In this document: positions 1 to 64,000 of the stretch, piece by piece | Layout: each line of letters opens with the position of its first letter | Numbering within the stretch: the first letter of the stretch is position 1 | Virus record (IMG/VR): IMGVR_UViG_3300049489_000540 | DNA from: a virus | Taxonomy: Duplodnaviria; Heunggongvirae; Uroviricota; Caudoviricetes | DNA length: 64,000 bases | Strand: one strand, 5' to 3' | Made by a program: the position numbers and the translations under genes | The notes under the pieces: generated by a model | Seen by the model: the letters and a program-made list of their open reading frames with translations, nothing else | What the model was told of the DNA's origin: nothing | The model's database searches: none

Positions 1-26
1 GTATAAATAGTAGTAGGTAAAATTAC

Positions 27-2111
27 ATGCCACAGCTTCCTTCGTATAAAGACGGTCAATGGAATGTTCAGCTTATAAATGTTTACACATTTAGCGCAAA
101 TGATATTCAGCTTATCGGTGGACCTGGCTTCGACTCTGGTTGGATAGGACCACCAAACGGTCCACAAACACGCACCGTCATTAGTAAAATATCGTCAAAG
201 TGCAATATTCAGAAATGTTTTGAAGGTCTATCAAGCAACTCAAGTATCTCAAGCAAATCGAGCAACTCAAGCTCATGGTCATCGTCCAGTAAATCGTCGC
301 AATCGGGCTTTTCAATATCTTCTCTTTCGTCACCAAGTTCAGTTTCCTCACCTAGTTCCTTTTCGTCACCGAGTTCACTTTCATCACCAAGTTCAAAATC
401 GTCTACATCGTCATCAAGTTTCTCAAGTAAATCCAGTAGCTCAAAGTCGAGTAGCTCAAAATCTTCAAGTAGCTCATCTGGACCACAGATTAACGGATAT
501 ACGGTATCTGGTTCGTGTGTTGATGGTCTATTTGTCCAAGCTGGTTACGGTGAATGGAATGGTTCATTTATTTTTGGCGGTAGCTTCCCATACTACACCA
601 GCACACTAGATCCTAATTTCGCTATATTTTTTCATTCGGGCGCTGGTTGTTGGGTTTTAGATTATTACTTGTCATATGCTGGTGATTGTCCATATTGTGG
701 TTACAGTTGTACATATGCATTTACACCACCAGAAGGAACATGGTCATCGTGTGGAATTGGATCCCCGACTGTTACAGCATACCCACCACCGCCACCCCCA
801 CCTCCTGTTGTTGGCTATACGGTAGTTGGATCGGACTCCTGTGATGGTACATATTTGGCGGCTGGATATGGTTATATACAAAGTTGGTCATATTCTTTCA
901 TTCCTGGCGGAACATATCAATACTTTGTCAACCAAGCGAATCCTAATCAAGCAATCATATATGTGCCAGATTGGGGATGCTGGTACATCGACAACTATCT
1001 CTCGTTTACTGCTAATTGTGCATGTGGTTATGATTGCAGTTATTCTCAGACCCCATACTCAGGTATGTGGTATTCGTGTGGAATGGGTTATCCAACCGTA
1101 ACACAAATAACTGATAATAATTCATCAAGCTCCTCAAGTAGCACGTTACAGCAACAGTCATCAAGCAACTCATCCAGTTCATCGTCATCAAGCTCATCAA
1201 GCTCTTCGTCATCAAGCTCATCCAGTTCATCATCAAGTTCACTTGATAATGATGTTATGATCGTTGAATACCGCAACTTTAATGGTTGCGATTTGATTAC
1301 AAAAACATTGTTACCAAACGGTGCTGATGTTGGTTGGTCATGTGGATACACAGGAACATGCGCTTCTCTCACAACCATACCAGTTTCGGCATGTGTTTCT
1401 ATTGATCAAGTATCTATAGACATGAATTGCTTAAGGACAACAGATCCTTCTGGAAGAATATATCTCAATGCATGCTGGGGAACAACCGTTTCACCAAGCT
1501 CGTTTAAGATTGATGTTTGGTGGAATAGCGTTCATCAGACAATCAATGTCACAACACCATTGCAGATGATAACATGCTGTGATAACCAAGTCGCATATAT
1601 CGATTACTACGCAAACGATGTTTACAATCTTGTAAAGCTTAACAGAAAGCCACACATTTCCAATGGACCAACGAATGCTATAGTTACTGCAACACCATCA
1701 GCATACCCAACACAAGATGTCGATGTCATATTAGCACCAACATTTGAATTACCAAACATTTCGATATATGTACCATATCTCGTTGTTGGTGGTTCCTTTG
1801 AAAATGCACTTCCAACATACGATCCTAATATTCTTGTATACGATGAAGAATTTACAGTCAACATATCAGGCAGTAACTATGGAGATTGGATACTTCCTTC
1901 GTATGTGGTTGGTGCTTCCGGTCAGTTTATAAATGCACCAGTTGTTTCTGGACCATATATCGTACCTGATTACGACATCATTATTGAGGTACTTGACCTC
2001 CATCCCGATAATGATTTCGTTATTGATATAAGCACATCGAGCAACTCAAGCTCAAGCGATTCAAGCTCAAGTGATTCAAGCAGTTCGAGTAATTCAAGTT
2101 CATCTAGTTAA
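27..2111 (+). CDS. Ser-rich putative structural/adhesin protein with two tandem ~95-aa Cys/aromatic-rich domains separated by a poly-Pro (P9) linker
   Basis: 694-aa ORF with ATG at 27; poly-Ser low-complexity linkers at both ends; internal duplication GYTVSGSCVDG...CGIGSPTVTAY vs GYTVVGSDSCDG...CGMGYPTVTQI; no catalytic motif seen. Confidence 0.55.
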   Translation: MPQLPSYKDGQWNVQLINVYTFSANDIQLIGGPGFDSGWIGPPNGPQTRTVISKISSKCNIQKCFEGLSSNSSISSKSSNSSSWSSSSKSSQSGFSISSLSSPSSVSSPSSFSSPSSLSSPSSKSSTSSSSFSSKSSSSKSSSSKSSSSSSGPQINGYTVSGSCVDGLFVQAGYGEWNGSFIFGGSFPYYTSTLDPNFAIFFHSGAGCWVLDYYLSYAGDCPYCGYSCTYAFTPPEGTWSSCGIGSPTVTAYPPPPPPPPVVGYTVVGSDSCDGTYLAAGYGYIQSWSYSFIPGGTYQYFVNQANPNQAIIYVPDWGCWYIDNYLSFTANCACGYDCSYSQTPYSGMWYSCGMGYPTVTQITDNNSSSSSSSTLQQQSSSNSSSSSSSSSSSSSSSSSSSSSSSSLDNDVMIVEYRNFNGCDLITKTLLPNGADVGWSCGYTGTCASLTTIPVSACVSIDQVSIDMNCLRTTDPSGRIYLNACWGTTVSPSSFKIDVWWNSVHQTINVTTPLQMITCCDNQVAYIDYYANDVYNLVKLNRKPHISNGPTNAIVTATPSAYPTQDVDVILAPTFELPNISIYVPYLVVGGSFENALPTYDPNILVYDEEFTVNISGSNYGDWILPSYVVGASGQFINAPVVSGPYIVPDYDIIIEVLDLHPDNDFVIDISTSSNSSSSDSSSSDSSSSSNSSSSS

Positions 2112-2138
2112 TAAATATAAATAGTCATAGGAGTTATT

Positions 2139-4394
2139 ATGGCAGACTTCGTAAATTATAGAGGTGTCAGTCACCAAGTTGTATATGTTGACCCAACATT
2201 AGGTTCGGGTCTTAATGACGGAACGACAACGGCTGACGCATTTCAGCAACTTCCACACACGGTTTCCTTGTCTGGAAATGCTCTCTATTTACTTCGTCGT
2301 TCAAATACTCCAGTAATAGCACAAAAAGGTAATTGTCCAAATAGCCACGTTTTGGTTGTCGGTATGCCAGCAACCTCTGGACAAATGTTCTTTACCGATT
2401 TACCAGCAACTGTCAGAAATACATGGGGTCTTGATAGCGAACCTAGTGTTACTGTATTTGTGAGTGGAGCCGCCGCAAATACACCTTGGCGTTTTGGTTT
2501 GTCTGATTCAAACGCTGGTTATGGTTTATTTAATTTGTTCATTCATACATCACCAACCATAAATCAAAAATATGGAATGGTTCACATTTATGGACCAAAT
2601 GTTACTGTTGATAGCTGCACATTTACGATATCTGGAACGCCAATTTCTGGAAATGCATCGTCATCCTTGACTGAATGGACCGGTTTACATATAAGTAATG
2701 GTGATGGCTGTTCCATTAATAATATAGATACTATTTCATATGGTTATGGAGATAGTTATTCGGACCCAAACAGCTATCAAATGCCTAGTGCTTTATTCGT
2801 TGAAAACTACTACTCTGGTGGCATGTCAAATGCATGTATATCAAACTCAACCTTCAGATGCATAACGAACCCATCAGTTAACTCAAGAACATATGGATTG
2901 AATATAAGAGGCTGGTCATATGCCAGTGTATTCAAAAACTTAAAGTTCTACACAAACTTATCGTATACGGGAAATAGTAACTCTTACACACTCATGCGCC
3001 TTGGAAGTATTTCAAATGCATGTGTCGTTGACGGTATTTCTGGATGGTGTGGATTCAATCATAAAAATCCCGCACAGAACCAAACTGGATATGGCATATA
3101 TGTCGATTATGGTGTTAACGCAACAAGCGAAAGCTACATGCACAGAAAAGTTTCAAAGCACACATTTAAAAATATCTACTTCGATGACCAATCAGATTAC
3201 TACGGATGTTTCTGTGGTATTCGTTTAGGTGATTACTGGCAAGATTGCACATTTGATAACATAAAGCTATATTCACCAAATGCATCAAATCTTTTAGGAA
3301 CTCCTATATTTTCTATCGGTGCATACACAAACCATCTTACATTCGATAACATAGATTTAGACGCTGGAAGTAACTTATCACAGCCTATTCCAAATAATAA
3401 CAACATTCATGGTTTATACATTGGTGGTGATATAAACCAGCAAAGATCAGCTAAGAGCTACCTGAAAAATTCAAGAATAAAGTCCAGCAAGTTAGGAATT
3501 TATTCTCTAGGAAGTCTGGATATCAGCAACACATCGGTAACTGGTGGTGTATATGTGTATGGTGATGCTGTAGAATTAAATACTTTGGCAGCACCTCTAT
3601 CAAGCGGAAGATTCTCGTCAGCACCAAATCTTCTATACCATATTGGTGGCTCTGGTGACGAAAGATGGGCAACAAATTCGGTCATAAAAATTAATGAATT
3701 AGTTAATAGAAGTATAATTGGACACTCTATTAATTTCGGATCAGCATTAGTTGCTGTTGAATGTATGTCGGCTGCTGGCGTTTTAAATTCAATTGGCGGT
3801 CCAACATACGATACAACTGTTCCAAATGCTGGTGCAATATATGTGAACAATTTCCCACAAGATGGATACTGGCTTGGTCAAAATGCATGGCATCGCTTTA
3901 GCACATCAGTTGTACAATTTACAACGGCAAATAGCGTAAATTCTGGATTTAGTCTTGAATACATGCAAATTACATCATCGAACTTTACTGGCGCGGTCGA
4001 ACAAGCATTTGAAATATCCCCACCGCCATACAAAGGAAATGAAGTTTCGACCACAACATTAGCAGCACAAAGACAATATAAAGCTGTCTTGTATTTCGCA
4101 ACAAAATACGCTACAGCAGTAACCAGCAGCGAATTGTGGTTCGAGATAGAGATACCAAGTGGAGTTTCTGGAACAGACACCAGAATCATGACCACCAGAG
4201 GAATGCTTGATGGTGTGCAAGTTGATAATACAGGAACCGTATGGCTTGGTGAATCACCACTAAGTATTTACAGGATCGTGTTACCATTCATTCTTGATCG
4301 TCAAGAAAGCATATACACAAGAATATTCTGGAACAAGACATTCGGACCACCGGGCAAGGCATTCATTGCTCCAAGAATAATTATCGAAGAGTAG
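2139..4394 (+). CDS. putative tail spike/fiber-like protein (Asn/Gly/Ser-rich, beta-helix-like repeats)
   Basis: 751-aa ORF 27 nt after the previous gene; many short N/G/S/I-rich repeats consistent with a right-handed beta-helix; function inferred from composition only. Confidence 0.5.
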   Translation: MADFVNYRGVSHQVVYVDPTLGSGLNDGTTTADAFQQLPHTVSLSGNALYLLRRSNTPVIAQKGNCPNSHVLVVGMPATSGQMFFTDLPATVRNTWGLDSEPSVTVFVSGAAANTPWRFGLSDSNAGYGLFNLFIHTSPTINQKYGMVHIYGPNVTVDSCTFTISGTPISGNASSSLTEWTGLHISNGDGCSINNIDTISYGYGDSYSDPNSYQMPSALFVENYYSGGMSNACISNSTFRCITNPSVNSRTYGLNIRGWSYASVFKNLKFYTNLSYTGNSNSYTLMRLGSISNACVVDGISGWCGFNHKNPAQNQTGYGIYVDYGVNATSESYMHRKVSKHTFKNIYFDDQSDYYGCFCGIRLGDYWQDCTFDNIKLYSPNASNLLGTPIFSIGAYTNHLTFDNIDLDAGSNLSQPIPNNNNIHGLYIGGDINQQRSAKSYLKNSRIKSSKLGIYSLGSLDISNTSVTGGVYVYGDAVELNTLAAPLSSGRFSSAPNLLYHIGGSGDERWATNSVIKINELVNRSIIGHSINFGSALVAVECMSAAGVLNSIGGPTYDTTVPNAGAIYVNNFPQDGYWLGQNAWHRFSTSVVQFTTANSVNSGFSLEYMQITSSNFTGAVEQAFEISPPPYKGNEVSTTTLAAQRQYKAVLYFATKYATAVTSSELWFEIEIPSGVSGTDTRIMTTRGMLDGVQVDNTGTVWLGESPLSIYRIVLPFILDRQESIYTRIFWNKTFGPPGKAFIAPRIIIEE

Positions 4395-4398
4395 TAAG

Positions 4399-5814
4399 TT
4401 ATATAAAAGCACTTACGGTTGGGTCACACGCATAGCTGTACCATTCGAAACCAGCGTCATACCTATAATGTTGTAATGATGCTCCACCGGCAACTGGTTG
4501 ACTAAAATAAGTCGTGACTACACGCGAACTTGTAAAACCAATCTTCATAATTTGGAATACAGTTATTTGATATGTCCAACCAGCGGGTAATGTGCCGCTA
4601 AAACATACACAATTAGAGTTCGGTCCATATGTTTGTACGGGTGGACATGGTGCTAAGTTTGTGTTGTTACAGTAAAGAGAAACACTAATAGTACCACGGT
4701 AATTATTTTCCCATGGGGCATTTTCGAATACGGTATAAGAACCAGAATTGTTGTTCATTTCTATTCCAAATGTTCCGTTCATTCGTGGATCGTATTCACT
4801 AGATCCAGCCGTATTAATAGTTACCGATACATAACCAATTGGTGGCATCGACGGACATACTGCTGGTGGAGTAGATGTTGGCGAACATGTTAAGCATGTT
4901 TGGCTAGGCGCAACTGCTGGTTCTCCACATGATCCGGTCGCCCCCGGTCCACTACCAGAATTCCTTGTTAACCAATATATCTTATCATCGGCACATGTTT
5001 CTACATTATTCCAATCTTTTAATGGTTGCTTATTTAAAAGTGGTCCAAGTGGGGCTGATTGATAAACATCCCATATAACCGTCGATCCGCTGCACGCAAC
5101 ACCAGCATTACAAGCAACACGATAGTAATCACAGCAACCTTCACCCGGAGAAATTGTTGGATCAGCCTCGGAAGGAATTGTACAATCACCATCAACCAAA
5201 CACGCAGATCCTTTAACCACTTTAGTTGCTTGACAAGGTGATCCGTCAATTTGCCAACCATGGATCGTGTGGGCATTATCTAGGTCACATGATTTCGTCG
5301 GCACTCCTTGAGTCCATACCGAAGAATTACAATCATATGTTGCCGTATAGAAGTACCAGCATACCAAACCATCACTTGATGGACTACTTGGGTTTGGACT
5401 GCTCGAACTGCTTGGACTACTTGGGCTATTTGGTGATTCACTTTGTGATAAGCTCATCGATTCACTTGGCGACATGCTCTGTGAAATACTTTCACTTGGC
5501 GACATGCTCTGTGAAATACTTTCACTTGGTGATTCGCTTTGTGATTCGCTTTGTGATAAACTTTCACTCTCGGATTGTGAGCTATTACTTGACTCTTGTG
5601 TTCGTCTCCACACATAGACGCAGTAGCAGCAACAACCGTCCGTGTTTTCTGGATGGTCAAAAGGTATATCTGGACATGCTTCCGTATAAATTGGATCTGG
5701 TGGTACAACGGTCCTTGTATAAACACAATTTCCACCAACCCATCCCGTATCAGTACCAGGAACGACTTGATGAGGCTTGACTTTTCTAACAACCAGCTTC
5801 CTAATCCATGCCAT
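4399..5814 (-). CDS. Cys-rich putative adhesin/structural protein with Ser/Glu-rich repeat linker
   Basis: 471-aa ORF convergent with the previous gene; >40 Cys; central linker SESESLSQSESQSESPSESISQSMSPSESISQSMSPSE encoded by tandem DNA repeats. Confidence 0.5.
   Translation of the reverse strand: MAWIRKLVVRKVKPHQVVPGTDTGWVGGNCVYTRTVVPPDPIYTEACPDIPFDHPENTDGCCCYCVYVWRRTQESSNSSQSESESLSQSESQSESPSESISQSMSPSESISQSMSPSESMSLSQSESPNSPSSPSSSSSPNPSSPSSDGLVCWYFYTATYDCNSSVWTQGVPTKSCDLDNAHTIHGWQIDGSPCQATKVVKGSACLVDGDCTIPSEADPTISPGEGCCDYYRVACNAGVACSGSTVIWDVYQSAPLGPLLNKQPLKDWNNVETCADDKIYWLTRNSGSGPGATGSCGEPAVAPSQTCLTCSPTSTPPAVCPSMPPIGYVSVTINTAGSSEYDPRMNGTFGIEMNNNSGSYTVFENAPWENNYRGTISVSLYCNNTNLAPCPPVQTYGPNSNCVCFSGTLPAGWTYQITVFQIMKIGFTSSRVVTTYFSQPVAGGASLQHYRYDAGFEWYSYACDPTVSAFI
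5461..5553. repeat. perfect 30-nt tandem repeat x2 (plus partial third copy) followed by 12-nt x2 repeat, inside the 4399..5814 CDS
   Basis: ttcacttggcgacatgctctgtgaaatact at 5461-5490 and 5491-5520, partial 5521-5529; tgattcgctttg x2 at 5530-5553; in-frame, encodes the Ser-rich linker. Confidence 0.85.
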
Positions 5815-5831
5815 ATCACTATTTATAAAAA

Positions 5832-6266
5832 CTAATTATTTTTCTTAATACTTTTCAAAATCTTCATAGTGTCTTCTATTTCTTTTTTATCTTCAAAAAC
5901 CCACTGATCGCCGTAGGACATCTGTGTTGTGTACTTCACAGGAGAATATGGAACGATTAACATTCCTGTTATACAAAAATACTTAAAGTCAAATCCATCT
6001 TTTTCAAATCTCTTTTTGAAATCTTTTCTAAAACTACTCCAGTGTCTTTTTAAATGCTTGCATGCTTCAAGGCTGTCACGAAATTGAAGGTCATCGGTCC
6101 ATGGCACACCAATAAGATGACCATTAACCCGCATGAATAGGGCAATAGAATAAGATTTCTGCCGACCCAACAGATCGCTGTAGTGTTCATTTAGTTTTTG
6201 TGATTCAGCAAGAAGAGCTTGTAGCTCTTCATTCTGCTTCTCGATATCCTCGACATACTTACTCAT
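5832..6266 (-). CDS. family-1 small protein (conserved N-terminal LE-x3-EELQE-x-LA motif)
   Basis: N-term MSKYVEDIEKQNEELQALLAESQ from the internal Met at 6266; the longer ORF start at 6302 precedes the motif. Confidence 0.65.
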   Translation of the reverse strand: MSKYVEDIEKQNEELQALLAESQKLNEHYSDLLGRQKSYSIALFMRVNGHLIGVPWTDDLQFRDSLEACKHLKRHWSSFRKDFKKRFEKDGFDFKYFCITGMLIVPYSPVKYTTQMSYGDQWVFEDKKEIEDTMKILKSIKKNN

Positions 6267-6456
6267 GCGACCGTTCCTCGTCGCACATGTCTTGGATATC
6301 ACCTATACATGATCCACACCGAGTTCCAGCGGGACAATGCTTTTGAACATCTTTATAGGTTACACACTTATGTTTTCGAATGACCTCTTGAATATCAATA
6401 TATGGAATATTCAAACAGACACATAAACGAGGCACTTCTAGTGGTATCATGACCAC
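6259..6456 (-). CDS. small Cys-rich (CxxC-type, Zn-binding-like) protein
   Basis: 65 aa; CPAGTRCGSCIGDIQDMC; tightly packed between family-1 genes. Confidence 0.4.
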   Translation of the reverse strand: MVMIPLEVPRLCVCLNIPYIDIQEVIRKHKCVTYKDVQKHCPAGTRCGSCIGDIQDMCDEERSHE

Positions 6457-6472
6457 TAGATTATATCATAAA

Positions 6473-6880
6473 TTATCTTTTATCTAATGAGTGTTCGAAA
6501 AATTCTGGCTCTTTTTCTAAGTAGCCCGCCTCTTTTATGGCATATACGACCGCATCACGAATATCACCTACATAGCGTCCAGTTTTCGTCCGTCTGTCTG
6601 TAAACGGTTTGCCTTCCTCATACTCAGCACCATACAATATCTGCCACGCTTTTCCCATGCGGTGGATAACACACAAACCGATAGATTTGGCGTTGTCGCC
6701 AGTATACATGCCCTTGGAATTATGATATTTCGCATACAAGTAGATAACGGCGAACTTAGGTTCATTTTTTAAATTATAAATCGCCGCCACCAGGCTGATC
6801 TGGTGTTCGTAGGCTAGGACTTTTTCTTGGAGAATCTCACAACGTTCTTCAAGTTCTTCAATATACTTCTTAGTGTCCAT
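6473..6880 (-). CDS. family-1 small protein
   Basis: N-term MDTKKYIEELEERCEILQEKVLAYEHQ; overlaps the upstream gene's 3' end by 67 nt. Confidence 0.6.
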   Translation of the reverse strand: MDTKKYIEELEERCEILQEKVLAYEHQISLVAAIYNLKNEPKFAVIYLYAKYHNSKGMYTGDNAKSIGLCVIHRMGKAWQILYGAEYEEGKPFTDRRTKTGRYVGDIRDAVVYAIKEAGYLEKEPEFFEHSLDKR

Positions 6881-7482
6881 GGTGACGATTCTACAGGCTT
6901 TTCTGATTTTGCAACGAATTTTTTCATGTTGTCTATTACTTCATCTGTGAAAATTTCATTGAATTTCTTAAGATTTACAAGGTTTTTACCAAGTTCATCA
7001 TATGACATCGAATCAGCTTGTGAATTGGAAGTAATACTGATATTCCCATATGTCGTAAAAGAACCACTTGAATCTGAATACGCTAACAATCCTTTAAGCA
7101 TATTGTGATCTGTTTTAGCTTTGACATCTTTGGACGTTGTATATCCAAGTGCTGCAAGACCAGTATACTCCATAGCGTACTGGATAACTTCATCGTAGCT
7201 ACATTCTTTTACAACTTCTGTAGTATCTTTTGTATCATTTTGAAAATATATATGCCACTTTTTATCTGGATTTTTAATGGTACATGCGGTATTCTTATAA
7301 CCTAATCTACGAGAAGCATCACTAAAAAAGCTCATACTTATGGTAATTTCATCTACTGTTGTCTCGTCCGATTCATATATGGTATACACATGAACATGAA
7401 CAAACTTTCCAATATTGGCATACGATGCTAATTTTTCTTCTAGTTCTTCACAGCGTTTTTCCAACTCATGTACATATGTCAT
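6814..7482 (-). CDS. family-1 protein (222 aa)
   Basis: N-term MTYVHELEKRCEELEEKLASYANIG. Confidence 0.65.
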   Translation of the reverse strand: MTYVHELEKRCEELEEKLASYANIGKFVHVHVYTIYESDETTVDEITISMSFFSDASRRLGYKNTACTIKNPDKKWHIYFQNDTKDTTEVVKECSYDEVIQYAMEYTGLAALGYTTSKDVKAKTDHNMLKGLLAYSDSSGSFTTYGNISITSNSQADSMSYDELGKNLVNLKKFNEIFTDEVIDNMKKFVAKSEKPVESSPWTLRSILKNLKNVVRFSKKKS

Positions 7483-7838
7483 CGTAGTATCTCCACCTTA
7501 TAGGTAATGCCCGTCATGTGCATTATATCTAATATTTTTTCAATATAATACTGCACGGGTTGATTGTCTTTTATATCTTTTTCCACCTGACCAAATGCAT
7601 CCGTTGAGAATACCCATTTCCTATTGCTTTTTGCCAATGAAGCCAAATACAAACTATCATCCAGAGCGGCTTCGTGTCCCATCATAAAGCTGATATCTTT
7701 TACTTTATTATTATGAACTTTACATACGAAACTAAATGTTACTTTTTTATAAACTTCTAATAAACGCTCTGTGCATGCAAGCTGCTCTTGAAGCTCTTCG
7801 ATGTTCTTTTCCAATGATGCCGTATACGAAATACTCAT
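7479..7838 (-). CDS. family-1 small protein
   Basis: N-term MSISYTASLEKNIEELQEQLACTERLL; ATGA overlap with upstream gene. Confidence 0.65.
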   Translation of the reverse strand: MSISYTASLEKNIEELQEQLACTERLLEVYKKVTFSFVCKVHNNKVKDISFMMGHEAALDDSLYLASLAKSNRKWVFSTDAFGQVEKDIKDNQPVQYYIEKILDIMHMTGITYKVEILR

Positions 7839-8170
7839 GCTTTAAAAGAATATCTAACCTTGATGCCACGCAAGTTATAGGATTCTAAAATCTTCTCTAC
7901 AACATCTTGGATAGTCAGCCTCCTATCATAATACTTATCTTTTTTACTGGTCATGGTCCACACCCAAACAGGCTTTTCATCAAGTGTCGTATCAATAATG
8001 GTAAATAGCGGCTCTATATGACTTTCAAACAACGACATAGTTAATTCACATCTATATACCTTGCCGCTTTTTGTGATAACAGCAGAAAACATGGAACGCA
8101 ACGAAGCCGCTTCCATAAGCTGCTCTTGTAATTCCTCGCAGCGTTTTTCAAGCTCCGTCACATAGCTCAT
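7835..8170 (-). CDS. family-1 small protein
   Basis: N-term MSYVTELEKRCEELQEQLMEAASLRS; ATGA overlap. Confidence 0.65.
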   Translation of the reverse strand: MSYVTELEKRCEELQEQLMEAASLRSMFSAVITKSGKVYRCELTMSLFESHIEPLFTIIDTTLDEKPVWVWTMTSKKDKYYDRRLTIQDVVEKILESYNLRGIKVRYSFKA

Positions 8171-8760
8171 TATCGTTTAGCTTTTTCAACGGTTATTGGT
8201 GGTTGGTTTGCATTGACAACCATGACAACACCAGCGGTGTATACGAAGAGTACAAACAAACATGCCGCTACATATCCCAAGATTTTGGCGATATGCTTTC
8301 TAGCGTTCCACGAAACAATAATATATTCTTCATTGTTATTGTCGTATCTTATCCAAAATTTCCGTCTTTTTAGCTCTTTTAAAACTTGTTTTTGTGCGCC
8401 TGGTGAAAGCGTCTGTAAAGACACCCATGCTTCAAACTCTCCACGAAGCGAACATTTTGCAATGTAGGTGCAAATAGCATCCATACACTTTTTATAATCA
8501 TCGGGATCGTATGTATATTTAATACGACATGATTCTTTAAAGGCATCTTCGGCAGTAAACGAATCTGGATTGACTTCGACTTCTTTCGGCTTCATATCTT
8601 TTAAAAGAGCTTCGGCTTCTTTCTCTTTTAATTTTTGTAGACGAATTTCTTCCATTCGTGCTGTATAGGGATCGATATTCGAAGCCCCATTTTTCAGCAT
8701 TTTAGACCATGCATCGTAGTTTCTGCGTATATCGTCGGTTGACATTGCCATAATACGCAA
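8170..8760 (-). CDS. hypothetical protein with coiled-coil and C-terminal transmembrane helix
   Basis: 196-aa ORF; C-term ILGYVAACLFVLFVYTAGVVMVV hydrophobic segment. Confidence 0.5.
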   Translation of the reverse strand: MRIMAMSTDDIRRNYDAWSKMLKNGASNIDPYTARMEEIRLQKLKEKEAEALLKDMKPKEVEVNPDSFTAEDAFKESCRIKYTYDPDDYKKCMDAICTYIAKCSLRGEFEAWVSLQTLSPGAQKQVLKELKRRKFWIRYDNNNEEYIIVSWNARKHIAKILGYVAACLFVLFVYTAGVVMVVNANQPPITVEKAKR

Positions 8761-8790
8761 AGTATAAGAATGAATTAATATTATTCAATA

Positions 8791-8825
8791 GACGAGCGGC
8801 TGGTCTAAAAAACCAGCCGCTCGTC
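8791..8825 (-). terminator. 13-bp perfect hairpin downstream of rIIB (likely bidirectional)
   Basis: gacgagcggctgg-tctaaaaaa-ccagccgctcgtc; AT/T-rich on both flanks. Confidence 0.55.
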
Positions 8826-8847
8826 GTAGCATCACCGCACGGTGTTT

Positions 8848-9786
8848 TTAGTGCTTACGGATGAAGTGCCCGTGAGCATCGCGGGGCTGCCGCAGATGGT
8901 TCTTGTCGGTCGGACGGTGACCATCGGCGCGGAGCCGCCGCGCACCCACCTTGTCAGCGACCGCACTATCACCAAGCACGAAGAGCGGCTGTTCCTCGGG
9001 CGTCTTTTGCGCTTCCGCCTGGTTATCGACACCAGCATTGTAGACGGGCTTGGTGATGGGCTTGCTCACATCCACCATGACTTCCAGAACATCGTACCCA
9101 CAAGTACGCATCTTGGTCATGTTGTAGTCGGGCGGGATCGCGCACACATTCTTCGGATGGACCTTGATGGCGATCAGCACACCACAGCCGCTCTGGTACT
9201 GGTCACGCGCATATTCCAGCGAAGCGACATGCAGACCACGCGAACAAGTGTTCTTCGGATTGCAGTCAACCTCGTTGCGAGGCATGGACGGACTTACACC
9301 CACGGAGTTGTCGATGGTGCCCGTATAGTGGTCGGTGAAGTTATCACGGACACGCTTGTAGGCGATGAAGCAGCCATCATCGGTGATCGGATGCTGGCGA
9401 CGATCAAGGAAGGTATACAGATCCTTCACAGCGACGGGATCGGGATTCATCTTGATGTTCGCCCACAGCGCGAGCAGCGGTCGGACATTCAGACCAAGAT
9501 CCGCCATTTCCAGCGCCCGCTTGGCGAAGAGGTCGGGAGTGCGCTCACCGTTGATGTAGACGCCGCCATTGCAGACATCGAACAGACCGCACGCATGCGC
9601 CTTGATACGCATGGACGGGTCGAGGAAGGTCAGAATTTCCTCAGTCGTGGCGGGATTGTCCTCGCGCAGCATTTCGATCAGCTTGGGGAAAGCCGCATCG
9701 GTTCGTGCCACCGTCTTGGTAACCGTACCGAAGTAGACGGCGATGGGACCATTGGAAGTCAAGATGAAGTAAGGCTTGATAGCCAT
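8848..9786 (-). CDS. rIIB: rIIB-like protein
   Basis: 312 aa (same length as T4 rIIB), immediately downstream of and co-oriented with the rIIA-like gene; ~50% GC island. Confidence 0.8.
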   Translation of the reverse strand: MAIKPYFILTSNGPIAVYFGTVTKTVARTDAAFPKLIEMLREDNPATTEEILTFLDPSMRIKAHACGLFDVCNGGVYINGERTPDLFAKRALEMADLGLNVRPLLALWANIKMNPDPVAVKDLYTFLDRRQHPITDDGCFIAYKRVRDNFTDHYTGTIDNSVGVSPSMPRNEVDCNPKNTCSRGLHVASLEYARDQYQSGCGVLIAIKVHPKNVCAIPPDYNMTKMRTCGYDVLEVMVDVSKPITKPVYNAGVDNQAEAQKTPEEQPLFVLGDSAVADKVGARRLRADGHRPTDKNHLRQPRDAHGHFIRKH

Positions 9787-9843
9787 GGGTTGCTCCTTGC
9801 GTATGGGTTTGATGTTAGCTTGGTTTCTCGGAATGTCAATCTT

Positions 9844-11991
9844 TTACTTAAGTCCGTTCGCAGCATCGACTAGCATGATGTAGTTGAGCAGGTCTTTCGT
9901 GGCGACCTTATCTAGCGTAAGGTACTTCATCATGGGATAGGTGCTGGTGACTTGATTGTGGAAGCGCACAACCTCATGTTGGGGGGTGGTCGTTTCATTG
10001 ATCACCTTCACCCTCTTGAGGTTTGCAATGGCTGCGGTGCAGCACGAACCATCCACATACAGCGTACCCAGCGCCAACTTATTCTGCTTGAATTTGATAA
10101 CAGCCTCCAGCCACAGCCGCATGGGCGAATCGGCATGAAGAGCATTTGGATCAATCTTGATGTATGTGTTGTCAACAGCAGTATCAACACCATTACTTCC
10201 TCTGGTCGCCTGATATGTTTCGATATCATTCATAACATCGTCATTATCAACGATTTCGTGCAGCGGCTTCCAGTTTTTTGGATTCAGAAACTTGACATTA
10301 CCAGGCGCGACACCGACAATCTGAATCTTGAATGCGCTCTGCACATCATGCATACTACGGTTATCCATGGTGCGACCATTTCCGAGAATCGCATTCGAAT
10401 GATCATTCTTTTTATCATACAAGAAGTAATAGCCGTGATCGTCATTATTATCGTAATCGAATTCACCACAGACTTCAAACTTCCGACGCCACGAATTCGA
10501 AGCCTTCCACTTATTGATCGTCTTGGTGGGTCTGACATACTGACCCTTCACCCGCTTTGCCTTGACATATCCGCATGTATCGATATCGAACATGGTCGGA
10601 ATGACTTCTTCCAAGTTATTATCACTCAGGAAGCTATCAACATTGTGTCTAGCACCCTTGAAGATAACCATCTGCTGGTTGCGCCAATTCAGACCCAGCT
10701 TGCTGAACGCAAACTTGATGCATGCGACATCGTAGGTCTTGGAAGTATAGAAAACGGGAATGTTAGCCTTCTTCATGTTGACGAACATTTCGATTTGTGC
10801 GGAATCATACTTCTTGCCACACATCTTGTTGTCATAGTCGATAGCGAAGGTCATGCATGACACGGGCATCTTTTTCTTGTCGTATGCATCACCAAAAGCA
10901 TTGCACTTGGGTGCCGAGACGCTGTATACGATCCTTACACCGTTCCATGTCACATCAGTATGGCTATCAAGCCAATTCGCATCACGCAGCAGCTTGACAT
11001 AATTCCATGCGTCAAGGTAGGTCTTTTGCGAATCGATGATGCGGAACAGATGTTCCTTGATGGTCGCAAGTGCCTCATTGAATCGATTGTTGATCTTGAT
11101 CTTCGCATCATCATCGATCTGGAGCGATTCGCGGTTCAGTGTCGGCAGCAATTCACCGATACCGAAGTGAAGGAAGATATTTCCAGCAAACGCCTTGTTG
11201 TTGATGACACTGGAATGGATGGGATACTTGATGCCGTTCACAACGGCATATAGCTCTGATTCGTAGCATCGGCTTGACATGACGAAATCAAACGCCTCAC
11301 AGCGGTGCATCCAATTGCGCTCAGGATACGTCAGTTCATTTTCAGCAGCACCCGTAATGGTCGGGCGAACCTTCCAGAATTCGGTCTTGGCAAGGACGGC
11401 ATTCCGTACTTCACCGAAATCCTCGGGCTTGACGGGAATGGTGATGGAAGTGCCAGTGTGCTGATCACCCTCGGGATCGGATGAATTCACGATATGCGGC
11501 TCACCGAGTTCAAGCAGCTTGATGGAGAAGTCATCCCGCTTCACCACAGCATAAAGGCGGCGAACCAGATTGTCATCTTCACGAACGACCGTCTTGACGG
11601 TAAACTGATCAGTGTAGGCGAGGGGGATTTTCGAACCGATGCCGAATGTACCATCGCTCTTATCATCCTCACGCTTCGTGGAATTACCAATCAGCACGAA
11701 CACCGTATGCATACGGTGCGGTGAGATACCAATGCCATGGTCGGAAATGATAAGGTTATTGTCGAGTGTGCTTGGCACTTGGATCTGAATAGGAACATCG
11801 GGATTACCAGACTCCACATTCGCATCGCGGGCATTGCTTGCGATTTCCTGCACCATCGTGATTTTCGGATACTGATAAACACTCTTCACAAGGTGATGGA
11901 TGATGATGCGCGGATCACCGACTCCCATATCGGTTTCAACCATTTCACCGCCGCCCACGAACAGGTCATTGATTTTGAGGGACATCTTCAT
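9844..11991 (-). CDS. rIIA: rIIA-like protein with N-terminal GHKL (histidine-kinase-like) ATPase domain
   Basis: 715 aa; GHKL motifs EIASNARDA (N-box), DHGIGIS (G1), GTFGIGSK (G2); IQVP...LD pattern as in T4 rIIA. Confidence 0.9.
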   Translation of the reverse strand: MKMSLKINDLFVGGGEMVETDMGVGDPRIIIHHLVKSVYQYPKITMVQEIASNARDANVESGNPDVPIQIQVPSTLDNNLIISDHGIGISPHRMHTVFVLIGNSTKREDDKSDGTFGIGSKIPLAYTDQFTVKTVVREDDNLVRRLYAVVKRDDFSIKLLELGEPHIVNSSDPEGDQHTGTSITIPVKPEDFGEVRNAVLAKTEFWKVRPTITGAAENELTYPERNWMHRCEAFDFVMSSRCYESELYAVVNGIKYPIHSSVINNKAFAGNIFLHFGIGELLPTLNRESLQIDDDAKIKINNRFNEALATIKEHLFRIIDSQKTYLDAWNYVKLLRDANWLDSHTDVTWNGVRIVYSVSAPKCNAFGDAYDKKKMPVSCMTFAIDYDNKMCGKKYDSAQIEMFVNMKKANIPVFYTSKTYDVACIKFAFSKLGLNWRNQQMVIFKGARHNVDSFLSDNNLEEVIPTMFDIDTCGYVKAKRVKGQYVRPTKTINKWKASNSWRRKFEVCGEFDYDNNDDHGYYFLYDKKNDHSNAILGNGRTMDNRSMHDVQSAFKIQIVGVAPGNVKFLNPKNWKPLHEIVDNDDVMNDIETYQATRGSNGVDTAVDNTYIKIDPNALHADSPMRLWLEAVIKFKQNKLALGTLYVDGSCCTAAIANLKRVKVINETTTPQHEVVRFHNQVTSTYPMMKYLTLDKVATKDLLNYIMLVDAANGLK

Positions 11992-12081
11992 GGTTGTTGT
12001 TCCTTATGCCCGTACATTAGCAGCGTATTCGAAAAATGAAAGAGTATGTGTTGGTTGGTAAGATGCGTGTATCACACAGAC

Positions 12082-12510
12082 TTAGATGCCACCCTTGACC
12101 ATATCAGCGCAAATCTCTAAAGCCATGTCGTATGTCAGCTTATACTTGGTTCTTTTCATCGTCCATGCCTCAAAAATGCCAGTCGGATATAGGAAGATTT
12201 TCCGTTGCATGACCAATTCGCTGATTTCCGACATATGTACTTCATTTAAGTTTTCGTCTTCATTGATTTTAAGATACTCGTAAATATCAGAACCCATTAA
12301 AACATTAAATTCGCCTGGATTGAATGCGAAGAATTCAATCAAATGATGTGTTAGAATCTCGGTATCAAGAAAACGTTTATGGGCGATGATCATGGTAGCC
12401 AAATAATCTGTATCTGGAACACCATCTCTATCAGACAGACTAAAATCTTTCCGCCGCCGCCTATGAACAGCTTCAATTTCTTTTTTCAACTTCTTGTGTA
12501 TCAGGTCCAT
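12082..12510 (-). CDS. hypothetical protein
   Basis: 142-aa ORF upstream of rIIA, same strand. Confidence 0.5.
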   Translation of the reverse strand: MDLIHKKLKKEIEAVHRRRRKDFSLSDRDGVPDTDYLATMIIAHKRFLDTEILTHHLIEFFAFNPGEFNVLMGSDIYEYLKINEDENLNEVHMSEISELVMQRKIFLYPTGIFEAWTMKRTKYKLTYDMALEICADMVKGGI

Positions 12511-12932
12511 AAGTATTTTCTCAGTGCTATGAGTCGAGTGAGTTTTTCGTTTTCTATATCATAAGTTTCATACATACCCTTTTTTTGAAACTCAGGATAT
12601 TCCTTTTTCCACCAATCATATAGTGCCATGATTTCTTTTAAATCATTATTTTCTTTTGTAAAACTAACCTCGTCACCAGGAATGGTCGCATCATTCATGT
12701 CACGGAACGGTGGGTTATTATGCCACTCCCCCTCTACAAATTCGACCAGTATGGCGAAACTCGCATGTAGTAATGCATAGTCACGATCACAGAAACCAGG
12801 CTCAAGTGTCGGCACTTTTATAGTATGGTGACTTTCAAACCCCATGATGATGTCTTGTAATTCCTCGCAACGAATTTCCAATTCTTTTATATACAAATCC
12901 TTATTCATGCGACTGACAAGCATATCAGCCAC
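12501..12932 (-). CDS. family-1 protein (motif slightly internal)
   Basis: ...DLYIKELEIRCEELQDIIMGFESHH near N-terminus. Confidence 0.55.
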   Translation of the reverse strand: MADMLVSRMNKDLYIKELEIRCEELQDIIMGFESHHTIKVPTLEPGFCDRDYALLHASFAILVEFVEGEWHNNPPFRDMNDATIPGDEVSFTKENNDLKEIMALYDWWKKEYPEFQKKGMYETYDIENEKLTRLIALRKYLWT

Positions 12933-12956
12933 ATCATAGATATCAAATAAAAGCTT

Positions 12957-13904
12957 TTAGAGCGTCTTTACATGTTGAAACATGGTGTCAATGGTATCAC
13001 TGACATCAAAACGCCGCATGTCTGTCGATGATTTGGCGTATTTCTTTTCAATGGCATCGACATACATGGTGAATTGTCCATCGTCACCCATATAAAAAGA
13101 GTCCCATTCGTCTTGTAAAAGCATACGACGGACTTTGAGTTGCTGAATTGCCAAGTTATCGAACGACACGACTTTAAATTCGCGCCGAATCCACGGCAGC
13201 ATATCGTACATGTCTTTCATGCGCTGATCTACTTCGGCATTGTGATAGGAAGCACCACGCCGAATATCCTTATAGCCCAATATAAGGATCTTGCGTCCAT
13301 ACAGTGGTTCAAGATCCTTTGGATCGACTACGCCGTTGATAACATGGAAAACCACATTATCTGATTCAATGACATTGATCACATCCTTTTTACCAAAGTA
13401 TGAAATACCAAGTCCTCGAATCAGATTCTCACGCATCAGCTTGTTGATGATGGATGGTTTCAAGGAATTTTGATGCATGGTCAAGTTGCACAACACACCT
13501 TGATCCTTCATATCATTCAGAAATTGAAAGATATGGGGATGGAGCATCGGATTTCCACCACCAATAGCTAGCTCTGTGCCTGGTCGTAGAGTCTTGAAGA
13601 ACGGTAGATGTAAATCTCCGTGTTTTCCAGTTGGAACGGAGCCTTCATGACAGAAATGACATGCCTGCTCACACGCATTGGTGATTTTCACATCAATGTT
13701 TTCTGGAAACGCTACATTGAAGTTGCTATCATTTGTCTGACGGATCTTCGTACCATCAGCATAAATCGTAATAACACTGTTTCCGTTTTCGTAGGTACGA
13801 ATGACGGGACTAGTGGTTATCGTTGTCGATAACGATGGTGTACTTCCGATTGAAGATAAGCTCTCCGATGTCATTCTTGAAATCTTCATCGGTTTTTCCT
13901 TCAC
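12957..13904 (-). CDS. radical SAM domain protein
   Basis: CxxxCxxC cluster (NACEQACHFCHEG) and Gly-rich SAM motif AIGGGNP; 315 aa. Confidence 0.7.
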   Translation of the reverse strand: MKEKPMKISRMTSESLSSIGSTPSLSTTITTSPVIRTYENGNSVITIYADGTKIRQTNDSNFNVAFPENIDVKITNACEQACHFCHEGSVPTGKHGDLHLPFFKTLRPGTELAIGGGNPMLHPHIFQFLNDMKDQGVLCNLTMHQNSLKPSIINKLMRENLIRGLGISYFGKKDVINVIESDNVVFHVINGVVDPKDLEPLYGRKILILGYKDIRRGASYHNAEVDQRMKDMYDMLPWIRREFKVVSFDNLAIQQLKVRRMLLQDEWDSFYMGDDGQFTMYVDAIEKKYAKSSTDMRRFDVSDTIDTMFQHVKTL

Positions 13905-14373
13905 TCAAATAGTCGCTTAATGTGTCATGAGATTGGTGGTCAATGTAACCATATGGATGGTAGCCTTGAAGCTTTTGTAAATTGACGCTCAATCCAGTGA
14001 AGTCAGCAACGACTTCCTTTACGAGCCGATACTGGCGATTATTTTCAACATCGCTTATTTCTGGAGTATCATTCATATGACTGATGATACTAGTCACAAC
14101 ATAAGAAAGCTTGGAATCCCACGATTCACATGTGTCTGGACCCCAGCCAAATTCACCACATGTAAGGGTAAATTCTCTGTCTTTTCCCTTGGTCTTGAAC
14201 GAAACATATCCGTCTTGCTCGACACTCATGGAAATGGAATGTACGGAGCTAGAATTTGTTTCAAAAACATTCTTTCTTATAACGGTCTTCATATATGCGT
14301 CCTTTGTAGATAGGATAATAGCACAAGTTTCGGGAAAGTAAACTACTTTTCGCTTAGACGCTTTTCGACCCAT
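13810..14373 (-). CDS. hypothetical protein
   Basis: 187-aa ORF; 3' end overlaps the radical-SAM ORF start region so one of the two boundaries is uncertain. Confidence 0.45.
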   Translation of the reverse strand: MGRKASKRKVVYFPETCAIILSTKDAYMKTVIRKNVFETNSSSVHSISMSVEQDGYVSFKTKGKDREFTLTCGEFGWGPDTCESWDSKLSYVVTSIISHMNDTPEISDVENNRQYRLVKEVVADFTGLSVNLQKLQGYHPYGYIDHQSHDTLSDYLSEGKTDEDFKNDIGELIFNRKYTIVIDNDNH

Positions 14374-14615
14374 GCCATAGCGTCTTTTTTGCTTTTAAAA
14401 TCACTAACTGTCTTACCATCATCAATTTGCATTGTTAAGACGGCTCTCCAGGTTGATGCCTTTATTTTATTAACAAAGGCTACTTTGATTTTATAGATAC
14501 CAAAGTACCACAAGCCATCACCTTCATGCCACTGTAAGTACCAGCGTTCCGTGGTGGCTAGCCGCTCTTGCAATTCCTCGTTATGTTTTTCCAATTCTTC
14601 GCTATATTTTCCCAT
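14343..14615 (-). CDS. family-1 small protein
   Basis: N-term MGKYSEELEKHNEELQERLATTERWYLQW. Confidence 0.65.
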   Translation of the reverse strand: MGKYSEELEKHNEELQERLATTERWYLQWHEGDGLWYFGIYKIKVAFVNKIKASTWRAVLTMQIDDGKTVSDFKSKKDAMAWVEKRLSEK

Positions 14616-14931
14616 TGTTCTCGTTTCTTAGGTAAAGGTCATGTGAAATAACTGAAAAAATAACCGATGGTTTGAGTGTACATGCAAGCATAAAAGCTAA
14701 AAAGATGCGCCAATCACCAGCCACTCTACGGCATTGCTGTATATATCTCCATACGGGTTTGCGTGCCGTCATTGGTGGTATATCATCCTTGAGTTTATAG
14801 GTAATCCAGATGATGTTATCAATAAAATCGTGGACGCCGCGCCGATACACAAACACATACAAGGTCAGAATGATTGGTCCAGTGGATATATAAATGCCGA
14901 TGATAATCAGGAAGCAATATAAAAATATCAT
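14602..14931 (-). CDS. small integral membrane protein
   Basis: 109 aa; N-terminal hydrophobic helices FLYCFLIIIGIYISTGPIILTLYVFV; ATGA overlap with upstream RHH gene. Confidence 0.5.
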   Translation of the reverse strand: MIFLYCFLIIIGIYISTGPIILTLYVFVYRRGVHDFIDNIIWITYKLKDDIPPMTARKPVWRYIQQCRRVAGDWRIFLAFMLACTLKPSVIFSVISHDLYLRNENNGKI

Positions 14932-15071
14932 TTTCTCTTGGTTCGTTTAATGTGTTTGTTTAATAGCTTAACGATTAGAGCATTAAGGGTGATCCGCCGC
15001 TCATGTGCCATCAGCGCCAATTTAAGCAGCAAATCATCGTCAATATCAATCGTTATGGTGACTTGTTTCAT
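14928..15071 (-). CDS. small ribbon-helix-helix (CopG/Arc-like) DNA-binding protein, not in ORF track
   Basis: 47 aa MKQVTITIDIDDDLLLKLALMAHERRITLNALIVKLLNKHIKRTKRK; ATGA overlaps at both ends (15068-15071 and 14928-14931). Confidence 0.55.
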   Translation of the reverse strand: MKQVTITIDIDDDLLLKLALMAHERRITLNALIVKLLNKHIKRTKRK

Positions 15072-15769
15072 TTCACTTTCACCTTCACTTTGTTACTTTT
15101 GACTTTTTTGAAGTAATCGTGTAAAAACTTACTTGCCACAAATTCATCGTCCCACAAGAATGCTGCTGCTGGCGGTGATGTATTATTGTTGAATCCATTT
15201 AGTACATACTGTAAATCCAAATATGCATACGGATATGTATCTACTGAATGTGTATAGATGCACCACTTACTAGAAGTCTTGTGTTTGTGAATGGTAAACG
15301 CATATTTGCTATATGCAGCAGTTGGTTCGATAATCACATAATTCAAGTTAACGATTTTTTTGATATGATCAGCTAACGTAAATGGTTTCTTCTTTTTGTG
15401 CTTCTTCGTCACATCTTCCAATTTCTTGGCTTCAAGAAGATTACCATCCAAAAATTTGAATTGAAGTGTAATTGAACGGGTTACGCGGGAATCACCATTC
15501 TTGTATGTTTTTAATGTCTGGTAATCGTAGATTTCAACGATGCCAGTATGGTTACAAAAGACCCAACGATCAGGCAATGTCGGTGTTACATCCTCATTGG
15601 ATGTTTCCAATCGCATCAATTTACGGGTTGCGCTAATTTTATACTGCCACAGCAAATTTTCTAATGACTTCGTTTGATAGTCGTATTTACTGTATGTATT
15701 AAGCAGCTTTCCCATGTCATCTGCGATGACCAAAGGTGGCTCTATGGTAACTGAATCAAACATACCCAT
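15068..15769 (-). CDS. hypothetical protein
   Basis: 233-aa ORF; Lys-rich tail; translationally coupled to the RHH gene. Confidence 0.5.
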   Translation of the reverse strand: MGMFDSVTIEPPLVIADDMGKLLNTYSKYDYQTKSLENLLWQYKISATRKLMRLETSNEDVTPTLPDRWVFCNHTGIVEIYDYQTLKTYKNGDSRVTRSITLQFKFLDGNLLEAKKLEDVTKKHKKKKPFTLADHIKKIVNLNYVIIEPTAAYSKYAFTIHKHKTSSKWCIYTHSVDTYPYAYLDLQYVLNGFNNNTSPPAAAFLWDDEFVASKFLHDYFKKVKSNKVKVKVK

Positions 15770-15770
15770 G

Positions 15771-16103
15771 TTACTGTATCTCTAAAAATCTTGGTGAAAT
15801 CAACGCAATATCTTCTGGTGTTGGCGGCACACCTTGAGTGATTAGATCGTATTTTTTTAATTCCTTATGAGGAATAACTTCAAGAATATACGAATCGTTT
15901 TCCATTCTTTTCATAAGTACATCACCAGGATACATCTTACAAACAATGAGGTCATCGTCGCAAATATAGATGACTTCTGACGAATGACCACTATCATGGT
16001 GGGTTACCGTATATTCGTCGCTTACAAATTCACTGATATTTTCACTATGTCCAGATATAAACATTTCAGCATCATATGTTTGGTTAGGACGGATCTTAAG
16101 CAT
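15771..16103 (-). CDS. hypothetical protein
   Basis: 110-aa ORF, 1-nt spacing to next gene. Confidence 0.5.
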   Translation of the reverse strand: MLKIRPNQTYDAEMFISGHSENISEFVSDEYTVTHHDSGHSSEVIYICDDDLIVCKMYPGDVLMKRMENDSYILEVIPHKELKKYDLITQGVPPTPEDIALISPRFLEIQ

Positions 16104-16171
16104 GGTCCCAATTCTAGGTGTTTTTTTAATAAGTCAATGAATATTCTACTTGATTATTTTTAGATACTTAT

Positions 16172-16510
16172 ATGATGGTCGCTATGGCAAAGAACGATCC
16201 AGTTGACTCGTCCGATGAATACAAGGTATTTCGAGTACATCTTTTTGACTATAATAGGCTTACCCAGCCACAAAAGAACTTCCTTCAAGAGTATGAAACT
16301 ATTGAGTTTTATCCGAATGGTCGTAAACACGGAAAGAAAATTGATAAAGTGAAAGAGTTACTTGCCAGAAACAAAGAGCGGCTACGCATACAGAAGAAAA
16401 ACAAAAACAAAGAAAGTAACGAAGAATGCATATGCGTCTCGATTATGTTAGAATTAATGGAGCGCATGCTTCTAAAAGATTTTAGGCGCATACACATATC
16501 AGGAAAGTAA
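16172..16510 (+). CDS. hypothetical basic protein
   Basis: 112-aa ORF, Lys/Arg-rich centre. Confidence 0.45.
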   Translation: MMVAMAKNDPVDSSDEYKVFRVHLFDYNRLTQPQKNFLQEYETIEFYPNGRKHGKKIDKVKELLARNKERLRIQKKNKNKESNEECICVSIMLELMERMLLKDFRRIHISGK

Positions 16511-16924
16511 ATGAATCCAAATTTTCAACATGAATTGTTCAGCCAATTTCCACAGTTATATCGGCATCGTATTTTGCCCGATACGGAGTCTCGTATGTGT
16601 GAGGGATTCTGTTGTGGTGATGGCTGGTATAAGCTGCTGTATGGTTTGTCAGAAACCATAGACAGGATCTGTCAACAATATAACTTGCGTGGCGAGACAT
16701 ACCCTACGGTTTTCCAGGTGAAAGAGAAGTATGGTGGTCTGCGTTTCTACATAGATACACACAAGAAAACACCAAAGGCGGCGTACCTTGCCATTCGAGA
16801 AGCCGTACACTATATCGAAATAAAGTCAGAAGAAACATGTGAAGTATGTGGTGCCAAGGGTCGCATTGTCGAAGTCAGGAATTGGATCTTCACCCGATGT
16901 GACCAACACATTCCAGCCGAGTAA
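16511..16924 (+). CDS. hypothetical Cys-rich protein
   Basis: 137 aa; CEGFCCGDGW and CEVCG...RCDQH; abuts previous gene. Confidence 0.5.
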   Translation: MNPNFQHELFSQFPQLYRHRILPDTESRMCEGFCCGDGWYKLLYGLSETIDRICQQYNLRGETYPTVFQVKEKYGGLRFYIDTHKKTPKAAYLAIREAVHYIEIKSEETCEVCGAKGRIVEVRNWIFTRCDQHIPAE

Positions 16925-16927
16925 TAC

Positions 16928-17167
16928 TTACTCAACAGAAATTGATATTTTGAGCTTATTTGTCCCATTAAAAAATACATGTGGGTAAATCAGCATATAG
17001 TCTTGTTTGATGTAGGGTAGTCCAGATTCTTGGGCAAGTATCTGCTGATAGTCAATTTCAGCGTCATATGCCTTTTTACCCATAAGTGCAATGTATGTTT
17101 CTTTATCGACTTTGAAACAAAAACATTCGCCGTCACCAGAAGGTATAGCTTCGAATTTATAATGCAT
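16928..17167 (-). CDS. hypothetical protein
   Basis: 79-aa ORF. Confidence 0.4.
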   Translation of the reverse strand: MHYKFEAIPSGDGECFCFKVDKETYIALMGKKAYDAEIDYQQILAQESGLPYIKQDYMLIYPHVFFNGTNKLKISISVE

Positions 17168-17168
17168 G

Positions 17169-17462
17169 TTAATTCCTTAAGCGAAAAACTTCGCGTTGAT
17201 GATCGAGAGATACTTCGAATTTCGTGCGTTCATCACTTGTCATGGCTACAATCGCATCACCAATAATGACATTGAATATAATCAAATCAACTGGAGTGAT
17301 GAATTTCTCTCGCAGAAGAATATCATAGGCTTCCATGAACAGCAGCTTGGATTTCAACTCATCGGGTTCGTCCAATGACTTCTGTAGACTCTTCACAAAC
17401 ACATCCGGTATACCAGGCTTGGAATACGCTGTAACTATTTTTTGAAGATTATCGTGCCACAT
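17169..17462 (-). CDS. hypothetical protein
   Basis: 97-aa ORF, 1-nt gap to previous. Confidence 0.45.
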   Translation of the reverse strand: MWHDNLQKIVTAYSKPGIPDVFVKSLQKSLDEPDELKSKLLFMEAYDILLREKFITPVDLIIFNVIIGDAIVAMTSDERTKFEVSLDHQREVFRLRN

Positions 17463-17715
17463 TGAAAATACTCACTTGAGAAAAATATCTGCGATCTGGT
17501 CGGTGTGTTAATACAGCATATACATTTGTTCTTCCGTTACCCACAAATTCAAAACCAGGGATGCGTTGAAGGTCGCAAAAATTTTCCAGATGCTTTTCGT
17601 TTTTAAACTTGTATCCCGCGACAACAATAGGACCATCATTTATAAAAATAGTCCAGTCATCAAAATGCTTTTTTAAATCATCTGGTATTGGCGAGTATTT
17701 TGGCTCGGTAACCAT
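17449..17715 (-). CDS. hypothetical protein
   Basis: 88-aa ORF. Confidence 0.45.
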   Translation of the reverse strand: MVTEPKYSPIPDDLKKHFDDWTIFINDGPIVVAGYKFKNEKHLENFCDLQRIPGFEFVGNGRTNVYAVLTHRPDRRYFSQVSIFNVAR

Positions 17716-17750
17716 ACACGAATTATATCTTTGGATTTATAAATGCAATA

Positions 17751-17777
17751 TTGATTTCATAAAACAGTCTATATAAT
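17751..17777 (+). promoter_or_regulatory. sigma70-like promoter TTGATT-N15-TATAAT
   Basis: ttgatttcataaaacagtctatataat; the -10 overlaps the annotated ATG at 17776, so the gene may be translated leaderless from the in-frame GTG at 17785 (MPTYVHELEQ). Confidence 0.4.
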
Positions 17778-18267
17778 GGCTACGGTGCCTACCTATGTTC
17801 ATGAATTGGAGCAGCGAGTTGACGAATTGGAAAATTTGTTAGGTCATCTTTCAAAAAGACACGAAGACTTACAAAATCGATATGCTCTATTAGACGAGTA
17901 TTCAAAGCAATGGTGTGCGTTTCTAAAAGCCGATAATTCATATATAAATTACACACAATTTGAATATCATACAATAAAGGCGGCTAGTTTATGTAATATG
18001 CTGCGAAAGCTCGGTTGTTGGCGAAAGAAAAGTGAGACATTAGCTTTAACCATCGGTAAACGGGGTGTGCCATGTTGGCATGTTATATTTGTGAAAGTGA
18101 GAGATAAAAAAACACGCGACATATGGACATATGAGTTAACTATATTCGGTGATAAAGATGTTACGCCATTACCTAGAAAATATGTAAAAACCGGTGAGGT
18201 ATCATGGAGACAAATTATAGCATGGGCTAAAAAACGTTGGTTAAATCGAGACGGAGTATTACCATGA
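17776..18267 (+). CDS. family-1 protein
   Basis: N-term MATVPTYVHELEQRVDELENLL; ATGA overlap with next gene at 18264-18267. Confidence 0.65.
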   Translation: MATVPTYVHELEQRVDELENLLGHLSKRHEDLQNRYALLDEYSKQWCAFLKADNSYINYTQFEYHTIKAASLCNMLRKLGCWRKKSETLALTIGKRGVPCWHVIFVKVRDKKTRDIWTYELTIFGDKDVTPLPRKYVKTGEVSWRQIIAWAKKRWLNRDGVLP

Positions 18268-18614
18268 CCTACACACATGATCTTGAAAAGCATGTCGAAG
18301 AGTTACAAGAAAAGCTAGCAGAGGCTGAATTGTATATATCGTCAGTTAAAAATTTACATATTCGTTTAAAACCATCTAGTTTCGCATACGGTACAAAAGA
18401 AATTATTGGATATAAATTTATGATTGGACGATTTGAAGTTGGATCTATCTGCCAACATAATAACAAGTCTAAGAGATGGTTTGGAAATTTATATGTTGGA
18501 CAACGATTCTTAGAACTAGGTGGCGGCGCGGTGTATGGTCGTGGTCACAACACACCACAAGAAGCTATGAACGAGCTTGAACAACTGCTATCGTTCAATC
18601 CTTCAGAAGCTTGA
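18264..18614 (+). CDS. family-1 small protein
   Basis: N-term MTYTHDLEKHVEELQEKLAEAELYIS; ATG at 18264 overlaps previous TGA. Confidence 0.7.
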   Translation: MTYTHDLEKHVEELQEKLAEAELYISSVKNLHIRLKPSSFAYGTKEIIGYKFMIGRFEVGSICQHNNKSKRWFGNLYVGQRFLELGGGAVYGRGHNTPQEAMNELEQLLSFNPSEA

Positions 18615-18867
18615 AAAATTCAGTCAACTCTCTGATTTCGCGTTCTTCGCTATGATCACCAGAATCAACCCATTCGATAGTATGGGCTATTTCAGCCACC
18701 TTGCGCATATGATCAACAAATTTTTGCCGCATATCTAGATGCTCTTTCGTATAGCCAGGCGACCAATCACCTTTTTCGGGATTTCTAAAATTGGCTATTT
18801 CATGATCCATTTCGTCACACAATTCCATGACTTTGAAAGATTTATAGTCGTAGTGTCCACCGCTCAT
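18595..18867 (-). CDS. hypothetical acidic protein
   Basis: 90-aa ORF, ATGA overlap with the upstream family-1 gene. Confidence 0.45.
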   Translation of the reverse strand: MSGGHYDYKSFKVMELCDEMDHEIANFRNPEKGDWSPGYTKEHLDMRQKFVDHMRKVAEIAHTIEWVDSGDHSEEREIRELTEFFKLLKD

Positions 18868-19154
18868 ACAAACTCCTTTTCGTATTTCTTTTTATATGTA
18901 TCTTTTACACTGAAAATTTCTTGCATGATTGTAAATGCAGCAAAATTCGCTTGTCTACGAGTTTTTATAAATTTTCCATCTATTAACGACATGGCGATAT
19001 TACAGTGAAATGTCCACGCATAGTCTGGATCTTTATCTAATCGTTCGCATAAATTGATATATGGATTGGACAATTTAGCAAGGGTCGTTTCCGCTTGAGT
19101 CAGTTTCTCTTGCAGTTCTTCAACATGCTGTTCAAGTGACTCGTTATATTTCAT
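18864..19154 (-). CDS. family-1 small protein
   Basis: N-term MKYNESLEQHVEELQEKLTQAETTLAKL. Confidence 0.65.
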   Translation of the reverse strand: MKYNESLEQHVEELQEKLTQAETTLAKLSNPYINLCERLDKDPDYAWTFHCNIAMSLIDGKFIKTRRQANFAAFTIMQEIFSVKDTYKKKYEKEFV

Positions 19155-19534
19155 TCTGGATTTTTCCTGACGAGATTAAGATACTCCAACAGAACAGACT
19201 CCAAAAATTCCGAAAAAGCTTCATAATTATCGGATGAAAGCGGCATATGGTAATGTCGAAGATTGGTCGCTGGTAACGGTGTTTTCCCCCAATATTCATC
19301 TACAACTTTTCTACAACCAATATTTTCAATATATTGAACAAATGGTACTATATATTTACCAGATAAATCTTTTTTCGCGTTTTTATGGTACTGGTCGGCA
19401 AAATACATGAGGATGAAATCGCGGACAAGTAGATTTGAAGCATGTGTAGATTCAACTTCCTTTTCCTTTTCAGCCAACCGCTCCATCAATTCTTCATTCT
19501 GCTTTTCTAACTCATGTGTATATTTTCTTTTCAT
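19151..19534 (-). CDS. family-1 small protein
   Basis: N-term MKRKYTHELEKQNEELMERLAEKEKEVE. Confidence 0.65.
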   Translation of the reverse strand: MKRKYTHELEKQNEELMERLAEKEKEVESTHASNLLVRDFILMYFADQYHKNAKKDLSGKYIVPFVQYIENIGCRKVVDEYWGKTPLPATNLRHYHMPLSSDNYEAFSEFLESVLLEYLNLVRKNPE

Positions 19535-20145
19535 TCTTTATTCTTCTCCAAAAATTCTTCTATTTCCTCCCGGTTCCACAAACCTTGTATCTTGGGTGCG
19601 AACCATGCGACATAGGGAAAGATCAGTCCCGAATCAATCGCTTTACGATATTTCATCCATACGAAGTTGATGAGACGATCTTTACCTTCATCTGTACATG
19701 GGCAGCCAATATGTCCTCCACCCATTCCAAATCCCCTGTCTGTTATGATATAACCCATCTTTACAAGGTCTTTGGATACTTGGGCAATAACTCCATTGCT
19801 TGAGTATTCTGTGAATTTTTGCGGATCATCAAGTAAAAGTTGTAGTTTATTGATGACCACATCTTCATCTTCGTCGCCACATTCTATAGGCTTGCCGAAA
19901 GGTATCTCTGATCCGAATCGTATATCAACCATCCATGGTGACATGATATGACGCAAATGTGGAGTGGAATAAATGTACTTACCGATCTTTTCCAGATCAT
20001 GTTCAATAGTTTTTGTAATGATGTTAGCGTTTTCATCTTGTGTATCCGGCGAACAACATCCACCACCACCATTCTTGTCGTACATATTCAGCAACTCCAG
20101 GCGCTTTTTCGCCCACATGATACGAGCTTGTAATTCAGTGATCAT
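19531..20145 (-). CDS. hypothetical protein (weak family-1-like N-terminus)
   Basis: 204 aa; N-term MITELQARIMWAKKRLELL; Gly/Cys-rich segments GGGGCC, GGGHIGCPC. Confidence 0.5.
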   Translation of the reverse strand: MITELQARIMWAKKRLELLNMYDKNGGGGCCSPDTQDENANIITKTIEHDLEKIGKYIYSTPHLRHIMSPWMVDIRFGSEIPFGKPIECGDEDEDVVINKLQLLLDDPQKFTEYSSNGVIAQVSKDLVKMGYIITDRGFGMGGGHIGCPCTDEGKDRLINFVWMKYRKAIDSGLIFPYVAWFAPKIQGLWNREEIEEFLEKNKE

Positions 20146-20588
20146 TTGTGAGGCTCCTTCTCTTCGGGTTCGGTATTGCGTATGATAATGCGTCCAAGTA
20201 TATTGATACCGTTTTGCATGGTTGCTTCCAGATGCTTGGCGTACTTATCAAGATCCTCTGGATTATCGAAATTCAACTTGTCGGCTTGCATCCTCTTGCT
20301 GTCACCCAAAAAGCGAATGAAGTCACCAAGTAAGTTGGCATTGTATTGGGCGGTCGATTCTTGCTTATAACCAATAGCTTCCTTAGCGATATCTCGCTCG
20401 ATACGAAGCTGATTGTTCAGTGACAGTTGCTTACGATACTCAAGAGTAGCTTCTTCAAGCTGCTGGTGTTGAACAGCTAATTCTGCTTGCAATTTGGTAA
20501 TTTTTATAGCTAGCATCGAAACGACTATGCCACCCACAAACGAAAAACATATAAGAAGGAGTAAAAAACTTCGTTCGGGTTTGTGCAT
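20142..20588 (-). CDS. type-II membrane protein with periplasmic coiled coil (i-spanin-like)
   Basis: 148 aa; N-terminal TM FLLLLICFSFVGGIVVSMLAI followed by long coiled coil KLQAELAVQHQQLEEATLEYRKQL. Confidence 0.45.
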   Translation of the reverse strand: MHKPERSFLLLLICFSFVGGIVVSMLAIKITKLQAELAVQHQQLEEATLEYRKQLSLNNQLRIERDIAKEAIGYKQESTAQYNANLLGDFIRFLGDSKRMQADKLNFDNPEDLDKYAKHLEATMQNGINILGRIIIRNTEPEEKEPHK

Positions 20589-20633
20589 AGAATCCTCAAG
20601 CCACGGATTCTACATTGCAATTTTTATACGCAA

Positions 20634-21260
20634 CTATATTTTTATATCTAAAACTTTTGGAAACTTATCGGGATTTGCATAGCACATGATTTTATTGGCA
20701 CCATCTTCTGGATCATGCACAAGCTTTACAACAACACTATAATCCCGATCCCGTGTGAAATCATTTGGAGCAGTACCATCACTCCACCTATTCGCATTCG
20801 GTTTATATTGAAGTAGCTCATAAAACTTTTCAACGGCTGCTGTCATCTTCTCAACCAATGCCTTTTTATCCAGCAATATGACGCGATTATCAATAGTCTT
20901 TACGGAGTAGTATCGAGCTTGACTCAATAGATCACGACCAGGCTTCTTGGTTTTGTAGTCTTTATAGAATTCAAAAATGATGTCTTTACCAGTTTTCTTG
21001 TCTAGGCGACTTTTTAAAGTTACGGACAAGCGTTTATCATCGGACAGAATGATCCAGCCATCGATTTTTTGTTTATGATCTTCGGCATGTGAGCTATGGA
21101 CAACATTTTTAATCTTGCCTGGAAACTTCGCTTGTAAGCCTTTGCGCAAAGCATGTAGGATGACTTCTTCATCACGATTGCCGATACCCGTGGCGTCGAT
21201 GAATCCCGCTTCAAGTGCAAGATAAGCCTCTTGGAGTTGGCGGAATAATATGTCACTCAT
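20634..21260 (-). CDS. hypothetical protein; N-terminus resembles the family-2 C-terminal motif
   Basis: 208 aa; starts MSDILFRQLQEAYLALEAG (compare SQLEAAYLALERI). Confidence 0.5.
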   Translation of the reverse strand: MSDILFRQLQEAYLALEAGFIDATGIGNRDEEVILHALRKGLQAKFPGKIKNVVHSSHAEDHKQKIDGWIILSDDKRLSVTLKSRLDKKTGKDIIFEFYKDYKTKKPGRDLLSQARYYSVKTIDNRVILLDKKALVEKMTAAVEKFYELLQYKPNANRWSDGTAPNDFTRDRDYSVVVKLVHDPEDGANKIMCYANPDKFPKVLDIKI

Positions 21261-21269
21261 GTAACATAT

Positions 21270-21788
21270 TTATATTTTATAACCGTATCTCCTTAAAAAT
21301 TTATTGTATGGTGCAATGGGGTGGGATGCCCAATTCGGGCTGGTGCAGATAACCAATTTATCAATGTGATCCAAGTTGAGTTTCGCAATGGTTTCCAGTT
21401 TTGTATACTTCACATGCGTTATCTTAGGCACGGCTCGATTGCCTATACATATGCCTTCTCTGCGGCGTATACACTCGGTCTTGTCGGGGTATATCCATAC
21501 GAATTCTTTGACAGCTTTTGGAATGAAGTTGCCCCATGTTCCTTCATTCAAATCCAGAGTCGGATCAACATCAACTACATCATTATGAAAATCGATGTTA
21601 TAAATGATTTCAGTATCTTTTGGAATAAGCCGCTTGGTCACAACATGATGGTGATAGCGCACCACCCGAGATACTTTTGAAATTTCTATAAGATACTCTA
21701 GATAATTCGTATGCGCTTTGTCGTACTCGTTTAAAATCGTCCAGTAATCCAGATCAATCGTCACGAAATTTTTTCTCATAAGGCGCAT
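21270..21788 (-). CDS. hypothetical protein
   Basis: 172-aa ORF. Confidence 0.5.
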   Translation of the reverse strand: MRLMRKNFVTIDLDYWTILNEYDKAHTNYLEYLIEISKVSRVVRYHHHVVTKRLIPKDTEIIYNIDFHNDVVDVDPTLDLNEGTWGNFIPKAVKEFVWIYPDKTECIRRREGICIGNRAVPKITHVKYTKLETIAKLNLDHIDKLVICTSPNWASHPIAPYNKFLRRYGYKI

Positions 21789-21833
21789 GAGTGTATGCGC
21801 CTGGTATGTGATGTAAAGAAATATGTATAAAAA

Positions 21834-22613
21834 TTACATCATTACGGTAAGTGTGGTTCCGTCGATGTGTACAGCCTTGTCGGAAAATATCTCCAACAGC
21901 TTCGCAAAAATTCTTTTAGTGTTTTCGACGCTGTAGGTTGATGTCAGACGAAAGGTATTTCCGTGCCAAGCATACGATATGCCACCCGAATCTGGCTGAA
22001 TCAACAGACCCAATTTCCGTTGAGCATAGACGATAATATCCTGTCGAACGCGCCAATCATCGACAGTAGGAACCCTGTCGTTACACTCTTTCATAAAATG
22101 ATTGAATTCTGTTTCGGACAAGGACTTTGTTTCCTTCTCACATATGAATATGTCGTATTTAAAAATATAGAGATTATCTTTCAAGTCCCATGCTGGCGTT
22201 GATGCCACTTGAAACCTGTGCCGCAGTAATATGTTGCGCAGCTTAGACAATATCACATGAAAAATAACATTATCATCAGTCGATATGCGACAATGATGAA
22301 AGCCGCTCGTCTTAAAATGATCGGTATGTTCTAAAATGTCATATTTTGGTATGTTAGATATGTTCTTATCATGTATCGAGCAGAAATCTGATGCATGAAT
22401 AGACCATGTTCCCTTTTGATATGTGACTGACGCGGCGTACTCACCAAGCACATCCCGTAACTCACACAAGGCGGCTACGAGTGTCTTCTTATCATGTTCT
22501 TTTAATTGTATTTGCGCTTTGGCGTTGATGTGGCTCTCATCATCACTCTTCTTAACCGCTATGTGCATCAATGACTCCGACTTACAACTATATTCTTCAT
22601 TTTTAGAACGCAA
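21834..22613 (-). CDS. hypothetical protein
   Basis: 259-aa ORF. Confidence 0.5.
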   Translation of the reverse strand: MRSKNEEYSCKSESLMHIAVKKSDDESHINAKAQIQLKEHDKKTLVAALCELRDVLGEYAASVTYQKGTWSIHASDFCSIHDKNISNIPKYDILEHTDHFKTSGFHHCRISTDDNVIFHVILSKLRNILLRHRFQVASTPAWDLKDNLYIFKYDIFICEKETKSLSETEFNHFMKECNDRVPTVDDWRVRQDIIVYAQRKLGLLIQPDSGGISYAWHGNTFRLTSTYSVENTKRIFAKLLEIFSDKAVHIDGTTLTVMM

Positions 22614-22689
22614 TCCATATATTTATGAGTACCTTGTAAATATGTTAGAACGCCCATTCTATGTAAAAAGTCACATATGTCAATACCCA

Positions 22690-22716
22690 TTGACTTTTAT
22701 GGCTGATTGTTAGACT
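22690..22716 (+). promoter_or_regulatory. sigma70-like promoter TTGACTT-N15-TAGACT
   Basis: ttgacttttatggctgattgttagact; same consensus as the GC-rich-module promoters; -10 ends 8 nt before the ATG at 22725. Confidence 0.5.
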
Positions 22717-22724
22717 GCATGCCT

Positions 22725-23153
22725 ATGGCATCATACGCACAAGGATTAGAAGAGCAAATTGAGGTTTTACAAGAGAAACTTGCTAACTCTGAAATGACTA
22801 CGCAAGTTATTGCTAAGATGCTTCTAAAATTACATGAAAGTCTTGTGCTAGCCAACAACGGAACACTTCGATTAAATGCCCCATTACAATTCAACAAACA
22901 AGAAGTAGATAATATTTTAAAACAAATGAATGATGAATGGAAACCGATTTTTAAAAAATCGTTCGATGATCTACAGAAAAAGATAGAAAAGAGTCCATCG
23001 CCACCTTGGAAGATGCCTTCTCCATCTCCATCAGTACCAACACAAGCAGAAATTGCGAAAAAATATTTTGATCACATATCCCAATACACAGCAGACAAAA
23101 ATGAACAATTTCGTAAGATAGAACAATTCCGTAAGATTTTCTTACAGCCCTAA
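22725..23153 (+). CDS. family-1 protein
   Basis: N-term MASYAQGLEEQIEVLQEKLANSE; start moved from the TTG at 22707 to the ATG at 22725 after the promoter, so possibly leaderless; ATG 22719 is the alternative. Confidence 0.55.
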   Translation: MASYAQGLEEQIEVLQEKLANSEMTTQVIAKMLLKLHESLVLANNGTLRLNAPLQFNKQEVDNILKQMNDEWKPIFKKSFDDLQKKIEKSPSPPWKMPSPSPSVPTQAEIAKKYFDHISQYTADKNEQFRKIEQFRKIFLQP

Positions 23154-23750
23154 CTGCGAACGAATCTTATCTCGGAATTCGTCTATCTTCTTTTTCTTAT
23201 CAACTTTCTTGTCATTGATAAGGTTCTGAATTTTTGCTATTTTAGCGTCAACAGAACCGTGATCATTGAAGCCAACCACTTGCTTGCCACCATTTTTGGT
23301 AATCAATTCAAAGACCAAACCATAGAAACCATACTCAGCAAGTATATCTTTAATGGTTCTGATTTGTGCGTCAGTGAGTGTCAGACCACCACTAAATGCA
23401 TCGGTTTCTGGTGACCAACGCACCCAGCCTGTTGCCTTATAAAAATCATCAAGGCGACGGAAGCCGGTATAGCCCATTTCATGCACAGATTGGTCGTGTC
23501 CCATTCCACCAATTTCAATAATCTTTCCTTCAGGATCAATGAATCCTCGACGATCACGGTATGGTTTGACATCGGCTCCACCCAAGTCAGGAGCCTTAGA
23601 CCGGTTATACTGCACTTCAAATTCATTTGATTTGCGCAATGCTTCTAAATCTTCTGGCGACATGCCACCAAGGTAATCACCTGGATCATCATATTCAACA
23701 ATATCAGCTTCGACAAATAGCTTGCGTAGGGAGTTAGTGCGGTCACTCAT
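23142..23750 (-). CDS. hypothetical protein
   Basis: 202-aa ORF. Confidence 0.5.
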   Translation of the reverse strand: MSDRTNSLRKLFVEADIVEYDDPGDYLGGMSPEDLEALRKSNEFEVQYNRSKAPDLGGADVKPYRDRRGFIDPEGKIIEIGGMGHDQSVHEMGYTGFRRLDDFYKATGWVRWSPETDAFSGGLTLTDAQIRTIKDILAEYGFYGLVFELITKNGGKQVVGFNDHGSVDAKIAKIQNLINDKKVDKKKKIDEFRDKIRSQLGL

Positions 23751-23795
23751 ATTATCTTATTTATAAGCTCTTGCTTTTTAAAAACTCACGATAAC

Positions 23796-24179
23796 ATGTC
23801 CTACGGCATGACTGTATATACTGAGGAATTGGAAAAGACCGTTAATGAGCTACAAGACAGGCTGACACAAGCTGCTTGTTGGGAGCCTCAGTGGGTGCGT
23901 GATAAGAAAAACCATTTAAAAGTAGAGCCATGGTTTCAAGATAAAGAATGCCGTATACATTATTACATGTCACAGTACATCATATATGCATATGTGATGC
24001 CCGTGGTCAGAGATAACGATAATGGAAAATCTGTATTAATATACGCAGCAAACACTATTCAAGCAGTTACTGATTTTCAGAAGTCACCCCATAGGCAATT
24101 TACGGACATGCTTCAAGCTATGTCGTGGGTGGAAACACATATGAAAACAATGTTTTCAGGTATTACAATACAGTATTAA
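23796..24179 (+). CDS. family-1 protein
   Basis: N-term MSYGMTVYTEELEKTVNELQDRLTQAACWEPQW. Confidence 0.65.
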   Translation: MSYGMTVYTEELEKTVNELQDRLTQAACWEPQWVRDKKNHLKVEPWFQDKECRIHYYMSQYIIYAYVMPVVRDNDNGKSVLIYAANTIQAVTDFQKSPHRQFTDMLQAMSWVETHMKTMFSGITIQY

Positions 24180-24181
24180 CT

Positions 24182-24709
24182 ATGCCGACATACATTGAAG
24201 AATTAGAGAAACAAAATGAAGAATTGCAAGAGAAGCTTGCAATAGCCGAAAAGTTTATTGCGGAACACAACATATGCATCGAAAATGGTGATGGTAAGCC
24301 GTATGCACCTTCATCAACAGAAATCGTTCGTGGTTGGCATTTACATGATATCAAACGCACATGCTACGAATGGGGCGTAGTCATTACTTGTAAAAAATCT
24401 TCTAAGACCTGGCTGGGCAAGACTAATGTTTCTTTATATTCGTTTGTATGTAAAATAAAGTTTGCTGCCAATACGACAAATTTTTCTGTCACCTATGCCA
24501 CATATCCTTCAAACGAATCCATATATCTAACACATGAAGAAAAATTCTGTGAATCAATGTTTGAAATGGCTCGACACAATCGCTTTGTGTTCATTGGAAC
24601 GATAAATAGTAAATCCACTGTTTTAGATTATGTTCAAATTGAAAAAAATGGAAAAACTTTTCACCGATGTCTTGAAAACGGTATAATACGATTAAAGTTA
24701 CCTTCATGA
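24182..24709 (+). CDS. family-1 protein
   Basis: N-term MPTYIEELEKQNEELQEKLAIAEKFIAEH from the ATG at 24182; the longer ORF from 24125 precedes the motif. Confidence 0.65.
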   Translation: MPTYIEELEKQNEELQEKLAIAEKFIAEHNICIENGDGKPYAPSSTEIVRGWHLHDIKRTCYEWGVVITCKKSSKTWLGKTNVSLYSFVCKIKFAANTTNFSVTYATYPSNESIYLTHEEKFCESMFEMARHNRFVFIGTINSKSTVLDYVQIEKNGKTFHRCLENGIIRLKLPS

Positions 24710-25260
24710 ACTATACACGGCAGTTAGAGCAACATGTCGAAGAGCTTCAAGAGAAGCTTACACATGCACATGATGTGATACATATGCATGAGAATAAAGA
24801 AAAGTTGCTAAAGAATTCATACATGTATTGTCCGTTTTATGTGCGTGTGGTACGATTCGATCAAGTTGCAAGTAAATTAGACACCAAGGAAGAAAGATAC
24901 GGTTGCATAGATTCTTTATTGTTAAATTTATCATTTTTAACACTTGATAAACGAGTGGTAGCTATACATATAACCAAATATGGTTTATTCAGTAAATTAG
25001 TATTTCATACGCTAGCTTTTCCACCAGAAGTTGCATTGCTCTCAACATCCATGTTATCATCTACGGAGAAGAAATGTAATCATAAAACATTTGCGTTTTA
25101 TGTGAAATATTCTGGTGATCCCATTCTAGATGCCATGGGTGGCAAATATATACATATATTAGACCACAATCCAACAGCCCACACCGTAACGCATTTTATT
25201 GATTTACATGAGATTTTGAAGAAGCGTTACCAGAGGCGAGGCGATCCTCTATCTCTTTAA
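24706..25260 (+). CDS. family-1 protein
   Basis: N-term MNYTRQLEQHVEELQEKLTHAHDVIHMHE; ATGA overlap with previous gene. Confidence 0.65.
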   Translation: MNYTRQLEQHVEELQEKLTHAHDVIHMHENKEKLLKNSYMYCPFYVRVVRFDQVASKLDTKEERYGCIDSLLLNLSFLTLDKRVVAIHITKYGLFSKLVFHTLAFPPEVALLSTSMLSSTEKKCNHKTFAFYVKYSGDPILDAMGGKYIHILDHNPTAHTVTHFIDLHEILKKRYQRRGDPLSL

Positions 25261-25459
25261 TGACCAACATCGTCATGGCATGCATATAGAAAAATTCTTG
25301 AATTGAAACGACTTTGTTAAGTGTTGGATCAAAAACGGTACGCTGCGGATTGCAGCGCATATCACGAATGACATGACGCTGAACAATGATCGATTCATCG
25401 TCAGTCGGGCATGGTATTTCTTCACCATCACTTTGACCATCGGGATAACGGACGATCAT
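25196..25459 (-). CDS. hypothetical protein
   Basis: 87-aa ORF; 3' end overlaps the convergent family-1 gene by 65 nt. Confidence 0.35.
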   Translation of the reverse strand: MIVRYPDGQSDGEEIPCPTDDESIIVQRHVIRDMRCNPQRTVFDPTLNKVVSIQEFFYMHAMTMLVIKEIEDRLASGNASSKSHVNQ

Positions 25460-25710
25460 AATTGTTTAAATTCTAAAAAAGTATCGTACATATCCTTGTC
25501 CATATGATTCCACCATCGACAAAAACAATGTGGGCATTCCCTGGCTATAACAGCGTACCCATTCCAATCATAGAATCCAATGACATACTCGATATGGCAC
25601 GCATCATATGCACATTCAGGACACGCAGAAACAAGTATATTACTGCGTAGACTAGGTACTATACCAAGTCTGTATTTTTTATCAATATCAATATACAGTA
25701 TCATATTCAT
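25456..25710 (-). CDS. small Cys/His-rich (zinc-finger-like) protein
   Basis: 84 aa; CPECAYDACH...CPHCFC; ATGA overlap. Confidence 0.45.
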   Translation of the reverse strand: MNMILYIDIDKKYRLGIVPSLRSNILVSACPECAYDACHIEYVIGFYDWNGYAVIARECPHCFCRWWNHMDKDMYDTFLEFKQL

Positions 25711-26204
25711 CGTTTAGGATGCGTTCGTATAATATACGAATCTACTTCAACATCCTCAAGTCGCTCGAAGTAGCCGATCCATGAACACCATATTTTCCCA
25801 TCATATGGCGTTTTCGGTGTGAATGAATATGACTCTTTTCTATTCTTCCTGGTGTCGTAGTGTTTTTCTATCTCTCTTGCCAATTCCTTCGCCATGTCAT
25901 AGGTATCATAACATGCAACGAACACAAATTTTCCGCTGGTGGTTCCGAATGTGCTTCCCGTCTGATACCGTGCTGTGACGAGATAGCCATCATCACCAAC
26001 TTTAGGCTCAAAAAACGCCTTGACTTCCTCGGCGTAATTGTCCTTTTCGGTGTATAGATGTTTAATCGTCAAGTCAATATATTCGGGTTCGTGGCTTGCC
26101 CATGGACCATCATCCATGGCTTCGCCACCACGCCGAGATTCAGAATAATTGACATACAATGGGTGTACGATCATAGCAAAGATCCAATAAACATCATCTG
26201 CCAC
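25707..26204 (-). CDS. hypothetical protein
   Basis: 165-aa ORF. Confidence 0.5.
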   Translation of the reverse strand: MADDVYWIFAMIVHPLYVNYSESRRGGEAMDDGPWASHEPEYIDLTIKHLYTEKDNYAEEVKAFFEPKVGDDGYLVTARYQTGSTFGTTSGKFVFVACYDTYDMAKELAREIEKHYDTRKNRKESYSFTPKTPYDGKIWCSWIGYFERLEDVEVDSYIIRTHPKR

Positions 26205-26228
26205 ACTTGAAGTATGACAGATGATAGG

Positions 26229-26891
26229 TTAAACGGGCGCAGTAACGGGCGCTACTTCGACCGGCACTTCGACCGGCTTGGTTGCCACTTCGACCGGCAC
26301 GGTCGGAGCCGCCGTAGGAGCCTCGTCCAGCCAGCCGCGACCGCCGCGCTTACGAAGCGGAAGGTCCACTCCACGCTGACGCAGACGGTGTACCTTCTGG
26401 ATGACGGTGCCCTCGGTGGTCTTGAGCGCCTTGGCGATTTCCAAGTACGAAGCGCCAGCATTCCACATTTCGATCAGGCGCTCTTCCTTGCGCTTCGTCT
26501 TTTCCGATCTGATGCGTAGTGCGACCTCGCGCCGATCAACTTCGACGCCCATGATCTGGCGCAGCTTGAATACCTCGTCGTAGCCAAGGTTCAGACCGCC
26601 CTCATACAGCTTCGCCTTCAATTCCTCTTGGGTCAGCCCGAGACGGAGGCACACGCCTTCCAGATAGAATTTGCGCTTGTCACTGATGATGGTGTCGTGC
26701 TGCCGTTCAACCTCCAAGTGGCGGCAGTAGCGGTCTATGACCCACCACTCAAGCCCAAGACGCTCACGGCATTCCGTGGCGAGGCGGTTGCGGGCAGCTT
26801 CAACGCTATCGACATTCAAGGTCTTAAGTGCCTCGGCAATGTTGCGACTGCGCGTATCAGGGGTATTACTCATAGTATTCCTACCTTTCAC
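26229..26891 (-). CDS. DNA-binding regulator with sigma-70 region-4/LuxR-type HTH (paralog of 46841..47749)
   Basis: 220 aa; HTH IEMWNAGASYLEIAKALKTTEGTVIQKVHRLRQRG; N-terminal region alignable with the 47749 paralog; GC-rich; Pro/Val/Ala-rich tail. Confidence 0.65.
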   Translation of the reverse strand: MKGRNTMSNTPDTRSRNIAEALKTLNVDSVEAARNRLATECRERLGLEWWVIDRYCRHLEVERQHDTIISDKRKFYLEGVCLRLGLTQEELKAKLYEGGLNLGYDEVFKLRQIMGVEVDRREVALRIRSEKTKRKEERLIEMWNAGASYLEIAKALKTTEGTVIQKVHRLRQRGVDLPLRKRGGRGWLDEAPTAAPTVPVEVATKPVEVPVEVAPVTAPV

Positions 26892-26986
26892 TGGTCATAT
26901 TACCAGCCTAGCCAACGAATGCAAGCACTTCTTTCTACCATCAACTTGGACAACATGTAACCTCTTATATGGGCTATCTTTAAAAC

Positions 26987-27019
26987 GGCATAAGCGGAGC
27001 CAAAAGCCCCGCTTATGCC
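26987..27019 (-). terminator. 11-bp hairpin downstream of the SPFH gene
   Basis: ggcataagcgg-agccaaaagcc-ccgcttatgcc followed on the minus strand by GTTTTAAAG. Confidence 0.5.
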
Positions 27020-27039
27020 CGTGCGACATGTCCGACTAC

Positions 27040-27999
27040 TTACTTGGAAGTTTTAGTCGGAGTTTTTGGTTCCACGATATTCGGTGGATTCTCTATCCCA
27101 TCGCCCATGTGAAGCAGCGGAACGGGGTACTGTCCCTTGTTGTCGATGAAGAACAGCTTGTGGGCTGGGTTCTTGCTCAACTCGTTCAGCGTCTCCAGTG
27201 CCTTAAGCTGCACATAGACGGGCGATGATGCCGCAGCTTCATTCAGCGTCTTGATCTTATATGCCTCGGCATCGGCTTCGATTCGCATACGAAGTGCGGC
27301 TTGTTCGGCTGCTGTCTTTTCTGCGGTAGCTTGTGCGACCTTCTGTTGCTGTTCGACAGTGAATCGCTGCAATTCAGCCTCTTGTCTGACGGCTGCTTGT
27401 TCGCGTTCTTTCTTCTGCTGCACAGCGGTCGAAATGACGGGTGGCAGCTTGATATCGCGCACCAGCACTTCGCTGATAGTGATGCCCATCGGTTCAAGTG
27501 TCTTCAATTCCGTTTCGATGAAATTCTGTAACTTTGTCTGTGTTTCATTGGTCATGTAATCTTCGGCACGATCAATCGTCTTGGTTGCTTCACGCAGCGC
27601 AGAACGCAACTTTGGTTGTAGAACAATAGCCTTCACACGTTCAATATCTCCAATTTCCTTGAGAATCTTGGGTGCCAGTGCTGGGTTGAGCGTGTATTGA
27701 ACGCTGACATCCAACTGGCTTTGAAGCTGATCGCGGCTCGGAACCGCAACATCATCTTCGGTGTGTGATTGTTGGCGAATATCAAATTCCACGACATGGC
27801 TCATGGGATTGATAGCATGCATGCCTTCACGCAGCGCCTGTTCATTGACGCTACCAAAGGTGACTTGAACACCAGCATGTCCGGGTTCAATGACGGTACA
27901 TGACTTGACCCCAAGGATCAAGAATGCTACGACGATGACCAAGAGAACGATCATGATGACGATATTGCCTTCGGTGAAGGCTCTGCGACTGTGATTCAT
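27040..27999 (-). CDS. SPFH/band-7 (stomatin/prohibitin/HflK-C-like) membrane protein
   Basis: 319 aa; N-terminal TM IVIMIVLLVIVVAFLILGV then VIEPGHAGVQVTFG band-7 start and long Ala/Gln/Glu coiled-coil tail. Confidence 0.7.
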   Translation of the reverse strand: MNHSRRAFTEGNIVIMIVLLVIVVAFLILGVKSCTVIEPGHAGVQVTFGSVNEQALREGMHAINPMSHVVEFDIRQQSHTEDDVAVPSRDQLQSQLDVSVQYTLNPALAPKILKEIGDIERVKAIVLQPKLRSALREATKTIDRAEDYMTNETQTKLQNFIETELKTLEPMGITISEVLVRDIKLPPVISTAVQQKKEREQAAVRQEAELQRFTVEQQQKVAQATAEKTAAEQAALRMRIEADAEAYKIKTLNEAAASSPVYVQLKALETLNELSKNPAHKLFFIDNKGQYPVPLLHMGDGIENPPNIVEPKTPTKTSK

Positions 28000-28002
28000 G
28001 GG

Positions 28003-28104
28003 TTAGTTTTCCTTTTTATTTTGTCCGGCAGTATAGCCAAGACGGTAGGCGACATAAAGCAGACCTGACACGATGATGACGCTGAGTGCGCCGAGAATAA
28101 ACAT
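28003..28104 (-). CDS. tiny single-TM protein directly upstream of the SPFH gene (NfeD/YbbJ-like partner position), not in ORF track
   Basis: 33 aa MFILGALSVIIVSGLLYVAYRLGYTAGQNKKEN; RBS aaggagaagcct; stop 3 nt before the SPFH ATG. Confidence 0.45.
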   Translation of the reverse strand: MFILGALSVIIVSGLLYVAYRLGYTAGQNKKEN

Positions 28105-28160
28105 AGGCTTCTCCTTGTGGATGGGTACTCTACCGATGATTTTTAAACATCAAGATCATT

Positions 28161-28544
28161 TTATATGCAGCCAACAAGCTTCTCAACCATGGCTTTTTCG
28201 ATGATCTTTTTAGAGATTGACAGATGGGGATGGGTCTTGTTCCAATCGAGCATGCCTTCCAGATCGTTTTCACTGATCAACTTCTGGCGCACCACCGCCT
28301 GGTGGTTTGGATCTGATGTGGCTTCGGCTGTCAGCGACCGTTTCTTCAAGATACGGTTTTTGATGGTGTCTTGCACCGCCTTTTCTTCTGGTCGGTACCG
28401 TGGAGAACTGGTCAGATGAAAGTCGCCGCAGCTTGGGCATGCGTACCAATACAATGACTGTCCACGAATTCCCTCGTACAGCAGAGCAGCAGTCGCAACC
28501 GAGTTTTCATCTCGGTAGCCTTGCTTACCGTGACACATGTGCAT
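28161..28544 (-). CDS. hypothetical protein with CxxC motif
   Basis: 127 aa; YACPSCGDFH. Confidence 0.45.
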   Translation of the reverse strand: MHMCHGKQGYRDENSVATAALLYEGIRGQSLYWYACPSCGDFHLTSSPRYRPEEKAVQDTIKNRILKKRSLTAEATSDPNHQAVVRQKLISENDLEGMLDWNKTHPHLSISKKIIEKAMVEKLVGCI

Positions 28545-28643
28545 GGTAACCTTTCGTTACTGGTTTAGGTCATAGTACCATGTGGGGACGAAAATCAATA
28601 AAAATCCATAAGATACAATCTTGTAAGGGTTTGGGTGTTTAAT

Positions 28644-28671
28644 TTGACAATAGCTCAATGATTGCTAGTAT
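28644..28671 (+). promoter_or_regulatory. sigma70-like promoter TTGACA-N16-TAGTAT
   Basis: ttgacaatagctcaatgattgctagtat, then SD aggag 7 nt before the ATG at 28690. Confidence 0.55.
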
Positions 28672-28689
28672 ACCCACTAGGAGTAATAT

Positions 28690-29106
28690 ATGGCAAAAGA
28701 ATTCCATACTGGCGATCTGGTCTGGGTCGATAAAAAGAAAGTGCCATCACATTTTACTGGTGATTGTTATGCACTGGTGTTGGAGAAGTCCAATCATTTA
28801 GATGATTATTCTTTAATGTTACATGGCACGGATTTTCATGCGTGGTATCCAGCCGAATGTCTTGAATTGATTCAAGAGGGTAATTTCCAACTGTTGCAGC
28901 AAAAAGAAAAAGAGTTGAAAGCTGCTAACGAAAAACCATACATCAGCCATGTTGTTGTCTCGACGGAACAAAGATACAATCCCGAATATGGGGATGAACG
29001 CATTTGCACATGTGGTCATGTCTATCGTCGCCACTTCGATACCTACGATAATATGGCAGCTATTGGCTGCAAATATTGCCAGTGCCGTACATTCGTTGAG
29101 GCTTAA
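28690..29106 (+). CDS. hypothetical protein with C-terminal Cys cluster
   Basis: 138 aa; CTCGHVYRRHFDTYDNMAAIGCKYCQC. Confidence 0.5.
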   Translation: MAKEFHTGDLVWVDKKKVPSHFTGDCYALVLEKSNHLDDYSLMLHGTDFHAWYPAECLELIQEGNFQLLQQKEKELKAANEKPYISHVVVSTEQRYNPEYGDERICTCGHVYRRHFDTYDNMAAIGCKYCQCRTFVEA

Positions 29107-29111
29107 CACCG

Positions 29112-29285
29112 ATGATTAAAACATTTGAAGATTTCATCAAGTACGCCAACAAAACTCCAGAATTACTATCATTGCTCTATGATTTGGGGCTTATGCCTGA
29201 GCAACTCAATACTCCCGAAGAAAAGCGAGCATTCTTGGCATGCTGCATTGGCTATGCGTTGGGGAAGGGCGGGAAGGATGAATAA
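29112..29285 (+). CDS. small hypothetical protein (alternative to the track ORF 29125..29316)
   Basis: 57 aa MIKTFEDFIKYANKTPELLSLLYDLGLMPEQLNTPEEKRAFLACCIGYALGKGGKDE reads as a real protein whereas the overlapping-frame track ORF is low-complexity. Confidence 0.35.
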   Translation: MIKTFEDFIKYANKTPELLSLLYDLGLMPEQLNTPEEKRAFLACCIGYALGKGGKDE

Positions 29286-29290
29286 AACCA

Positions 29291-29635
29291 TTACGGCATT
29301 AAATAGAAAACAGTAAGTTGTTTTTCAACATGCTGTTGAGCATCTTCTTTCGTTTTGAACATACCTATTTCAAGTGTTAATACGGCATGGTGATCATCAA
29401 TGTGTGGCATCGGTCGCCCCAACCAATAATCGCCGCGCCTGGTTACAGATCCATGTACATTACCAAGATTCGATGTTGGGCGTATTACCAAATAATACAG
29501 ATCATCTGTATCTTTGACCCACCGCAACATCAAATGCTCGCGTTTTCTAAACTGGTCTACTGTTTTTTCAGCAGCGGCAAGTAGCTCTTGTAATTCTGCA
29601 TTCTGCTTTTCTAGCTGTTCAATGTACTTATTCAT
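29291..29635 (-). CDS. family-1 protein
   Basis: N-term MNKYIEQLEKQNAELQELLAAAEK from the internal ATG at 29635; 8-nt overlap with upstream gene. Confidence 0.6.
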   Translation of the reverse strand: MNKYIEQLEKQNAELQELLAAAEKTVDQFRKREHLMLRWVKDTDDLYYLVIRPTSNLGNVHGSVTRRGDYWLGRPMPHIDDHHAVLTLEIGMFKTKEDAQQHVEKQLTVFYLMP

Positions 29636-29942
29636 TTTTGAGTTTTCGTAAAATAACATTAAACATGACTTTTTCGACATGTTCTTTACATTGTGACAAC
29701 GACTTACCTCTGGTCCCTTCCATGATAATGCCTGTTTCTGTATCGGAAACCAAAACATGCACACCATATGAGATATTATAATTTTTATCAACTTTATATA
29801 TCTGTGCAAGGTGAATACCCATGAAAATATAGGCTCCATTTGACCATCGTGGAGTATATACATGTTGCTTCGTCAACTCATTGGACAGTTGCTCTTGCAA
29901 CTCTTCACACCGCTTCTCAAGCTGCTCTGTGTATTTACTCAA
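29628..29942 (-). CDS. family-1 protein, probable TTG start
   Basis: (M/L)SKYTEQLEKRCEELQEQLSNELTKQ; TTG at 29942 preceded by GAAGGA SD; the track ORF start at 30047 is also TTG and lies upstream of the motif. Confidence 0.5.
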   Translation of the reverse strand: MSKYTEQLEKRCEELQEQLSNELTKQHVYTPRWSNGAYIFMGIHLAQIYKVDKNYNISYGVHVLVSDTETGIIMEGTRGKSLSQCKEHVEKVMFNVILRKLKNE

Positions 29943-30747
29943 AGCGTATCCTTCTAAAGTATCTTGGAGTATATTCGTCAGAACATAGTGCCCGATTGTC
30001 TCCACACGATACAACAGTAGCACCACAATCATTGCCTTTACTTCCAATGTATGTTATCAATGCTGTTTTTTCCGATGTCATTTTCGAATCTACAATGAAA
30101 GAAAATCTGCCTCTTTGCATACTGGAAAATCTGCTATTCACACTAAACTTATGAATATCATTTGTTATGATAGAACTATTATCATATTTAATTATATCAT
30201 CCCAAAGATGTGAGCTTACTAGACATACATTTCCAGCCCCCCTTCTCGTATCTCTGGCAATTTTATTTGACTCAATAACAAATAAGGTCAATGCGTCAGG
30301 TAATTTTGCTAATGGATATGCAGTTAATTCTCCGAAGTTCCAAAATTGTTTGTATACATCAAATGGATTTATGTTTGGTTTAAGAGTACATGCTATTTTG
30401 TGTATTGTAAGTCCCATGTAATTAGTAGTAGCACCATTATTATCATAGACATAACGCAAAAAATAAGCATGCGCCTCCGTGACATCCTTTTGATCTATAA
30501 CTTGTTGAGGTATTATTTTATATACCTCTGCGTGCAATTGATACAAATATGTATCCCATTCCATCAGAAGACTATCAAGGTATTCTATACCAGTTTCGTA
30601 ATGGCTGAATGAACCATCGTGCTGTGGTTGTATGACACCTGTAAATTGTGTGTCTATTGACTTAATGTTGTTTAAGAGTGTTTCTGCACGAAACACTCGT
30701 TGCTGATAAGCCTCTTTCAATTCATGTAAATATTGTTCTTTATACAC
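29935..30747 (-). CDS. hypothetical protein (270 aa; weak family-1-like N-terminus)
   Basis: N-term MYKEQYLHELKEAYQQRVFRAETLL. Confidence 0.5.
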   Translation of the reverse strand: MYKEQYLHELKEAYQQRVFRAETLLNNIKSIDTQFTGVIQPQHDGSFSHYETGIEYLDSLLMEWDTYLYQLHAEVYKIIPQQVIDQKDVTEAHAYFLRYVYDNNGATTNYMGLTIHKIACTLKPNINPFDVYKQFWNFGELTAYPLAKLPDALTLFVIESNKIARDTRRGAGNVCLVSSHLWDDIIKYDNSSIITNDIHKFSVNSRFSSMQRGRFSFIVDSKMTSEKTALITYIGSKGNDCGATVVSCGDNRALCSDEYTPRYFRRIRFE

Positions 30748-31051
30748 GGCGACCTCTTAATTGCTTCATGACTTCTCTTTCAACCCATTCCTTAGCTGTT
30801 TCAACATTGGCATATATATTCGTCACAAACTGATGTACCGCACTGTATCCCATTGCGATATGTCCAGCACGATAGGTATTTTCTTCACACATCAGGTCAT
30901 TGACGTATCCATATGTGCAGACACCATTCGTGTAATCCCACGCATGACCATCTTGATTACACACCCATCGAGGAACCCACATAGCTTGCTCGATGCACAA
31001 CGACTCTAGCTGTTCGCATCGTTTCTCTAGCTGTTCTACATATTCGCTCAT
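30740..31051 (-). CDS. family-1 protein
   Basis: MSEYVEQLEKRCEQLESLCIEQAMWVPRW from the ATG at 31051; ATGA overlap with upstream gene at 31048. Confidence 0.6.
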   Translation of the reverse strand: MSEYVEQLEKRCEQLESLCIEQAMWVPRWVCNQDGHAWDYTNGVCTYGYVNDLMCEENTYRAGHIAMGYSAVHQFVTNIYANVETAKEWVEREVMKQLRGRRV

Positions 31052-31494
31052 GTTGGCTCTTCTGGCATCCATAGGTAAATATTTTTTGGTGGTGTGATTG
31101 GAATTGGAGCCATATATCTAGATCCAGGGACTACCATGCAGGTTCTAGCATCCATAACCTGACACAATACTGCCATTTCTATGAAAAAACTAATTCTTAC
31201 AATTGTATGTGATTCCATGATAAATCGTAATGCAGATGATTCGTTTTTAAAGTATTCAAGTCCTTTAAGTTTGAGTAATTTTATCGTATCTCGAAATTCT
31301 GGTCGAGTCAAACTGAATGTTACACGGTTATATGTACGCACATCTTCCATTTCGACACGCATTGTGTATAAAAAACACCTATTACGCCTACGCCGGTTTT
31401 CATTATCCGAAATATTGATATATGTTAGAGCATCTGCAAGTAGCTCTTGCAACTCGGCATTCTGCTTCTCTAGTTGTTCACAATAGTTAGCCAA
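31048..31494 (-). CDS. family-1 protein
   Basis: N-term MANYCEQLEKQNAELQELLADALTYINIS. Confidence 0.65.
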   Translation of the reverse strand: MANYCEQLEKQNAELQELLADALTYINISDNENRRRRNRCFLYTMRVEMEDVRTYNRVTFSLTRPEFRDTIKLLKLKGLEYFKNESSALRFIMESHTIVRISFFIEMAVLCQVMDARTCMVVPGSRYMAPIPITPPKNIYLWMPEEPT

Positions 31495-31813
31495 GGAATA
31501 TTTTCCTTATAATTAACTTTTCCATAACTCGTTCAACATGATTTTTACATTGAGTCAATGATTTTCCTTTCGTTCCCCCTCTTATAGTACCGGCATTCAA
31601 ATCTTTGGTTTTTAATGGTATACCATATACAATAGTGAAGCTATCTCCATTCGGTAGGATTTCAGCCAGCGATATATCTAAAAATACATAGTGGTGATGA
31701 TTGGCAGTTTTTCTCCATATAGGCACATATTTGCTGTGTTTCGTCATTAATTCTGACAGTTGCTCCTGCAACTCGTCACACCGCTTCTCTAATTCATCAA
31801 CATATATACTCAT
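31487..31813 (-). CDS. family-1 protein
   Basis: N-term MSIYVDELEKRCDELQEQLSELMTKH. Confidence 0.65.
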   Translation of the reverse strand: MSIYVDELEKRCDELQEQLSELMTKHSKYVPIWRKTANHHHYVFLDISLAEILPNGDSFTIVYGIPLKTKDLNAGTIRGGTKGKSLTQCKNHVERVMEKLIIRKIFLG

Positions 31814-31821
31814 AATTTCCT

Positions 31822-32304
31822 TTAAGTCATAACCACGATAGGATGCTTATTTCGTATTATCGAATACAGATGTTGAAAGACTCTATCTTCGTCAATAGTA
31901 TTTAAAAAATTATCAAGCAAATAAAGTTTATATACGACATTTATTCTTTGAAATTCCGAGAATGTTTTCATACCCGGTATAAGTCGTTTCATGCCAGGAA
32001 AAGCCGTACAGAGCAGCGTATTCTCTGGATCCGATGTGTATATGTTTTTTAGGGCTGTCGTATGCCCCTCTCGTCGCCCCATATTAAGTCGAATTGTAAA
32101 CAATTCGCGGACGCGATTTTGATCAATGGAATATGTAGTATTAGTGACAATCTTATCGATACTTTTACGCTTCATGTCGATAGCCATGCGCAGTATATTC
32201 TCAAGCGACGGTTCACGCCGTGCCAATTCAGCTTCTAGCTGCGCTTGTTTCTCTTCTAGCTGCTCAACATGCTGTTCAAGTTGTTCGATATACTTCACGA
32301 TCAA
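31822..32304 (-). CDS. family-1 protein
   Basis: N-term MIVKYIEQLEQHVEQLEEKQAQLEAELARREP. Confidence 0.65.
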   Translation of the reverse strand: MIVKYIEQLEQHVEQLEEKQAQLEAELARREPSLENILRMAIDMKRKSIDKIVTNTTYSIDQNRVRELFTIRLNMGRREGHTTALKNIYTSDPENTLLCTAFPGMKRLIPGMKTFSEFQRINVVYKLYLLDNFLNTIDEDRVFQHLYSIIRNKHPIVVMT

Positions 32305-32629
32305 GTCTCTCTAAGGTTTTAAAATAAAATTTTTGTACGGCATCCATCGCATCGTTGATACATTTATAATCGGATCTTATTGCGCCACCACACCAAAAAT
32401 TTGTTAAGTTACAACTATGTTCGTTCTCTATTACAACTGTAGCGATAAGATTTCCGACACTATTTGTAGCAATATATTTGACACCCATGGGATTTTCTTC
32501 TTTTCGCCAGTGGACACTAGACATCATTTGTCTATATGGCGACAAATCCTCGACCATTTTATGACTGATCGCCAATTCCTCTTCAAGATCATGAATATGC
32601 TGTTCGAGCGCGTTCACATATGACGGCAT
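32276..32629 (-). CDS. family-1 protein
   Basis: N-term MPSYVNALEQHIHDLEEELAISHKMVEDL. Confidence 0.65.
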   Translation of the reverse strand: MPSYVNALEQHIHDLEEELAISHKMVEDLSPYRQMMSSVHWRKEENPMGVKYIATNSVGNLIATVVIENEHSCNLTNFWCGGAIRSDYKCINDAMDAVQKFYFKTLERLDREVYRTT

Positions 32630-32740
32630 CGTGATAGCTTATCTATATATAAAAATTAGCAAGAAGATTATAAAGACATACAACACAAGTCATTAAGCAA
32701 GACATTGACAATATAGAATGATAATGTAATATGCGTCCGC

Positions 32741-33172
32741 TTGCATAGTTATACTACCAATCTTGAGCAGCATGTTGAGCAACTTCAAGAGTTGCTTGCA
32801 GCCGAACAAGCTGCGCACGCTCATACTAAAGTCTGGTCTGATCAGCGTATTGTACTATCATATAAAGCGTACTATATAATCATAACGACACTTAAATCAC
32901 GCATACGATCCAGAGAACTAACACGGGCTGGCGCAAAAGAATGTTTCCGCAACAGAAGATTTACATTATCCGATCAATTGAAAATTATAGGAAGATATTA
33001 CGATGCCAATTTCTATGCCTTTATAAACAGTCTCGATGATGTCTTAAATATACAACTTTCAATATCCAATGTAAAACCCATAAAAAGTTCAGATGGAATT
33101 CATTATAATTACACCGTATCAAATTACACAGAAATATATCTCTACATGAAATCACATGCCGTATACACATGA
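32741..33172 (+). CDS. family-1 protein
   Basis: N-term MHSYTTNLEQHVEQLQELLAAEQAAHAHTKVW. Confidence 0.65.
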   Translation: MHSYTTNLEQHVEQLQELLAAEQAAHAHTKVWSDQRIVLSYKAYYIIITTLKSRIRSRELTRAGAKECFRNRRFTLSDQLKIIGRYYDANFYAFINSLDDVLNIQLSISNVKPIKSSDGIHYNYTVSNYTEIYLYMKSHAVYT

Positions 33173-33551
33173 TCTAGAAAAGCATATTGACGAGTTGCAA
33201 GAGTTGCTTGCAGCCGAACAAGAGCGTTCCAAGTGGCTGGAAGCCTGGGCGGATCAACGAGTCAATTATGGTAAGAAATTTTACTCGATGGTCGCAAACG
33301 TTGGCTACATGCACATACAATCCGCATATTTTACAAAATCCATTGCTAGGTCGTTTTTTTCGCCGGAATTACCACCACCAAGTAATCGTTTATCGACACT
33401 ATTGTCTACATATTTTACTGCTTCGATAAGTGAGAAAAATCTTGTGTCACTTCATTTGATTATAGGCTACCAGAAAATATTCCGTAGAGTTAACCGTCCT
33501 ACATATATTGAAACAAAATCAAAAGAAATATTGCTGTACAAGAAATTTTAA
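33156..33551 (+). CDS. family-1 protein
   Basis: N-term MPYTHDLEKHIDELQELLAAEQERSKWLEAW. Confidence 0.65.
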   Translation: MPYTHDLEKHIDELQELLAAEQERSKWLEAWADQRVNYGKKFYSMVANVGYMHIQSAYFTKSIARSFFSPELPPPSNRLSTLLSTYFTASISEKNLVSLHLIIGYQKIFRRVNRPTYIETKSKEILLYKKF

Positions 33552-33967
33552 GTCGATTGATTTATGTTTTTGATATGAGTATGAATAAGTTTTCTGGTGA
33601 GTTTCGGACACCAATGTATCATGGCAGCTTCGAATTCTTCCTCAATATACTTCTTCATTGAACGAATATCATGTGATTCAACTATGTCTTTCATTGGATT
33701 GATGCTGTTCAAATAAAAAGACTTAATTCTGCATTTACCAGTTCTTTTTTCTTCTGCTAAAATAGCAAATGTACAAACCGATGATTTGAAAATATGTTGA
33801 ACGCTTGGTCTTTCAAAGTCTGGTGATGGTGAAAATGTATCTGGTCCCACATACCATTCAGGTAGCAGCGCCCCAAGCAAGAAAGCATATTCTTCACATA
33901 ATGTGGACTTTTCTTGAAGTTCCTCAATATGACTTTCAAGTTGCTGAATATACGCATCTTTTGACAT
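33548..33967 (-). CDS. family-1 protein
   Basis: MSKDAYIQQLESHIEELQEKSTLCEEY from an internal Met; ATGA overlap with the convergent gene end. Confidence 0.55.
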   Translation of the reverse strand: MSKDAYIQQLESHIEELQEKSTLCEEYAFLLGALLPEWYVGPDTFSPSPDFERPSVQHIFKSSVCTFAILAEEKRTGKCRIKSFYLNSINPMKDIVESHDIRSMKKYIEEEFEAAMIHWCPKLTRKLIHTHIKNINQST

Positions 33968-34085
33968 GGTAAGCATCCTAGCATCTTTGTCGCACATATC
34001 AAGCGTGTCATCCACTATCGGCTTTAAAAAACTTTATGGTGGCTATTTCAGAATATGATGATAAGGTCCGCAGCACGGAGGACGT

Positions 34086-34400
34086 ATGGCAAATATTCAA
34101 TTGAAGTCGATTGGTGAAATCGTCGCATTGGTTAAACAGAAGGCTGAATTACCTGATGAAGTCATCGAAAAGCTGAATACCATGCTATTCAATGCGACCT
34201 ACAATGCCAACACTGACCATGGCATGCAGTACCTTTCCATTCATGCGGAAGACCTCAAACCGGCAAAGAATGTTCCACTTCCACTTATCGCAGCGATTCT
34301 ATGCAATGCTGGCTGGAGCGCCAAGTTCGAATCGTGTCAGCGGGATGGTTCGTGGGTTCATGTCGATCTGCCGCTGATCCCATTGGCAAAGTTAAAGTAA
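34086..34400 (+). CDS. hypothetical protein
   Basis: 104-aa ORF, GC-richer island. Confidence 0.5.
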   Translation: MANIQLKSIGEIVALVKQKAELPDEVIEKLNTMLFNATYNANTDHGMQYLSIHAEDLKPAKNVPLPLIAAILCNAGWSAKFESCQRDGSWVHVDLPLIPLAKLK

Positions 34401-34410
34401 GGACCGCACC

Positions 34411-34617
34411 ATGCTCTATGCTCTTGATCCCGTGAAGGTGCGTGCCACTCCTGAATGCAGAGCAAGCACAGCCATTGCCGAAGCAAAGGCTCTATCATAT
34501 ACGCTCGGTACATGTATTGTTCATTTGTATATACCTGGATCGGGATTGCATATCATCGAAGGTGATAGTGTGAAAATGCAATCAAATCTCAAGTCAAGTG
34601 AGGATTCGGGATTATGA
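34411..34617 (+). CDS. hypothetical small protein
   Basis: 68-aa ORF, ATGA overlap with next. Confidence 0.4.
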   Translation: MLYALDPVKVRATPECRASTAIAEAKALSYTLGTCIVHLYIPGSGLHIIEGDSVKMQSNLKSSEDSGL

Positions 34618-35039
34618 ATTACAATGATTACAAGCTGCATGCTATTCTCTATGCCAAGGGGCATTACAAGCAAGATCGTAAGATGACGGGTCTGCGTATC
34701 ATTGTTGGGCATTATGCATGTATGGATCCCCAACATATTGATGATGAACACTTGATGCATTTCGCACTCATGCTGCTGGAAGAATTCACCCCCGCTTCTA
34801 AAAAGAATGTGAGCGATGTCATATTCGCTACATTCAAAGATTGCTGGATGTGGCGACCACGCCGCAGAGTCTTCAATAGGATTCATCACATCAATCGGCT
34901 GGACATCGTGCAAGGCGTCTTAATGGTGCTGCGCCACATCATGGTCAAGGATCTTCCACCACTTCCGGTTGCTGATGAAAAAGTTGCGCCACTCAAGGTT
35001 AAGGTCAAGTATCCTTTACCAAACAAGGATGTTGATTGA
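34614..35039 (+). CDS. hypothetical protein
   Basis: 141-aa ORF. Confidence 0.5.
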   Translation: MNYNDYKLHAILYAKGHYKQDRKMTGLRIIVGHYACMDPQHIDDEHLMHFALMLLEEFTPASKKNVSDVIFATFKDCWMWRPRRRVFNRIHHINRLDIVQGVLMVLRHIMVKDLPPLPVADEKVAPLKVKVKYPLPNKDVD

Positions 35040-35142
35040 CCATTCAGATCATACAAACCCATTCCAACACACACATTACAAAATCCTCTTGATTCTTTCT
35101 TGATCGTGTTATTATATAGGTCACCCGCCAGAAAGGCATAAT

Positions 35143-35586
35143 ATGAGTACCATTACGGAAACCATCAACGAAATCAGCCAAGCCGCCAAGCCGCGCCAGG
35201 AAATGCGCGTCATCAAGTCGATCCAGCCAGGGCAGATGATCCGCCAAGGCGACATCTATCTCGTCTGCATCAGCGGCATGACGGACATCAAGGTGTTCGA
35301 CAACATCAAGGTCACCGTCGCTGAATACACCAAGCCCGTCAAGACCAACAAGAAGCATCACCAGCTTGTGCCTGGCTCCACCATGGGCAGCCGCCACATG
35401 GTCGATTCCAAGGTCATGATGTCGCTCAACCCCACCAACAAGAGCAGCCTCGTCGGTCCCATCTTACGCTCGGTCGAAGCGTTCGAAGTGACCCACCCCG
35501 AACACGCTCACTTCCGCATGCCCGCTGGTGAATACCTCGTCTGCTACCAGTTGAACGACAAGACGAAGGAACGGGTCAAGGACTAA
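35143..35586 (+). CDS. hypothetical protein (GC-rich)
   Basis: 147-aa ORF, ~55% GC. Confidence 0.55.
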   Translation: MSTITETINEISQAAKPRQEMRVIKSIQPGQMIRQGDIYLVCISGMTDIKVFDNIKVTVAEYTKPVKTNKKHHQLVPGSTMGSRHMVDSKVMMSLNPTNKSSLVGPILRSVEAFEVTHPEHAHFRMPAGEYLVCYQLNDKTKERVKD

Positions 35587-35625
35587 TCGGTTCAAACGCA
35601 GCATCATAGACGCTAAAGGAAAACC

Positions 35626-36540
35626 ATGATCCAGAAGCTGACCGTTGAGCAAATCAACTTGTTCCCCCATTATGTTGAAAAGTGGACCAAGCACGGCTAC
35701 GACACTTCACCACTTGATCCCGTAGCCGTGAAGTCAGCTATCGAAAAGCTGTACACATGCGGCGGCTTGAAGCCACCCGAAAAGATTGTGTTGTGTCGCG
35801 GTCCAATCGAAGCGATCCTCACCGTCAACATGTACTTCTTCAAGAAGGAAAATCCGAAGGCGACGAAGAAGGAAATCATCGCTTTCGCCAAGAAAAACAG
35901 CGTATTCACATCATGTGGCTATGGAAGCTTCGACGCTAGCTGGGTCAGCTTCTATGATTTCTTCCAGAACGAAACCGATATCGGCAATCTGGATATCATC
36001 AATGGTATCAAGGAAACCACGCTTGCGTGTGGCTGGTATTGGGCATATTCTGATATCTGCTTCGTCAGCGAAAAGCCGTACATTCTCAAGGTCAATGATG
36101 TGAATATGCTGCATTGCGAAGATGGTCCAGCCCTGGCATATCACGACGGCACCGAATTGTATTTTTACAACGGTGTTATGATGGACAAGGAAACCATCTG
36201 CAATCACGCTTCGATCACGCCCGAGTCGATCAACAACACCGACAACGAAGAACAGAAGCGCATCAAGATCGAAATCTACGGCGTCAACAAGTACCTCGAA
36301 GATATCAAGGCTGATGTGATCGACATGGATATGGTCAAGATCAACAGCTACGACAAGGACTCCGACGCCATTCCTCGCGCACTGATCAAGGACAAGGACG
36401 GCAACCACTACCTCGTCGGCACGGACGGATCCACGGAACGCACGTACTACATGAACGTGCCGAACACCGTCAAGACTTGTGCCGCAGCCCACAACGCTAT
36501 CGCACCGCTTAAAGAGAGCAACTGCATAGCCTCGTCGTAG
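35626..36540 (+). CDS. hypothetical protein (GC-rich)
   Basis: 304-aa ORF. Confidence 0.55.
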   Translation: MIQKLTVEQINLFPHYVEKWTKHGYDTSPLDPVAVKSAIEKLYTCGGLKPPEKIVLCRGPIEAILTVNMYFFKKENPKATKKEIIAFAKKNSVFTSCGYGSFDASWVSFYDFFQNETDIGNLDIINGIKETTLACGWYWAYSDICFVSEKPYILKVNDVNMLHCEDGPALAYHDGTELYFYNGVMMDKETICNHASITPESINNTDNEEQKRIKIEIYGVNKYLEDIKADVIDMDMVKINSYDKDSDAIPRALIKDKDGNHYLVGTDGSTERTYYMNVPNTVKTCAAAHNAIAPLKESNCIASS

Positions 36541-36547
36541 TGGTCAG

Positions 36548-36817
36548 ATGAAACGCAAAAAATGCTTTCAGAACCGTCTCTGTGATGCTAGTGTCATGGA
36601 GACGGTTTATACAAAACAACTTGATAGCTGTTATGCGAAAAGGCATGATGCTGGATATATTGCTTGGATCCCAGCGAGAGATAATATTTTACACAATGTT
36701 GGAACAAATCTATGGGAAAATATCGCAGAACATATACGCAATAAAGTTTCAGCACATATACTAAAGGATATATACACAAAGTCACAGCTTGAAGCAGCTT
36801 ACGGTAACTTATTATGA
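36548..36817 (+). CDS. family-2 mini-protein (divergent body, conserved C-terminal helix)
   Basis: ends ...TKSQLEAAYGNLL; ATGA overlap with next gene. Confidence 0.6.
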   Translation: MKRKKCFQNRLCDASVMETVYTKQLDSCYAKRHDAGYIAWIPARDNILHNVGTNLWENIAEHIRNKVSAHILKDIYTKSQLEAAYGNLL

Positions 36818-37062
36818 TGATAGTGAGCGATAATGTTTGGTGTAAAATAGCACACGATATTTCGCTTCGTCTTGCTGATATTTTATCAAAAAGGGATATT
36901 GAACATTCTGCTCAATACGATGTTATTAATAATGTCAGGACATTGGTTCATAACAATGTTATAGATAATGTTAAAGACCATGTTAGTACATATGCCAGTT
37001 GTTACACAAAACCAACCAGATCACAGCTTGAAGCAGCTTACAAGGTCTTGGGGCAGATATGA
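36814..37062 (+). CDS. family-2 mini-protein
   Basis: V-x-x-N/H tetrapeptide repeats; ends TRSQLEAAYKVLGQI; ATGA overlap. Confidence 0.65.
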   Translation: MMIVSDNVWCKIAHDISLRLADILSKRDIEHSAQYDVINNVRTLVHNNVIDNVKDHVSTYASCYTKPTRSQLEAAYKVLGQI

Positions 37063-37313
37063 AACTTGTTAGCGTTTATGAAGATGTTAGTGCGAATGTT
37101 TACCAGAATGTCATGACCGCTGTCTGGGATAATATCAGGACTAATGTCAAGGATAATGTCTGGAATACTGTCAGAAATAATGTCTGGAATAATATCTGGA
37201 ATAATATCTGGAATAATACCAAGATTAATGTTGAGGATAATGTCAGGAATACTATCAGAAATGATGTCGTTGCTGATTCGCAGCTTGAAGCAGCTTACGG
37301 TAACTTGTTGTAG
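37059..37313 (+). CDS. family-2 mini-protein
   Basis: VWDNIRTNVKDNVWNTVRNNVWNNIWNNIWNN tetrapeptide repeats; ends DSQLEAAYGNLL. Confidence 0.65.
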   Translation: MKLVSVYEDVSANVYQNVMTAVWDNIRTNVKDNVWNTVRNNVWNNIWNNIWNNTKINVEDNVRNTIRNDVVADSQLEAAYGNLL

Positions 37314-37627
37314 CTCGATCGCGTCTTAAGATACATGATCACCAATAGACCAAGAGCCATTGGTGTAGAAAGCCACCATGGCATCCAATTGTTGCTGATG
37401 ATTTGGATATATTGTTCTTTACCAATAATATCTTGATTTATACTTATTGCGAGTATTCCCACAATTGTTCCAGCATCAAATCCTCGCATGTAGTCTTCTT
37501 GTACTTTTGCGGCTTTGAAGAAGAAATGTCGAAGAATAACAAATATCACAAGAAGTGTTACTATATACATATTATCACTCCTTCGGCTTTTCGACTGATG
37601 CTTTTGGTGTGTATGGCATGATGCCAC
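37295..37627 (-). CDS. small integral membrane protein
   Basis: 110 aa with 3 hydrophobic segments. Confidence 0.45.
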   Translation of the reverse strand: MASCHTHQKHQSKSRRSDNMYIVTLLVIFVILRHFFFKAAKVQEDYMRGFDAGTIVGILAISINQDIIGKEQYIQIISNNWMPWWLSTPMALGLLVIMYLKTRSSYNKLP

Positions 37628-37850
37628 CAGCGGAAGTCATCAAGAATTGCTGTCCTTGTGGATCAGTTAAAAGATATACTTTAGGAGCAGCCACCTTTGG
37701 AATAAGGTCAGTTGTGCATGACCAATCAGGCTGGATTGGTTTTGTTTGCGTTGTTGGTTCTCCTTGCAACATTAATGCCGAAAGGATAACCACGACACAT
37801 GCAGCGACAACGCCAATGGCAATCGCAGCGTCTTTTGTAATTAATGTCAT
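37575..37850 (-). CDS. single-TM protein, paralog of 44091..44369
   Basis: N-terminal TM AIAIGVVAACVVVILSAL; shared C-terminal motif GQQFLM...MPYTPKA versus GQQFMV...LPYTVPA. Confidence 0.5.
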   Translation of the reverse strand: MTLITKDAAIAIGVVAACVVVILSALMLQGEPTTQTKPIQPDWSCTTDLIPKVAAPKVYLLTDPQGQQFLMTSAGGIMPYTPKASVEKPKE

Positions 37851-37988
37851 GGTGATTCCTTGGTTATTTGAATACTATCGAAGTGTTTCTTAGCGGTGTA
37901 TACATGTATTCCGATAACGATACAACTTACCAGGCACACGACAAAAAGCGCATATGCTGATATAAGTACCATTTTCTCATACGGACTC

Positions 37989-38267
37989 TTAAGATGCATC
38001 ATTCTCTTTTTCCTTTAAAAGTTTTGCATACAACATATCTGCATGTCGTATGGCTTGAACCATATTCTTACCATAATCAGCAACAGCAATCTTGGGTCCG
38101 TAGATATGACATATCCAGCCATCTATATAGCGGCGACACCGTACCTTTTTTTTAATTTGCTGGGGGTTTATCGGTCTTGACATGTGCTTCAAATCACGGA
38201 GCATGTTGGAAACAGCCCATTCCATGTCTCGCATTTTGTGAAGCCTTCGACAGTACGCTTGATGCAT
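37989..38267 (-). CDS. hypothetical basic protein
   Basis: 92-aa ORF. Confidence 0.4.
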   Translation of the reverse strand: MHQAYCRRLHKMRDMEWAVSNMLRDLKHMSRPINPQQIKKKVRCRRYIDGWICHIYGPKIAVADYGKNMVQAIRHADMLYAKLLKEKENDAS

Positions 38268-38335
38268 AGTTGTAGTATCCTATCGTCATTTTATAGCTCT
38301 GCAACACTTTAATTATCTGCTATTAATAGCAACCA

Positions 38336-38626
38336 TTAATCACCGAAAATCATTTTCTCAACATACTTTTTTGCTTCTTCAATATCAACAAATCGTATTT
38401 CATCATCATTAAATTTTAAAACACTTTCCAATCGAGGAATGAAATACCCATCTATCGTTTCAATACTGGCAATGTATGCACGACCAATCGCATAGTGCCA
38501 GGTTCCAGCTTGTGTGAGTTCTCGAAGCCACTCTGGCTTATATCGGCTCAATTCTGTTTGAGCAACGGCAAGAGCGTCTTGCAGTTCTGTATTTTGCTTC
38601 TCTAGAGAATCGGTATATTCGCTCAT
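38336..38626 (-). CDS. family-1 protein
   Basis: N-term MSEYTDSLEKQNTELQDALAVAQTELSRYKPEW. Confidence 0.65.
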   Translation of the reverse strand: MSEYTDSLEKQNTELQDALAVAQTELSRYKPEWLRELTQAGTWHYAIGRAYIASIETIDGYFIPRLESVLKFNDDEIRFVDIEEAKKYVEKMIFGD

Positions 38627-38958
38627 GCGTATCGTTTAAGTATTTCTTCTTCAAAGGCTTTCATAGCTTCTGCTGGGGTATCATATACTTTATTATGAGA
38701 TATGTTATCTATGGGTTCATCATCGCGTTTTTTGAAAAAAAGATTATATTTCCTATCTTTTTCTCGTAACCAAACCGACCCAAACGAATAATATCTTTTT
38801 CCATATAGCACATTTGTTGTGACGAATTCATAGTTTTCATCTTTGCATCGTACAGTTTTTATCCACTTGGGTTTCCATTTCGACAAGTCATGTTCAGTCT
38901 CGGCAAGCCGCTGTTCCAGTTCAAGAACATGCTGCTCTAGTGACTCGGTGTAAACCAT
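38623..38958 (-). CDS. family-1 protein
   Basis: N-term MVYTESLEQHVLELEQRLAETEHDLSKWKPKW; ATGA overlap. Confidence 0.65.
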   Translation of the reverse strand: MVYTESLEQHVLELEQRLAETEHDLSKWKPKWIKTVRCKDENYEFVTTNVLYGKRYYSFGSVWLREKDRKYNLFFKKRDDEPIDNISHNKVYDTPAEAMKAFEEEILKRYA

Positions 38959-38997
38959 AAGCAGCTATCCTATACCCTATATGCAGTTTTTCAACAA

Positions 38998-39354
38998 CTA
39001 TTTTTTAGATGTATACGGTACAACAGTACGACCATGGGCATAATTCCTCAACATATCAATGTCATAAATGGACCCACAAGGATTACAACGGTCTTTAACT
39101 GACTTATATAGTCTGCTACTGCTATATGGCGTTGGCGACGATAATGGAACCACATAAACAACGTCCAGCATCGGAACAACCACCAAATCAGCAGTAATAT
39201 TCAAAGCAGCTTCTCTAGAAACATTACCATCACAAATAACAACGAATCGTGTATTGTTTTGTAAATCTTCAACTGTCTTTTGTTGAATAGCAAGCTGCTC
39301 TTGCAGTTCCTCGATGTGTAATTCCAATTGGCGGGTATAGGATTTATGCTGCAT
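38998..39354 (-). CDS. family-1 protein
   Basis: MQHKSYTRQLELHIEELQEQLAIQQKTVEDL from an internal Met; 11-nt overlap with upstream gene. Confidence 0.55.
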   Translation of the reverse strand: MQHKSYTRQLELHIEELQEQLAIQQKTVEDLQNNTRFVVICDGNVSREAALNITADLVVVPMLDVVYVVPLSSPTPYSSSRLYKSVKDRCNPCGSIYDIDMLRNYAHGRTVVPYTSKK

Positions 39355-39667
39355 ATTTAGGTCCAAATAGCACTTCGACATGCGCTTTCGCCTCTTCAAT
39401 CGAAGTAAAAAATTTCTGCACAGGAGGACTCATATCAACATGATATTTACTGTCATCGGTTATTGATTGCCGTATGGTAGCTAAACAGATACCGTTGATC
39501 ATATATTTTGTGTACCAACTGAAAATTGCTCTTGGTGGCTGTGCAGCATCTTCCCATCGCGGAACCAATCGTTGTAGTGCTTCAACTTTAGCTTCCGATA
39601 CTGCAAGCTGCTCTTGCAGTTCTTCAATGTGCTGTTCTAGGTCCAACACATAACTCACAAAACACAT
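39344..39667 (-). CDS. family-1 protein
   Basis: N-term MCFVSYVLDLEQHIEELQEQLAVSEAKVEALQRL. Confidence 0.65.
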   Translation of the reverse strand: MCFVSYVLDLEQHIEELQEQLAVSEAKVEALQRLVPRWEDAAQPPRAIFSWYTKYMINGICLATIRQSITDDSKYHVDMSPPVQKFFTSIEEAKAHVEVLFGPKYAA

Positions 39668-40062
39668 CCTTTGAATAACACGATTTCTTTAAATGTTTCT
39701 TGCATGTACACGGTCCCATCTTCATCTTTTGCCACGCGAGTAAACCCTTGAACACGGATACACGCATGTGCAATCATGAATCCTTGTTGTATGTTTTCTG
39801 CATGCGTCACAAACATATACCATGGGAGATAGTTTGGCAATTCTGGCATATCAACTGTAAATTTACGCTTAATAAGATCATGGGCTACGGATCTTGTTAT
39901 CTCTTCACGCAATCCTGTTATTCCATGTTCTTTGGTGTAATTAATATGAAGTTCGTAGTAATACCGTGGTCTATGCCACAGCCAATCATTGGTTGCTTGC
40001 TCTTTAGCAAGCAACTCTTGTAGCTGCTCAATATGCTCTTCAAGTTGCTTCGAGTAGCTCAT
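39655..40062 (-). CDS. family-1 protein
   Basis: N-term MSYSKQLEEHIEQLQELLAKEQATNDWLW. Confidence 0.65.
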   Translation of the reverse strand: MSYSKQLEEHIEQLQELLAKEQATNDWLWHRPRYYYELHINYTKEHGITGLREEITRSVAHDLIKRKFTVDMPELPNYLPWYMFVTHAENIQQGFMIAHACIRVQGFTRVAKDEDGTVYMQETFKEIVLFKGCVL

Positions 40063-40424
40063 CGGTGTAGCTCATACATAATTTTTATATTTGTTGTTTT
40101 TGCACTCATTCCGTCAAACTCGTCATGGTTATGGTAAGGAAGAGCAACCAATGTGAGCATGAATGTTCTTATATGCTTTTTTGGAAACATAGCCATGAGA
40201 AGGAAATCTATTCCATTCTCTTTAATACTTTTCAGCATGCGAGTCATATGACTTCGAACGATGAATCGCCGTTGAGATTCTTCATCCGTTTCATGAAGCA
40301 TAACATAGTAAAAGTGTAATCTTTGCCTTTCTTTCCAGGCAATGAATGCCCGAGCCTCACTAAGCAACTCTATAAGCTGCTCGTTCTGCTTTTCCAGAGA
40401 TTCAGTGTAGGCTTTAGAGTTCAC
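40059..40424 (-). CDS. family-1 protein
   Basis: N-term MNSKAYTESLEKQNEQLIELLSEARAFIAWKE; ATGA overlap. Confidence 0.65.
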   Translation of the reverse strand: MNSKAYTESLEKQNEQLIELLSEARAFIAWKERQRLHFYYVMLHETDEESQRRFIVRSHMTRMLKSIKENGIDFLLMAMFPKKHIRTFMLTLVALPYHNHDEFDGMSAKTTNIKIMYELHR

Positions 40425-40698
40425 TTGTCTCTTTATTGGTATTACGATTAGCTATACCATAACTCGCCTCTTCGCTCCGTCGATACCGCGCCAGGTACGC
40501 ACCATATAGCCGACCTCGTTCATCTGGACTGTGTGTTGATAGTTTCCGACCCTTAATACGATCCGACAATCGACACCATTCTTCGTAGGTCATCGGTGGC
40601 AATCGTTTCAACAACGGATCATTCTTACGGTATTTAACTACCTTGACCGATCCAAGTCCCCTGGTAGCTCCTACAAAGTTGTGTGAGTGTATGCCCAT
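40414..40698 (-). CDS. hypothetical basic protein
   Basis: 94-aa ORF, Arg/Lys-rich. Confidence 0.4.
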   Translation of the reverse strand: MGIHSHNFVGATRGLGSVKVVKYRKNDPLLKRLPPMTYEEWCRLSDRIKGRKLSTHSPDERGRLYGAYLARYRRSEEASYGIANRNTNKETSEL

Positions 40699-40709
40699 AA
40701 GTTATATCT

Positions 40710-41072
40710 TTATATGTATTTTTCTTTGTACTCTTTATGAACCATATCCATAGCCTTGAAAATTTTCTCCATATGTTGTTTCACTTCGTCAAATGTTCTG
40801 AAATCACTAAATTTAAACTCCCATTTATCATCCGAAAATACTTTATATAAGTCTTCCGAGTAAGAAATACAAAATTTACTACTGGCATGTTGTCGAGTCA
40901 CAGAACAGAGAATTATTGTGGACATATATAATTTTGCTTCAAATACATTGTGTCGTGGTTTTGGATTTATGAACCACTCTGGTGTCCACCTTTCGGCTAC
41001 TGCCAGGCGCTCCGTCAAATCCTCATTCCGCCTTTCTAATTCGGCTACATACTGTTGCATGGGGGTCGGCAT
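40710..41072 (-). CDS. family-1 protein
   Basis: N-term MPTPMQQYVAELERRNEDLTERLAVAERWTPEW. Confidence 0.6.
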   Translation of the reverse strand: MPTPMQQYVAELERRNEDLTERLAVAERWTPEWFINPKPRHNVFEAKLYMSTIILCSVTRQHASSKFCISYSEDLYKVFSDDKWEFKFSDFRTFDEVKQHMEKIFKAMDMVHKEYKEKYI

Positions 41073-41075
41073 ATG

Positions 41076-41348
41076 TTATTTTCCAGAACGCTGCCGCCTC
41101 GGCTTCACGGTACCCCAGCGTGTCTTGTCCCGATCCGGCAGCGTCTTTCGTCCCTTGATCGACACAAACTGCGCCTTGTCAGGAAAGTCAGCGACTCCAA
41201 GATACAAGTGCCGTATGGTATTCAACATAGGATACTTGTCCACATCAAGGTCCATATAATGCAGATACTCACATACCCGCATAAAGGCTATGAATTCCTT
41301 GGTGTCTTTACACTGAATATGCATGGTGAGCCACATGCTACATAACAC
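41076..41348 (-). CDS. hypothetical protein
   Basis: 90-aa ORF. Confidence 0.4.
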   Translation of the reverse strand: MLCSMWLTMHIQCKDTKEFIAFMRVCEYLHYMDLDVDKYPMLNTIRHLYLGVADFPDKAQFVSIKGRKTLPDRDKTRWGTVKPRRQRSGK

Positions 41349-41384
41349 ATGCCATTTTTCAAGACATATTCTAAAAACAGCAGC

Positions 41385-41412
41385 TTGACTATTTCCTAAA
41401 GCCTATTAGTAT
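41385..41412 (+). promoter_or_regulatory. sigma70-like promoter TTGACT-N16-TAGTAT upstream of the + family-2 array; near-duplicate of 43786..43813
   Basis: cttgactatttcctaaagcctattagtatcaacc versus cttgactattttttaaaacctactagtatcacc. Confidence 0.55.
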
Positions 41413-41460
41413 CAACCATGTGTCATTTTATAGGTACTGTGAATTACTCAAAGGATTGAC

Positions 41461-41742
41461 ATGAACATTGTTAAATACAATGCTTGTAGAGACATTTGCC
41501 TTTATCATGTCATGGATAGTGTTAAGAATGATGTTGGCATGCTTATGCATAACGAAATAGAACACAACATTACGAAGTTCGTTACCAGCCTCGTTTTCGA
41601 TAATATTGAAACTCACGTTGAGTCTTCCGTAGACGATAATGTATGGGAACCTGTATGGGATAGTATGTTCAGTAATGTTGTATGTAAAATATTTACGGAT
41701 TCACAGCTTGAAGCGGCATTTGCAGCACTGGAGCGGATATGA
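41461..41742 (+). CDS. family-2 mini-protein (array 2, gene 1)
   Basis: SD aaagga; V-x-x-x-V-x-x-N octad/tetrad repeats; ends DSQLEAAFAALERI; ATGA overlap. Confidence 0.65.
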   Translation: MNIVKYNACRDICLYHVMDSVKNDVGMLMHNEIEHNITKFVTSLVFDNIETHVESSVDDNVWEPVWDSMFSNVVCKIFTDSQLEAAFAALERI

Positions 41743-42005
41743 AATCCATTATTAACGATGTTTGCGATACTCTGGATAAGTTAGATAATGTTGAAGGTAT
41801 CAGAATATATATTCAGGAGCATGCTTCGGTGCGTGCATATAATCCAGTCTGGGACATTGTTCAGTTAACTGTCTGGGATAATGTCTGGGAGAATGTGTTA
41901 AACCATCTTGATGCTGAAATTACAAGCACATTTTGTCATATGAAATATAAAAGATTCACCAAATCACAGCTTCAAGCCGCTTACCAGGCACTGGAGCAGC
42001 TATGA
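41739..42005 (+). CDS. family-2 mini-protein
   Basis: ends KSQLQAAYQALEQL; ATGA overlap. Confidence 0.65.
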   Translation: MKSIINDVCDTLDKLDNVEGIRIYIQEHASVRAYNPVWDIVQLTVWDNVWENVLNHLDAEITSTFCHMKYKRFTKSQLQAAYQALEQL

Positions 42006-42253
42006 AGGATAATGTGAGGGTCCGTATATGGGTTGATGTTCGTAGCAACATCATAGATAATGTTTGGAGTATTCTCAAACGGATCATTAGGGAACATACT
42101 GGTGTTAACGTCAGAAATAGTGTATGGGATAATATTCCAGAGCGCACTACGGATGACATGGAGGGTCTTACGAAGCCACATATCATGCATCATCTATGTA
42201 AGTCAACGGACCAACAGCTTGAAGCTGCTTACTTAGCACTGGAGCGGATATGA
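42002..42253 (+). CDS. family-2 mini-protein
   Basis: ends DQQLEAAYLALERI; ATGA overlap. Confidence 0.65.
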   Translation: MKDNVRVRIWVDVRSNIIDNVWSILKRIIREHTGVNVRNSVWDNIPERTTDDMEGLTKPHIMHHLCKSTDQQLEAAYLALERI

Positions 42254-42513
42254 ACCAGAGCCATCATAGAGATATTGTGATACGCCATGAAATAAAGGAT
42301 TATGTTGGTAGTATTGTCAGAAGTAAAGTTATAAGTCGTTGTGTAGACAAAGTAAAAGCTAATACCTTGGGTAATGTGTATGCTGATGCTACATCACATA
42401 TTCGTGATAATGTTAGGAGTTTTATTGATACAAATACTATAGCTAATGTTGGAAAAAGATCATGTACAGATTCACAGCTTGAAGCAGCTTACCAGTCACT
42501 GGAGCAGATATGA
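42250..42513 (+). CDS. family-2 mini-protein
   Basis: ends DSQLEAAYQSLEQI; ATGA overlap. Confidence 0.65.
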   Translation: MNQSHHRDIVIRHEIKDYVGSIVRSKVISRCVDKVKANTLGNVYADATSHIRDNVRSFIDTNTIANVGKRSCTDSQLEAAYQSLEQI

Positions 42514-42767
42514 TCGAGGATTATATAAAAGATTCTGTCTTGGAAACTATTCGGTCAACAACCAGTAACCGTTTAGATTCTATTATCATGGATAAGGCTT
42601 ATGACATTATGGATATTGTCAGAGAGAATGTTTGGGATCATCTTGATGGCAGTATATGGTCTAATGTCGATATGAATGTTAGGAATCAAATATGTCATGT
42701 TGCCCGTTATCAGTTGTTCACTCATTCACAGCTTGAAGCAGCTTATACCGTATTGGAGCAGATATGA
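42510..42767 (+). CDS. family-2 mini-protein
   Basis: ends HSQLEAAYTVLEQI; ATGA overlap. Confidence 0.65.
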   Translation: MIEDYIKDSVLETIRSTTSNRLDSIIMDKAYDIMDIVRENVWDHLDGSIWSNVDMNVRNQICHVARYQLFTHSQLEAAYTVLEQI

Positions 42768-43015
42768 GTAATGCAAAAAATGAAGAAATTTTATGGTGTA
42801 AACTCTGGAATAAGATCAAACAACGAAGCTGGAGTGTTGTCGCAAATAGTAATAGGGTTCACAATGTTCATGCTCATATCTGGACCAATGTTGATAATAG
42901 GATTGATTCGTGGCTCATGAGACATATACGGTCGGAAGTTAAGGAGACTATTCGTGATCGTAGATATGCTGAATTGCAACTTGAGGCAGCTTACCAGGCA
43001 CTGGAGCAGATATGA
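42764..43015 (+). CDS. family-2 mini-protein
   Basis: ends ELQLEAAYQALEQI; ATGA overlap. Confidence 0.65.
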   Translation: MSNAKNEEILWCKLWNKIKQRSWSVVANSNRVHNVHAHIWTNVDNRIDSWLMRHIRSEVKETIRDRRYAELQLEAAYQALEQI

Positions 43016-43263
43016 AACGTATATATATCCAAGTCAACGAAAAGGTTTGGGATGCGGTTAAGAAAGCAACAGATAGGCATATAAAACAGACATTTAAATA
43101 TGGTGTAGATCCCGTCAGCAGGCATGTTGATGATGTTGTCTACGATAATGTTTGGAATAATGTCTTGATGCATATTCGTATACGAGTAAACCATTCCAAC
43201 ATACGCAGATTATATACTGATTCGCAGCTTGAAGCCGCTTATGAGTCGCTGGAGGGATTATGA
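43012..43263 (+). CDS. family-2 mini-protein
   Basis: ends DSQLEAAYESLEGL; ATGA overlap. Confidence 0.65.
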   Translation: MKRIYIQVNEKVWDAVKKATDRHIKQTFKYGVDPVSRHVDDVVYDNVWNNVLMHIRIRVNHSNIRRLYTDSQLEAAYESLEGL

Positions 43264-43505
43264 ACCGATGTGAAAATACAGCCATCAATGATGTTTGGGA
43301 TAATATCTTATACAAAGCGCGGGAAGCCGTTAGATTCAGCATCGATAATGAATTATTTGAATTTGTTGAACTTCATATCGATATGAGAGTCCACAGTAGT
43401 GTGTGGAGTAACATCGGTGCCCCGACTTTTAACATGAATTTTAAACATATAATATGCACAGATTCGCAGCTTGAAGCCGCTTACCAGGCACTGGAGCAGT
43501 TATGA
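43260..43505 (+). CDS. family-2 mini-protein
   Basis: ends DSQLEAAYQALEQL; ATGA overlap. Confidence 0.65.
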   Translation: MNRCENTAINDVWDNILYKAREAVRFSIDNELFEFVELHIDMRVHSSVWSNIGAPTFNMNFKHIICTDSQLEAAYQALEQL

Positions 43506-43789
43506 TACTGGATGATATTTTCGCGGCTACTACGAATACTTCTGAGGGTACAATTAGACATGGTGTTGCGTCCATTGCCAAGACGAGAATCAAAGATAAT
43601 GTCGATGAGAATGATTATTGGAGCGTGTGGAACAGTGTGTTGGTTAGTAGTAGGAGTAATGTTATGGATAATGTCAATGAACATATCGCTAATAATACTT
43701 TGCGCAAATTCAAATACTTTTTCAGAGATGCGTCAATTACTGATTCGCAGCTTGAGGCTGCATATGCTGCTTTAAAAACTACAACTTGA
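43502..43789 (+). CDS. family-2 mini-protein (last of array; modified C-terminus)
   Basis: ends DSQLEAAYAALKTTT; stop overlaps the duplicated promoter. Confidence 0.6.
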   Translation: MILDDIFAATTNTSEGTIRHGVASIAKTRIKDNVDENDYWSVWNSVLVSSRSNVMDNVNEHIANNTLRKFKYFFRDASITDSQLEAAYAALKTTT

Positions 43790-43813
43790 CTATTTTTTAA
43801 AACCTACTAGTAT
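43786..43813 (+). promoter_or_regulatory. sigma70-like promoter TTGACT-N16-TAGTAT (duplicate of 41385..41412)
   Basis: -10 ends 10 nt before the ATG at 43824, so a near-leaderless transcript. Confidence 0.5.
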
Positions 43814-43823
43814 CACCAGTGTA

Positions 43824-43985
43824 TGACGCTTATCATTAGCACTATCATCGCCTTTATTCTCGTTCGATTCGTTATCTATCTGTTTAGCGATGATGAACAA
43901 ACATCATGCCCGACATGCGACGATGCTCGCTTTCAGAGCAACGATGACAAATGCCCTGTATGCCGCAAGCCTCGCCACCGATAAT
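43824..43985 (+). CDS. small membrane protein with C-terminal zinc ribbon, not in ORF track
   Basis: 53 aa MTLIISTIIAFILVRFVIYLFSDDEQTSCPTCDDARFQSNDDKCPVCRKPRHR. Confidence 0.4.
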
Positions 43986-44090
43986 GCTAAGGAATCTTAT
44001 GATTGGTTTCGTGCTTATTTCAGCATGCTTTATTTTTCTAATCGTCGCTATTCTCTTTATCCTATTTAAATCTGATAGGCAATAACGGGA

Positions 44091-44369
44091 TCAAAATCCC
44101 TTGTGCGGCTCGATCCCAGCGGGCACGGTATATGGCAGCACAACCACGCCCTGCGCCGTTCGCACGACCATGAATTGCTGCCCATAAGCATCAGCAATAA
44201 CCGTGACGAGGAAGTTGAATCCTACCTTATCATCTGAAATGATTTTGAATGCTGATGGGGCTACTTCAACGGGAGCTTCTGGTTTAGATGGGCTAAAAAT
44301 CATATAAATCCAAAAGATAACCACCGACACTATCGCAATCGCTATCAAACAATCAGCGAGGAACCTCAT
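44091..44369 (-). CDS. single-TM protein, paralog of 37575..37850
   Basis: N-terminal TM LIAIAIVSVVIFWIYMIF; C-term GQQFMVVRTAQGVVVLPYTVPAG. Confidence 0.5.
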   Translation of the reverse strand: MRFLADCLIAIAIVSVVIFWIYMIFSPSKPEAPVEVAPSAFKIISDDKVGFNFLVTVIADAYGQQFMVVRTAQGVVVLPYTVPAGIEPHKGF

Positions 44370-44419
44370 AGTTTATTTCTCCGTGCATATTATAGTTGTA
44401 TATGTATAAAGTCAATGGT

Positions 44420-44674
44420 CTACGGTGACTCTTCCATAACTCTGTAAGCTGCTTGAAGTTGTGATTCTGTAAATGATGCGTATTCGAAATGAGCAATAGT
44501 AATAGCTCTAATGTTCCATCCAACATTATTCCAAACATTAATTCCAGTATTATCATCTATATGATCTCCGACTAAAATCCAATCATCCTCACCGACATGA
44601 GTTCTGACAGCACCGTAGCTTTTAACTCTGATACTTATCCCAACATCAGGATCTACATTATGTAGGATTTTCAT
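44420..44674 (-). CDS. family-2 mini-protein (minus array, last gene)
   Basis: ends ESQLQAAYRVMEESP. Confidence 0.6.
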   Translation of the reverse strand: MKILHNVDPDVGISIRVKSYGAVRTHVGEDDWILVGDHIDDNTGINVWNNVGWNIRAITIAHFEYASFTESQLQAAYRVMEESP

Positions 44675-44922
44675 ATCCGCTCAGTCGCTTCATAAGATGC
44701 TCGAAGCTGTGAATCAGTGAACGATGTATATCCGACAGTATCATGAACATTATTCCAGACATTGCGTTTGATATTAATCCATATATTATCATGAATATTA
44801 GCTCTGATATAAGCTCCGACATAAGTTAATGCAATAGTTTCAGCACCACGCCCGATAATACCATGTGCATTGCTCCATATATCAGCCTTGACAGTTTCCA
44901 AGACACTATTTTTAACTCTCAT
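44671..44922 (-). CDS. family-2 mini-protein
   Basis: ends DSQLRASYEATERI; ATGA overlap. Confidence 0.65.
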   Translation of the reverse strand: MRVKNSVLETVKADIWSNAHGIIGRGAETIALTYVGAYIRANIHDNIWINIKRNVWNNVHDTVGYTSFTDSQLRASYEATERI

Positions 44923-45158
44923 ATCCGCTCCAATGCTTCAAATGCCGCTTCAAGTTGTGATTCGACATTCTTTTTACTAATGAATGTAGACGAAACCACA
45001 TGTCCGATATTGCGTCTGACATGATCTATGACATTAGCACTGACATTATTAAATATATTATTCGTGACAATGTGCATGATGTCAGCACCAACATGATTCT
45101 CGGCATTATCAAAGCCATTTTGTAAGATCCGGTTTTTGACAAGATTCCTGACATTCAT
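44919..45158 (-). CDS. family-2 mini-protein
   Basis: ends VESQLEAAFEALERI; ATGA overlap. Confidence 0.65.
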   Translation of the reverse strand: MNVRNLVKNRILQNGFDNAENHVGADIMHIVTNNIFNNVSANVIDHVRRNIGHVVSSTFISKKNVESQLEAAFEALERI

Positions 45159-45394
45159 ATCTGCTCCAATGCTGCATAAGCACCTTCAAGCTGCGAATTG
45201 GTACATGAATTTCTTTTAAACCTAGTCTTGACCGTATCTCTAACATTCATATAGAAATTGGTTCTGACATTGGCTCTGACATGAAACCAGACCTTACCTT
45301 GAAGATTATTTCTGACATTATTCTTGATATAAGACCATGTACTGTCTCTGACATCACTTCTAATATCTTTTGTAATACCTAGCATAATACTCAT
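45155..45394 (-). CDS. family-2 mini-protein
   Basis: ends TNSQLEGAYAALEQI; ATGA overlap. Confidence 0.65.
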   Translation of the reverse strand: MSIMLGITKDIRSDVRDSTWSYIKNNVRNNLQGKVWFHVRANVRTNFYMNVRDTVKTRFKRNSCTNSQLEGAYAALEQI

Positions 45395-45672
45395 ATTTTC
45401 TCCATTGCTGCATACGCTGCTTCAAGCTGCGAATACATGTGTGGTAGTCCGCGTCCGTAGTTGAATCTATTTCTGACATCCTCCCAAACACGATCACCCA
45501 CATTAGCCCATACATTGACTCTGACAGTATTTCTAACATTCATAAAAATAAGAGCAATATTACCATTATTATTTTTATCTATACAAATATCAGCTTTATA
45601 TCGGGCAAGCTTTAAGACAGTATAATCGACACTACCCCAAATATTATCCCAGACATATTCATCTGTACTCAT
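45391..45672 (-). CDS. family-2 mini-protein
   Basis: ends MYSQLEAAYAAMEKI; ATGA overlap. Confidence 0.65.
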   Translation of the reverse strand: MSTDEYVWDNIWGSVDYTVLKLARYKADICIDKNNNGNIALIFMNVRNTVRVNVWANVGDRVWEDVRNRFNYGRGLPHMYSQLEAAYAAMEKI

Positions 45673-45914
45673 ATCCGCTCCAATGCTGCATAAGCGGCTT
45701 CAAGTTGCGAATCATCATGTAGTGATTTGAATGCGAAATTATCTACAGTATCATAATAAACATGACTACCGACATTAGCCCATACGGTATCTCTGACAGT
45801 ATTTCTGATATTAATATAAACATCATTAACATATTCACACTTATCAGCTTTAGATCGAGCAACACCAAAGACATTATCTCTGACATCTTTCCAGCAATTA
45901 TGTCCAAACATCAT
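45669..45914 (-). CDS. family-2 mini-protein
   Basis: ends DDSQLEAAYAALERI; ATGA overlap. Confidence 0.65.
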   Translation of the reverse strand: MMFGHNCWKDVRDNVFGVARSKADKCEYVNDVYINIRNTVRDTVWANVGSHVYYDTVDNFAFKSLHDDSQLEAAYAALERI

Positions 45915-46162
45915 AGCTGCTCCAGTGCTTCGTAAGCTGCTTCAAGCTGCTGGTTTGTATATACTTTACGAATAGTATAACTTTTAACATACATTCTGGC
46001 ATTACTCCTGACATTATCGGAGACATTGGTACTGACAAATGCTAAAATATAATCCACAGCATCGGCTCTGACGCCAATCTCAACATTACTCGCAGAATTT
46101 ATCCTGGCTTGAGCCTTAATACTATCCCAGACATAAGCCAAAACAGATTTATCTACTCTCAT
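45911..46162 (-). CDS. family-2 mini-protein
   Basis: ends NQQLEAAYEALEQL; ATGA overlap. Confidence 0.65.
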   Translation of the reverse strand: MRVDKSVLAYVWDSIKAQARINSASNVEIGVRADAVDYILAFVSTNVSDNVRSNARMYVKSYTIRKVYTNQQLEAAYEALEQL

Positions 46163-46476
46163 ATTTGCTCCAGTGACTTGTAAGCGGCTTCAATCTGCGA
46201 ATCACATTCACATTCAATTTTATATTCAAGATTGGTGTCAACATGTTTAGCCACATGAGCATAAATGTGAGCCTCAACACCAAGCCAAACATTTCTTTCA
46301 ACACGCTCCCAAATATTACTCTCAACAAGGTTGAAGATAGATAGCTTGGTTTGTTTAAAAACAACAGCCTTAGCGGTATGTCCAATGTCAGACCAGACAT
46401 TGACCCGAACATCGTTACGGACAACATGCATGTTGCTACACCTATCGTTGCATTTAAGCTTACGAGTATTCTTCAA
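46159..46476 (-). CDS. family-2 mini-protein (true start may be the internal Met at 46431)
   Basis: ends CDSQIEAAYKSLEQI; NVWxxV repeats. Confidence 0.6.
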   Translation of the reverse strand: MKNTRKLKCNDRCSNMHVVRNDVRVNVWSDIGHTAKAVVFKQTKLSIFNLVESNIWERVERNVWLGVEAHIYAHVAKHVDTNLEYKIECECDSQIEAAYKSLEQI

Positions 46477-46535
46477 AAAGTCAACAATGACTTTTTAAAG
46501 TACCTATGAATGTAAACACATGCAGCTAAAGGTGT

Positions 46536-46844
46536 TTATTCCAATGCGGCATAAGCAGCTTCGAGTTGACTTTCGATATTTGGTGTGTTGAGGAAATTAC
46601 CTCTGATATTTCCGTCAACATTATTACTGACATTTTCAATAACATTATCCCAAACATTCCTATTTACATGAATCTTAACATTATCAAAAACACGAACATT
46701 GGTATTATTCTTGACATGATTCCTGGTACGATTCTTGACACTATCCCAAACCTTTGTCATGACATCGTTCCAGACAGCATTTTTGACATGAAGCCTGGTA
46801 CTGATCTTCATGACATCGTTCCAGACAGCATTTTTGACACTCAT
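46536..46844 (-). CDS. family-2 mini-protein (first gene of minus array; internal 31-nt duplication)
   Basis: ends IESQLEAAYAALE; the VKNAVWNDVM segment appears twice because of the direct repeat catgacatcgttccagacagcatttttgaca; ATGA overlap with the regulator gene. Confidence 0.6.
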   Translation of the reverse strand: MSVKNAVWNDVMKISTRLHVKNAVWNDVMTKVWDSVKNRTRNHVKNNTNVRVFDNVKIHVNRNVWDNVIENVSNNVDGNIRGNFLNTPNIESQLEAAYAALE

Positions 46845-47749
46845 ATCTGCTCACCTTCGACTTCGCGGACATAGGGAATGAGGTCGGGATGCCGCTTACG
46901 CCACCCATACACCAGCGCATGGAAACTCTGTATTTTATCTTCCTTACCAAACGACCTGGCAATATCTGAAATGGATTCACCATTGCGCATGCGCCGACCA
47001 ATATTCTCTGGTGTATATCCTTCGGGGCGAACCCAGCCATATGGCTGACGCTTCGGCATATCAATGCCACGCTTCCGTAAACGGTTCACATGTTGTATGG
47101 CACTACCGATAGAACATTTCATTGCCAGAGCGATTTCTTCGTAGGTCTTGCCTTCATGCCACAGTGCGATCAATCGCTTCTCACGACTAATGGTGCTGAT
47201 TCCTCTGGTCGCCATGCGATACCGAATACGATCAAATTTTACACCCAATGTTTCACGCATGAGAGTTGATTTGTTTGGATCATCGTCCACACACAAATAC
47301 TCCAATCGACGCTTCAATTCTTCCACGCCGATATGCAGCCGCGCACAGACTTCCTTCACAGCAGCTTCACCTTTCTCTCGCTGCCGCTCGACGAACAGAT
47401 CCTTCACATTCATGTCGAATATGCCGCGCAATTCACCAGCCAAGTATCGTGTCAGACCAGCAGGAGCAGGATCTTTCACATGCTCTCGCAATTGATCCTC
47501 AGTCATACCCAGCATCTTGCAGCATCCTTGGACTCGCTTTTCGTTTTGAAATTCCCGCTTGTCCATGAGCCTGGCTGTCTCGTCGGACAGAAAACCATAT
47601 GCTCGTTGTAATGCATGAAAGGTAGCACAGTCGATACCTAGCCGCTGGTTGCACTTGGTCTGTAACAGTCGGATGACAGCAGATGTGTCGGCTGCTCCCG
47701 TATGAGCAGCAATCTTCCGCATCCATGTATCTTTTTTGTCTTTGTTCAT
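46841..47749 (-). CDS. DNA-binding regulator with sigma-70 region-4/LuxR-type HTH (paralog of 26229..26891), first gene of the family-2 minus-array operon
   Basis: 302 aa; HTH LIALWHEGKTYEEIALAMKCSIGSAIQHVNRLRKRG; ~50% GC; stop overlaps the ATG of 46536..46844. Confidence 0.65.
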   Translation of the reverse strand: MNKDKKDTWMRKIAAHTGAADTSAVIRLLQTKCNQRLGIDCATFHALQRAYGFLSDETARLMDKREFQNEKRVQGCCKMLGMTEDQLREHVKDPAPAGLTRYLAGELRGIFDMNVKDLFVERQREKGEAAVKEVCARLHIGVEELKRRLEYLCVDDDPNKSTLMRETLGVKFDRIRYRMATRGISTISREKRLIALWHEGKTYEEIALAMKCSIGSAIQHVNRLRKRGIDMPKRQPYGWVRPEGYTPENIGRRMRNGESISDIARSFGKEDKIQSFHALVYGWRKRHPDLIPYVREVEGEQI

Positions 47750-47770
47750 GTGGGTATTTCTTGCTTATTA

Positions 47771-48010
47771 CTACTGAATGACTGATAGAATCTCGTTCCA
47801 CTGATTATCGGGAATTCGTAGTTGCTTTCCAGCGTGTCGTTCAATTTCTTTAACCAGTGATCGCAACAAGGACACATCGCTGTAACCTGGACCAATATCA
47901 GGATTTGCGTCATCATCGCTTTTCTTATATTTGAGAGCGACTTTGAGCATTGCTAATTCCGTAGGAGTTAGTGCATCATCGTCTTCAACTTCTCCTGCCG
48001 ACATAATCAT
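47771..48010 (-). CDS. small acidic protein
   Basis: 79-aa ORF. Confidence 0.4.
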   Translation of the reverse strand: MIMSAGEVEDDDALTPTELAMLKVALKYKKSDDDANPDIGPGYSDVSLLRSLVKEIERHAGKQLRIPDNQWNEILSVIQ

Positions 48011-48116
48011 GCTCCTTGAGCCACCACTCTACAGACCCCATGCTATTTTTCAAGTGCGTATTTTCGCTTGCTTTTTTAAAGACTTCTCTAACATATAGGG
48101 CTGAAGGGGCACTATC

Positions 48117-48356
48117 ATGGCTACCAATAAGCATGAGCGGAATTACCTGAGATTTGTCGAAGCTCAACAGAACGAGGTCATCAATGAACGGAACCGATTC
48201 CAGACCCAGCTAACGCTGTCGATTTACGATCTGGAAACCATCATCTGCCTTCTGCCGCCCGGCAGACTCAGTGCCAAACTCCAAGGTGCGCTCAAGCATG
48301 CTGAACAACAGTTCAAAATACGAGATGTCGATTTCGGTGATTTGAAAGAGGACTGA
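48117..48356 (+). CDS. hypothetical small protein
   Basis: 79 aa; stop overlaps the next gene's ATG at 48356. Confidence 0.45.
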   Translation: MATNKHERNYLRFVEAQQNEVINERNRFQTQLTLSIYDLETIICLLPPGRLSAKLQGALKHAEQQFKIRDVDFGDLKED

Positions 48357-48640
48357 TGAAGTCCTATACGCAGCAGCTTGAGGAACATATTGAGCAGCTA
48401 CAACAGTCGCTTGCCAAGACGCAAGCACATTCGTTACAGTGGTATAAGGTTTCACCACGACTATACGAATTCCGTGTAGGTGCATATGCCATTGGTAAAG
48501 TCGAAAAATACAATGATCATTGGGTAGCTATGATCATTGCAAAAGGATTCAATAACGGATCGGGTGGATTCTGCGTACATCAGACGCCGGAAGCCGCCAA
48601 GATGGATGTAGAGGAAACCATATTCAGTACCATACCATGA
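48356..48640 (+). CDS. family-1 protein
   Basis: N-term MKSYTQQLEEHIEQLQQSLAKTQAHSLQWYKV. Confidence 0.65.
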   Translation: MKSYTQQLEEHIEQLQQSLAKTQAHSLQWYKVSPRLYEFRVGAYAIGKVEKYNDHWVAMIIAKGFNNGSGGFCVHQTPEAAKMDVEETIFSTIP

Positions 48641-49149
48641 GCGAATACACCACAAAACTAGAGAACCATATCGAGCAACTGGAAGAGCAGCTTGCCGATG
48701 CTGAACGGAAACTTGCCAAGTTTCCATCCATCAATAAACGAGATATCAATCCCGAGTATATGACCAGCCCCATGTATCCATTCTTGCAAAAGCTGCATGC
48801 GCTGCCAGGAATCATGGTTGATTGGGTACATCCACATGCACCTATTATTGAAAGTTTTGCAATTAAAATAGGTTTTACAGCAATACCATGTTATGACAAT
48901 ATTGGTCTATGGATCTTTCTGCGTGCCATAAACCAGAGATATTGGAATTATGCTGATGATTGGATGTTAGAATCAGCCATAGATGATGTCAGTATCCGCA
49001 CGCGGTTCGTGTTCCTTTCGAAAAAACCATATAAAGAAGCCAAATCCGAATTAGATAATCTTGGACGGCAAATAGATTTCATAGTCAATCATCCGAATTT
49101 ATCTCAAGATTTTGGCATCACCAAAGAACGATTACATGAACCCGTATGA
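48637..49149 (+). CDS. family-1 protein
   Basis: N-term MSEYTTKLENHIEQLEEQLADAERKLAKF; ATGA overlap. Confidence 0.65.
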   Translation: MSEYTTKLENHIEQLEEQLADAERKLAKFPSINKRDINPEYMTSPMYPFLQKLHALPGIMVDWVHPHAPIIESFAIKIGFTAIPCYDNIGLWIFLRAINQRYWNYADDWMLESAIDDVSIRTRFVFLSKKPYKEAKSELDNLGRQIDFIVNHPNLSQDFGITKERLHEPV

Positions 49150-49472
49150 GCAGCTACACACAACAACTAGAAGAACACATCGAGCAGCTACAAGAGAAAC
49201 TTACCCGTGCTGAAACATTACTGCATGCATCTGTTGTCTTAACATGGTATCGACTGCCTAAAAATGAAAACCGATGGGATTTGATGATCATAGGAATTCC
49301 AAATACGCATATTGCGACAATATTACGATTTCAAGATTATTATCAATTATCATGGGCAGGAACAAACCCAATATATATTCCATCGAATTATCCGTCGCTT
49401 AAACAAGCACAAGACGAAGCACGGGAAATTCTCAAGGTACGCGCCGAGTCATACATTAAAATCGCATTGTGA
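49146..49472 (+). CDS. family-1 protein
   Basis: N-term MSSYTQQLEEHIEQLQEKLTRAETLLHAS; ATGA overlap. Confidence 0.65.
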   Translation: MSSYTQQLEEHIEQLQEKLTRAETLLHASVVLTWYRLPKNENRWDLMIIGIPNTHIATILRFQDYYQLSWAGTNPIYIPSNYPSLKQAQDEAREILKVRAESYIKIAL

Positions 49473-49480
49473 TTGTGGCT

Positions 49481-49762
49481 TTACTGCTTATGATCAATAG
49501 ACCATTCAGCTAACAAAGCCATGACCGCATCATGACACCGATGTATGTCCATTTTCGTTACATACCAGTCAAGTTTCCTATTCTGTAGACCATAGAACAA
49601 TTCAATCCAATCCAGACCGCCCCGCTGCGCCAGTTGTTCAAGCGTCTGCCCATGGTTCGATTCAATGCGTGCCCGCGCTGGCTCAACAAATGCCCACGGA
49701 ACCGCCCGCAGCCAGATGTTCTTGTTATATCGCCACGGCGTGAGTATGGGAAACGAACGCAT
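49481..49762 (-). CDS. hypothetical protein
   Basis: 93-aa ORF. Confidence 0.45.
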   Translation of the reverse strand: MRSFPILTPWRYNKNIWLRAVPWAFVEPARARIESNHGQTLEQLAQRGGLDWIELFYGLQNRKLDWYVTKMDIHRCHDAVMALLAEWSIDHKQ

Positions 49763-49763
49763 G

Positions 49764-50222
49764 CTATTTTCGATGTGCTATTTGATCAGCAACTTCGCCA
49801 GTAGCATTTTTGAGAGCCTCGATCTTGATTCCCAGCTTGGTGGATATCTCTTGTAAGTATGCACTCATGCTCACGACCGTTTCACGACCGTCCACCGTAT
49901 AGATCATAACCATATTGGCAGTTGCATACATAGGAAACTCTTGGCTCGCAATTACCCGCAATGCAGCGATTCCCAACATGTCCACACACGGATCATCACG
50001 AACCAATATCACACCACGGATCTTCGCATTCCCCGTAGACTTATGGATGAAACCTAAACAGAGAACCCGCATATCGGAACCATCAGGAGAACCATGCATA
50101 CCATCAATGGAATAGAATTTATGCCTATATGCAGGATCAGCAATCTCTTGGCTCACATGCGAATGCAAGCGAGCGTCCATAACAGCCGTGTACTCGGTGA
50201 GCGGAATGTTGGTGTAGAGCAT
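49764..50222 (-). CDS. hypothetical protein
   Basis: 152-aa ORF, 1-nt gap to previous. Confidence 0.5.
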   Translation of the reverse strand: MLYTNIPLTEYTAVMDARLHSHVSQEIADPAYRHKFYSIDGMHGSPDGSDMRVLCLGFIHKSTGNAKIRGVILVRDDPCVDMLGIAALRVIASQEFPMYATANMVMIYTVDGRETVVSMSAYLQEISTKLGIKIEALKNATGEVADQIAHRK

Positions 50223-50225
50223 GGT

Positions 50226-50501
50226 TCAAACGACCTTGACCGTATAGGTTTTCTGGACTTGAACCTTAACGGGTTTCAGAGCATGGTAACGACAATAGAC
50301 GCATTGCTTGATCCAATCCCTGACTGATTGACGGGTATCCCATATGGCTGCACTTTGAATACGATCCGTGAATTGCAGTCCAGTATATCCATGGTCAGTT
50401 GTAAGCTGCTCATAGAACTTACCACAGTCACTACGGATAGCCCACATGTAGTCCGTTTCGACCGTCGAGTAGACCCAGGCATTGTTCACGGTGCGTTTCA
50501 T
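50226..50501 (-). CDS. hypothetical protein
   Basis: 91-aa ORF. Confidence 0.45.
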   Translation of the reverse strand: MKRTVNNAWVYSTVETDYMWAIRSDCGKFYEQLTTDHGYTGLQFTDRIQSAAIWDTRQSVRDWIKQCVYCRYHALKPVKVQVQKTYTVKVV

Positions 50502-50554
50502 AGGGCACTCCTTGTGCCACTATACTAGCAGCCGTTTTTCAAAACGCAAGAGGC

Positions 50555-50830
50555 TTATTTTTCAGTAACTATTTTATAAGCTGCTTCAAGCTGCGAATCC
50601 GTGAACAATTCATTACTAACATACCCACTGACGCAAGCCCAAACAATGGTCCCAATAATATCCCATACTCTACCTCCAATATTCCTTCGAATATTCGCAC
50701 CAACCAGATCGACAATATCGTTCTCGACACGATACATAACACAATTATACGCCATATCACCGCACTGGTTCCGCACATCACAACCAACATTAAGAACATT
50801 TACAAACACATCCGTTCGTAATTGCTTCAT
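50555..50830 (-). CDS. family-2 mini-protein
   Basis: ends FTDSQLEAAYKIVTEK. Confidence 0.6.
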   Translation of the reverse strand: MKQLRTDVFVNVLNVGCDVRNQCGDMAYNCVMYRVENDIVDLVGANIRRNIGGRVWDIIGTIVWACVSGYVSNELFTDSQLEAAYKIVTEK

Positions 50831-51102
50831 AGCTGCTCCAGTGACTCATAAGCTGCTTCAAGCTGTGAATCCGTATGTGTGTTAGCTTTGATATTATTCC
50901 AAACATGAACATAGACCCTATCCTTGACACTACGTTTGATATTGGTCAACGTATGATCCCGCATATGAGTCAAAGCATAATTCCAAACAGCAGCCTTGGA
51001 ATTACTTTTGACGGCATTCCAGCCGCTGTCCCCGACATATTTCCTGACTAATAAATGAATAGGCGCACTACAAATCATGTCTTCAATAAAGTCACTACTC
51101 AT
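50827..51102 (-). CDS. family-2 mini-protein
   Basis: ends HTDSQLEAAYESLEQL; ATGA overlap. Confidence 0.65.
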   Translation of the reverse strand: MSSDFIEDMICSAPIHLLVRKYVGDSGWNAVKSNSKAAVWNYALTHMRDHTLTNIKRSVKDRVYVHVWNNIKANTHTDSQLEAAYESLEQL

Positions 51103-51401
51103 AGCCGCTCCAATGCCATATATGCTGCTTCAAGCTGCGACTTGGTTACTCTCGCTTCCATATCTTCCACACCAATGTCCCAAATATCATCCCTGATAGC
51201 ATCAATACGCTCGGTAGCATTCCAGACGTTCTCCACAACGAGATTCCAAACAATATTCGTAACATTCTTACCAATATGACTATGGAACGTATTCTTGACT
51301 TTGCGTATAACGCCATCCTCAACGTGATCCCATATACGATCATTGACTCTATCAAGAGTACGCATGCCGTTATACATTACTGTCATCTTTAAAAAGAGCA
51401 A
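51099..51401 (-). CDS. family-2 mini-protein
   Basis: ends TKSQLEAAYMALERL; ATGA overlap. Confidence 0.65.
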   Translation of the reverse strand: MLFLKMTVMYNGMRTLDRVNDRIWDHVEDGVIRKVKNTFHSHIGKNVTNIVWNLVVENVWNATERIDAIRDDIWDIGVEDMEARVTKSQLEAAYMALERL

Positions 51402-51404
51402 GTG

Positions 51405-51671
51405 CTATTTTCGAGGGGCTTTTCTGGCTTGCTCGTAGAGCTTATGGGTTATTTTGCCGCACTCAGACTTCAGTTCACAGTCATTGCAGCCTTGGATGTA
51501 AGCCATTTCGCCACCTTGGGGCTGCGTGCCATAGCAGTCAGGACAGGTATCAATGGTATAGTGCCGTTCGATGGGCTTGAAGTTCTTGACCGCTTGCTTG
51601 GCAAGTTTCTTCCAGCGTTTACAATGGGCAAGGATTGTGTCTGCCATGGTCGGGTTCTCCTTCCATGTCAT
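51405..51671 (-). CDS. small zinc-ribbon protein
   Basis: 88 aa; CPDCYG...CNDCELKSEC. Confidence 0.45.
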   Translation of the reverse strand: MTWKENPTMADTILAHCKRWKKLAKQAVKNFKPIERHYTIDTCPDCYGTQPQGGEMAYIQGCNDCELKSECGKITHKLYEQARKAPRK

Positions 51672-51701
51672 ACTAGCAACGACTTACTGAAAGTCAATGG
51701 T

Positions 51702-53006
51702 CTATTTTAGAGGGTCTATTAAGACCCTCTTTAGCTCTTGTTTTATTTCTTCCCATGTTTGTTTATAGGTAAAATAGAGAAGCTGATATCCATTGTCAGC
51801 AGCCCATGCTTTCTTAATAGCATCATGTCGTTGCCGTTCTTCAAAATTCAATTGAGCATCTTCAGTGGATGAACCAAACACTGGTCTAAAATGCTGCTCA
51901 CCTTGATACTCAATAAGCAACTTGCGCTGATCAATATAAAAATCAAATGGTAACGGTCGAATGTTTCTACATTCTTCAAACTTCTTCTGGTGTACATATG
52001 TAATTTTATGCCTATCTAAAAACTCAAATATGTTCTGCTCTCCTAATGATGACGCACATCGAGGACAACCATATCCTTGTAAAATACTAGTTGGACAAGT
52101 CACCCATTCATGCCCATCAATTAAACACTTCCATGCTATTTTTATTCCAGAATTAACAACATTACCAAGCCGCCGAATGTGCATATCAGCAATTCTCTCA
52201 TCTACACGCTCATTCGTTAGTGGAAGATTACCAGCACACTTCGGACATCCACTTTTATACGATACACTACTTGGAGTAGCCATCCACTCATGCCCATCCA
52301 CTAAACATCTAAATAAAATTCTACTACCAGAATTTATAATGTTACCAAGCCGCTGAATCTGCTTATCCTTAAGCCGCTCGTCCATAATCTCGTTCGTTAT
52401 TGGAAGTTTACCAGCACACTTCGGACATCCTTTACCTTTCGATATATCATTTGGTCGAGCCATCCACTCAAGACCATCAATCGTACATTTCCATAATACG
52501 CATGTTTCTGTATCAACAACCTCACCAAGACGCACGATAGGTCGATTCTTAATCCTCTTGTCCATAATCTCATTTGTTAGCCGCCGTGCTTGTGAGGCTT
52601 GCTTACGCATTAACTTACCACATTTCGGACATCCCTTACCCATCGATATATCATTTGGACTTGCCATCCATTCATGTCCATCAATCGTACACTTCCATAG
52701 TACCTTTGTTTTGCTTGTCGTAACATCACCAAGCCGCTGAATTGGTCTATCCTTAAGCCGCTCATCCATGATTTCGTTCGTTACATGAGCCGTACCAGCA
52801 CACTTCGGACAACCATGACCTTTTGAAACTTCGGATGGTGTAGTCATCCATTCATAACCATCAATTAAACATTTAAATAAAGTCTTTGCCTTACCATGAG
52901 TAACATCACCAAGCCGCTGAATAGGTCTACCTTTAAGTCGTGTATCGATTATCTCATTGGTTAGCTTCCTCATCCATGTATTATAGGAAACCGTCCTAGG
53001 TTTCAA
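51702..53006 (-). CDS. putative endonuclease: five tandem ~55-aa zinc-ribbon repeats plus C-terminal restriction-endonuclease-like (PD-(D/E)xK-type) domain
   Basis: 434 aa; repeat unit TNEIMDERLKDRPIQRLG...W(K/R)C.IDGHEW...GCPKCAG x5; C-term PFDFYIDQRKLLIEYQGEQHF; homing-endonuclease-like architecture inferred. Confidence 0.55.
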   Translation of the reverse strand: MKPRTVSYNTWMRKLTNEIIDTRLKGRPIQRLGDVTHGKAKTLFKCLIDGYEWMTTPSEVSKGHGCPKCAGTAHVTNEIMDERLKDRPIQRLGDVTTSKTKVLWKCTIDGHEWMASPNDISMGKGCPKCGKLMRKQASQARRLTNEIMDKRIKNRPIVRLGEVVDTETCVLWKCTIDGLEWMARPNDISKGKGCPKCAGKLPITNEIMDERLKDKQIQRLGNIINSGSRILFRCLVDGHEWMATPSSVSYKSGCPKCAGNLPLTNERVDERIADMHIRRLGNVVNSGIKIAWKCLIDGHEWVTCPTSILQGYGCPRCASSLGEQNIFEFLDRHKITYVHQKKFEECRNIRPLPFDFYIDQRKLLIEYQGEQHFRPVFGSSTEDAQLNFEERQRHDAIKKAWAADNGYQLLYFTYKQTWEEIKQELKRVLIDPLK

Positions 53007-53041
53007 TACACCAGCTTATTTTTTAATGGCTATTCTTTCAG

Positions 53042-53165
53042 CTATCAAACCGTCTATTTTTTAGAGTCTATTTTGTAGCTGCTTATTTTGTAGCCTTCTA
53101 TTTTGATACATCTATTTTCGCTCGTCTATTTTGAGCCTTCTATTTTCAGCTTACTATTTTTAGAG
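53042..53165. repeat. array of ~9 direct 12-14-nt repeats TCTATTTT(G/T)(A/T)GCC (iteron-like)
   Basis: gtctatttttt agagtctattttgtagc tgcttattttgtagcc ttctattttgataca tctattttcgctcg tctattttgagcc ttctattttcagc ttactattttt; non-coding, at the AT-rich/GC-rich boundary. Confidence 0.7.
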
Positions 53166-53299
53166 AACTATATCTAGTACCCTTCCAAACACTATTCTAT
53201 ATATGGTATGTTCTTATTTATAAAAGATCCCGTGGTTTTTATAAGAGTGCAACTGCCAGCTACTTACAACTACTTGCAACTACCATTATCCCATACCAG

Positions 53300-54040
53300 G
53301 CAATAGACGAAAGAGAGAGGCACTAGAAAGGGCTTGTTCAGTTCCATAGGAAGGCTCATAGATAAAAGAAATAGAACATGCCTCTGGTCGAGTCAGAGAG
53401 GTTACTTCATAGGTCGCTGGATAGGCTGCTGATAGGCTGCTGGTGAAGCTGCTTGTCAAGTTGCTGGATAGGCTGCTGGATAAGCCGCTGGCATAGCTAC
53501 GAACCAAGCTGCTTCTTTCTCGTAAGTATACCTCAAGCAGCTTATACGCCCCTTCCGAGTAACTGAAAAATCCGCCAGGAAATCGGACCAGCAGCTTTAT
53601 AGGGGTCCAAAAGAACCCCTTATGAGCCGCTTGAAGTGATTTCGAGTCCTTGAAAAATCGGAAGGACTTGTCAAGCGGCTTTTCCAGTGTATGACACAGC
53701 CGCTTGGACCAGCAACGTGTAGTGTACCTGGCGGGCGGAACTTTGCAAGCGACTTCCCTGCCGCTCGAAAGCTGCTGTGTGACACACTCGCCCAGGTCCA
53801 TGACACAGCGGACACGCCGGTCCAGGCTGCTCTTGAGAGCAGACTAAGCCACTTACCATGCTCTTGCGAGCAGCTATGCAGTCCCCGTATAGCCGCTTGC
53901 TAGTCCCTCCAAGGACTTACAGGAAATAACACAATACCTGCTATCGGACAAATCGACTGTCAAGCCGCTCGGAAGGGAATGGAAAACTGCTCGGAAGCTG
54001 CTGGCAGAGTGACACACCGGATACGCCCGCCTGGACCTGG
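53300..54040. repeat. non-coding GC-rich zone dense in AAGC(N)GCTT / TCAAGCGGC motifs in both orientations (iteron-like; relics of the family-2 junction repeat)
   Basis: e.g. caagcagcttatacg 53531, gagccgcttgaag 53622, tgtcaagcggctt 53668, cagccgcttgg 53697, tagccgcttgc 53887, tgtcaagccgct 53957; the track ORFs here translate to low-complexity junk. Confidence 0.55.
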
Positions 54041-54050
54041 AATCTCGATG

Positions 54051-54077
54051 TTGACTTTCTACAAAGCATGGTAGGAT
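54051..54077 (+). promoter_or_regulatory. promoter TTGACTT-N15-TAGGAT (early-module consensus)
   Basis: gttgactttctacaaagcatggtaggat; SD aaggag precedes the ATG at 54096. Confidence 0.55.
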
Positions 54078-54095
54078 GATGGGTACAAGGAGCCA

Positions 54096-54545
54096 ATGAC
54101 CATGGGCTACTGCATCGAGATGGATGTCAACGACCTCATCATTCCGCAGAAGCACATGGCAAAGGCTCTCAGTGACATCAATGCGCTGCACAAGGACCAG
54201 GCGACCATCATCAAGAACCATGGTGGCGGCATGTCCACTTGTGGCGGCAAGACCACTTACAGCTACTCCTGGGTCGATCAGCCGCCCGAAGGTGGTTTCA
54301 AGACGCTGGTGGAAGCGTTCGATGCGTGGCGATACGAAGCTCGCATCACCGAGAACGGTGATTGCCTGGTCGATGCGTTCCAAGGTGAGAAGCTGGGTGA
54401 TTGCCATGTGCTGTGGTCGGCAGTCGCCAAGTACGTCAATCCCAAGGCATGGATTCATGTCAAGGGTGAGGACGGTGACCAGTGGAAGTGGGAGTTCAAG
54501 AAGGGGAAGTTCAAGGAGTTCAAGGGCAAAGTTTCTTTCCGTTGA
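54096..54545 (+). CDS. hypothetical protein (GC-rich early-module gene)
   Basis: 149 aa MTMGYCIEMDVNDLIIPQKH... Confidence 0.55.
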   Translation: MTMGYCIEMDVNDLIIPQKHMAKALSDINALHKDQATIIKNHGGGMSTCGGKTTYSYSWVDQPPEGGFKTLVEAFDAWRYEARITENGDCLVDAFQGEKLGDCHVLWSAVAKYVNPKAWIHVKGEDGDQWKWEFKKGKFKEFKGKVSFR

Positions 54546-54569
54546 CTTTCATCCGAAGTCTGATAGAGT
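54542..54569 (+). promoter_or_regulatory. promoter TTGACTT-N16-TAGAGT
   Basis: gttgactttcatccgaagtctgatagagta; SD aaggaa before the ATG at 54598. Confidence 0.55.
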
Positions 54570-54597
54570 ACAAACACAACCAAGGAATCCTTTTCCC

Positions 54598-55092
54598 ATG
54601 AGTACCCGCTCGAACATCGGCTACAAGCATCCCGTCACCGGCAAGTACCACTACTGCTACTGCCATTGGGACGGCTACATGTCATGGAACGGTCGCATCC
54701 TGCGCGACAACTACAAGTCGCTCCAGAAGGTCAAGATGCTGGTCAATCTGGGGGACATTTCGGTTCTCAAGAAGAATGTGCGTCCTCCGAAGAAGCCGAT
54801 GTATGAGGACTACACCAAGCGGGTCGGGAACAAGCGGGTCTATGTGCCCGTGGAGAAGCATTCCTTCGAGACGCCCGACCGCAATACGGTCATCGCGTAC
54901 CATCGGGACCGTGGTGAGCCGCTGAACAAGCCCAAGGTCAGTGACGAATTCCCCGTGGAGCAGGAATGGGCGTACTGCTTCATCGACGGTCGCTGGTTCT
55001 TCAAGTGGGGTCGGATGAAGGAGTGGCACAACATGCCCTCTGGTGACCAGAAGGCATTGCAGGCATTCGAAAAGAACTTATACGGAGACTAG
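54598..55092 (+). CDS. hypothetical protein
   Basis: 164 aa from MSTRSNIGYKHPVTGKYHYCYCHWDGYMSWNG; the upstream part of track ORF 54124..55092 is a spurious alternative frame of gene 54096..54545. Confidence 0.55.
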   Translation: MSTRSNIGYKHPVTGKYHYCYCHWDGYMSWNGRILRDNYKSLQKVKMLVNLGDISVLKKNVRPPKKPMYEDYTKRVGNKRVYVPVEKHSFETPDRNTVIAYHRDRGEPLNKPKVSDEFPVEQEWAYCFIDGRWFFKWGRMKEWHNMPSGDQKALQAFEKNLYGD

Positions 55093-55295
55093 TGCGCTCC
55101 GACCGCATACCGTTACATCCAGGCACCCATCTCTCTGACATGGGGGCACTGGTCAAGCTGCGGGACAAGTGGCTGCACTCGTCCCCAGCGGAGCGGCTTG
55201 CCATAGTGCAAAACATCTGGTACGAGATAGATACCTTCGGGGACATCTATCGCATGGATTTAGAAGGAGACGATGATGGACCAGGCACAGATTGA
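55092..55295 (+). CDS. hypothetical small protein (GTG start; may start at a later ATG)
   Basis: 67-aa ORF, start overlaps the previous stop. Confidence 0.35.
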   Translation: MRSDRIPLHPGTHLSDMGALVKLRDKWLHSSPAERLAIVQNIWYEIDTFGDIYRMDLEGDDDGPGTD

Positions 55296-55548
55296 TCGCA
55301 TCCATGATGCCACGAAGCATGCACGATCCTATGAGCGGTATGGTATGGTTGGCTGGGTTCGAAGTATTACATATCTGTTGAAGTATTTTTCCGAAATTCA
55401 GACAACGAAGATCATGAAATCGCAGTTTCCTCGATGGGCAGCCCAGATCCATATGACTGACAAGCCTTTACGAGAAGACGCACTGGAGTATTACATTGAA
55501 ACGGAAAGCATACGGCACGAATTGCCGTTGATCTTCCCAGACAGTTGA
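55273..55548 (+). CDS. hypothetical protein
   Basis: 91-aa ORF. Confidence 0.45.
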   Translation: MMDQAQIDRIHDATKHARSYERYGMVGWVRSITYLLKYFSEIQTTKIMKSQFPRWAAQIHMTDKPLREDALEYYIETESIRHELPLIFPDS

Positions 55549-55572
55549 CATTCTCGAAGATCCTGGTAGGAT
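55545..55572 (+). promoter_or_regulatory. promoter TTGACA-N16-TAGGAT, 6 nt before the ATG (leaderless)
   Basis: cagttgacattctcgaagatcctggtaggat gtgggc ATG. Confidence 0.5.
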
Positions 55573-55578
55573 GTGGGC

Positions 55579-56148
55579 ATGAACATCGATGAGATCCGTG
55601 CCCACCTCTCCTACCTGGATCGGGAGTTTCCCGACCGTGGGGACTTCAACGAAGCGGTCGGCTGGGACTTTCCCGAGATGGGCGGCGGTCTGTTCCGCAC
55701 CGTCTACGATGCTGGTCCGTATGTGGTCAAGCTGCTGAACACGGTTGGTGAGTTCGAGCGGCATAACATGTTCCATGACCGCCGGGAACTGCATCGTGCC
55801 AATACGCAGGAGTTGAAGGCATGGAAGCAGATCGAACGGAAGTATCCGAGTCTGCTGCCGTTCTTGCTTGAGCCGCATCTGTGGAAGGGTATGTTCAACG
55901 ATGCGATCATCATGGAGAAGGTCGATGTGTTGAAGTATGCGTCCAGCGGTGGTCTGGAGAAGATCAAGCCGCTCTGGTCGGAGCGCATGAAGAAGCAGTA
56001 CAAGTTCATCGAACAGCACTTTGCCGACACCCATGTGGGTAACATCGGCTGGTCGATTGAGCGTGATCGGGTCTGGTTGATCGACTTCAACATGCATTGG
56101 GACGATTACACAACCGAGTGTCTGGAGGAAGCGAAGCTCGTCGCTTGA
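55579..56148 (+). CDS. putative small protein-kinase-like/phosphotransferase-fold protein
   Basis: MNIDEIRAH...; catalytic-loop-like HVGNIGWSIERD and DFG-like LIDFN; start placed at the ATG 6 nt after the -10, whereas the track start 55573 is GTG. Confidence 0.45.
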   Translation: MNIDEIRAHLSYLDREFPDRGDFNEAVGWDFPEMGGGLFRTVYDAGPYVVKLLNTVGEFERHNMFHDRRELHRANTQELKAWKQIERKYPSLLPFLLEPHLWKGMFNDAIIMEKVDVLKYASSGGLEKIKPLWSERMKKQYKFIEQHFADTHVGNIGWSIERDRVWLIDFNMHWDDYTTECLEEAKLVA

Positions 56149-56171
56149 CTTTCCAAATAGCTTGCTAGAAT
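56145..56171 (+). promoter_or_regulatory. promoter TTGACTT-N15-TAGAAT, 6 nt before the ATG (leaderless)
   Basis: gcttgactttccaaatagcttgctagaat acattc ATG(56178). Confidence 0.5.
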
Positions 56172-56177
56172 ACATTC

Positions 56178-56762
56178 ATGATACGACACGACACCCCTTA
56201 CGGTGACCTGATCCAGCGGCTGGAAGAGAAGCTGGTGAGCTTCGGCTACAAGCTGGATCTGGAACTGTGGACGATCGAGATGGATCCACGGCAGCGCACC
56301 AAGGGTGGTTGTTGCTCCGTCAACTTCCACTTCGGCACGGTTCGGCTGCGGCTGAATGAGCGGCTGTTCAAGACGCTGACCGATGAGGAACGCTGGAACA
56401 TTCTGGCGCATGAGGCAGCGCACGGTGTCTGCTTCAAGACGGGTGCTTGGAAGGACGGGCATGGTCCGATCTGGAAGGTGTGGCATCGGCGGCTGGGTGG
56501 TACTGCCGAGCGGTGCCATGATCATGAGGTCAAGCACAATCTGGTGAAGCGGTACATTCTGACGGATCGGACTCGTCCTGGCGTCCACTACTCGGTGAGC
56601 AGCCAGAAGGCACGGAAGTATCTGGCATGGAACGCCATACGCTTCACGCTCGTCGGCATCACTCTCTGTGATCGCAACACCATGACATGGCGCTGGGAAA
56701 AGCTCTACGATGCCAACATGCGTGAGGCTGCGATCTTCACCAAGCTGCGGAGGATTGAATAA
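56178..56762 (+). CDS. SprT-like zinc metalloprotease domain protein
   Basis: 194 aa; HExxH motif NILAHEAAHGV, size and context typical of the SprT family. Confidence 0.55.
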   Translation: MIRHDTPYGDLIQRLEEKLVSFGYKLDLELWTIEMDPRQRTKGGCCSVNFHFGTVRLRLNERLFKTLTDEERWNILAHEAAHGVCFKTGAWKDGHGPIWKVWHRRLGGTAERCHDHEVKHNLVKRYILTDRTRPGVHYSVSSQKARKYLAWNAIRFTLVGITLCDRNTMTWRWEKLYDANMREAAIFTKLRRIE

Positions 56763-56763
56763 C

Positions 56764-57018
56764 ATGTGTGATAATCCCTTCGAACTGTACGCTTCGATGC
56801 CGGGTGTATGTGGTGCTACTCGCTCCATCAAGGCTGCGATCAAGCGGGCGCAGCACAAGGTGATCGAAGGCATGCCTGCCCAGATGGCATATAAGGAGGT
56901 CCGCAAGGTGCTGGACCGCTACACGCACCTGGGTGCGGGCGACTCCGAGCCACGCTGGCATGCTGCCAAGCTGTTCGCTCAAGGCTGCGGTCTGGATCCC
57001 GACGATTTCTACTGCTAG
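56764..57018 (+). CDS. hypothetical small protein
   Basis: 84 aa MCDNPFELYASMPGVCGATRSIKAAIKRAQHK... from the internal ATG of the track ORF. Confidence 0.45.
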   Translation: MCDNPFELYASMPGVCGATRSIKAAIKRAQHKVIEGMPAQMAYKEVRKVLDRYTHLGAGDSEPRWHAAKLFAQGCGLDPDDFYC

Positions 57019-57026
57019 CCGCTGGG

Positions 57027-57060
57027 AAAGCCACTCGTCAAGAGTGGCTTTCTTGGTTTT
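57027..57060 (+). terminator. rho-independent terminator
   Basis: aaagccactc-gtcaa-gagtggcttt cttggtttt. Confidence 0.65.
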
Positions 57061-57112
57061 ATTCGAGAGAGTGATACAGCGGATACGCCAGCCGCCTGGT
57101 CAAGAAACGACA

Positions 57113-57150
57113 AAAGCCACTCCGAAGAGTGGCTTGTCGGTTTGCTTATT
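57113..57150 (+). terminator. second near-identical hairpin, 86 nt downstream (tandem or bidirectional terminator)
   Basis: aaagccactc-cgaa-gagtggctt gtcggtttgctt. Confidence 0.55.
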
Positions 57151-57159
57151 CAGCCGCTA

Positions 57160-57396
57160 TCAGCCTACTGGTTCCAGCTTGAGAACGCTTTCTTGAAGGA
57201 TCTTGCTGGAAATGTAGATCGCAGCACCTTCACGCGCAAACTTGATGTAGGTGGTTTTACCCGCCGCGCCCATGGCAAGCATGTCTTTCAGTTCCTTGAT
57301 TTCATCTGCCGTATGCTCGTTGGGGTCCGAGTAGTAGGTCGAACCTGACGGCAGATGATGAACGACGATGCGGTGTCTGGTCACGGTCGCCATCAA
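57160..57396 (-). CDS. hypothetical protein
   Basis: 78-aa ORF. Confidence 0.45.
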   Translation of the reverse strand: MMATVTRHRIVVHHLPSGSTYYSDPNEHTADEIKELKDMLAMGAAGKTTYIKFAREGAAIYISSKILQESVLKLEPVG

Positions 57397-57590
57397 GCCA
57401 TCTCGCTCAACAGCTTGAGGGCGGTGACCGCCTTGTGCTTCTTGAGGACGCGCTCGACCTTGAACGCCTTGACCTTGCTGGACGGGCGACCGCGCTTGCC
57501 CGTGTGGGAGAGAGCCTTCAGGTGTGGCACGACATCGGGATCGACGGCGCAGACCTTGATGACTTCGTTGAGGTTGAGGATTCGGCTCAT
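57393..57590 (-). CDS. small basic, possibly DNA-binding protein
   Basis: 65 aa, Lys/Arg-rich (GKRGRPSSKVKAFKVERVLKKHK); ATGA overlap. Confidence 0.45.
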   Translation of the reverse strand: MSRILNLNEVIKVCAVDPDVVPHLKALSHTGKRGRPSSKVKAFKVERVLKKHKAVTALKLLSEMA

Positions 57591-57621
57591 GGTATTCCCT
57601 TTCTTGGGATGTTGTGAATTT

Positions 57622-57648
57622 AATTTACCGTAAATTTGAAGAAGTCAA
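57622..57648 (-). promoter_or_regulatory. promoter TTGACTT-N15-TAAATT (minus strand)
   Basis: minus strand reads ttgacttcttcaaatttacggtaaatt; SD aaaggga before the ATG at 57590. Confidence 0.45.
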
Positions 57649-57656
57649 TAGTGTTT

Positions 57657-57989
57657 TTAGAGGCACTTCAGATTTTTGGTATCCCAGCGATCTTCCACGA
57701 TGATGGAATCAATTTCATCGGGAGTCGGGAACTGATTCTGAGCGAGCGACAGATCGATGAAATTGAACGGGATGCCGCGATTCGTCTCGAAGTAGTCGGC
57801 ATTGTGGCGCATGAACTTCGAGAACAGAATCCATTCCGTCTGAGCGACCGAGTAGCGCATGAGCAGCTTCTGGACGCAGCGCCTCCACAGCTTCTCACCG
57901 TAGCGGTCGCGGCTGTAGGCGTCCTCAGTGCGATCCATAATGGACTGCACGATCTGCTTGCCGATCTGGGCATCAAGGCTGTTGCTCAT
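57657..57989 (-). CDS. hypothetical protein
   Basis: 110-aa ORF. Confidence 0.5.
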   Translation of the reverse strand: MSNSLDAQIGKQIVQSIMDRTEDAYSRDRYGEKLWRRCVQKLLMRYSVAQTEWILFSKFMRHNADYFETNRGIPFNFIDLSLAQNQFPTPDEIDSIIVEDRWDTKNLKCL

Positions 57990-57995
57990 GGTTGT

Positions 57996-58023
57996 ACTCT
58001 ACCTTGGTTTTGTAGGAAGTCAA
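57996..58023 (-). promoter_or_regulatory. promoter TTGACTT-N16-TAGAGT, 6 nt before the ATG (leaderless)
   Basis: minus strand reads ttgacttcctacaaaaccaaggtagagt acaacc ATG(57989). Confidence 0.55.
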
Positions 58024-58472
58024 CGATGAATCTTGGGACGGGGCTTCATGCCCTCATCCGTGGATTCGTAGATGCCAGGCACGGTGCAGTTGATACCCGA
58101 CGCATGCAGTTCTGCCACGCTCACATCGGATAGTTCCGACCACATCAATTCCAATTCCCGCTTGCCAATGATCGGATTGCGGAAGGTCGGATTGGCGACT
58201 TGAATGGCACCGAATTCATCGGCAGCGACGATCAGACAGTGACCATGCTGCTGGTGCTTGTCATTGTCACCAGATTCGCCAGCGACTCCCGTGAGCCTCC
58301 AGACACGCAAGGCACCAGGCAGCTTGGAATCGTCCTTGGTCTTGGACGCATCGACCTTGGGCAGCGGCTCACCAGCCATCATGGCACAGACCCACAGCGG
58401 CTTGCGCCCACGCTTGCCGCTGGTCCAGACTTCGCCCGTTTCGGGATGCGTGAGGCTGATGGGGTCAGCCAT
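58020..58472 (-). CDS. hypothetical protein
   Basis: 150-aa ORF. Confidence 0.5.
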   Translation of the reverse strand: MADPISLTHPETGEVWTSGKRGRKPLWVCAMMAGEPLPKVDASKTKDDSKLPGALRVWRLTGVAGESGDNDKHQQHGHCLIVAADEFGAIQVANPTFRNPIIGKRELELMWSELSDVSVAELHASGINCTVPGIYESTDEGMKPRPKIHR

Positions 58473-58656
58473 GGGTGTACATGTCCTTCAAGATGTCATC
58501 GATCAGCGACTGTGCCGACTTGGTAGTATCGACAAAGCCTTCGCGGGTAAGATTTGAAATCTGTGCGCTGTCGGCAGCCTTGATCGTGGCTTCCACCACG
58601 GCAGCCAGAGCCGCCAGTTCCTTGGCGCGAATCTCACGTTCTTGTATGGTTGGCAT
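58465..58656 (-). CDS. hypothetical small protein
   Basis: 63-aa ORF. Confidence 0.45.
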   Translation of the reverse strand: MPTIQEREIRAKELAALAAVVEATIKAADSAQISNLTREGFVDTTKSAQSLIDDILKDMYTHG

Positions 58657-58663
58657 GGTTATT

Positions 58664-58691
58664 ACTCTACCAGAGGTTTCGAGGAAGTCAA
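58664..58691 (-). promoter_or_regulatory. promoter TTGACTT-N16-TAGAGT, 7 nt before the ATG (leaderless); the -35 lies in the 16-bp palindrome GAAGTCAATTGACTTC
   Basis: minus strand reads ttgacttcctcgaaacctctggtagagt aataacc ATG(58656); palindrome at 58684-58699 gives a TTGACTTC on both strands. Confidence 0.55.
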
Positions 58692-58969
58692 TTGACTTCT
58701 GAAAGCGCCATCTTTTTGCGCCGAGCCGCTTCGTTTATCAACTCCGTTTTCATTTTCAGAACGACCAAGCTGACGCGAATGGTATTTGCCATGTCACCAT
58801 TGGCACATGAAGCTGCGCCGATCATCATCACTTGCCAGATCACAGCGCCTTCGGGTAGACTCTTGCAGAGCCGAGCGCAGACCTTCACGATGCGACGGGC
58901 ATATACCCGCTGCTGCTCGTCTTGCTTCTTGAGCATATTACCGAAGGCGAGCAACATGCAGAAGAGCAT
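58688..58969 (-). CDS. hypothetical protein (start uncertain)
   Basis: C-terminal ~93 aa of track ORF 58688..59185 (MLFCMLLAFGNMLKKQDEQQ...); the upstream part overlaps 58984..59220 and looks like an alternative frame. Confidence 0.3.
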   Translation of the reverse strand: MLFCMLLAFGNMLKKQDEQQRVYARRIVKVCARLCKSLPEGAVIWQVMMIGAASCANGDMANTIRVSLVVLKMKTELINEAARRKKMALSEVN

Positions 58970-58983
58970 GTAGTCTTTGAGCG

Positions 58984-59220
58984 TCACTTGCACCGCTCCC
59001 AGAACTTCTTGACGCCTTCCTCTTCGGTCTTGCAGTAGCTGCCATTCTCGTAAGCCCAGCCGCCATTGTACTCGTAGGCGTTGTGGACCACGAAGGGATG
59101 GTAGCCGTCGCACTTGTGCAGCACGGTCTTGACGCGAGTGCGGTAGCCATCGCCAGCAGGGATCACTCCACTGTGGAGAATCCAATCGGCAGGGATGGCG
59201 GGGATGGTGATCGTGTTCAT
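58984..59220 (-). CDS. hypothetical small protein
   Basis: 78 aa from MNTITIPAIPADW; the longer track start at 59280 would overlap its own promoter. Confidence 0.45.
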   Translation of the reverse strand: MNTITIPAIPADWILHSGVIPAGDGYRTRVKTVLHKCDGYHPFVVHNAYEYNGGWAYENGSYCKTEEEGVKKFWERCK

Positions 59221-59227
59221 GTTGGTC

Positions 59228-59255
59228 ACTTTACCACGATCACACCAGAAGTCAA
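59228..59255 (-). promoter_or_regulatory. promoter TTGACTT-N16-TAAAGT, 7 nt before the ATG (leaderless)
   Basis: minus strand reads ttgacttctggtgtgatcgtggtaaagt gaccaac ATG(59220). Confidence 0.5.
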
Positions 59256-59368
59256 TAGAGAGTTTATCACCCATGGGCACATGCTACCAAGGACTATAAA
59301 AATTACAAGAGAGTGATACACCAGAAACGCCGCCCGAATTCAAAATACACTCTAGACTTTTTTCAAAC

Positions 59369-59731
59369 ATGTGCTATGATATTGGCATGAAGACAGCATC
59401 GAAATCTGATCCATCCACCGATCTGCTCAAGCTCAGTGACTTCTGCTGCATCATCAATGCCATAGAGGGAATGGATGCGCTGAATGATGATCGCCCAGCC
59501 AACTGTGGTGATGAAGCGGTCGATGCCTACCATACCAGGCGGCGGAAGCGTCGGACGAACCTGGAACGGCAGCGGCAGATGATCTACGATCTGATGATCG
59601 CCCATGCCAACAAGCTGGTCGCCGCCCAAGTGCCGCTCCCACAACTCGATGCAGCTATTCATGCTGCTGGCTGGACCGATCAGCACTTCATTGCCGATGC
59701 TCGTCCCTCCGTCACGATTGTTGAGAATTGA
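59369..59731 (+). CDS. hypothetical protein
   Basis: 120-aa ORF. Confidence 0.5.
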   Translation: MCYDIGMKTASKSDPSTDLLKLSDFCCIINAIEGMDALNDDRPANCGDEAVDAYHTRRRKRRTNLERQRQMIYDLMIAHANKLVAAQVPLPQLDAAIHAAGWTDQHFIADARPSVTIVEN

Positions 59732-59925
59732 TGCCTATTACGATTGATCGCATCGAGCGGCTGGAAAAGCTGCTGACCCGCACCGATCTTCCCGTCCAGA
59801 AGAAGCAGGGTTTCGACCGCAACATCAATCGCGTCCAGTGGTTGAAGGACAACTTCGATGTACGGAACAAGGATCATCCCAAGCGGGATGAAATTATGAA
59901 ACTGATCGATGATATCTTAAGTTGA
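59728..59925 (+). CDS. hypothetical small protein
   Basis: 65 aa, ATGA overlap. Confidence 0.45.
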   Translation: MMPITIDRIERLEKLLTRTDLPVQKKQGFDRNINRVQWLKDNFDVRNKDHPKRDEIMKLIDDILS

Positions 59926-59945
59926 AAGTTTTTGAAAATAGATGA

Positions 59946-59972
59946 TTGACCTCTAAAAAGGTTTGCTATTAT
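59946..59972 (+). promoter_or_regulatory. promoter TTGACC-N15-TATTAT
   Basis: ttgacctctaaaaaggtttgctattat; SD aggaga before the ATG at 60011. Confidence 0.5.
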
Positions 59973-60010
59973 GAGTGTCTCAATATGCGGCACAGCCGCA
60001 GGAGACACGG

Positions 60011-60352
60011 ATGAAGAAGGCTACAGCTACAAAAGAGAAAACAACTAAAAAGGAACAGGCGGAACCAAAAGCCACGCCGCGTGCCTATACGTTCTACGAT
60101 GTTTTTAGTAAACAGCGTGGATACCTCTGTTCATGTATAGATGAAAATGCTGTACATAAAACGCTCTATGCACTGTTCCGAGAAAATGAAAAGTATTGGC
60201 ACCGTGATCGTTCAGAGGGCAAGAAGTCACGGGCGTTCGATTGCTACGGTATTGCCAGGTGCGGTAACTCCAGTCGTATCATCGAGTTGATGTTCGAGGA
60301 AGAAACCGAAACCGATACCTATGATGATGTGGTGGAGCAGTCGAACAAATGA
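60011..60352 (+). CDS. hypothetical protein
   Basis: 113 aa MKKATATKEKTTKKEQAEPK...; the track ORF starts at the GTG at 59975. Confidence 0.5.
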   Translation: MKKATATKEKTTKKEQAEPKATPRAYTFYDVFSKQRGYLCSCIDENAVHKTLYALFRENEKYWHRDRSEGKKSRAFDCYGIARCGNSSRIIELMFEEETETDTYDDVVEQSNK

Positions 60353-60558
60353 TATATATCGGAATTGTTTCATCGAAAAGCCAGCAAGACGGTAGTGGCA
60401 CATTCAAAGCTATCTACCCCGAAGGGCAAATCGCCATCGTCAATGACAATGGTACCTACGGTGCATACGTTGCTGGGCGAACCGAAGGCATACGCATCGA
60501 AGGTTATCAGGTTTTTGAGAACGCTCAAGATGCATTATCATGGGTGATGCAAAAGTGA
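60349..60558 (+). CDS. hypothetical small protein
   Basis: 69 aa, ATGA overlap. Confidence 0.45.
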   Translation: MIYIGIVSSKSQQDGSGTFKAIYPEGQIAIVNDNGTYGAYVAGRTEGIRIEGYQVFENAQDALSWVMQK

Positions 60559-60610
60559 TTGACACGGTACGGATTTCGTTTACATTACTCCCCTCTCTAC
60601 AAGGAACCGC

Positions 60611-60988
60611 ATGAAGAAATCAGCAGGCAAAGGACACTTCACAGCAACACCACTTGAGTTCCAACTCGATGGTAAGACATATACTTATGCCGGTCGTGGG
60701 CGCTGGTCAGTCCAGCTTGCGACCCGCATTGCCACCGACAAGAAGGCTCCTGTCAAGGCAGAAGATGGAACTTGGACCTGGCGTGATGCCACACCGTCCG
60801 AACTCGCATCGGCTGAGAAGCTGACTGCCAAGGTCGCCAAGTCGTTGGAGGACAAGGCTGCGAAGGCTACTGCCCGCATCGCTCGTAAGGCTGCCAAGGG
60901 TCGCAAGAAGGCGACCGAGGAAGTGCCCGTCGAAGCTGCTGCCGAAGTAGCCGAAGCCGCTCCCGAAGCCGCCAAAGCTGGGGCTTGA
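60611..60988 (+). CDS. hypothetical protein with Ala/Lys-rich (histone-H1-like) C-terminal tail
   Basis: 125 aa; tail AKVAKSLEDKAAKATARIARKAAKGRKKATEE. Confidence 0.5.
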   Translation: MKKSAGKGHFTATPLEFQLDGKTYTYAGRGRWSVQLATRIATDKKAPVKAEDGTWTWRDATPSELASAEKLTAKVAKSLEDKAAKATARIARKAAKGRKKATEEVPVEAAAEVAEAAPEAAKAGA

Positions 60989-61019
60989 TATTTTCTGATG
61001 GTGTGTTAGACTACGCATG

Positions 61020-61320
61020 TCAACATTCCGATAAGCAATGACCGCCGAGTGGGATCAGCCCGCTAGGTCGCTAGAGGATGGCGAACAAGCCCATCGGTCC
61101 ATTAGACTTTAGATCCGGTCGATGTTGACGCTCTTTTTCAACCCAAGGCTAGGTTCAGCAAATCCTAAAATAAAGGACGCCGTAAGGGCACAACGGTCTT
61201 CGATTTCTCCGTGGGCAACGCCAGGAAACTGGTAAAAGCCCTAAATGAAGTAGGCAACTAGCCTGTTTTTCTCTCTCATAAGAATCCGTCAGCAATCCCG
61301 CTCATAGCGGATTCTGTTAA
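61020..61320 (+). ncRNA. candidate structured non-coding RNA in the 350-nt ORF-free gap upstream of the vWA/TROVE-like gene
   Basis: no ORF; long-range complementarity catgtcaacat (61027) with atgttgacg (61121) and local hairpin aatcccgct-cat-agcggatt (61296-61316); strand and extent not determined. Confidence 0.25.
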
Positions 61321-61338
61321 CAAAGGAATATACTACCT

Positions 61339-62709
61339 ATGAGTATCAAGACTGTTACTGCCAATGGCGCTGCTACCTTCAAGTCCACGGGTGATGCGCT
61401 CGTCAACCTCTTCTTCCAGATCGGCGCGAGCCGCAACAATCCAGACGCTGCCAAGCGTCTGTTCGATGCTGCGATGGCTGATGATCTGCTCAAGGCAACC
61501 GCCATTCTCTGCTGGGCGCGTGACGCTCGCGGTGGTGCTGGTGAGCGTAATATCTTCCGTGTGCTGGTGAAGGAGCTTGTCGATTCCGACGAGTCGCTGG
61601 CTCGCAAGGTCGTGAACCTTGTGCCGCGCATCGGTCGTTTCGATGACCTCACCGTGTTCTACGGCACCAAGGTGGAAGCCGACGCCATCAATGTGTGGGT
61701 CGGTGCGCTTCGTTCCGACAATGCGCTCGCTGCGAAGTGGGCGGATCGTAAGGACAAGAAGCTCCAGCGTGCGCTGCGCATGAACGAGGCTGCGCTGCGT
61801 AAGTTCCTGTCGAACATGCGCAAGCACACCATCGTGGAAAACGCGATGTGCCAGAACGAGTGGTCCAACATCGAGTACGGCAAGCTGCCGTCCGTCGCTG
61901 GCATGCGCTACTCCAAGGCGTTCAAGAAGCACGATGAAACCCGCTATGCGGAGTTCATGGGCAACAAGAACACCAAGGTCAATGCTGGTGTCGCGTACCC
62001 ATACGATGTGTACCGTCTGCTCATGGCTGGTCAGAGCGATGCAACCGTGGTCGCAGCGGCTACCAAGTATTGGGAGAATCTGAACAAGCTGTCGGTGGCT
62101 GGCAACATCCTCTGCATGGCTGACGTTTCGGGTTCGATGGCTGGTGCGATAGCATCGGGTTCCGTCACATGCATGGATGTGTCGATTTCCTTGTCCGTGT
62201 TCTTGTCGCAACAGATCAAGGGCGCGTTCAACGGCAAGCTGATGACATTCAGTGAGTCCCCGACGCTGGTGAATCTGCCGTCCAAGGGCAATCTGCTTGA
62301 TCTGTTCCAGTTCACCAGCCGCATGAATTGGGGCATGAACACGAACCTTGAGGCAGCGTTCGCTGCGATTCTCAAGGAGGCGGTGCGCTTCAAGGTCAAG
62401 CCAGCCGACATGCCGACCATGCTGCTGGTTCTCTCCGACATGGAGTTCGACCGTGCGGCTGGTGGAGCGACCCTGAGCGATTCCATGAAGGCGCAGTACA
62501 AGGCTGCTGGCTACGAGCCGCCGAAGATGTGCTGGTGGAATCTGAATGGCAGCGGAAAGAATTTCCCTGTCATGAAGAACGAGAAGGGTTCCTGTCTGGT
62601 GTCTGGTTTCAGCCCGAAGGTGCTGGAAGCGGTCATCGCTGCCAAGGAATTCACGCCGATCAGCGTGGTTGAGGAAGCGATCAAGCCGTACCTTGACCTC
62701 TTGAAGTGA
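61339..62709 (+). CDS. vWA-domain protein (MIDAS motif DxSGS) with N-terminal alpha-helical domain, possibly TROVE/Ro60-like
   Basis: 456 aa; MIDAS CMADVSGSMAG near residue 264; SD aaaggaa. Confidence 0.55.
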   Translation: MSIKTVTANGAATFKSTGDALVNLFFQIGASRNNPDAAKRLFDAAMADDLLKATAILCWARDARGGAGERNIFRVLVKELVDSDESLARKVVNLVPRIGRFDDLTVFYGTKVEADAINVWVGALRSDNALAAKWADRKDKKLQRALRMNEAALRKFLSNMRKHTIVENAMCQNEWSNIEYGKLPSVAGMRYSKAFKKHDETRYAEFMGNKNTKVNAGVAYPYDVYRLLMAGQSDATVVAAATKYWENLNKLSVAGNILCMADVSGSMAGAIASGSVTCMDVSISLSVFLSQQIKGAFNGKLMTFSESPTLVNLPSKGNLLDLFQFTSRMNWGMNTNLEAAFAAILKEAVRFKVKPADMPTMLLVLSDMEFDRAAGGATLSDSMKAQYKAAGYEPPKMCWWNLNGSGKNFPVMKNEKGSCLVSGFSPKVLEAVIAAKEFTPISVVEEAIKPYLDLLK

Positions 62710-62714
62710 TCGTT

Positions 62715-62752
62715 GCAGCTACGATGGGCAACTGTCGTAGCTGCTTCGTTTA
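62715..62752 (+). terminator. rho-independent terminator after the vWA gene
   Basis: gcagctacga-tgggcaact-gtcgtagctgc ttcgttt. Confidence 0.6.
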
Positions 62753-62753
62753 T

Positions 62754-62839
62754 GCCCTTGTGGCGGAATGGTATACGCAAAAGTTTTAAAAACTTTCGGG
62801 GGAAACCCCATGTCGGTTCGAGTCCGACCACCGGCACCA
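62754..62839 (+). tRNA. tRNA-Leu: tRNA-Leu(UAA)-like gene (type II, long variable arm); acceptor stem has two mismatches
   Basis: anticodon stem aaagt/acttt with loop TTTAAAA (anticodon TAA); variable arm ggggg-aaa-cccc; T-arm gtcgg-TTCGAGT-ccgac; 3' caccggc-A-CCA; 5' strand gcccttg pairs only 5/7. Confidence 0.55.
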
Positions 62840-62848
62840 TTTCGTCTA

Positions 62849-62875
62849 TTGACTTCTCCTAGATCATGGTAGAGT
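62849..62875 (+). promoter_or_regulatory. promoter TTGACTT-N15-TAGAGT, 6 nt before the ATG (leaderless)
   Basis: ttgacttctcctagatcatggtagagt acaccc ATG(62882). Confidence 0.55.
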
Positions 62876-62881
62876 ACACCC

Positions 62882-63175
62882 ATGATCGAAGATACCGACC
62901 TCTACAACACCCGCCGCGCCGGTTCCGAAAAGACCGAAGACGGTGATCGCTACTTCTCCTTCGAAGTTCGCGCTAAGGGTTTCGCTGGGGTTCGCGCCTT
63001 TCATGCCGCTGCTGATCGCTTCATTCGGGATTGGACCGCTTGCGGCGATGGCTGGCTCAAGGGCACCTACGGCATCCTGGTCGATGGGGCGGAAATCGCC
63101 ATCGAAGCTCGCAACGACGAGTGGGCTTCCCGTCAGCAGGAAATCGAAGATCACGCTCTCGGATACTGGAGATAA
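62882..63175 (+). CDS. hypothetical protein
   Basis: 97-aa ORF. Confidence 0.5.
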   Translation: MIEDTDLYNTRRAGSEKTEDGDRYFSFEVRAKGFAGVRAFHAAADRFIRDWTACGDGWLKGTYGILVDGAEIAIEARNDEWASRQQEIEDHALGYWR

Positions 63176-63178
63176 ACC

Positions 63179-63427
63179 ATGAGTACCAAATCCTCGATCG
63201 AGTCCGTCTACAAGGTCTATGATGACGGCGAAGGCGTTTCCATCAACGTCGAAAGCGACTGTGATGCGCTGGGATTTGTCCGCATCACAACCGCCGATAA
63301 TCCGAAGTCGGTCGAGTTTTGGGGCAAGATCGACTTCACCATGGCTCCCGAGATTGCTGAAAATCTCGCCAAGGCACTTCTCAAAAAGGTCAAGGACATT
63401 CGGGACGAGGAAAAGACCAATGGATGA
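63179..63427 (+). CDS. hypothetical protein
   Basis: 82-aa ORF. Confidence 0.5.
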   Translation: MSTKSSIESVYKVYDDGEGVSINVESDCDALGFVRITTADNPKSVEFWGKIDFTMAPEIAENLAKALLKKVKDIRDEEKTNG

Positions 63428-63641
63428 TAAAAACATTCTGGATTGGATTCAAGAGCATCTGACGGATTTCCGTGAGACGGTATATGATGGTGTGGATGAC
63501 GATGGAAAGAAAGTCAGCATCTACGATATGGGATGGTTGGACGATGATGGAGTCCATCACAGTGTCAGGGGTAGAAGCCTCCGCGATTGCGTCAAAATCG
63601 CCATCAACCAGAACCCGCCCGTGCCTCCGTGGCTGAAATAA
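63420..63641 (+). CDS. hypothetical small protein
   Basis: 73 aa from MDDKNILDWIQEHLTDF; 8-nt overlap with previous gene; the upstream part of track ORF 63219..63641 is an alternative frame. Confidence 0.45.
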   Translation: MDDKNILDWIQEHLTDFRETVYDGVDDDGKKVSIYDMGWLDDDGVHHSVRGRSLRDCVKIAINQNPPVPPWLK

Positions 63642-63647
63642 GACTCT

Positions 63648-63674
63648 TGACTTCCTTCAACACTCTGGTAGAGT
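63648..63674 (+). promoter_or_regulatory. promoter TTGACTT-N15-TAGAGT, 7 nt before the ATG (leaderless)
   Basis: cttgacttccttcaacactctggtagagt aacaacc ATG(63682). Confidence 0.55.
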
Positions 63675-63681
63675 AACAACC

Positions 63682-64000
63682 ATGACCACCACCCTCTCCC
63701 CCGCCCCTCTCGCCCCCATCGCCACCAAGTACAAGCTGCTCGTTCGCACCCGCAACGATGGCTACATCTACTTGGGTAACGACTTCAAGCTCTACTTCTG
63801 CGATCACAGCGGCGATGACCGCTGGGACAATCCGCAGGGTCCAGAGGCATGCGAGGATAAGCCGTCCCCGCTCGTCATCGAGTCGCTGACGAGGCACGCT
63901 GGCAAGGACTTCTGTGGTCCCATCACCGTCAAGCGTGAGGATGGCTACTCCACGATGCTCACGACCGATGTGTTCCGCCGCACGCTGGATCTGATCAAGC
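63682..64000 (+). CDS. hypothetical protein (3'-truncated by the window end)
   Basis: MTTTLSPAPLAPIATKYKLLVRTRNDGYIYLGN...; ORF still open at the window edge. Confidence 0.5.
   Translation, partial: MTTTLSPAPLAPIATKYKLLVRTRNDGYIYLGNDFKLYFCDHSGDDRWDNPQGPEACEDKPSPLVIESLTRHAGKDFCGPITVKREDGYSTMLTTDVFRRTLDLIK

What the first reader, a model, noticed from the sequence alone, without database searches (positions are those of the whole stretch)
37095..37275. Nested 12-nt microsatellite-like periodicity inside the family-2 cassettes
The variable bodies consist of degenerate 12-nt tandem units, for example gtctggaataat / atctggaataat repeated through 37140-37215, which encode the phi-x-x-N tetrapeptides. 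Such tracts are prone to slipped-strand mispairing and unequal crossover. That offers a built-in way to vary repeat number and sequence rapidly within each cassette, as in contingency loci.
Basis: seen in the sequence. Interest (0 to 1): 0.65.

Follow-up and report, generated by a model that had tools for sequence, protein, structure and literature searches.

The report
Tetrapeptide-repeat gene in a phage
The 12-base rhythm is real and is the coding imprint of a small phage protein built from about 16 four-residue (Asn-Val/Ile-x-x) units, a repeat type otherwise found inside uncharacterised DUF6745 proteins. Relatives gain and lose whole units, but nothing shows it is an on/off contingency switch.

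Summary
Bases 37083-37274 are 16 head-to-tail, indel-free 12-nt units. This is the strongest 12-nt periodicity in the 64-kb window (lag-12 identity 0.65 against a window mean of 0.29). The units lie in frame in an 84-aa gene (37059-37313, +) and encode N-[V/I]-x-[N/D].

The gene is the most regular of 24 small paralogs (73-105 aa, tail SQLEAAYxALEQI) in four tandem clusters. It lies two genes downstream of a DUF6745 gene that lacks the central tetrapeptide array its bacterial and prophage homologs carry (12-72 units).

Units in the target are more alike at synonymous sites than codon usage predicts (third-position identity 0.82 against 0.47). In a related phage contig, 22 of 23 paralogs have lengths that are exact multiples of 4 aa. 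In a Dehalococcoidia genome, three DUF6745 paralogs have identical flanking domains but arrays of 29.75, 30.75 and 32.75 units. Unit gain and loss therefore happens in this repeat class.

It is not a contingency locus. Changes are in frame, only three units are perfect, and two assemblies are identical. The function is unknown. No paper in the searchable library mentions DUF6745.

The parts
37059..37313 (+). Target gene, 84 aa: MKLVSVYEDVSANVYQNVMTAVWDNIRTNVKDNVWNTVRNNVWNNIWNNIWNNTKINVEDNVRNTIRNDVVADSQLEAAYGNLL*
   Evidence: ORF list. Its ATG overlaps the stop of the upstream paralog (ATGA). The exact protein is called on a Logan contig. It is the best window match to the HMM of the L078 family (E 4.6e-24). 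AF2 predicts one long helix, pLDDT 88, pTM 0.39.
37083..37274 (+). Array of 16 in-frame 12-nt units (consensus AAT GTC WGG AAT = N-V-W/R-N)
37131..37262 (+). Core of the array (units 5-15). Most core units differ by 0-4 nt (unit 12 by up to 6). Edge units 1-4 and 16 differ from the core by 3-9 nt.
   Evidence: Unit distance matrix.
37183..37218 (+). Only perfect period-12 tract (36 nt, 3 units). This is the place where slippage is most plausible.
37275..37313 (+). Conserved family tail DSQLEAAYGNLL plus stop. In internal genes of a cluster, the tail DNA (..CTGGAGCAGATATGA) also carries a GGAG and the overlapping ATG of the next gene.
   Evidence: Tail DNA alignment of the 24 paralogs. Third positions vary while first and second positions are fixed, as expected for coding sequence.
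36548..37062 (+). Two upstream paralogs (89 and 82 aa) in the same overlapping mini-operon, with degenerate arrays
35626..36540 (+). DUF6745 protein (304 aa) with N- and C-domains but without the central tetrapeptide array of its homologs
   Evidence: Pfam PF20530, E 1.7e-27. Comparison with array-bearing homologs. AF2 pLDDT 91. No solved structural relative.
35143..35586 (+). 147-aa protein that accompanies the array-less DUF6745 gene in related phage contigs
   Evidence: 53% identity to the neighbour of DUF6745 in L083. Also adjacent in L080, L084 and L085.
41461..43789 (+). Cluster of 9 paralogs with ATGA overlaps
44420..46844 (-). Cluster of 9 paralogs. The gene at 46536-46844 is the second most periodic stretch in the window.
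50555..51377 (-). Cluster of 3 paralogs

Best explanation
The 12-nt periodicity is the coding imprint of a tetrapeptide-repeat protein.

Shown:
- The 84-aa gene 37059-37313 has a body of 16 in-frame N-[V/I]-x-[N/D] units, followed by the family tail SQLEAAY.
- It belongs to a phage family of free-standing array proteins: 24 paralogs here and at least 23 in a related contig.
- These arrays match, by profile and by pattern, the central V-x-[D/A/N]-[S/Q/N] arrays of DUF6745 proteins.
- Their genes sit next to an array-less DUF6745 gene.

Inferred:
- The arrays evolve as coding minisatellites. Replication slippage or unequal recombination between 12-nt units adds, removes and homogenises whole units (concerted evolution).
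- The scaffold codons (AAT GTC) therefore stay uniform within a lineage, while the two x positions stay diverse. The diversity is probably kept by selection on an exposed surface of what AlphaFold predicts to be a long helix.
- The target gene is the youngest and least decayed array in this window. Most of its paralogs are old arrays at mutational equilibrium.
- Unit changes alter length and surface in frame. They do not switch expression.
For: Periodicity and frame.

DNA-level excess over the protein requirement in the target: lag-12 identity 0.639 against 0.519 +/- 0.023 under synonymous resampling (0 of 5000 reach it). Third-position identity is 0.817 against 0.466. Asn is AAT in 18 of 18 codons, and Val is GTC or GTT only. 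The per-gene table shows the target as the outlier.

Family: 24 paralogs with a conserved tail. All 24 match the L078 family HMM.

Link to DUF6745:
- The exhaustive profile search gave 768 hits. Of the 127 listed hits of 200 aa or more, 115 have the DUF6745 C-domain and 83 also the N-domain. Their arrays have 12-72 units, median 37.
- The window's DUF6745 protein lacks the array.
- The synteny of an array-less DUF6745 gene with small array genes recurs in L078, L080, L081/L082 and L083.

Unit gain and loss:
- L078 paralog lengths are 68-96 aa in steps of 4; 22 of 23 are 0 mod 4, binomial P about 1e-12.
- L027 neighbours share the junction but have about 5 and about 10 units.
- Dehalococcoidia paralogs have 0 differences in 78 + 214 flanking residues, with arrays of 29.75, 30.75 and 32.75 units. 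One differs from another by a single VEDS unit.
- A Marinacidobacterales paralog is 3 units shorter than its siblings.

Concerted evolution with variable x positions:
- Synonymous codons are frozen differently in each lineage: L078 AATGTC in 271 of 281 units, L027 AATGTT in 13 of 13, L031 GTG, L033 GTC/GAT/TCC, L029 CTC.
- Heterozygosity is 0.5-0.67 at the x nucleotides and 0-0.2 at 4-fold sites.
- Non-array genes of L078 use GTC for only 16 of 48 Val codons.
Against: - No direct evidence of ongoing instability in this phage. The only other assembly of the locus is identical, and only 3 units are perfect.
- The similarity to DUF6745 arrays rests on a short periodic pattern and could be convergent. 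HMMER E-values for repeats are inflated by summing units.
- The helix prediction comes from a 24-paralog alignment and has pTM 0.39. A strict 4-residue hydrophobic period does not fit canonical coiled coils.
- The function of both partners is unknown.
- High diversity at x positions with frozen synonymous sites could also reflect targeted mutation rather than selection.
Confidence: 0.75

Rival explanations
1. Pure protein-level constraint. The DNA periodicity is only what a tetrapeptide-repeat protein plus codon bias must produce, with no DNA-level repeat dynamics (no slippage or unequal crossover).
For: For most of the 23 other paralogs, synonymous resampling explains the lag-12 signal (z_syn from -1.8 to 3.2). 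In those genes the Val third position is as variable as the x positions (heterozygosity 0.59). AAT and GAT are the preferred codons in this AT-rich region anyway.
Against: In the target, z_syn is 5 and third-position identity is 0.82 against 0.47. L078 arrays use GTC in 96% of N-V units, against 33% of Val codons in non-array genes of the same contig. Whole-unit length differences occur among paralogs whose flanks are identical.
Confidence: 0.12
2. A true contingency locus: a hypermutable tract that varies at high frequency within a phage population and provides rapid adaptive switching.
For: A perfect 36-nt period-12 tract is present. The repeat class changes unit number on evolutionary time scales.
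Against: The 12-nt unit keeps the frame, so no on/off switching is possible. There are only 3 perfect copies and the rest of the array is 72% matched. Two assemblies are identical. The tract lies in the gene body, not in a promoter or 5' end.
Confidence: 0.07
3. Targeted mutagenesis (DGR-like or another templated diversifier) creates the variation at the x positions.
For: Variation is confined to a few nucleotides per unit while neighbouring 4-fold sites are frozen.
Against: No reverse transcriptase domain was found in any ORF of 200 aa or more that was scanned in the window. The adenines at unit positions 1-2 are invariant and C is virtually absent at positions 7-9 in L078, unlike A-to-N mutagenesis. 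Tandem 12-nt units are not the architecture of a DGR variable region.
Confidence: 0.04
4. A non-coding repeat element (iterons, protein-binding array, CRISPR-like array) that merely happens to be open.
For: The periodic DNA is also open in two other frames (37144-37329 in frame +2; 37100-37222 on the minus strand).
Against: The frame that gives N-V-x-x continues into the conserved SQLEAAY tail, whose paralog alignment shows third-position wobble. There is start-stop overlap with the upstream gene. Twenty-four paralogs and the relatives keep the protein pattern at 25-35% identity. There is no Rfam match.
Confidence: 0.02

Closest known systems
Central tetrapeptide arrays of DUF6745 (PF20530) proteins of bacteria, prophages and some phages (for example UOF77368.1 of Caudoviricetes sp. 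MW202476)
   Same: Both have a strict 4-residue period with one aliphatic residue per unit, a W/R/G/E/K-rich variable position and a polar D/N/A/S position. They match each other by profile (E down to 2.5e-35). Both are linked to DUF6745: in the same polypeptide there, in the neighbouring gene here. Both arrays change by whole units.
   Different: Here the array is a free-standing protein of about 85 aa with its own conserved C-terminal tail (SQLEAAYxALEQI), amplified to 24 tandem genes. The adjacent DUF6745 protein has lost, or never had, the array. The units are N-V-x-N rather than V-x-D-S/Q. Neither form has a known function, and neither appears in the searchable literature.
Coding minisatellites or VNTR-type tandem-repeat proteins evolving by concerted evolution (general knowledge: for example the Ser-Asp repeats of staphylococcal Clf/Sdr adhesins, streptococcal alpha C and M proteins)
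   Same: In-frame short units, homogenised at synonymous sites, with copy number varying between alleles or paralogs by slippage or unequal crossover.
   Different: The unit is a tetrapeptide with position-specific hypervariability. The proteins are small, cytoplasmic-looking phage proteins without signal or anchor. The many paralogs form a two-level (gene and unit) tandem hierarchy.
Simple-sequence contingency loci (Moxon-type phase-variable genes; general knowledge)
   Same: A tandem repeat inside a gene that could mutate by slipped-strand mispairing.
   Different: Contingency loci use long perfect tracts of 1-8-nt units whose changes shift the frame or the promoter spacing, giving reversible on/off switching. 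Here the unit is 12 nt, in frame, mostly degenerate, and no switching is possible.
Pentapeptide-repeat proteins (A[D/N]LXX, PF00805)
   Same: Short-period repeats with a conserved Asn/Asp next to an aliphatic residue.
   Different: The period here is 4, not 5. There is no Pfam match. AF2 predicts a helix, not a quadrilateral beta-helix.

Membership tests
Coding minisatellite / tandem-repeat protein evolving by unit gain and loss | Head-to-tail units in frame within an ORF | tested here: met
   16 units with no indel at 37083-37274, in the frame of the 84-aa ORF
Coding minisatellite / tandem-repeat protein evolving by unit gain and loss | Units more alike at the DNA level than protein sequence plus codon usage require | tested here: met
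   z = 5; third-position identity 0.82 against 0.47. Not met for most of the other 23 paralogs.
Coding minisatellite / tandem-repeat protein evolving by unit gain and loss | Copy number differs by whole units between close relatives or paralogs | tested here: met
   Met in related loci: L078 lengths are all multiples of 4 aa, and bacterial paralogs with identical flanks differ by 1-3 units. Not observable for the target itself, since the only other copy is identical.
Simple-sequence contingency locus | Repeat-number change shifts the reading frame or promoter spacing (on/off switching) | tested here: not met
   The unit is 12 nt (4 codons) and lies in the gene body
Simple-sequence contingency locus | Long perfect tract of short units | tested here: not met
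   The perfect tract is 36 nt (3 units); the array overall is 72% matched
Simple-sequence contingency locus | High-frequency length heterogeneity within a population | not testable with these tools
   No read-level data. Two assemblies are identical.
DUF6745-associated tetrapeptide array | 4-residue period with one aliphatic residue and a W/R-rich variable position; profile similarity | tested here: met
DUF6745-associated tetrapeptide array | Array inserted between the N-domain and the DUF6745 domain of one polypeptide | tested here: not met
   The array is a separate 84-aa ORF, and the neighbouring DUF6745 protein has no array
DUF6745-associated tetrapeptide array | Genomic association with a DUF6745 gene | tested here: met
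   The target is the third gene downstream of the DUF6745 gene here. The same association is seen in L078, L080, L081/L082 and L083.
Pentapeptide repeat (PF00805) | 5-residue period A[D/N]LXX; Pfam match | tested here: not met
   Period 4; no Pfam hit at E of 1 or below
DGR variable region | Nearby reverse transcriptase and template repeat; adenine-specific differences | tested here: not met
   No RT domain in the scanned ORFs of 200 aa or more. The mutation spectrum is not A-specific. The 27 kb of the source contig outside the window was not seen.
Canonical coiled coil | Heptad (3.5) or hendecad (3.67) hydrophobic period | tested here: not met
   The hydrophobic period is exactly 4.0. AF2 gives a single straight helix.

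The most novel reading that the evidence does not exclude
The free-standing N-V-x-x array proteins are a phage-encoded, diversifying repertoire of recognition or decoy modules. They work in trans with the adjacent array-less DUF6745 protein, a split version of the fused bacterial and prophage proteins. The scaffold codons are kept uniform by unit turnover, while the two x positions of each unit are under diversifying selection. This would be a repeat-scaffold hypervariability system in phages, analogous in logic to LRR/VLR or designed repeat binders, and distinct from DGRs.
Probability: 0.2. Interest if true: 0.85.

Novelty: new variant of a known kind. Interest (0 to 1): 0.58.

Why it matters
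- It turns an odd DNA rhythm into a defined object: an undescribed family of tetrapeptide-repeat proteins. It is tied to a widespread domain of unknown function (DUF6745; 768 library proteins with E up to 0.001 match the array profile).
- The arrays are the fast-evolving part of those proteins. Flanks can be identical while arrays differ by whole units, and variation is focused on a few nucleotides per unit.
- Phages of one clade have split the array off and amplified it to dozens of tandem genes.
- If the variable positions form a binding surface, this would be a new way for phages and prophages to generate recognition diversity.
- It also gives an entry point to the function of DUF6745: test whether the small proteins bind it.

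Tried and rejected
- Megablast of 35600-38000 against GenBank phages: no match.
- IMG/VR scans with the DUF6745 protein and with the family alignment: nothing confirmed.
- Metagenome scan with the tail DNA pattern: 23 loci, all chance matches or unrelated genes such as ABC-F proteins.
- Look-up of 90% clusters for ten array-bearing DUF6745 proteins: all singletons, so no near-identical length variants.
- Look-up of the JGI version of the neighbouring gene (P0012): not on record.
- Pfam and PHROGs on the small proteins, and NCBIfam and PADLOC on the target, one other paralog and the DUF6745 protein: only sub-threshold low-complexity noise.
- Alignment A2 was too divergent for a genome scan.
- I suspected that Ma-LMM01 gp175 is the partner protein; BLASTP did not support this.
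- DGR idea: rejected on mutation spectrum and absence of an RT.
- A 36-nt (12-aa) super-period: rejected. Lags 12, 24 and 36 are equal, and L078 lengths step by 4 aa, not 12.
- Uniform charge or nucleic-acid binding: rejected, since pI ranges from 4.5 to 10.2 across the paralogs.
- Literature searches for DUF6745, PF20530, and tetrapeptide repeat with phage: nothing relevant.

Full report
**1. The observation**

Tandem Repeats Finder finds a period-12 array at 37121-37268, with 12.3 copies and 72% matches. Read in the frame of ORF 37059-37313 (+), bases 37083-37274 are 16 consecutive 12-nt units with no indel. They encode DVSA NVYQ NVMT AVWD NIRT NVKD NVWN TVRN NVWN NIWN NIWN NTKI NVED NVRN TIRN DVVA.

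Identity at lags 12, 24 and 36 is 0.65-0.66; other lags give 0.18-0.37. The power spectrum peaks at period 12 and its harmonics. This is the most 12-periodic 180-nt segment of the whole 64-kb window: 0.649 against mean 0.292, sd 0.051. No codon-order shuffle out of 5000 reaches the observed value.

Two details need correcting. The quoted 12-mers occupy only 37182-37217. The perfect period-12 tract is 37183-37218, which is 3 units.

**2. What the tract is**

The tract is the body of an 84-aa gene.
- Its ATG overlaps the stop of the upstream gene (ATGA).
- It ends with DSQLEAAYGNLL.
- A six-frame motif search finds 24 such small genes (73-105 aa) in four tandem clusters: 36548-37313 (+, 3 genes), 41461-43789 (+, 9), 44420-46844 (-, 9) and 50555-51377 (-, 3).
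- The tail is conserved as protein, with wobble at third positions, so this frame is coding.
- In internal genes the tail DNA (...CTGGAGCAGATATGA) also supplies a GGAG and the overlapping start of the next gene. This suggests translational coupling.
- There is no Rfam match.
- The periodic DNA is also open in two other frames. I read this as a by-product of stop-free periodic sequence.

**3. DNA-level or protein-level periodicity?**

I resampled synonymous codons for the same protein, using the family's codon usage. This gives lag-12 identity of 0.519 +/- 0.023 against 0.639 observed (0 of 5000 reach it). Third-position lag-12 identity is 0.817 against 0.466 expected. All 18 Asn codons are AAT. 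Val is GTC (8) or GTT (4), and Arg is only AGA or AGG.

The unit distance matrix shows near-identical central units: units 7, 9, 10, 11 and 14 differ by 0-2 nt. The edge units are degenerate. This is the usual shape of an array shaped by unit duplication.

The other 23 paralogs differ. Their periodicity is weak (0.29-0.48) and mostly explained by the protein alone, with z_syn between -1.8 and 3.2. Their Val third positions are as variable as the x positions. The target is therefore the youngest and most regular array in a family of mostly decayed arrays.

**4. Relatives**

The window is from a large phage. It carries an rIIA-like gene, a Ro/TROVE-like gene, an HNH endonuclease and an SPFH protein. 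It has no close GenBank relative.

The word-indexed protein search returned only the window's own proteins plus three fragments. The exhaustive profile search returned 768 proteins.
- Of the 127 listed hits of 200 aa or more, 115 carry the DUF6745 C-domain, by single-pass phmmer with the window's own DUF6745 protein.
- 83 of them also share its N-domain.
- The matching part is a central array of 12-72 tetrapeptide units, median 37, such as VWDQ VRDQ VGAQ, VRDS VWDS or VWNQ VRNQ.

The gene just upstream of the three-gene cluster here (35626-36540) is a DUF6745 protein with both domains but no array.

Its 304-aa orthologs (50-67% identity) sit in other phage-like contigs with the same arrangement.
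- L078 has 11 + 12 tandem small genes flanking the DUF6745 gene.
- L081/L082 have 5 + 4 small genes.
- L080, from a 386-kb contig, has 3.
- L083 has 1.
- A 147-aa partner protein (window 35143-35586) is also conserved next to the DUF6745 gene.

All 24 window paralogs match an HMM built from the L078 genes (E from 1e-9 to 5e-24), and the target is the best match.

I infer that these phages carry the tetrapeptide array as separate small proteins. The alternative, convergence of a short periodic pattern, cannot be excluded.

**5. Does the repeat class really change by unit slippage?**

Yes, on evolutionary time scales.
- **(a) L078.** The 23 small genes are 68, 72, 76, 80, 84, 88, 92 or 96 aa long. 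22 of 23 lengths are multiples of 4 (P about 1e-12).
- **(b) L027.** Two adjacent paralogs share the NNKVASKQLE junction but have about 5 and about 10 units.
- **(c) A Dehalococcoidia genome.** Three DUF6745 paralogs have zero differences in their 78-aa N-domains and 214-aa C-domains, but arrays of 29.75, 30.75 and 32.75 units. One differs from another by a single extra VEDS unit.
- **(d) A Marinacidobacterales genome.** One of six paralogs is exactly 3 units shorter. Another has 24 of 71 array residues changed, against 0-2 changes in each flanking domain.
- **(e) Lineage-specific synonymous codons.** Each lineage freezes its own synonymous codons across the array: AATGTC in 271 of 281 L078 units, AATGTT in 13 of 13 in L027, GTG in L031, GTC/GAT/TCC in L033 and CTC in L029. 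Non-array genes of L078 use GTC for only 16 of 48 Val codons. This is the signature of concerted evolution by unit turnover.

**6. An unexplained feature**

Within these homogenised arrays, variation is confined to a few nucleotides.
- In the bacterial arrays the variable sites are the first base of an NGG codon (W/R/G) and the second base of GAC/GCC (D/A). Heterozygosity there is 0.5-0.67, against 0-0.2 at 4-fold sites.
- In L078 the variable sites are unit positions 7-11 (0.49-0.57), against 0.07 at the Val 4-fold site. The alphabets are restricted, and Ser at the first variable (x) position is always AGT, never TCN.
- The target shows the same trend more weakly.

This needs one of three things: diversifying or balancing selection at the x positions on top of unit turnover, a mutational bias, or targeted mutagenesis. 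A DGR-type process is unlikely. No RT domain was found in the scanned ORFs of 200 aa or more, the adenines at unit positions 1-2 are invariant, and C is absent at positions 7-9.

**7. Structure and function**

AlphaFold2, run with the 24-paralog alignment, predicts one continuous helix for the target: pLDDT 88, pTM 0.39. I treat this as tentative, because an exact 4.0-residue hydrophobic period does not fit canonical coiled coils.

The paralogs range from pI 4.5 to 10.2.

The bacterial copies examined lie in multi-copy elements of at least 4.4 kb that also carry HNH, DNA methylase, DUF5131 and AAA_25 genes. They are probably prophages. A GenBank siphovirus with an integrase carries a fused form with an L-x-S-S array.

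The function remains unknown. My working model is a variable-length, variable-surface module that acts with DUF6745.

**8. Verdict on the interpretation**

The idea that the tract can vary by slipped-strand mispairing or unequal crossover is supported for the repeat class. It is compatible with the target's DNA-level homogeneity.

The 'contingency locus' label is not supported.
- Changes are in frame.
- The perfect tract is only 3 units long.
- Most paralogs are decayed.
- The one independent assembly (Logan SRR35532292) is 100% identical over 6255 nt.

Population-level instability is untested.

**9. Novelty**

Coding tandem repeats that evolve by concerted evolution are a known kind. This tetrapeptide type is not described in the searchable literature, in PHROGs or in Pfam beyond the flanking DUF6745 domain. 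The same holds for its free-standing, multi-paralog phage form, its link to DUF6745, and its position-specific hypervariability. I rate it a new variant of a known kind, with moderate to good interest.

Noticed in passing
window 32741-34015 and 38336-41072: A second family of small paralogous genes (at least 10) sharing an N-terminal motif like YTxxLExHIEELQELLA. It is interleaved with the tetrapeptide-array clusters.
   Followed up: no
L078 (JGI 3300020195, Ga0163150_10001276) 1151-7932: 23 tandem small genes with extremely regular (N-V-x-x)n bodies. The 12-nt unit is AATGTC-WDK-RMT: scaffold and synonymous sites are frozen (GTC in 271 of 281 units), while positions 7-11 are hypervariable with restricted alphabets. 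This needs selection or targeted mutation on top of unit turnover.
   Followed up: partly
L035/L036/L055 (Dehalococcoidia MAG CBDFJL01) and L042-L050 (Marinacidobacterales MAG CBDFHB01): DUF6745-plus-array genes occur in 3 and at least 6 dispersed copies per genome. They lie inside repeats of at least 4.4 kb (97-98% identity, for the Marinacidobacterales copies compared) that also carry HNH, N6/N4 DNA methylase, DUF5131 and AAA_25 genes, so they are probably multiple related prophages.
   Followed up: partly
window 35143-35586; L080 4926-5372; L083 2209-2664; L084 5940-6386; L085 1277-1756: A conserved protein of about 148 aa (RQGD...HPEHAH...CYQLNxKTKxRVKD) always lies next to the array-less DUF6745 gene. 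It has no Pfam or PHROG family.
   Followed up: partly
window 35143-37313: A sharp GC contrast inside one gene string: 0.56 for the 147-aa gene, 0.50 for the DUF6745 gene and 0.35-0.37 for the three small array genes. More broadly, 54-64 kb is 0.51-0.57 GC against about 0.40 elsewhere.
   Followed up: no
window 53052-53171 and 53409-53496: Intergenic tandem repeats of 14-15 nt (about 5-6 copies) and 12/24 nt (about 6 copies), next to the HNH/treble-clef endonuclease gene at 51702-53006 (-). They may be regulatory or origin-like iterons.
   Followed up: no
window 37144-37329 (+, frame 2) and 37100-37222 (-): The array DNA is also open in other frames, giving MSGI- and LFQI-type repeats. The same is seen in many paralogs. 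It is probably an artefact of stop-free periodic sequence, but gene callers may pick these frames.
   Followed up: no
window 61339-62839: A Ro/TROVE-like RNA-binding protein gene (phrog_850; DUF7788/DUF2828) is followed directly by tRNA-Leu(TAA).
   Followed up: no
window 5461-5529 and 320-403: A perfect 30-nt repeat of 2.3 copies, and an 18/36-nt repeat inside large ORFs of unknown function.
   Followed up: no

What the first reader, a model, noticed from the sequence alone, without database searches (positions are those of the whole stretch)
41385..46844. Convergent family-2 arrays sit in a symmetric arrangement with duplicated promoters, paralogous membrane proteins and a coupled regulator
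The + array (41461-43789) is preceded and followed by near-identical promoters (41385-41412, 43786-43813; cttgactat...tagtatca). The second promoter drives a 53-aa TM plus zinc-ribbon ORF. The - array (44420-46844) starts with an HTH regulator gene (46841-47749) whose stop overlaps the first cassette ATG. Two paralogous single-TM proteins lie beside the arrays (37575-37850, 44091-44369), sharing the motif GQQF...PYT.P. This organisation points to a co-regulated, membrane-associated system rather than a random pile-up of duplicates.
Basis: partly seen in the sequence, partly recalled or inferred. Interest (0 to 1): 0.6.

Follow-up and report, generated by a model that had tools for sequence, protein, structure and literature searches.

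The report
Phage arrays of detached repeat mini-proteins
The two facing gene arrays are real and belong to a 24-copy family of tiny helical repeat proteins that an uncultured phage encodes as separate genes, although in other organisms the same repeats sit inside one larger protein of unknown function (DUF6745); what the family does is unknown.

Summary
There are nine coupled mini-genes on each strand, a duplicated promoter block, a small membrane/zinc-ribbon ORF, an upstream gene whose stop overlaps the first cassette ATG, and two weakly related single-TM proteins.

The arrays are half of a 24-member family; two more clusters lie at 36548-37313 and 50555-51386. Each protein is about 85 aa: degenerate four-residue repeats ([VI]-x-x-N, period 4, z=20) plus a conserved tail, SQLEAAYxALEQI.

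A full HMMER scan matches the repeat part to the internal repeat insert of DUF6745 (PF20530) proteins. This phage's own DUF6745 gene (35626-36540) lacks that insert and sits directly before cluster A. A conserved 147-aa His-rich partner gene (35143-35586) lies beside it.

The trio of repeat-less DUF6745, partner and mini-gene arrays recurs in at least six other phage contigs. One 347-kb contig carries at least 62 mini-genes. The TM proteins and the HTH-like gene have no counterpart in the fetched flanks of those relatives.

No Pfam, PHROG, PDB or literature match exists for the mini-proteins or the partner. My best reading, which is inferred, is an early-expressed library of interchangeable repeat modules acting with the DUF6745-partner pair.

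The parts
35143..35586 (+). 147-aa 'partner' protein. Invariant residues include RQGD.Y, Q, G, GS.H, G, HP.HA, Q and R..D; motif-level consensus RQGDxY, QLxPGxTxGSRH, THPEHAH, RVxD. Probably a small metal-binding or enzymatic protein.
   Evidence: Homologues lie next to the DUF6745 gene in phage loci L006, L007, L009 and L019, in 7 of 8 bacterial MAG loci and in 12 of 12 IMG/VR contigs. No Pfam, PHROG or PDB match. Alignment A4.
35626..36540 (+). DUF6745 (PF20530) protein, 304 aa, lacking the tetrapeptide-repeat insert that most family members carry near residue 95.
36548..37313 (+). Family-2 cluster A: three coupled mini-genes starting 7 nt after the DUF6745 stop.
37575..37850 (-). 91-aa single-TM protein, a weak paralogue of 44091-44369. 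Neighbour only, not a conserved component.
41372..41421 (+). Promoter block P1 (TTGACT-N16-TAGTAT at 41385-41412), 49 nt before the first + array ATG. An AAAGGA SD lies 8 nt before that ATG.
41461..43789 (+). Family-2 cluster B: nine mini-genes joined by ATGA overlaps.
43773..43822 (+). Promoter block P2, a copy of P1 at 80% over 50 nt. It overlaps the last codons of B9 and its stop, and it encodes B9's atypical tail ALKTTT.
43823..43984 (+). 53-aa ORF with an N-terminal TM helix plus CPxC...CPxC.
43999..44085 (+). 28-aa hydrophobic ORF with an AAGGA SD. A terminator-like hairpin lies inside it at 44010-44027.
44091..44369 (-). 92-aa single-TM protein with the motif GQQF...PYT.P.
44387..44415 (-). 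Promoter-like site TTGACT-17-TAATAT, starting 5 nt after the stop codon of the last - array gene.
44420..46431 (-). Family-2 cluster C, members 2-9, joined by ATGA overlaps.
46536..46844 (-). Family-2 cluster C, member 1 (102 aa). It is coupled to the upstream HTH-like gene and followed by a 104-nt gap.
46841..47749 (-). 302-aa protein with two weak HTH-like motifs. It ends ...GAGCAGATATGA (EQI*), like a cassette junction.
   Evidence: No homologue in phages or in related loci.
50555..51386 (-). Family-2 cluster D: three coupled mini-genes.
51670..51697 (-). Third exact TTGACT-N16-TAGTAT promoter. It drives a Cys-rich 88-aa ORF (51405-51671) and then cluster D.

Best explanation
The window is part of a large uncultured lytic phage. 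The two convergent arrays, together with two further clusters, encode 24 diverged paralogues of a small soluble helical protein.

Shown:
- Each protein is a run of degenerate four-residue repeats ([VI]-[WRK..]-[DNA..]-N) plus a conserved tail (SQLEAAYxALEQI). It is predicted to form two long helices and a C-terminal helix.
- The repeats are of the same type as the tetrapeptide-repeat insert of DUF6745 proteins.
- In this phage lineage the DUF6745 protein has no insert, and the repeats are encoded as free-standing genes beside it.
- A 147-aa His-rich partner gene accompanies DUF6745 almost everywhere it was examined.
- The genes are chained by ATGA overlaps. The GGAG SD for each next gene is embedded in the L-E codons of the preceding tail.
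- Sigma-70-type promoters precede the + array and cluster D. A near-copy of the + array's promoter sits directly after the + array, and a different promoter-like site sits directly after the - array.

Inferred:
- The arrays are early, host-RNA-polymerase-driven polycistronic operons that yield roughly equimolar sets of variants.
- The mini-proteins supply in trans the repeat module that DUF6745 proteins normally carry in cis. They would act as a library of interchangeable surfaces that work with or through the DUF6745-partner pair.
- By analogy with other expanded phage early-gene families, the role is probably host takeover or counter-defence.
- The conserved gene junction probably serves both translational coupling and unequal recombination that expands and contracts the arrays.
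- The TM proteins and the HTH-like gene are local neighbours that may be co-transcribed, not conserved components.
For: Family and repeats: 24 members in four clusters. V/I autocorrelation at lag 4 gives z=20, at lag 8 z=18 and at lag 12 z=14. The AF2 model has three helices at pLDDT 80.

Link to DUF6745: the exhaustive HMMER scan gave 709 hits. The top hits are 300-600-aa proteins matched several times over the repeat part of the profile. Ten of 10 tested carry PF20530. Of the long hits, 114 of 126 carry the DUF6745 N- and C-domains with the repeats inserted near position 95. Their sequences show x-V-[WRGE]-[DA]-[KQS] repeats.

Synteny: repeat-less DUF6745 genes 50-58% identical to the window's are flanked by family-2 arrays in L007 (11+12 genes), L006 (4+3), L009/L010 (5 directly downstream plus others) and L019. 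L026 has at least 62 mini-genes around DUF6745 and the partner. The partner gene is adjacent in 7 of 8 MAG loci and 12 of 12 IMG/VR loci.

Coupling: 18 of 19 members that are followed by an overlapping gene end in [LM]-E-x-[IL] plus ATGA, 17 of them with a GGAG SD in the tail codons; the five that are not (A3, B9, C1, C9, D3) lose this ending.

Promoters: 16 sites match TTGACN-N15-18-TANN[AT]T against 5.3 expected, many just upstream of SD+ATG. The P1/P2 duplication is shown. Terminator-like sites are not in excess.

Phage identity: adjacent rIIA and rIIB genes, an HNH endonuclease, a Ro-like RNA-binding protein and a tRNA-Leu.
Against: No direct evidence of interaction between the mini-proteins and DUF6745 or the partner. 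Profile-profile comparison finds no similarity between the tail and any part of DUF6745.

The functions of DUF6745 and the partner are unknown: no PDB fold, no PADLOC or NCBIfam hit, and no paper.

Some repeat-less DUF6745 genes have no mini-genes nearby, for example L020 and Ma-LMM01 gp174.

The HMMER match is to a low-complexity repeat. Twelve of the 126 long hits are unrelated repeat proteins, so homology of the repeats rests partly on the synteny.

Promoter function and expression timing are consensus-based only. The conserved tail may simply be the third helix of a small bundle rather than a docking element.
Confidence: 0.5

Rival explanations
1. First reader's model. The arrays, the duplicated promoters, the paralogous single-TM proteins, the TM/zinc-ribbon ORF and the HTH gene form one co-regulated, membrane-associated system. 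The mini-proteins would act at or with the membrane proteins under control of the HTH protein.
For: Each of the two arrays runs, without a detectable terminator, into a promoter-like site and a small TM gene. Cluster A converges on three small TM ORFs. The HTH-like gene is translationally coupled to cassette C1. The two TM proteins share a significant C-terminal motif.
Against: The TM proteins, the zinc-ribbon ORF and the HTH-like gene have no homologues in the fetched DNA (up to 10 kb each side) around related arrays in five other phage contigs. L003 has no regulator gene at the equivalent place. Cluster D has no TM neighbour. The mini-proteins are hydrophilic. The HTH assignment is sub-threshold. 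Small TM genes are common in phage early regions (own knowledge).
Confidence: 0.12
2. Gene 'accordion' without a DUF6745 connection. A single small early gene was amplified by unequal crossing-over at its conserved junction, and the copies diverged. Each copy acts alone, for example as an inhibitor of a different host protein or defence variant. On this view the neighbourhood with DUF6745 reflects shared ancestry of the repeats, not joint function.
For: The roughly 45-nt junction is 80-91% identical between copies, while the gene bodies are not alignable at DNA level and average 28% identity as proteins. Array sizes differ widely between relatives: 3-12 genes per cluster, and at least 62 genes in L026. 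Two of the four clusters (B, C) lie 5-10 kb from the DUF6745 gene.
Against: Mini-gene arrays recur next to repeat-less DUF6745 and partner genes in seven phage contigs of at least two lineages, with different conserved junctions: QLEAAY tail, KSFDFL tail, MINTDCVE head. This suggests repeated or long-maintained linkage. Where the repeats are present in cis (L027, L028/29, L032), no arrays were found.
Confidence: 0.25
3. Decoy model. The free-standing repeat proteins mimic the repeat insert of cellular DUF6745 proteins of the host and titrate whatever those repeats bind, so they would be anti-host factors rather than partners of the phage's own DUF6745.
For: Cellular DUF6745 proteins with near-perfect repeats are widespread, for example in Planctomycetota, Binatota and Nitrospirota. 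The phage copies are many and diverse.
Against: The phage keeps its own DUF6745 and partner genes next to the arrays in every related contig, which a pure decoy model does not need. The host is unknown, so whether it has DUF6745 cannot be checked.
Confidence: 0.08
4. DNA-level cassette system. The conserved junctions would be recombination sites of an integron- or shufflon-like device, and the ORFs would be secondary.
For: The architecture is a conserved junction plus a variable roughly 200-nt body. Synonymous sites in the tail are fixed: Leu is CTT in 22 of 23 members against 21% elsewhere in the same genes. The same CTT-GAA is kept in L003, L006 and L007.
Against: All 24 units keep intact ORFs with period-4 amino-acid conservation. 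The junctions do not fold better than shuffles, with z from -0.9 to +1.0, so there is no attC-like hairpin. No integrase or invertase was seen among the large ORFs scanned. The two independent assemblies are 100% identical over 14.3 kb, so no rearrangement is seen.
Confidence: 0.05

Closest known systems
DUF6745 (Pfam PF20530) proteins with an internal tetrapeptide-repeat insert
   Same: The same kind of four-residue repeat: an invariant V/I, an adjacent variable position rich in W/R/G/E, and polar D/N/A/Q/S positions. The same genomic partner (the 147-aa protein). The phage encodes a bona fide DUF6745 protein next to cluster A.
   Different: Here the repeats are not inside DUF6745. They are free-standing 79-102-aa proteins with their own conserved C-terminal helix, multiplied to 24 copies and strongly diverged. 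The mini-proteins contain no DUF6745 domain. DUF6745 itself has no known function or solved fold.
Multigene families and gene 'accordions' of large DNA viruses, such as the ASFV MGF families and poxvirus K3L amplification (own knowledge, not tested here)
   Same: Tandem arrays of diverging paralogues in non-structural genome regions. Copy number differs between relatives. An arms-race role is presumed.
   Different: This is a bacterial virus. The units are tiny, translationally coupled through 4-nt overlaps, built from 4-residue repeats, and linked to a specific two-gene module.
Integron gene-cassette arrays
   Same: Serial units made of a short conserved boundary element and a variable body.
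   Different: The boundary is coding sequence (tail, SD and start). It has no attC-like hairpin. No integrase was found. All units are paralogues of one family.
Short-period repeat proteins such as pentapeptide-repeat proteins (Qnr/MfpA; own knowledge)
   Same: Very short sequence period with one or two invariant positions and variable exposed positions.
   Different: The period is 4, not 5. The predicted structure is alpha-helical rather than a beta-helix. No sequence or fold match to any solved structure was found.

Membership tests
DUF6745 (PF20530) - membership of the mini-proteins | Presence of the roughly 200-aa DUF6745 C-terminal domain | tested here: not met
   No Pfam hit for 6 mini-proteins even at E<=1. 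hhalign of A1 against A3 gives probability 0.2%.
DUF6745-associated tetrapeptide repeat | Run of 4-residue repeats with an invariant aliphatic position, matched by sequence to the insert of DUF6745 proteins | tested here: met
   Period-4 z=20. The HMMER profile of the mini-proteins hits DUF6745 proteins in their repeat insert: 114 of 126 long hits.
DUF6745 (PF20530) - membership of ORF 35626-36540 | Score above the Pfam gathering cut-off over the domain | tested here: met
   96.5 bits against a cut-off of 27, E=1.7e-27. Foldseek hit to Ma-LMM01 DUF6745 at E=1.4e-18.
DUF6745-partner two-gene module | 147-aa RQGDxY/GSRH/HPEHAH protein encoded next to the DUF6745 gene | tested here: met
   Window 35143-35586 ends 39 nt before the DUF6745 start. 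Adjacent in 7 of 8 MAG loci and 12 of 12 IMG/VR loci, and present in the same module (adjacent, or separated only by small genes or a mini-gene array) in four other phage loci.
Sigma-70-type promoter | -35 TTGACA-like and -10 TATAAT-like hexamers 16-18 nt apart, upstream of a gene start | tested here: met
   TTGACT-16-TAGTAT at 41385, 43786 and 51697. The class is enriched 16 against 5.3.
Sigma-70-type promoter | Transcription actually starts there | not testable with these tools
   Needs 5'-end mapping.
Helix-turn-helix transcription regulator (ORF 46841-47749) | HTH domain above the curated threshold | tested here: inconclusive
   Five HTH-type Pfam families match, all below their cut-offs (17-20 bits against 24-28). 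PHROG 323 at E=9e-5.
Integron cassette array | attC-type imperfect inverted repeat at each cassette boundary, and an integrase | tested here: not met
   Junction folds have z from -0.9 to +1.0 against shuffles. No integrase among the scanned ORFs.
Known anti-phage defence or anti-defence families | Match to PADLOC, PHROG or NCBIfam models | tested here: not met
   No PADLOC or NCBIfam family for the one mini-protein, DUF6745, TM or HTH proteins scanned. No PHROG for two mini-proteins or the partner; the partner was not scanned against PADLOC or NCBIfam.

The most novel reading that the evidence does not exclude
A split, 'programmable' protein system. A conserved effector pair (DUF6745 plus a small His-rich enzyme-like partner) would be retargeted by a genome-encoded library of dozens of interchangeable tetrapeptide-repeat adaptor proteins: 24 here, and at least 62 in a 347-kb phage. 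This would be a protein-level counterpart of specificity-subunit libraries, evolved by fission of an internal repeat insert and array expansion at a conserved, translationally coupled junction.
Probability: 0.22. Interest if true: 0.8.

Novelty: new variant of a known kind. Interest (0 to 1): 0.62.

Why it matters
It gives the first context for DUF6745, a widespread family with no known function. The context has three parts: a conserved two-gene module, a hypervariable four-residue repeat, and phage lineages in which that repeat has been detached and multiplied into some of the densest paralogue arrays seen in phage genomes.

If the mini-proteins prove to be exchangeable modules for a common effector, this would be a new way for phages to diversify a function. 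It would also provide a compact natural scaffold (about 60 residues of 4-residue repeats) for binder engineering.

Even under the conservative reading, the arrays are a clean case of gene-family expansion in which the ribosome-binding site and stop/start overlap are written into conserved coding sequence.

Tried and rejected
- Nucleotide and protein searches of INPHARED phages, PLSDB plasmids and E. coli genomes with the region, a mini-protein and the HTH gene gave no match. The nearest rIIA is only 29% identical.
- IMG/VR scan with the mini-protein alignment gave no confirmed relative.
Two tail DNA patterns then gave 0 hits. The source contig is evidently not in that collection.
- Pfam, PHROG, PADLOC and NCBIfam gave nothing for the mini-proteins or the TM proteins; Pfam and PHROG gave nothing for the partner.
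- The idea that the conserved tail is homologous to the N-terminal LTxEQ helix of DUF6745 was rejected by hhalign.
- The idea that the + and - arrays are a mirror duplication was rejected: nearest neighbours are scattered.
- The idea of a shared 5'-UTR motif (CATTxATAGGTACT) before B1 and C2 was not significant: 2 found against 1.7 expected.
- The idea that the L009 lipoprotein is a homologue of the GQQF TM proteins was not significant: p=0.02-0.08.
- The idea that 'family 1' co-occurs with family 2 in relatives fails: family 1 is found only in the window.
- An RNA structure at the junctions was rejected. Rfam finds only the tRNA.
- Literature searches for DUF6745, tetrapeptide repeats in phages and phage multigene arrays found nothing relevant.

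Full report
**What the window is.** The window carries adjacent rIIA (9844-11991, -) and rIIB (8848-9786, -) homologues, an HNH/DUF4379 endonuclease, a Ro-like RNA-binding protein (PHROG 850), an SPFH protein and a tRNA-Leu. It has no nucleotide match in INPHARED phages, PLSDB plasmids or E. coli genomes, and its rIIA is at most 29% identical to any deposited phage. It is therefore part of a large uncultured phage. The protein database places it on a 91-kb JGI contig. A Logan assembly of another run (SRR35532292) is 100% identical over 14.3 kb, window 32510-46786.

The + array (41461-43789) has nine ORFs of 81-95 aa. The - array (44420-46844) has nine ORFs of 79-102 aa. All neighbours overlap by ATGA, except for one 104-nt gap after the first - cassette.

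TTGACT-N16-TAGTAT occurs exactly at 41385 and at 43786. A 30-nt pattern with 26 specified bases matches only these two sites, with 0.00 expected. The similarity extends over a 50-nt block at 80%.

The second copy overlaps the 3' end of the last + gene. That explains why this gene ends ALKTTT instead of ALEQI. It is followed 10 nt later by the ATG of a 53-aa ORF with a TM helix and two CPxC pairs.

The 302-aa gene upstream of the - array ends ...GAGCAGATATGA, overlapping the first cassette ATG. Its 'HTH' nature rests only on sub-threshold hits.

The two single-TM proteins are invisible to BLASTP. They share a C-terminal segment scoring 55 against 25 +/- 4.4 in shuffles, with 0 of 2000 shuffles reaching it.

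The layout is symmetric. The - array also ends 5 nt before a TTGACT-17-TAATAT site facing a TM gene. The arrays are not mirror copies, however: mean identity is 28% and nearest neighbours are scattered over all clusters.

**The family is larger than the finding.** A motif scan and an HMM built from the alignment find 24 members in four clusters:
- A, 36548-37313 (+, 3 genes)
- B, 41461-43789 (+, 9 genes)
- C, 44420-46844 (-, 9 genes)
- D, 50555-51386 (-, 3 genes)

A third exact TTGACT-N16-TAGTAT at 51697 (-) precedes cluster D. More generally, TTGACN-N15-18-TANN[AT]T sites are enriched at 16 against 5.3 expected, and many sit just upstream of SD+ATG. Terminator-like sites are at chance level. 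The sequence is thus consistent with early, host-polymerase-driven polycistronic operons. This is an inference from consensus only.

**Anatomy of a unit.** The proteins are hydrophilic, with pI from 4.5 to 10.2. V/I residues recur with period 4: z=20 at lag 4, z=18 at lag 8 and z=14 at lag 12. N/D follows the same period. The position after V is most often W, R or K. AlphaFold2 with the 26-sequence alignment predicts three helices (residues 2-23, 29-61 and 63-80) at mean pLDDT 80.

Only the tail is conserved: [TS]xSQLEAAYxALEQI. The last four residues largely reflect translational coupling. The L-E codons (CTG/TTG GAG) supply a GGAG SD 6-7 nt before the next ATG, and the I/L codon plus TGA forms ATGA. 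The five members not followed by an overlapping gene lose exactly this ending.

The junction of about 45 nt is 80-91% identical between copies, while the bodies do not align at DNA level. Within SQLEAAY the codons are fixed beyond what the amino acids require: Leu is CTT in 22 of 23 members against 21% elsewhere in the same genes, Ser is TCR in 20 of 21 against 20%, and Glu is GAA in 19 of 21 against 52%. CAR-CTT-GAA is also kept in the related phages L003, L006 and L007. The junctions do not fold better than shuffles. This nucleotide-level conservation remains unexplained. Homology-driven unequal recombination or gene conversion is the simplest partial explanation.

**What the repeats are.** Word-indexed search of 5.8 billion proteins found only the source contig and two short metagenome contigs. 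An exhaustive HMMER scan with the family profile found 709 proteins. The best are 300-600 aa and match several times over the repeat part of the profile, not the tail. Ten of 10 tested carry PF20530 DUF6745.

Of the long hits among the top 150, 114 of 126 carry both the N-terminal and C-terminal domains of DUF6745, with the repeats inserted between profile positions about 93 and 100. Their sequences are near-perfect x-V-[WRGE]-[DA]-[KQS] tetrapeptide runs.

The window's own DUF6745 gene (35626-36540, E=1.7e-27) has both domains but no insert. It ends 7 nt before cluster A.

**Comparative evidence.** Repeat-less 304-aa DUF6745 homologues (50-67% identity) exist on other phage-like contigs. Wherever enough flank was available, family-2 genes surround them:
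- L007: 11 upstream and 12 downstream.
- L006 (a 386-kb contig): 4 upstream and 3 downstream.
- L009/L010: 5 directly downstream, plus others.
- L019: several, with a shorter KSFDFL tail.

An IMG/VR scan added L026, a 347-kb contig. There a repeat-less DUF6745 gene is flanked by at least 62 overlapping mini-genes with xQVx repeats and a conserved N-terminus, MINTDCVE. In that lineage the conserved element again sits at the gene junction, but on the other side of it.

A second conserved gene emerged. Window 35143-35586 encodes a 147-aa protein with invariant residues spread over the motifs RQGDxY, QLxPGxTxGSRH, THPEHAH and RVxD. Homologues lie next to the DUF6745 gene in the phage loci, in 7 of 8 bacterial MAG loci from Planctomycetota, Binatota and Nitrospirota, and in 12 of 12 IMG/VR contigs. 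Contigs whose DUF6745 carries the repeats in cis (L027, L028/29, L032) showed no arrays.

By contrast, the TM proteins, the zinc-ribbon ORF and the HTH-like gene have no homologue in the fetched flanks of these relatives. L003 also lacks a regulator gene between the homologue of 47771-48010 and its array.

**Function.** Nothing known matches:
- No Pfam, PHROG, PADLOC or NCBIfam family for the mini-proteins, and no Pfam or PHROG family for the partner.
- No PDB relative by sequence.
- No PDB fold match for the mini-protein.
- Only other DUF6745 proteins in BFVD.
- No paper mentioning DUF6745.

In two Planctomycetota loci the module sits among housekeeping genes, namely an ABC-F ATPase and ThiG.

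My best-supported reading is therefore structural and evolutionary. The mini-proteins are the DUF6745 repeat module released as separate genes and expanded. The mechanistic step is an inference that I rate at roughly one in three: that they act in trans with the DUF6745-partner pair as a library of alternative surfaces for host takeover or counter-defence. The overall confidence of 0.5 combines high confidence in the identity with low confidence in the mechanism.

The rival readings are:
- independent action after accordion-like amplification;
- decoys of host DUF6745 repeats;
- a DNA-level cassette device.

**Verdict.** The feature is a previously undescribed, expanded family tied to an uncharacterised but widespread two-gene module. 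It is a new variant within the known phenomenon of viral multigene arrays. Interest is moderately high, mainly because it makes DUF6745 and its hypervariable repeat experimentally approachable.

Noticed in passing
window 18264-18614, 18864-19154, 24706-25260, 31822-34015, 38336-41072, 48356-49472: A second multigene family ('family 1') with at least 16 members. It has the opposite design to family 2: a conserved N-terminal helix (Y[TS]xxLExHIEELQExLA) and a variable C-terminal part of 90-180 aa. It is interleaved with the family-2 clusters and has no Pfam or PHROG match. It was not found in the related loci L006, L007, L009 or L019.
   Followed up: partly
window junctions of all family-2 genes, e.g. 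42469-42513; also L003, L006, L007: Synonymous codons in the tail are fixed: Q-L-E is CAR-CTT-GAA in 22 of 23 window copies, and also in three other phages. The junction has no RNA structure. A linear DNA or RNA motif, or a recombination substrate, is possible. This is unexplained.
   Followed up: partly
L026 4005-7608 and 12141-21030 (IMGVR_UViG_3300042879_006196, 347 kb): At least 62 overlapping mini-genes of 27-83 aa, with a conserved MINTDCVE start and xQVx tetrapeptide repeats. They flank a repeat-less DUF6745 gene and its partner. This is a larger expansion of the same idea, apparently in a separate lineage.
   Followed up: partly
L006 12303-19018 (386-kb JGI contig) and L020 1-4304: Jumbo-phage-sized contigs carrying the DUF6745 module also encode Cas-like genes nearby: Cas1 and a Cas3-like helicase in L006, and Cas12-like plus Cas3-like genes in L020. 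L006 also has a Tad3-family gene upstream.
   Followed up: no
window 43999-44085 (+): A 28-aa entirely hydrophobic ORF with a good SD (AAGGA), lying between the zinc-ribbon ORF and the convergent TM gene. A terminator-like hairpin (44010-44027) lies inside it.
   Followed up: no
window 37295-38002 (-): Three consecutive small TM ORFs of 91, 91 and 51 aa converge on cluster A, mirroring the TM genes between clusters B and C.
   Followed up: partly
window 46841-46852 (-): The HTH-like gene ends with the same 12 nt (GAGCAGATATGA, EQI*) as a family-2 cassette junction. This suggests that cassette C1 was joined to it by recombination at a junction, or that the coupling signal arose by convergence.
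   Followed up: no
window 51405-51671 (-): A Cys-rich 88-aa ORF (CPDC...C..C...C) is the first gene after the 51697 promoter and precedes cluster D. A 434-aa HNH/DUF4379/CapR/DUF559 endonuclease gene (51702-53006) lies immediately upstream.
   Followed up: no
L014 8699-10116 (Planctomycetota MAG): Downstream of the bacterial DUF6745-partner pair lie two paralogous proteins with long GNAxV[YSC] hexapeptide-like repeats. They are a different repeat family in the same neighbourhood.
   Followed up: no
window 1-64000 composition: G+C content is very uneven: 36-41% in the paralogue-rich regions against 52-55% at 8-12 kb, 26-28 kb and 54-64 kb. This suggests a mosaic origin for the accessory regions.
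   Followed up: no

What the first reader, a model, noticed from the sequence alone, without database searches (positions are those of the whole stretch)
41700..43790. A ~38-nt junction repeat conserved at the nucleotide level with overlapping stop/start gives the arrays a repeat-plus-cassette structure
Every family-2 gene boundary carries almost the same DNA, (t)cacagcttgaagcagcttaccaggcactggagcagatATGA. Synonymous positions are conserved, and the TGA stop overlaps the next ATG. The units are 242-287 bp long. So each array is a periodic conserved-repeat plus variable-insert structure in which the inserts code for protein. Conservation at the nucleotide rather than the amino-acid level suggests ongoing gene conversion or recombination between copies, or a DNA/RNA-level role for the junction. 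That role could be a recombination site for cassette shuffling, an RNA processing site or a translational-coupling element. Degenerate copies of the same junction sequence occur without cassettes in the non-coding zone at 53.3-54.0 kb.
Basis: seen in the sequence. Interest (0 to 1): 0.8.

Follow-up and report, generated by a model that had tools for sequence, protein, structure and literature searches.

The report
Shared protein tail plus ribosome site
The repeated "junction" DNA is the coding sequence for a conserved C-terminal helix shared by 24 small phage repeat proteins, and its last 15 bases also serve as the ribosome-binding site and start codon of the next gene, so the repeat itself is ordinary although the gene family is undescribed.

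Summary
The repeat is real. Twenty-four copies of a CAGCTTGAAGCNGCTTAY core sit at the 3' ends of 24 small genes in four tandem arrays, and 19 of them end in an ATGA stop/start overlap. It is not mainly a nucleotide-level element. In the core, pN is 0.08 and pS is 0.54, against a body pS of 0.65. The same tail, QL-x-x-[AS]-[YF]-x-x-L-[ED]-x-[LI]*, recurs in four other phage lineages with different codons.

The 3' third does carry extra nucleotide constraint, and this is explained. The Leu-Glu codons spell GGAG 5 nt before the overlapping ATG. Ile is always ATA. Array-terminal copies lose this part. Across five lineages, 56 of 58 coupled junctions have this SD-like site, against 3 of 11 terminal copies.

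No RNA structure, promoter or terminator lies at the junctions. Neighbouring copies are not homogenised. The "degenerate copies" at 53.3-54.0 kb are short AAGCNGCTT-type words inside a separate, highly self-complementary non-coding zone.

Two things are new. The gene bodies are free-standing DUF6745-type four-residue repeats. The arrays belong to a module conserved in seven contigs, made of a repeat-less 304-aa DUF6745 protein and a 147-aa partner. The function of the module is unknown.

The parts
41461..43789 (+). Array 2, the one in the finding. Nine tandem family genes (93, 88, 83, 87, 85, 83, 83, 81 and 95 aa), each overlapping the next by ATGA.
   Evidence: ORF list and translations; protein alignment A1.
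36548..37313 (+). Array 1. Three family genes start 8 nt after the DUF6745 gene. The first and third carry the variant tail SQLEAAYGNLL.
44420..46844 (-). Array 3. Nine family genes, convergent with array 2. The first gene (46536-46844) is separated from the next by a 60-104-nt spacer. The other eight are linked by ATGA overlaps. Coupled junctions lie at s..s+41 for s = 46159, 45911, 45669, 45391, 45155, 44919 and 44671.
50555..51401 (-). Array 4. Three family genes, with coupled junctions at 51099-51140 and 50827-50868. The terminal copy ends ...AAYKIVTEK-TAA.
   Evidence: L017 and L018 carry orthologues.
41701..41742 (+). Junction 1 of array 2: codons S-Q-L-E-A-A-F-A-A-L-E-R-I-stop, ending in ATGA.
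41964..42005 (+). Junction 2 of array 2 (SQLQAAYQALEQL*, CTATGA).
42212..42253 (+). Junction 3 of array 2 (QQLEAAYLALERI*).
42472..42513 (+). Junction 4 of array 2, closest to the consensus. The Shine-Dalgarno GGAG is at 42501-42504. The next gene's ATG is at 42510-42512 and overlaps the TGA at 42511-42513.
42726..42767 (+). Junction 5 of array 2 (SQLEAAYTVLEQI*).
42974..43015 (+). Junction 6 of array 2 (LQLEAAYQALEQI*).
43222..43263 (+). Junction 7 of array 2 (SQLEAAYESLEGL*).
43464..43505 (+). Junction 8 of array 2 (SQLEAAYQALEQL*).
43745..43789 (+). Terminal copy of array 2. The core SQLEAAY is kept (43745-43765), but the tail is AALKTTT*, with no GGAG and no overlapping ATG.
35626..36540 (+). 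A 304-aa DUF6745 (PF20530) protein that lacks the four-residue repeat run found in other DUF6745 proteins. It sits directly upstream of array 1.
   Evidence: Pfam E = 1.7e-27. Thirteen relatives at 46-67% identity. Family arrays lie next to it in L027, L031/L032 and L033, and a single family gene lies near it in L036.
35143..35586 (+). A 147-aa partner protein with an HPEHAH motif and no known family. It is always found next to the 304-aa type of DUF6745 gene.
   Evidence: tblastn finds 42-61% identity in L027, L031, L033, L035, L036 and L037. No Pfam, PHROG or PDB match.
41385..41413 (+). Promoter-like element TTGACT-N16-TAGTAT, 48 nt upstream of array 2.
43786..43814 (+). A near-identical second copy of that promoter-like element, overlapping the stop codon of the last gene of array 2.

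Best explanation
The ~42-nt junction is a composite of two ordinary constraints.

(1) The first 21-27 nt encode the start of a conserved C-terminal amphipathic helix, (T)DSQLEAAYxALEQ(I/L). Its hydrophobic residues follow a heptad pattern, L-x-x-A-x-x-x-L-x-x-[LI]. All 24 paralogues share this tail. They are small, all-helical proteins whose bodies are made of DUF6745-type four-residue repeats (xxNV).

(2) The last ~15 nt are also the translation-initiation region of the next paralogue. The Leu-Glu codons (YTG GAG) spell the Shine-Dalgarno sequence GGAG. A 5-nt spacer follows. The final codon must end in A (ATA, CTA or TTA), so that A+TG of the TGA stop forms the next ATG.

Each array is therefore a tandemly duplicated polycistronic unit. 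Terminating ribosomes re-initiate on the next gene by -4 'NTGA' coupling.

Shown: the anatomy, the codon statistics, the loss of part (2) in terminal copies, and the peptide-level conservation across lineages.

Inferred: that coupling really occurs, that the tail is a docking or oligomerisation helix, and that the arrays grew by unequal recombination between junctions.
For: - Amino-acid-level selection: core pN 0.08 against pS 0.54, compared with body pN 0.56 and pS 0.65.
- The conserved block is confined to codons -16 to -1. Both flanks are at random identity.
- Third positions of Thr, Asp, Tyr and the first Ala follow genome codon usage. Conserved body columns follow the family's own codon usage.
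- The tail motif recurs as a peptide in independent lineages: THKQLEAAYELLEINYD* in L027, FTDxQLELAFSNLEQL* in L033 and SESQLNDSYxxLETI* in L031. Their codons differ, and L027 uses a -8 overlap.
- SD constraint: Glu is GAG in 17/17 coupled copies against GAA in 2/2 terminal copies. Ile is ATA 12/12, where genome usage is 28% (P = 3e-7). Leu is YTG in 18/20 copies.
- An SD-like GGA(G) sits 5-8 nt before the overlapped ATG in 56 of 58 coupled junctions, against 3 of 11 terminal copies, over five lineages (Fisher P = 8e-7). In the window alone the counts are 17/19 against 1/5.
- -4 overlaps are common elsewhere in this genome, in 13 of 58 co-directional gene pairs. They are also the commonest coupling geometry in prokaryotes (PMC12548453).
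- The AlphaFold2 model is a two-helix hairpin, and its most confident part is the tail (pLDDT 91-93).
- A promoter-like element lies only at the array borders.
Against: - Some synonymous sites in the 5' core are more fixed than protein constraint or the SD explains: Leu CTT 22/23, the second Ala GCT 18/23, and Ser only TCA/TCG. Core pS of 0.54 is below the 0.93 expected for random synonymous codons. Shared ancestry, concerted evolution or an unknown overlapping signal may contribute.
- Translational coupling and the role of the tail are untested.
- Two coupled junctions (36548->36814 and 44671->44420) lack a clear SD.
Confidence: 0.8

Rival explanations
1. The junction is maintained as a DNA-level recombination linker. 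In this view it works like a PeSL or an integron site, but in frame. Homologous exchange between junctions would shuffle, duplicate and delete whole-gene cassettes, and gene conversion would keep the linker uniform.
For: - Each genome has its own uniform nucleotide version of the tail (window, L027, L031, L033). This pattern fits concerted evolution or lineage-specific expansion.
- Copy number ranges from 1 (L036) to 23-24 (L033, window).
- L017 and L018 carry orthologues at 52-59% amino-acid identity in a different order and with different neighbours. L017 also has an in-frame fusion of two units exactly at a junction.
- T4-type phages recombine through short patches of homology of less than 50 bp (PMC2839356).
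Against: - The longest exact run shared by two junctions has a median of 11 nt and a maximum of 26 nt. Only 20 of 276 pairs reach 20 nt.
- Junction identity is no higher within an array (0.79) than between arrays (0.82), and it is uncorrelated with body similarity (Mantel r = -0.13).
- Freely varying third positions sit between fixed ones, which conversion tracts would not leave.
- No recombinase or integrase was identified next to the arrays.
- The only close pair of genomes (L031/L032, 99.98% identical) has identical arrays.
Confidence: 0.12
2. The 5' core contains a binding site for a sequence-specific DNA- or RNA-binding factor, the palindromic word AAGCNGCTT. The same word is used in the non-coding zone at 53.0-54.05 kb, and this would explain the fixed CTT, GAA and GCT codons.
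For: - AAGCNGCTT occurs 26 times against 0.9 expected. Ten of these lie outside the family, and four of those lie in a 240-nt stretch of the non-coding zone.
- The one freely varying third position inside the core (first Ala, GCN) is exactly the unspecified centre of the palindrome.
Against: - The word is absent from the tails of L031 (CAA TTA AAT GAC TCT TAT) and L033 (CAA CTT GAA CTA GCG TTT), and it is broken in most L027 copies (CAA).
- The companion palindrome GCTTNAAGC is not enriched outside the family: 2 sites against about 0.9 expected.
- In the non-coding zone the words are arms of inverted repeats within a strongly self-complementary element.
Confidence: 0.05
3. The junction is an RNA processing site or a structured RNA element that separates the polycistronic transcript into single-gene mRNAs.
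For: None found, beyond the regular spacing. GGAG is the known target of the T4 RegB endoribonuclease (from memory, not tested here).
Against: - The 105-nt junction windows fold no better than shuffles (mean z = -0.1).
- RNAalifold finds 0 consensus pairs in 18 aligned junctions.
- There is no Rfam match in the window apart from one tRNA.
Confidence: 0.03

Closest known systems
Translational coupling through overlapping stop/start codons (NTGA, -4 spacing), as reviewed by Brown & Wade 2025 (PMC12548453)
   Same: - Co-directional ORFs with an ATGA overlap.
- A Shine-Dalgarno sequence embedded in the upstream ORF, 5 nt before the start codon.
- L027 uses the other enriched geometry, the -8 overlap.
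   Different: - Here the same initiation region is repeated up to 8 times in a row between paralogues.
- It is written into the codons of a conserved C-terminal peptide, which is why it looks like a DNA repeat.
PeSL cassettes of T4-type phages (Arbiol et al. 2010, PMC2839356; Comeau et al. 2014, PMC4122927)
   Same: - Conserved short sequences recur between small, variable, non-essential genes in a plastic genome region.
- Each ends with an SD and a start codon.
- They could serve as patches of homology for modular shuffling.
   Different: - PeSLs are about 100 bp long and intergenic. They consist of a sigma-70-like promoter plus a stem-loop terminator, and they flank unrelated ORFans.
- The junctions here are coding, have no promoter or hairpin, and join paralogues within one transcription unit.
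Repeat region of DUF6745 (PF20530) proteins
   Same: A profile of the 24 small proteins matches the long runs of four-residue repeats ([WRG][DA]xV) of hundreds of DUF6745 proteins, with E-values down to 2.5e-50.
   Different: - In those proteins the repeats are fused between an N-terminal domain and the DUF6745 domain.
- Here the DUF6745 protein has no repeats. The repeats are encoded as separate 80-100-aa proteins with a private C-terminal tail.
Internal-protein loci of T4-type phages, which have a shared capsid-targeting sequence (recalled from memory, not checked here)
   Same: A set of variable small proteins in a plastic locus share one short constant peptide, which is presumed to be an address or docking signal.
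   Different: - The T4 signal is N-terminal and is cleaved by the prohead protease.
- Here the constant part is C-terminal, the proteins are paralogous repeat proteins, and no link to the virion is known.

Membership tests
Translationally coupled overlapping gene pairs (NTGA) | Co-directional neighbouring ORFs whose stop and start codons overlap by 4 nt (NTGA). | tested here: met
   19 of 24 family genes end in ATGA, with the next ORF starting at that ATG.
Translationally coupled overlapping gene pairs (NTGA) | A Shine-Dalgarno sequence for the downstream gene inside the upstream ORF at a functional distance. | tested here: met
   GGAG or GGA lies 5 nt upstream of the ATG in 17 of 19 coupled junctions, against 1 of 5 terminal copies. 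Over five lineages the counts are 56/58 against 3/11.
Translationally coupled overlapping gene pairs (NTGA) | Translation of the downstream gene depends on translation or termination of the upstream gene. | not testable with these tools
   This needs reporter fusions or ribosome profiling.
PeSL mobile regulatory cassettes (T4-type phages) | [quoted passage not shown] | tested here: not met
   The repeat lies entirely inside coding sequence, and no intergenic space exists.
PeSL mobile regulatory cassettes (T4-type phages) | A strong sigma-70-like promoter (-35/-10). | tested here: not met
   Promoter-like sites are not enriched: 58 found against 53.7 in shuffles. Only one weak 9/12 match coincides with a junction core (36789-36818), and none recurs from junction to junction.
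PeSL mobile regulatory cassettes (T4-type phages) | A stable stem-loop acting as a terminator or attenuator. | tested here: not met
   Mean folding z = -0.1 and 0 consensus pairs. Terminator-like sites number 14 against 12 expected, and none lies at a junction.
PeSL mobile regulatory cassettes (T4-type phages) | Insertions, deletions and replacements between close relatives map to the repeats. | tested here: inconclusive
   L017 and L018 differ in order and content, but at 52-59% amino-acid identity they are too distant. L031 and L032 are too close (99.98%) and have identical arrays.
Integron gene cassettes (attC) | An imperfect palindromic attC site that folds as a hairpin between promoterless cassettes. 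| tested here: not met
   No conserved hairpin was found. The repeat is coding.
Integron gene cassettes (attC) | An adjacent IntI tyrosine recombinase. | not tested
   None was found among the roughly 25 neighbouring proteins scanned, but not every ORF of the window was scanned.
CRISPR array | Short non-coding repeats of 23-50 nt separated by non-coding spacers of about 25-70 nt. | tested here: not met
   The 'spacers' are 200-250 nt long and encode homologous proteins, and the repeat is read as codons.
Pfam PF20530 (DUF6745) | Presence of the ~200-aa DUF6745 domain. | tested here: not met
   The small proteins have no Pfam hit. Only their repeat bodies resemble the repeat linker of DUF6745 proteins. 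The neighbouring 304-aa gene is a true member.
Diversity-generating retroelement target | Variation confined to positions that are adenines in a template repeat, with a reverse transcriptase nearby. | tested here: not met
   In L033 the invariant codons are AAT GTC, which are rich in adenine and 100% identical, while all three positions of the other two codons vary. No template repeat or reverse transcriptase was looked for beyond the proteins scanned.

The most novel reading that the evidence does not exclude
The arrays, the repeat-less 304-aa DUF6745 protein and the 147-aa HPEHAH protein may form one previously undescribed phage system. In this reading, up to two dozen variable helical repeat modules each carry the same C-terminal docking helix and plug into a common partner. 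That would make a protein-level 'constant tail / variable body' repertoire.

The repertoire would expand and contract (1 to 24 copies between phages) by in-frame unequal recombination at the junctions. In L033 it would diversify almost only at two of every four codons.
Probability: 0.25. Interest if true: 0.7.

Novelty: new member of a known kind. Interest (0 to 1): 0.42.

Why it matters
As a DNA element the junction is ordinary. This case shows how a conserved C-terminal peptide combined with an embedded ribosome-binding site and an ATGA overlap can look like a 'repeat plus cassette' array.

The wider interest lies in the gene family. It has no Pfam, PHROG or literature record, yet it occupies about 6.3 kb of this phage. 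It recurs beside the same two partner genes in unrelated large phages, including a 386-kb contig that carries Cas genes. It also gives the first genomic-context clue for DUF6745: its characteristic repeat run can be supplied in trans by many small, fast-diverging proteins.

If these proteins prove to be a variable repertoire, for example for counter-defence or host takeover, the arrays would be a compact natural system for studying how such repertoires are built and expressed in fixed ratios.

Tried and rejected
- Near-identical or protein-level relatives in GenBank phages: none. rIIA matches reach at most 30% identity.
- IMG/VR and the JGI metagenome contig collection: only chance hits to the DNA core or the DSQLEAAY peptide.
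- L026 (a Logan assembly) is 100% identical to window 32510-46786, so it gives no population variation.
- RNA structure at the junctions: rejected. Rfam finds only one tRNA.
- Promoters or terminators at the junctions: not enriched.
- A T4 MotA-box or sigma-70 reading of CTTGAAGCAGCTTA: checked by eye and rejected, because no -10 element lies at the right spacing.
- The palindrome hypothesis (GCTTnAAGCnGCTT): AAGCNGCTT is enriched genome-wide, but it is not conserved in the tails of other lineages.
- Gene conversion between neighbouring copies: no signal.
- The minus-strand ORF 53286-53801 in the non-coding zone translates to a low-complexity, non-protein-like sequence.
Full report
**Observation.** A near-constant stretch, TCACAGCTTGAAGCAGCTTACCAGGCACTGGAGCAGATATGA, recurs about every 250 bp. 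The 18-nt core occurs 19 times in the window at up to 3 mismatches, against 0.04 expected from shuffles. A looser 14-mer picks up all copies. Translating the ORFs shows 24 copies, each at the 3' end of a 79-105-aa ORF. The ORFs lie in four arrays: 36548-37313 (+, 3 genes), 41461-43789 (+, 9), 44420-46844 (-, 9) and 50555-51401 (-, 3). Nineteen copies end in ATGA, with the next ORF starting at that ATG. The five array-terminal copies keep only the 5' part.

**Is the conservation at the nucleotide or the amino-acid level?**
- I anchored all copies on the QLEAAY codons and compared each column with the codon usage of 113 ORFs in the window.
- Third positions are heterogeneous. Thr(-3) is ACA 5 / ACC 4 / ACG 4 / ACT 4, Tyr is TAC 11 / TAT 11, and the first Ala uses all four codons. 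These sites behave as free.
- In contrast, Leu is CTT in 22 of 23 copies, the second Ala is GCT in 18 of 23, and Ser is only TCA or TCG.
- In the 3' part, Ala is GCA (12/14), Leu is YTG (18/20), Glu is GAG (17/19) and Ile is ATA (12/12). All of these depart strongly from genome usage.
- Conserved columns in the gene bodies (Val, Asn) do not depart from the family's own codon usage.
- By Nei-Gojobori counting, the SQLEAAY core has pN 0.08 and pS 0.54, against pN 0.56 and pS 0.65 in the bodies.
- The dominant signal is therefore purifying selection on the peptide. Synonymous sites are nearly as variable as in the bodies, apart from a residue of site-specific constraint.
- The conserved block is sharply bounded at codons -16 to -1. 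Identity is at the random level on both sides.

**The 3' third is a translation-initiation region.**
- In CTG-GAG-CAG-ATA-TGA, the Leu and Glu codons spell GGAG. Five nucleotides follow. The A of the last sense codon plus the TG of the stop then form the next ATG.
- This accounts for YTG, GAG and the exclusive use of ATA (or CTA/TTA) as the last codon.
- The arrays provide a natural control. The five terminal copies, which have no downstream paralogue, lack this part. The two that still have Glu at this position use GAA.
- In the window, 17 of 19 coupled junctions have an SD-like site at the right distance, against 1 of 5 terminal copies. Across five phage lineages the counts are 56 of 58 against 3 of 11 (Fisher P = 8e-7).
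- -4 overlaps are frequent elsewhere in this genome, in 13 of 58 co-directional pairs. They are the commonest coupling geometry in prokaryotes, and -8 is another enriched class (PMC12548453).

**No other cis-element was found at the junctions.**
- Junction windows fold no better than shuffles (mean z = -0.1).
- RNAalifold predicts no consensus pair.
- Rfam finds only a tRNA-Leu at 62754-62839.
- Promoter-like and terminator-like sites are at the chance level. Only one weak promoter-like match coincides with a junction core, at 36789-36818.
- Array 2 is instead bracketed by two near-identical TTGACT-N16-TAGTAT elements, at 41385-41413 and 43786-43814. This fits one transcript per array.

**Relatives.**
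- The family is very rare. In a 5.8-billion-protein index, the profile found only the source contig (91 kb, JGI) and two short contigs, L017 and L018.
- GenBank phages, IMG/VR and the JGI contig collection gave nothing real.
- An exhaustive profile search added a key fact. The gene bodies, but not the tails, match the long four-residue repeat runs of DUF6745 (PF20530) proteins. Those proteins have the architecture N-terminal domain, then repeats, then DUF6745 domain.
- The window's own DUF6745 gene (35626-36540) has no repeats and sits 8 nt upstream of array 1.
- Looking up relatives of that 304-aa protein recovered the same module in other, otherwise unrelated phage contigs:
  - L027 is a 386-kb contig with Cas1, a Cas3-like gene and Tad3. 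It has 5 + 3 small genes flanking DUF6745 and a 148-aa gene.
  - L033 has 11 + 12 small genes.
  - L031/L032 have 5 + 5.
  - L036 has one.
  - L035 has one tail-less repeat protein.
- The 147-aa partner (35143-35586) accompanies the 304-aa DUF6745 gene in all seven independent contigs.
- The tails are homologous as peptides (THKQLEAAYELLEINYD*, FTDxQLELAFSNLEQL*, SESQLNDSYxxLETI*), but each genome has its own nucleotide version. In L031 the Leu codon is TTA, not CTT. L027 uses an 8-nt overlap.
- These comparisons rule out a universal DNA or RNA motif. They identify the tail as a protein feature with a heptad pattern L-x-x-[AS]-x-x-x-L-x-x-[LI].
- AlphaFold2 models a window member as a two-helix hairpin whose most confident part is the tail. 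It has no PDB neighbour.

**Recombination.**
- Copy number (1 to 24), gene order (L017 and L018 against the window) and an in-frame two-unit fusion in L017 show turnover over evolutionary time.
- The genome-specific tail versions fit either lineage-specific expansion or concerted evolution.
- Within the window, however, exact shared runs between junctions are short (median 11 nt, maximum 26).
- Junctions are no more alike within an array than between arrays, and they do not track body similarity.
- Free third positions sit between fixed ones.
- No recombinase was seen among the neighbours scanned.
- I therefore regard unequal homologous recombination at the junctions as the likely way the arrays grew and shrank. 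I do not regard it as the reason the sequence is conserved.
- The only near-identical genome pair available (L031/L032, 99.98%) has identical arrays.

**The zone at 53.3-54.0 kb.**
- This zone contains no cassette-less junctions. It has many AGCNGCTT-type words: about 12 sites, including 4 exact AAGCNGCTT.
- It also has a 12-nt repeat at 53408-53501 and one gapped 24-nt match on the minus strand. Its best alignment scores do not exceed chance hits elsewhere.
- The zone is GC-rich and has no Rfam match.
- Its long minus-strand ORF looks non-coding.
- It folds far better than shuffles on both strands (z = -5.6 and -4.9). The shared words are arms of inverted repeats in a separate element.
- AAGCNGCTT is nevertheless over-represented in the whole window, with 26 sites against 0.9 expected and 10 of them outside the family. 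I could not explain this.

**Unexplained remainder.**
- The fixed CTT, GAA and GCT codons in the 5' core are not explained by the peptide or the SD. The word AAGCNGCTT, whose free centre coincides with the one free third position, is a candidate explanation. It is absent from the tails of L031 and L033, so I give it low weight.
- The function of the module is unknown. DUF6745 has a confident model (pLDDT 89) but no solved structural relative. It has no PADLOC, PDB or literature record.

**Verdict.** The junction is a conserved C-terminal coding motif fused to a Shine-Dalgarno/ATGA coupling signal, in tandemly duplicated small genes. The element is ordinary. The gene family and its DUF6745 module are undescribed and moderately interesting.

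Noticed in passing
window 53000-54060: A roughly 1-kb non-coding zone between divergent genes. It has seven 14-15-nt iteron-like repeats (TCTATTTTG.AGCC, 53043-53174) and six 12-nt repeats (GATAGGCTGCTG, 53408-53501). It also has many inverted repeats. The stretch 53390-54050 folds with z = -5.6 on the plus strand and -4.9 on the minus strand, and there is no Rfam match. It could be a replication origin or a large structured RNA.
   Followed up: partly
window, whole (for example 8104, 11512, 15701, 21627, 23869, 39204, 53446-53681): The palindromic 9-mer AAGCNGCTT occurs 26 times against 0.9 expected. Ten sites lie outside the family-2 tails. The cause is unknown. A methylation or binding site is possible.
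   Followed up: partly
window 41385-41413 and 43786-43814: Two near-identical promoter-like direct repeats (TTGACTATTT...CCTAYTAGTATC) bracket array 2 exactly. Recombination between them would delete the whole array.
   Followed up: partly
L033 7151-13932: Twenty-three family genes in which the Asn-Val codons of every xxNV tetrad are AAT GTC, with about 100% identity even at third positions. The two x codons vary at all three positions. This points to extreme localised diversification or very recent expansion.
   Followed up: partly
L027 (386-kb contig), locus 9368-19447: The same module of DUF6745, a 148-aa gene and small repeat genes lies 0.7 kb upstream of a Cas3-like helicase and Cas1. A Tad3 anti-defence homologue lies 6 kb upstream. 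This appears to be a huge phage with its own CRISPR-Cas genes.
   Followed up: no
L017 2-481: An in-frame fusion of two family units. The stop/start at the junction has been lost (…SQLGAAYKALGIHVFNKV…), giving a protein of at least 159 aa whose second half is orthologous to window 50827-51102.
   Followed up: partly
window 46841-47749 (-): A 302-aa protein with weak helix-turn-helix hits (below the Pfam thresholds; phrog_323 'transcriptional regulator', E = 9e-5). Its stop codon overlaps the first gene of array 3 by ATGA.
   Followed up: partly
window 51702-53006 (-): An HNH/DUF559-type endonuclease with five DUF4379 treble-clef zinc fingers and a CapR domain. It sits between array 4 and the non-coding zone.
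   Followed up: no
window 61339-62839: A Ro/TROVE-like RNA-binding protein (phrog_850, DUF7788/DUF2828) is followed 45 nt later by a tRNA-Leu(UAA).
   Followed up: no
window 37575-41348 (-): A second run of about 12 small ORFs of 90-135 aa, many joined by 4-nt overlaps. It was not examined.
   Followed up: no
L028/L029 6001-7458: A fused-type DUF6745 protein (485 aa, with about 40 tetrapeptide repeats) lies in a prophage-like early region, next to RusA, YbcO, an SNF2-methylase and a PD-(D/E)XK nuclease. DUF6745 proteins therefore seem to be phage early genes in general.
   Followed up: no
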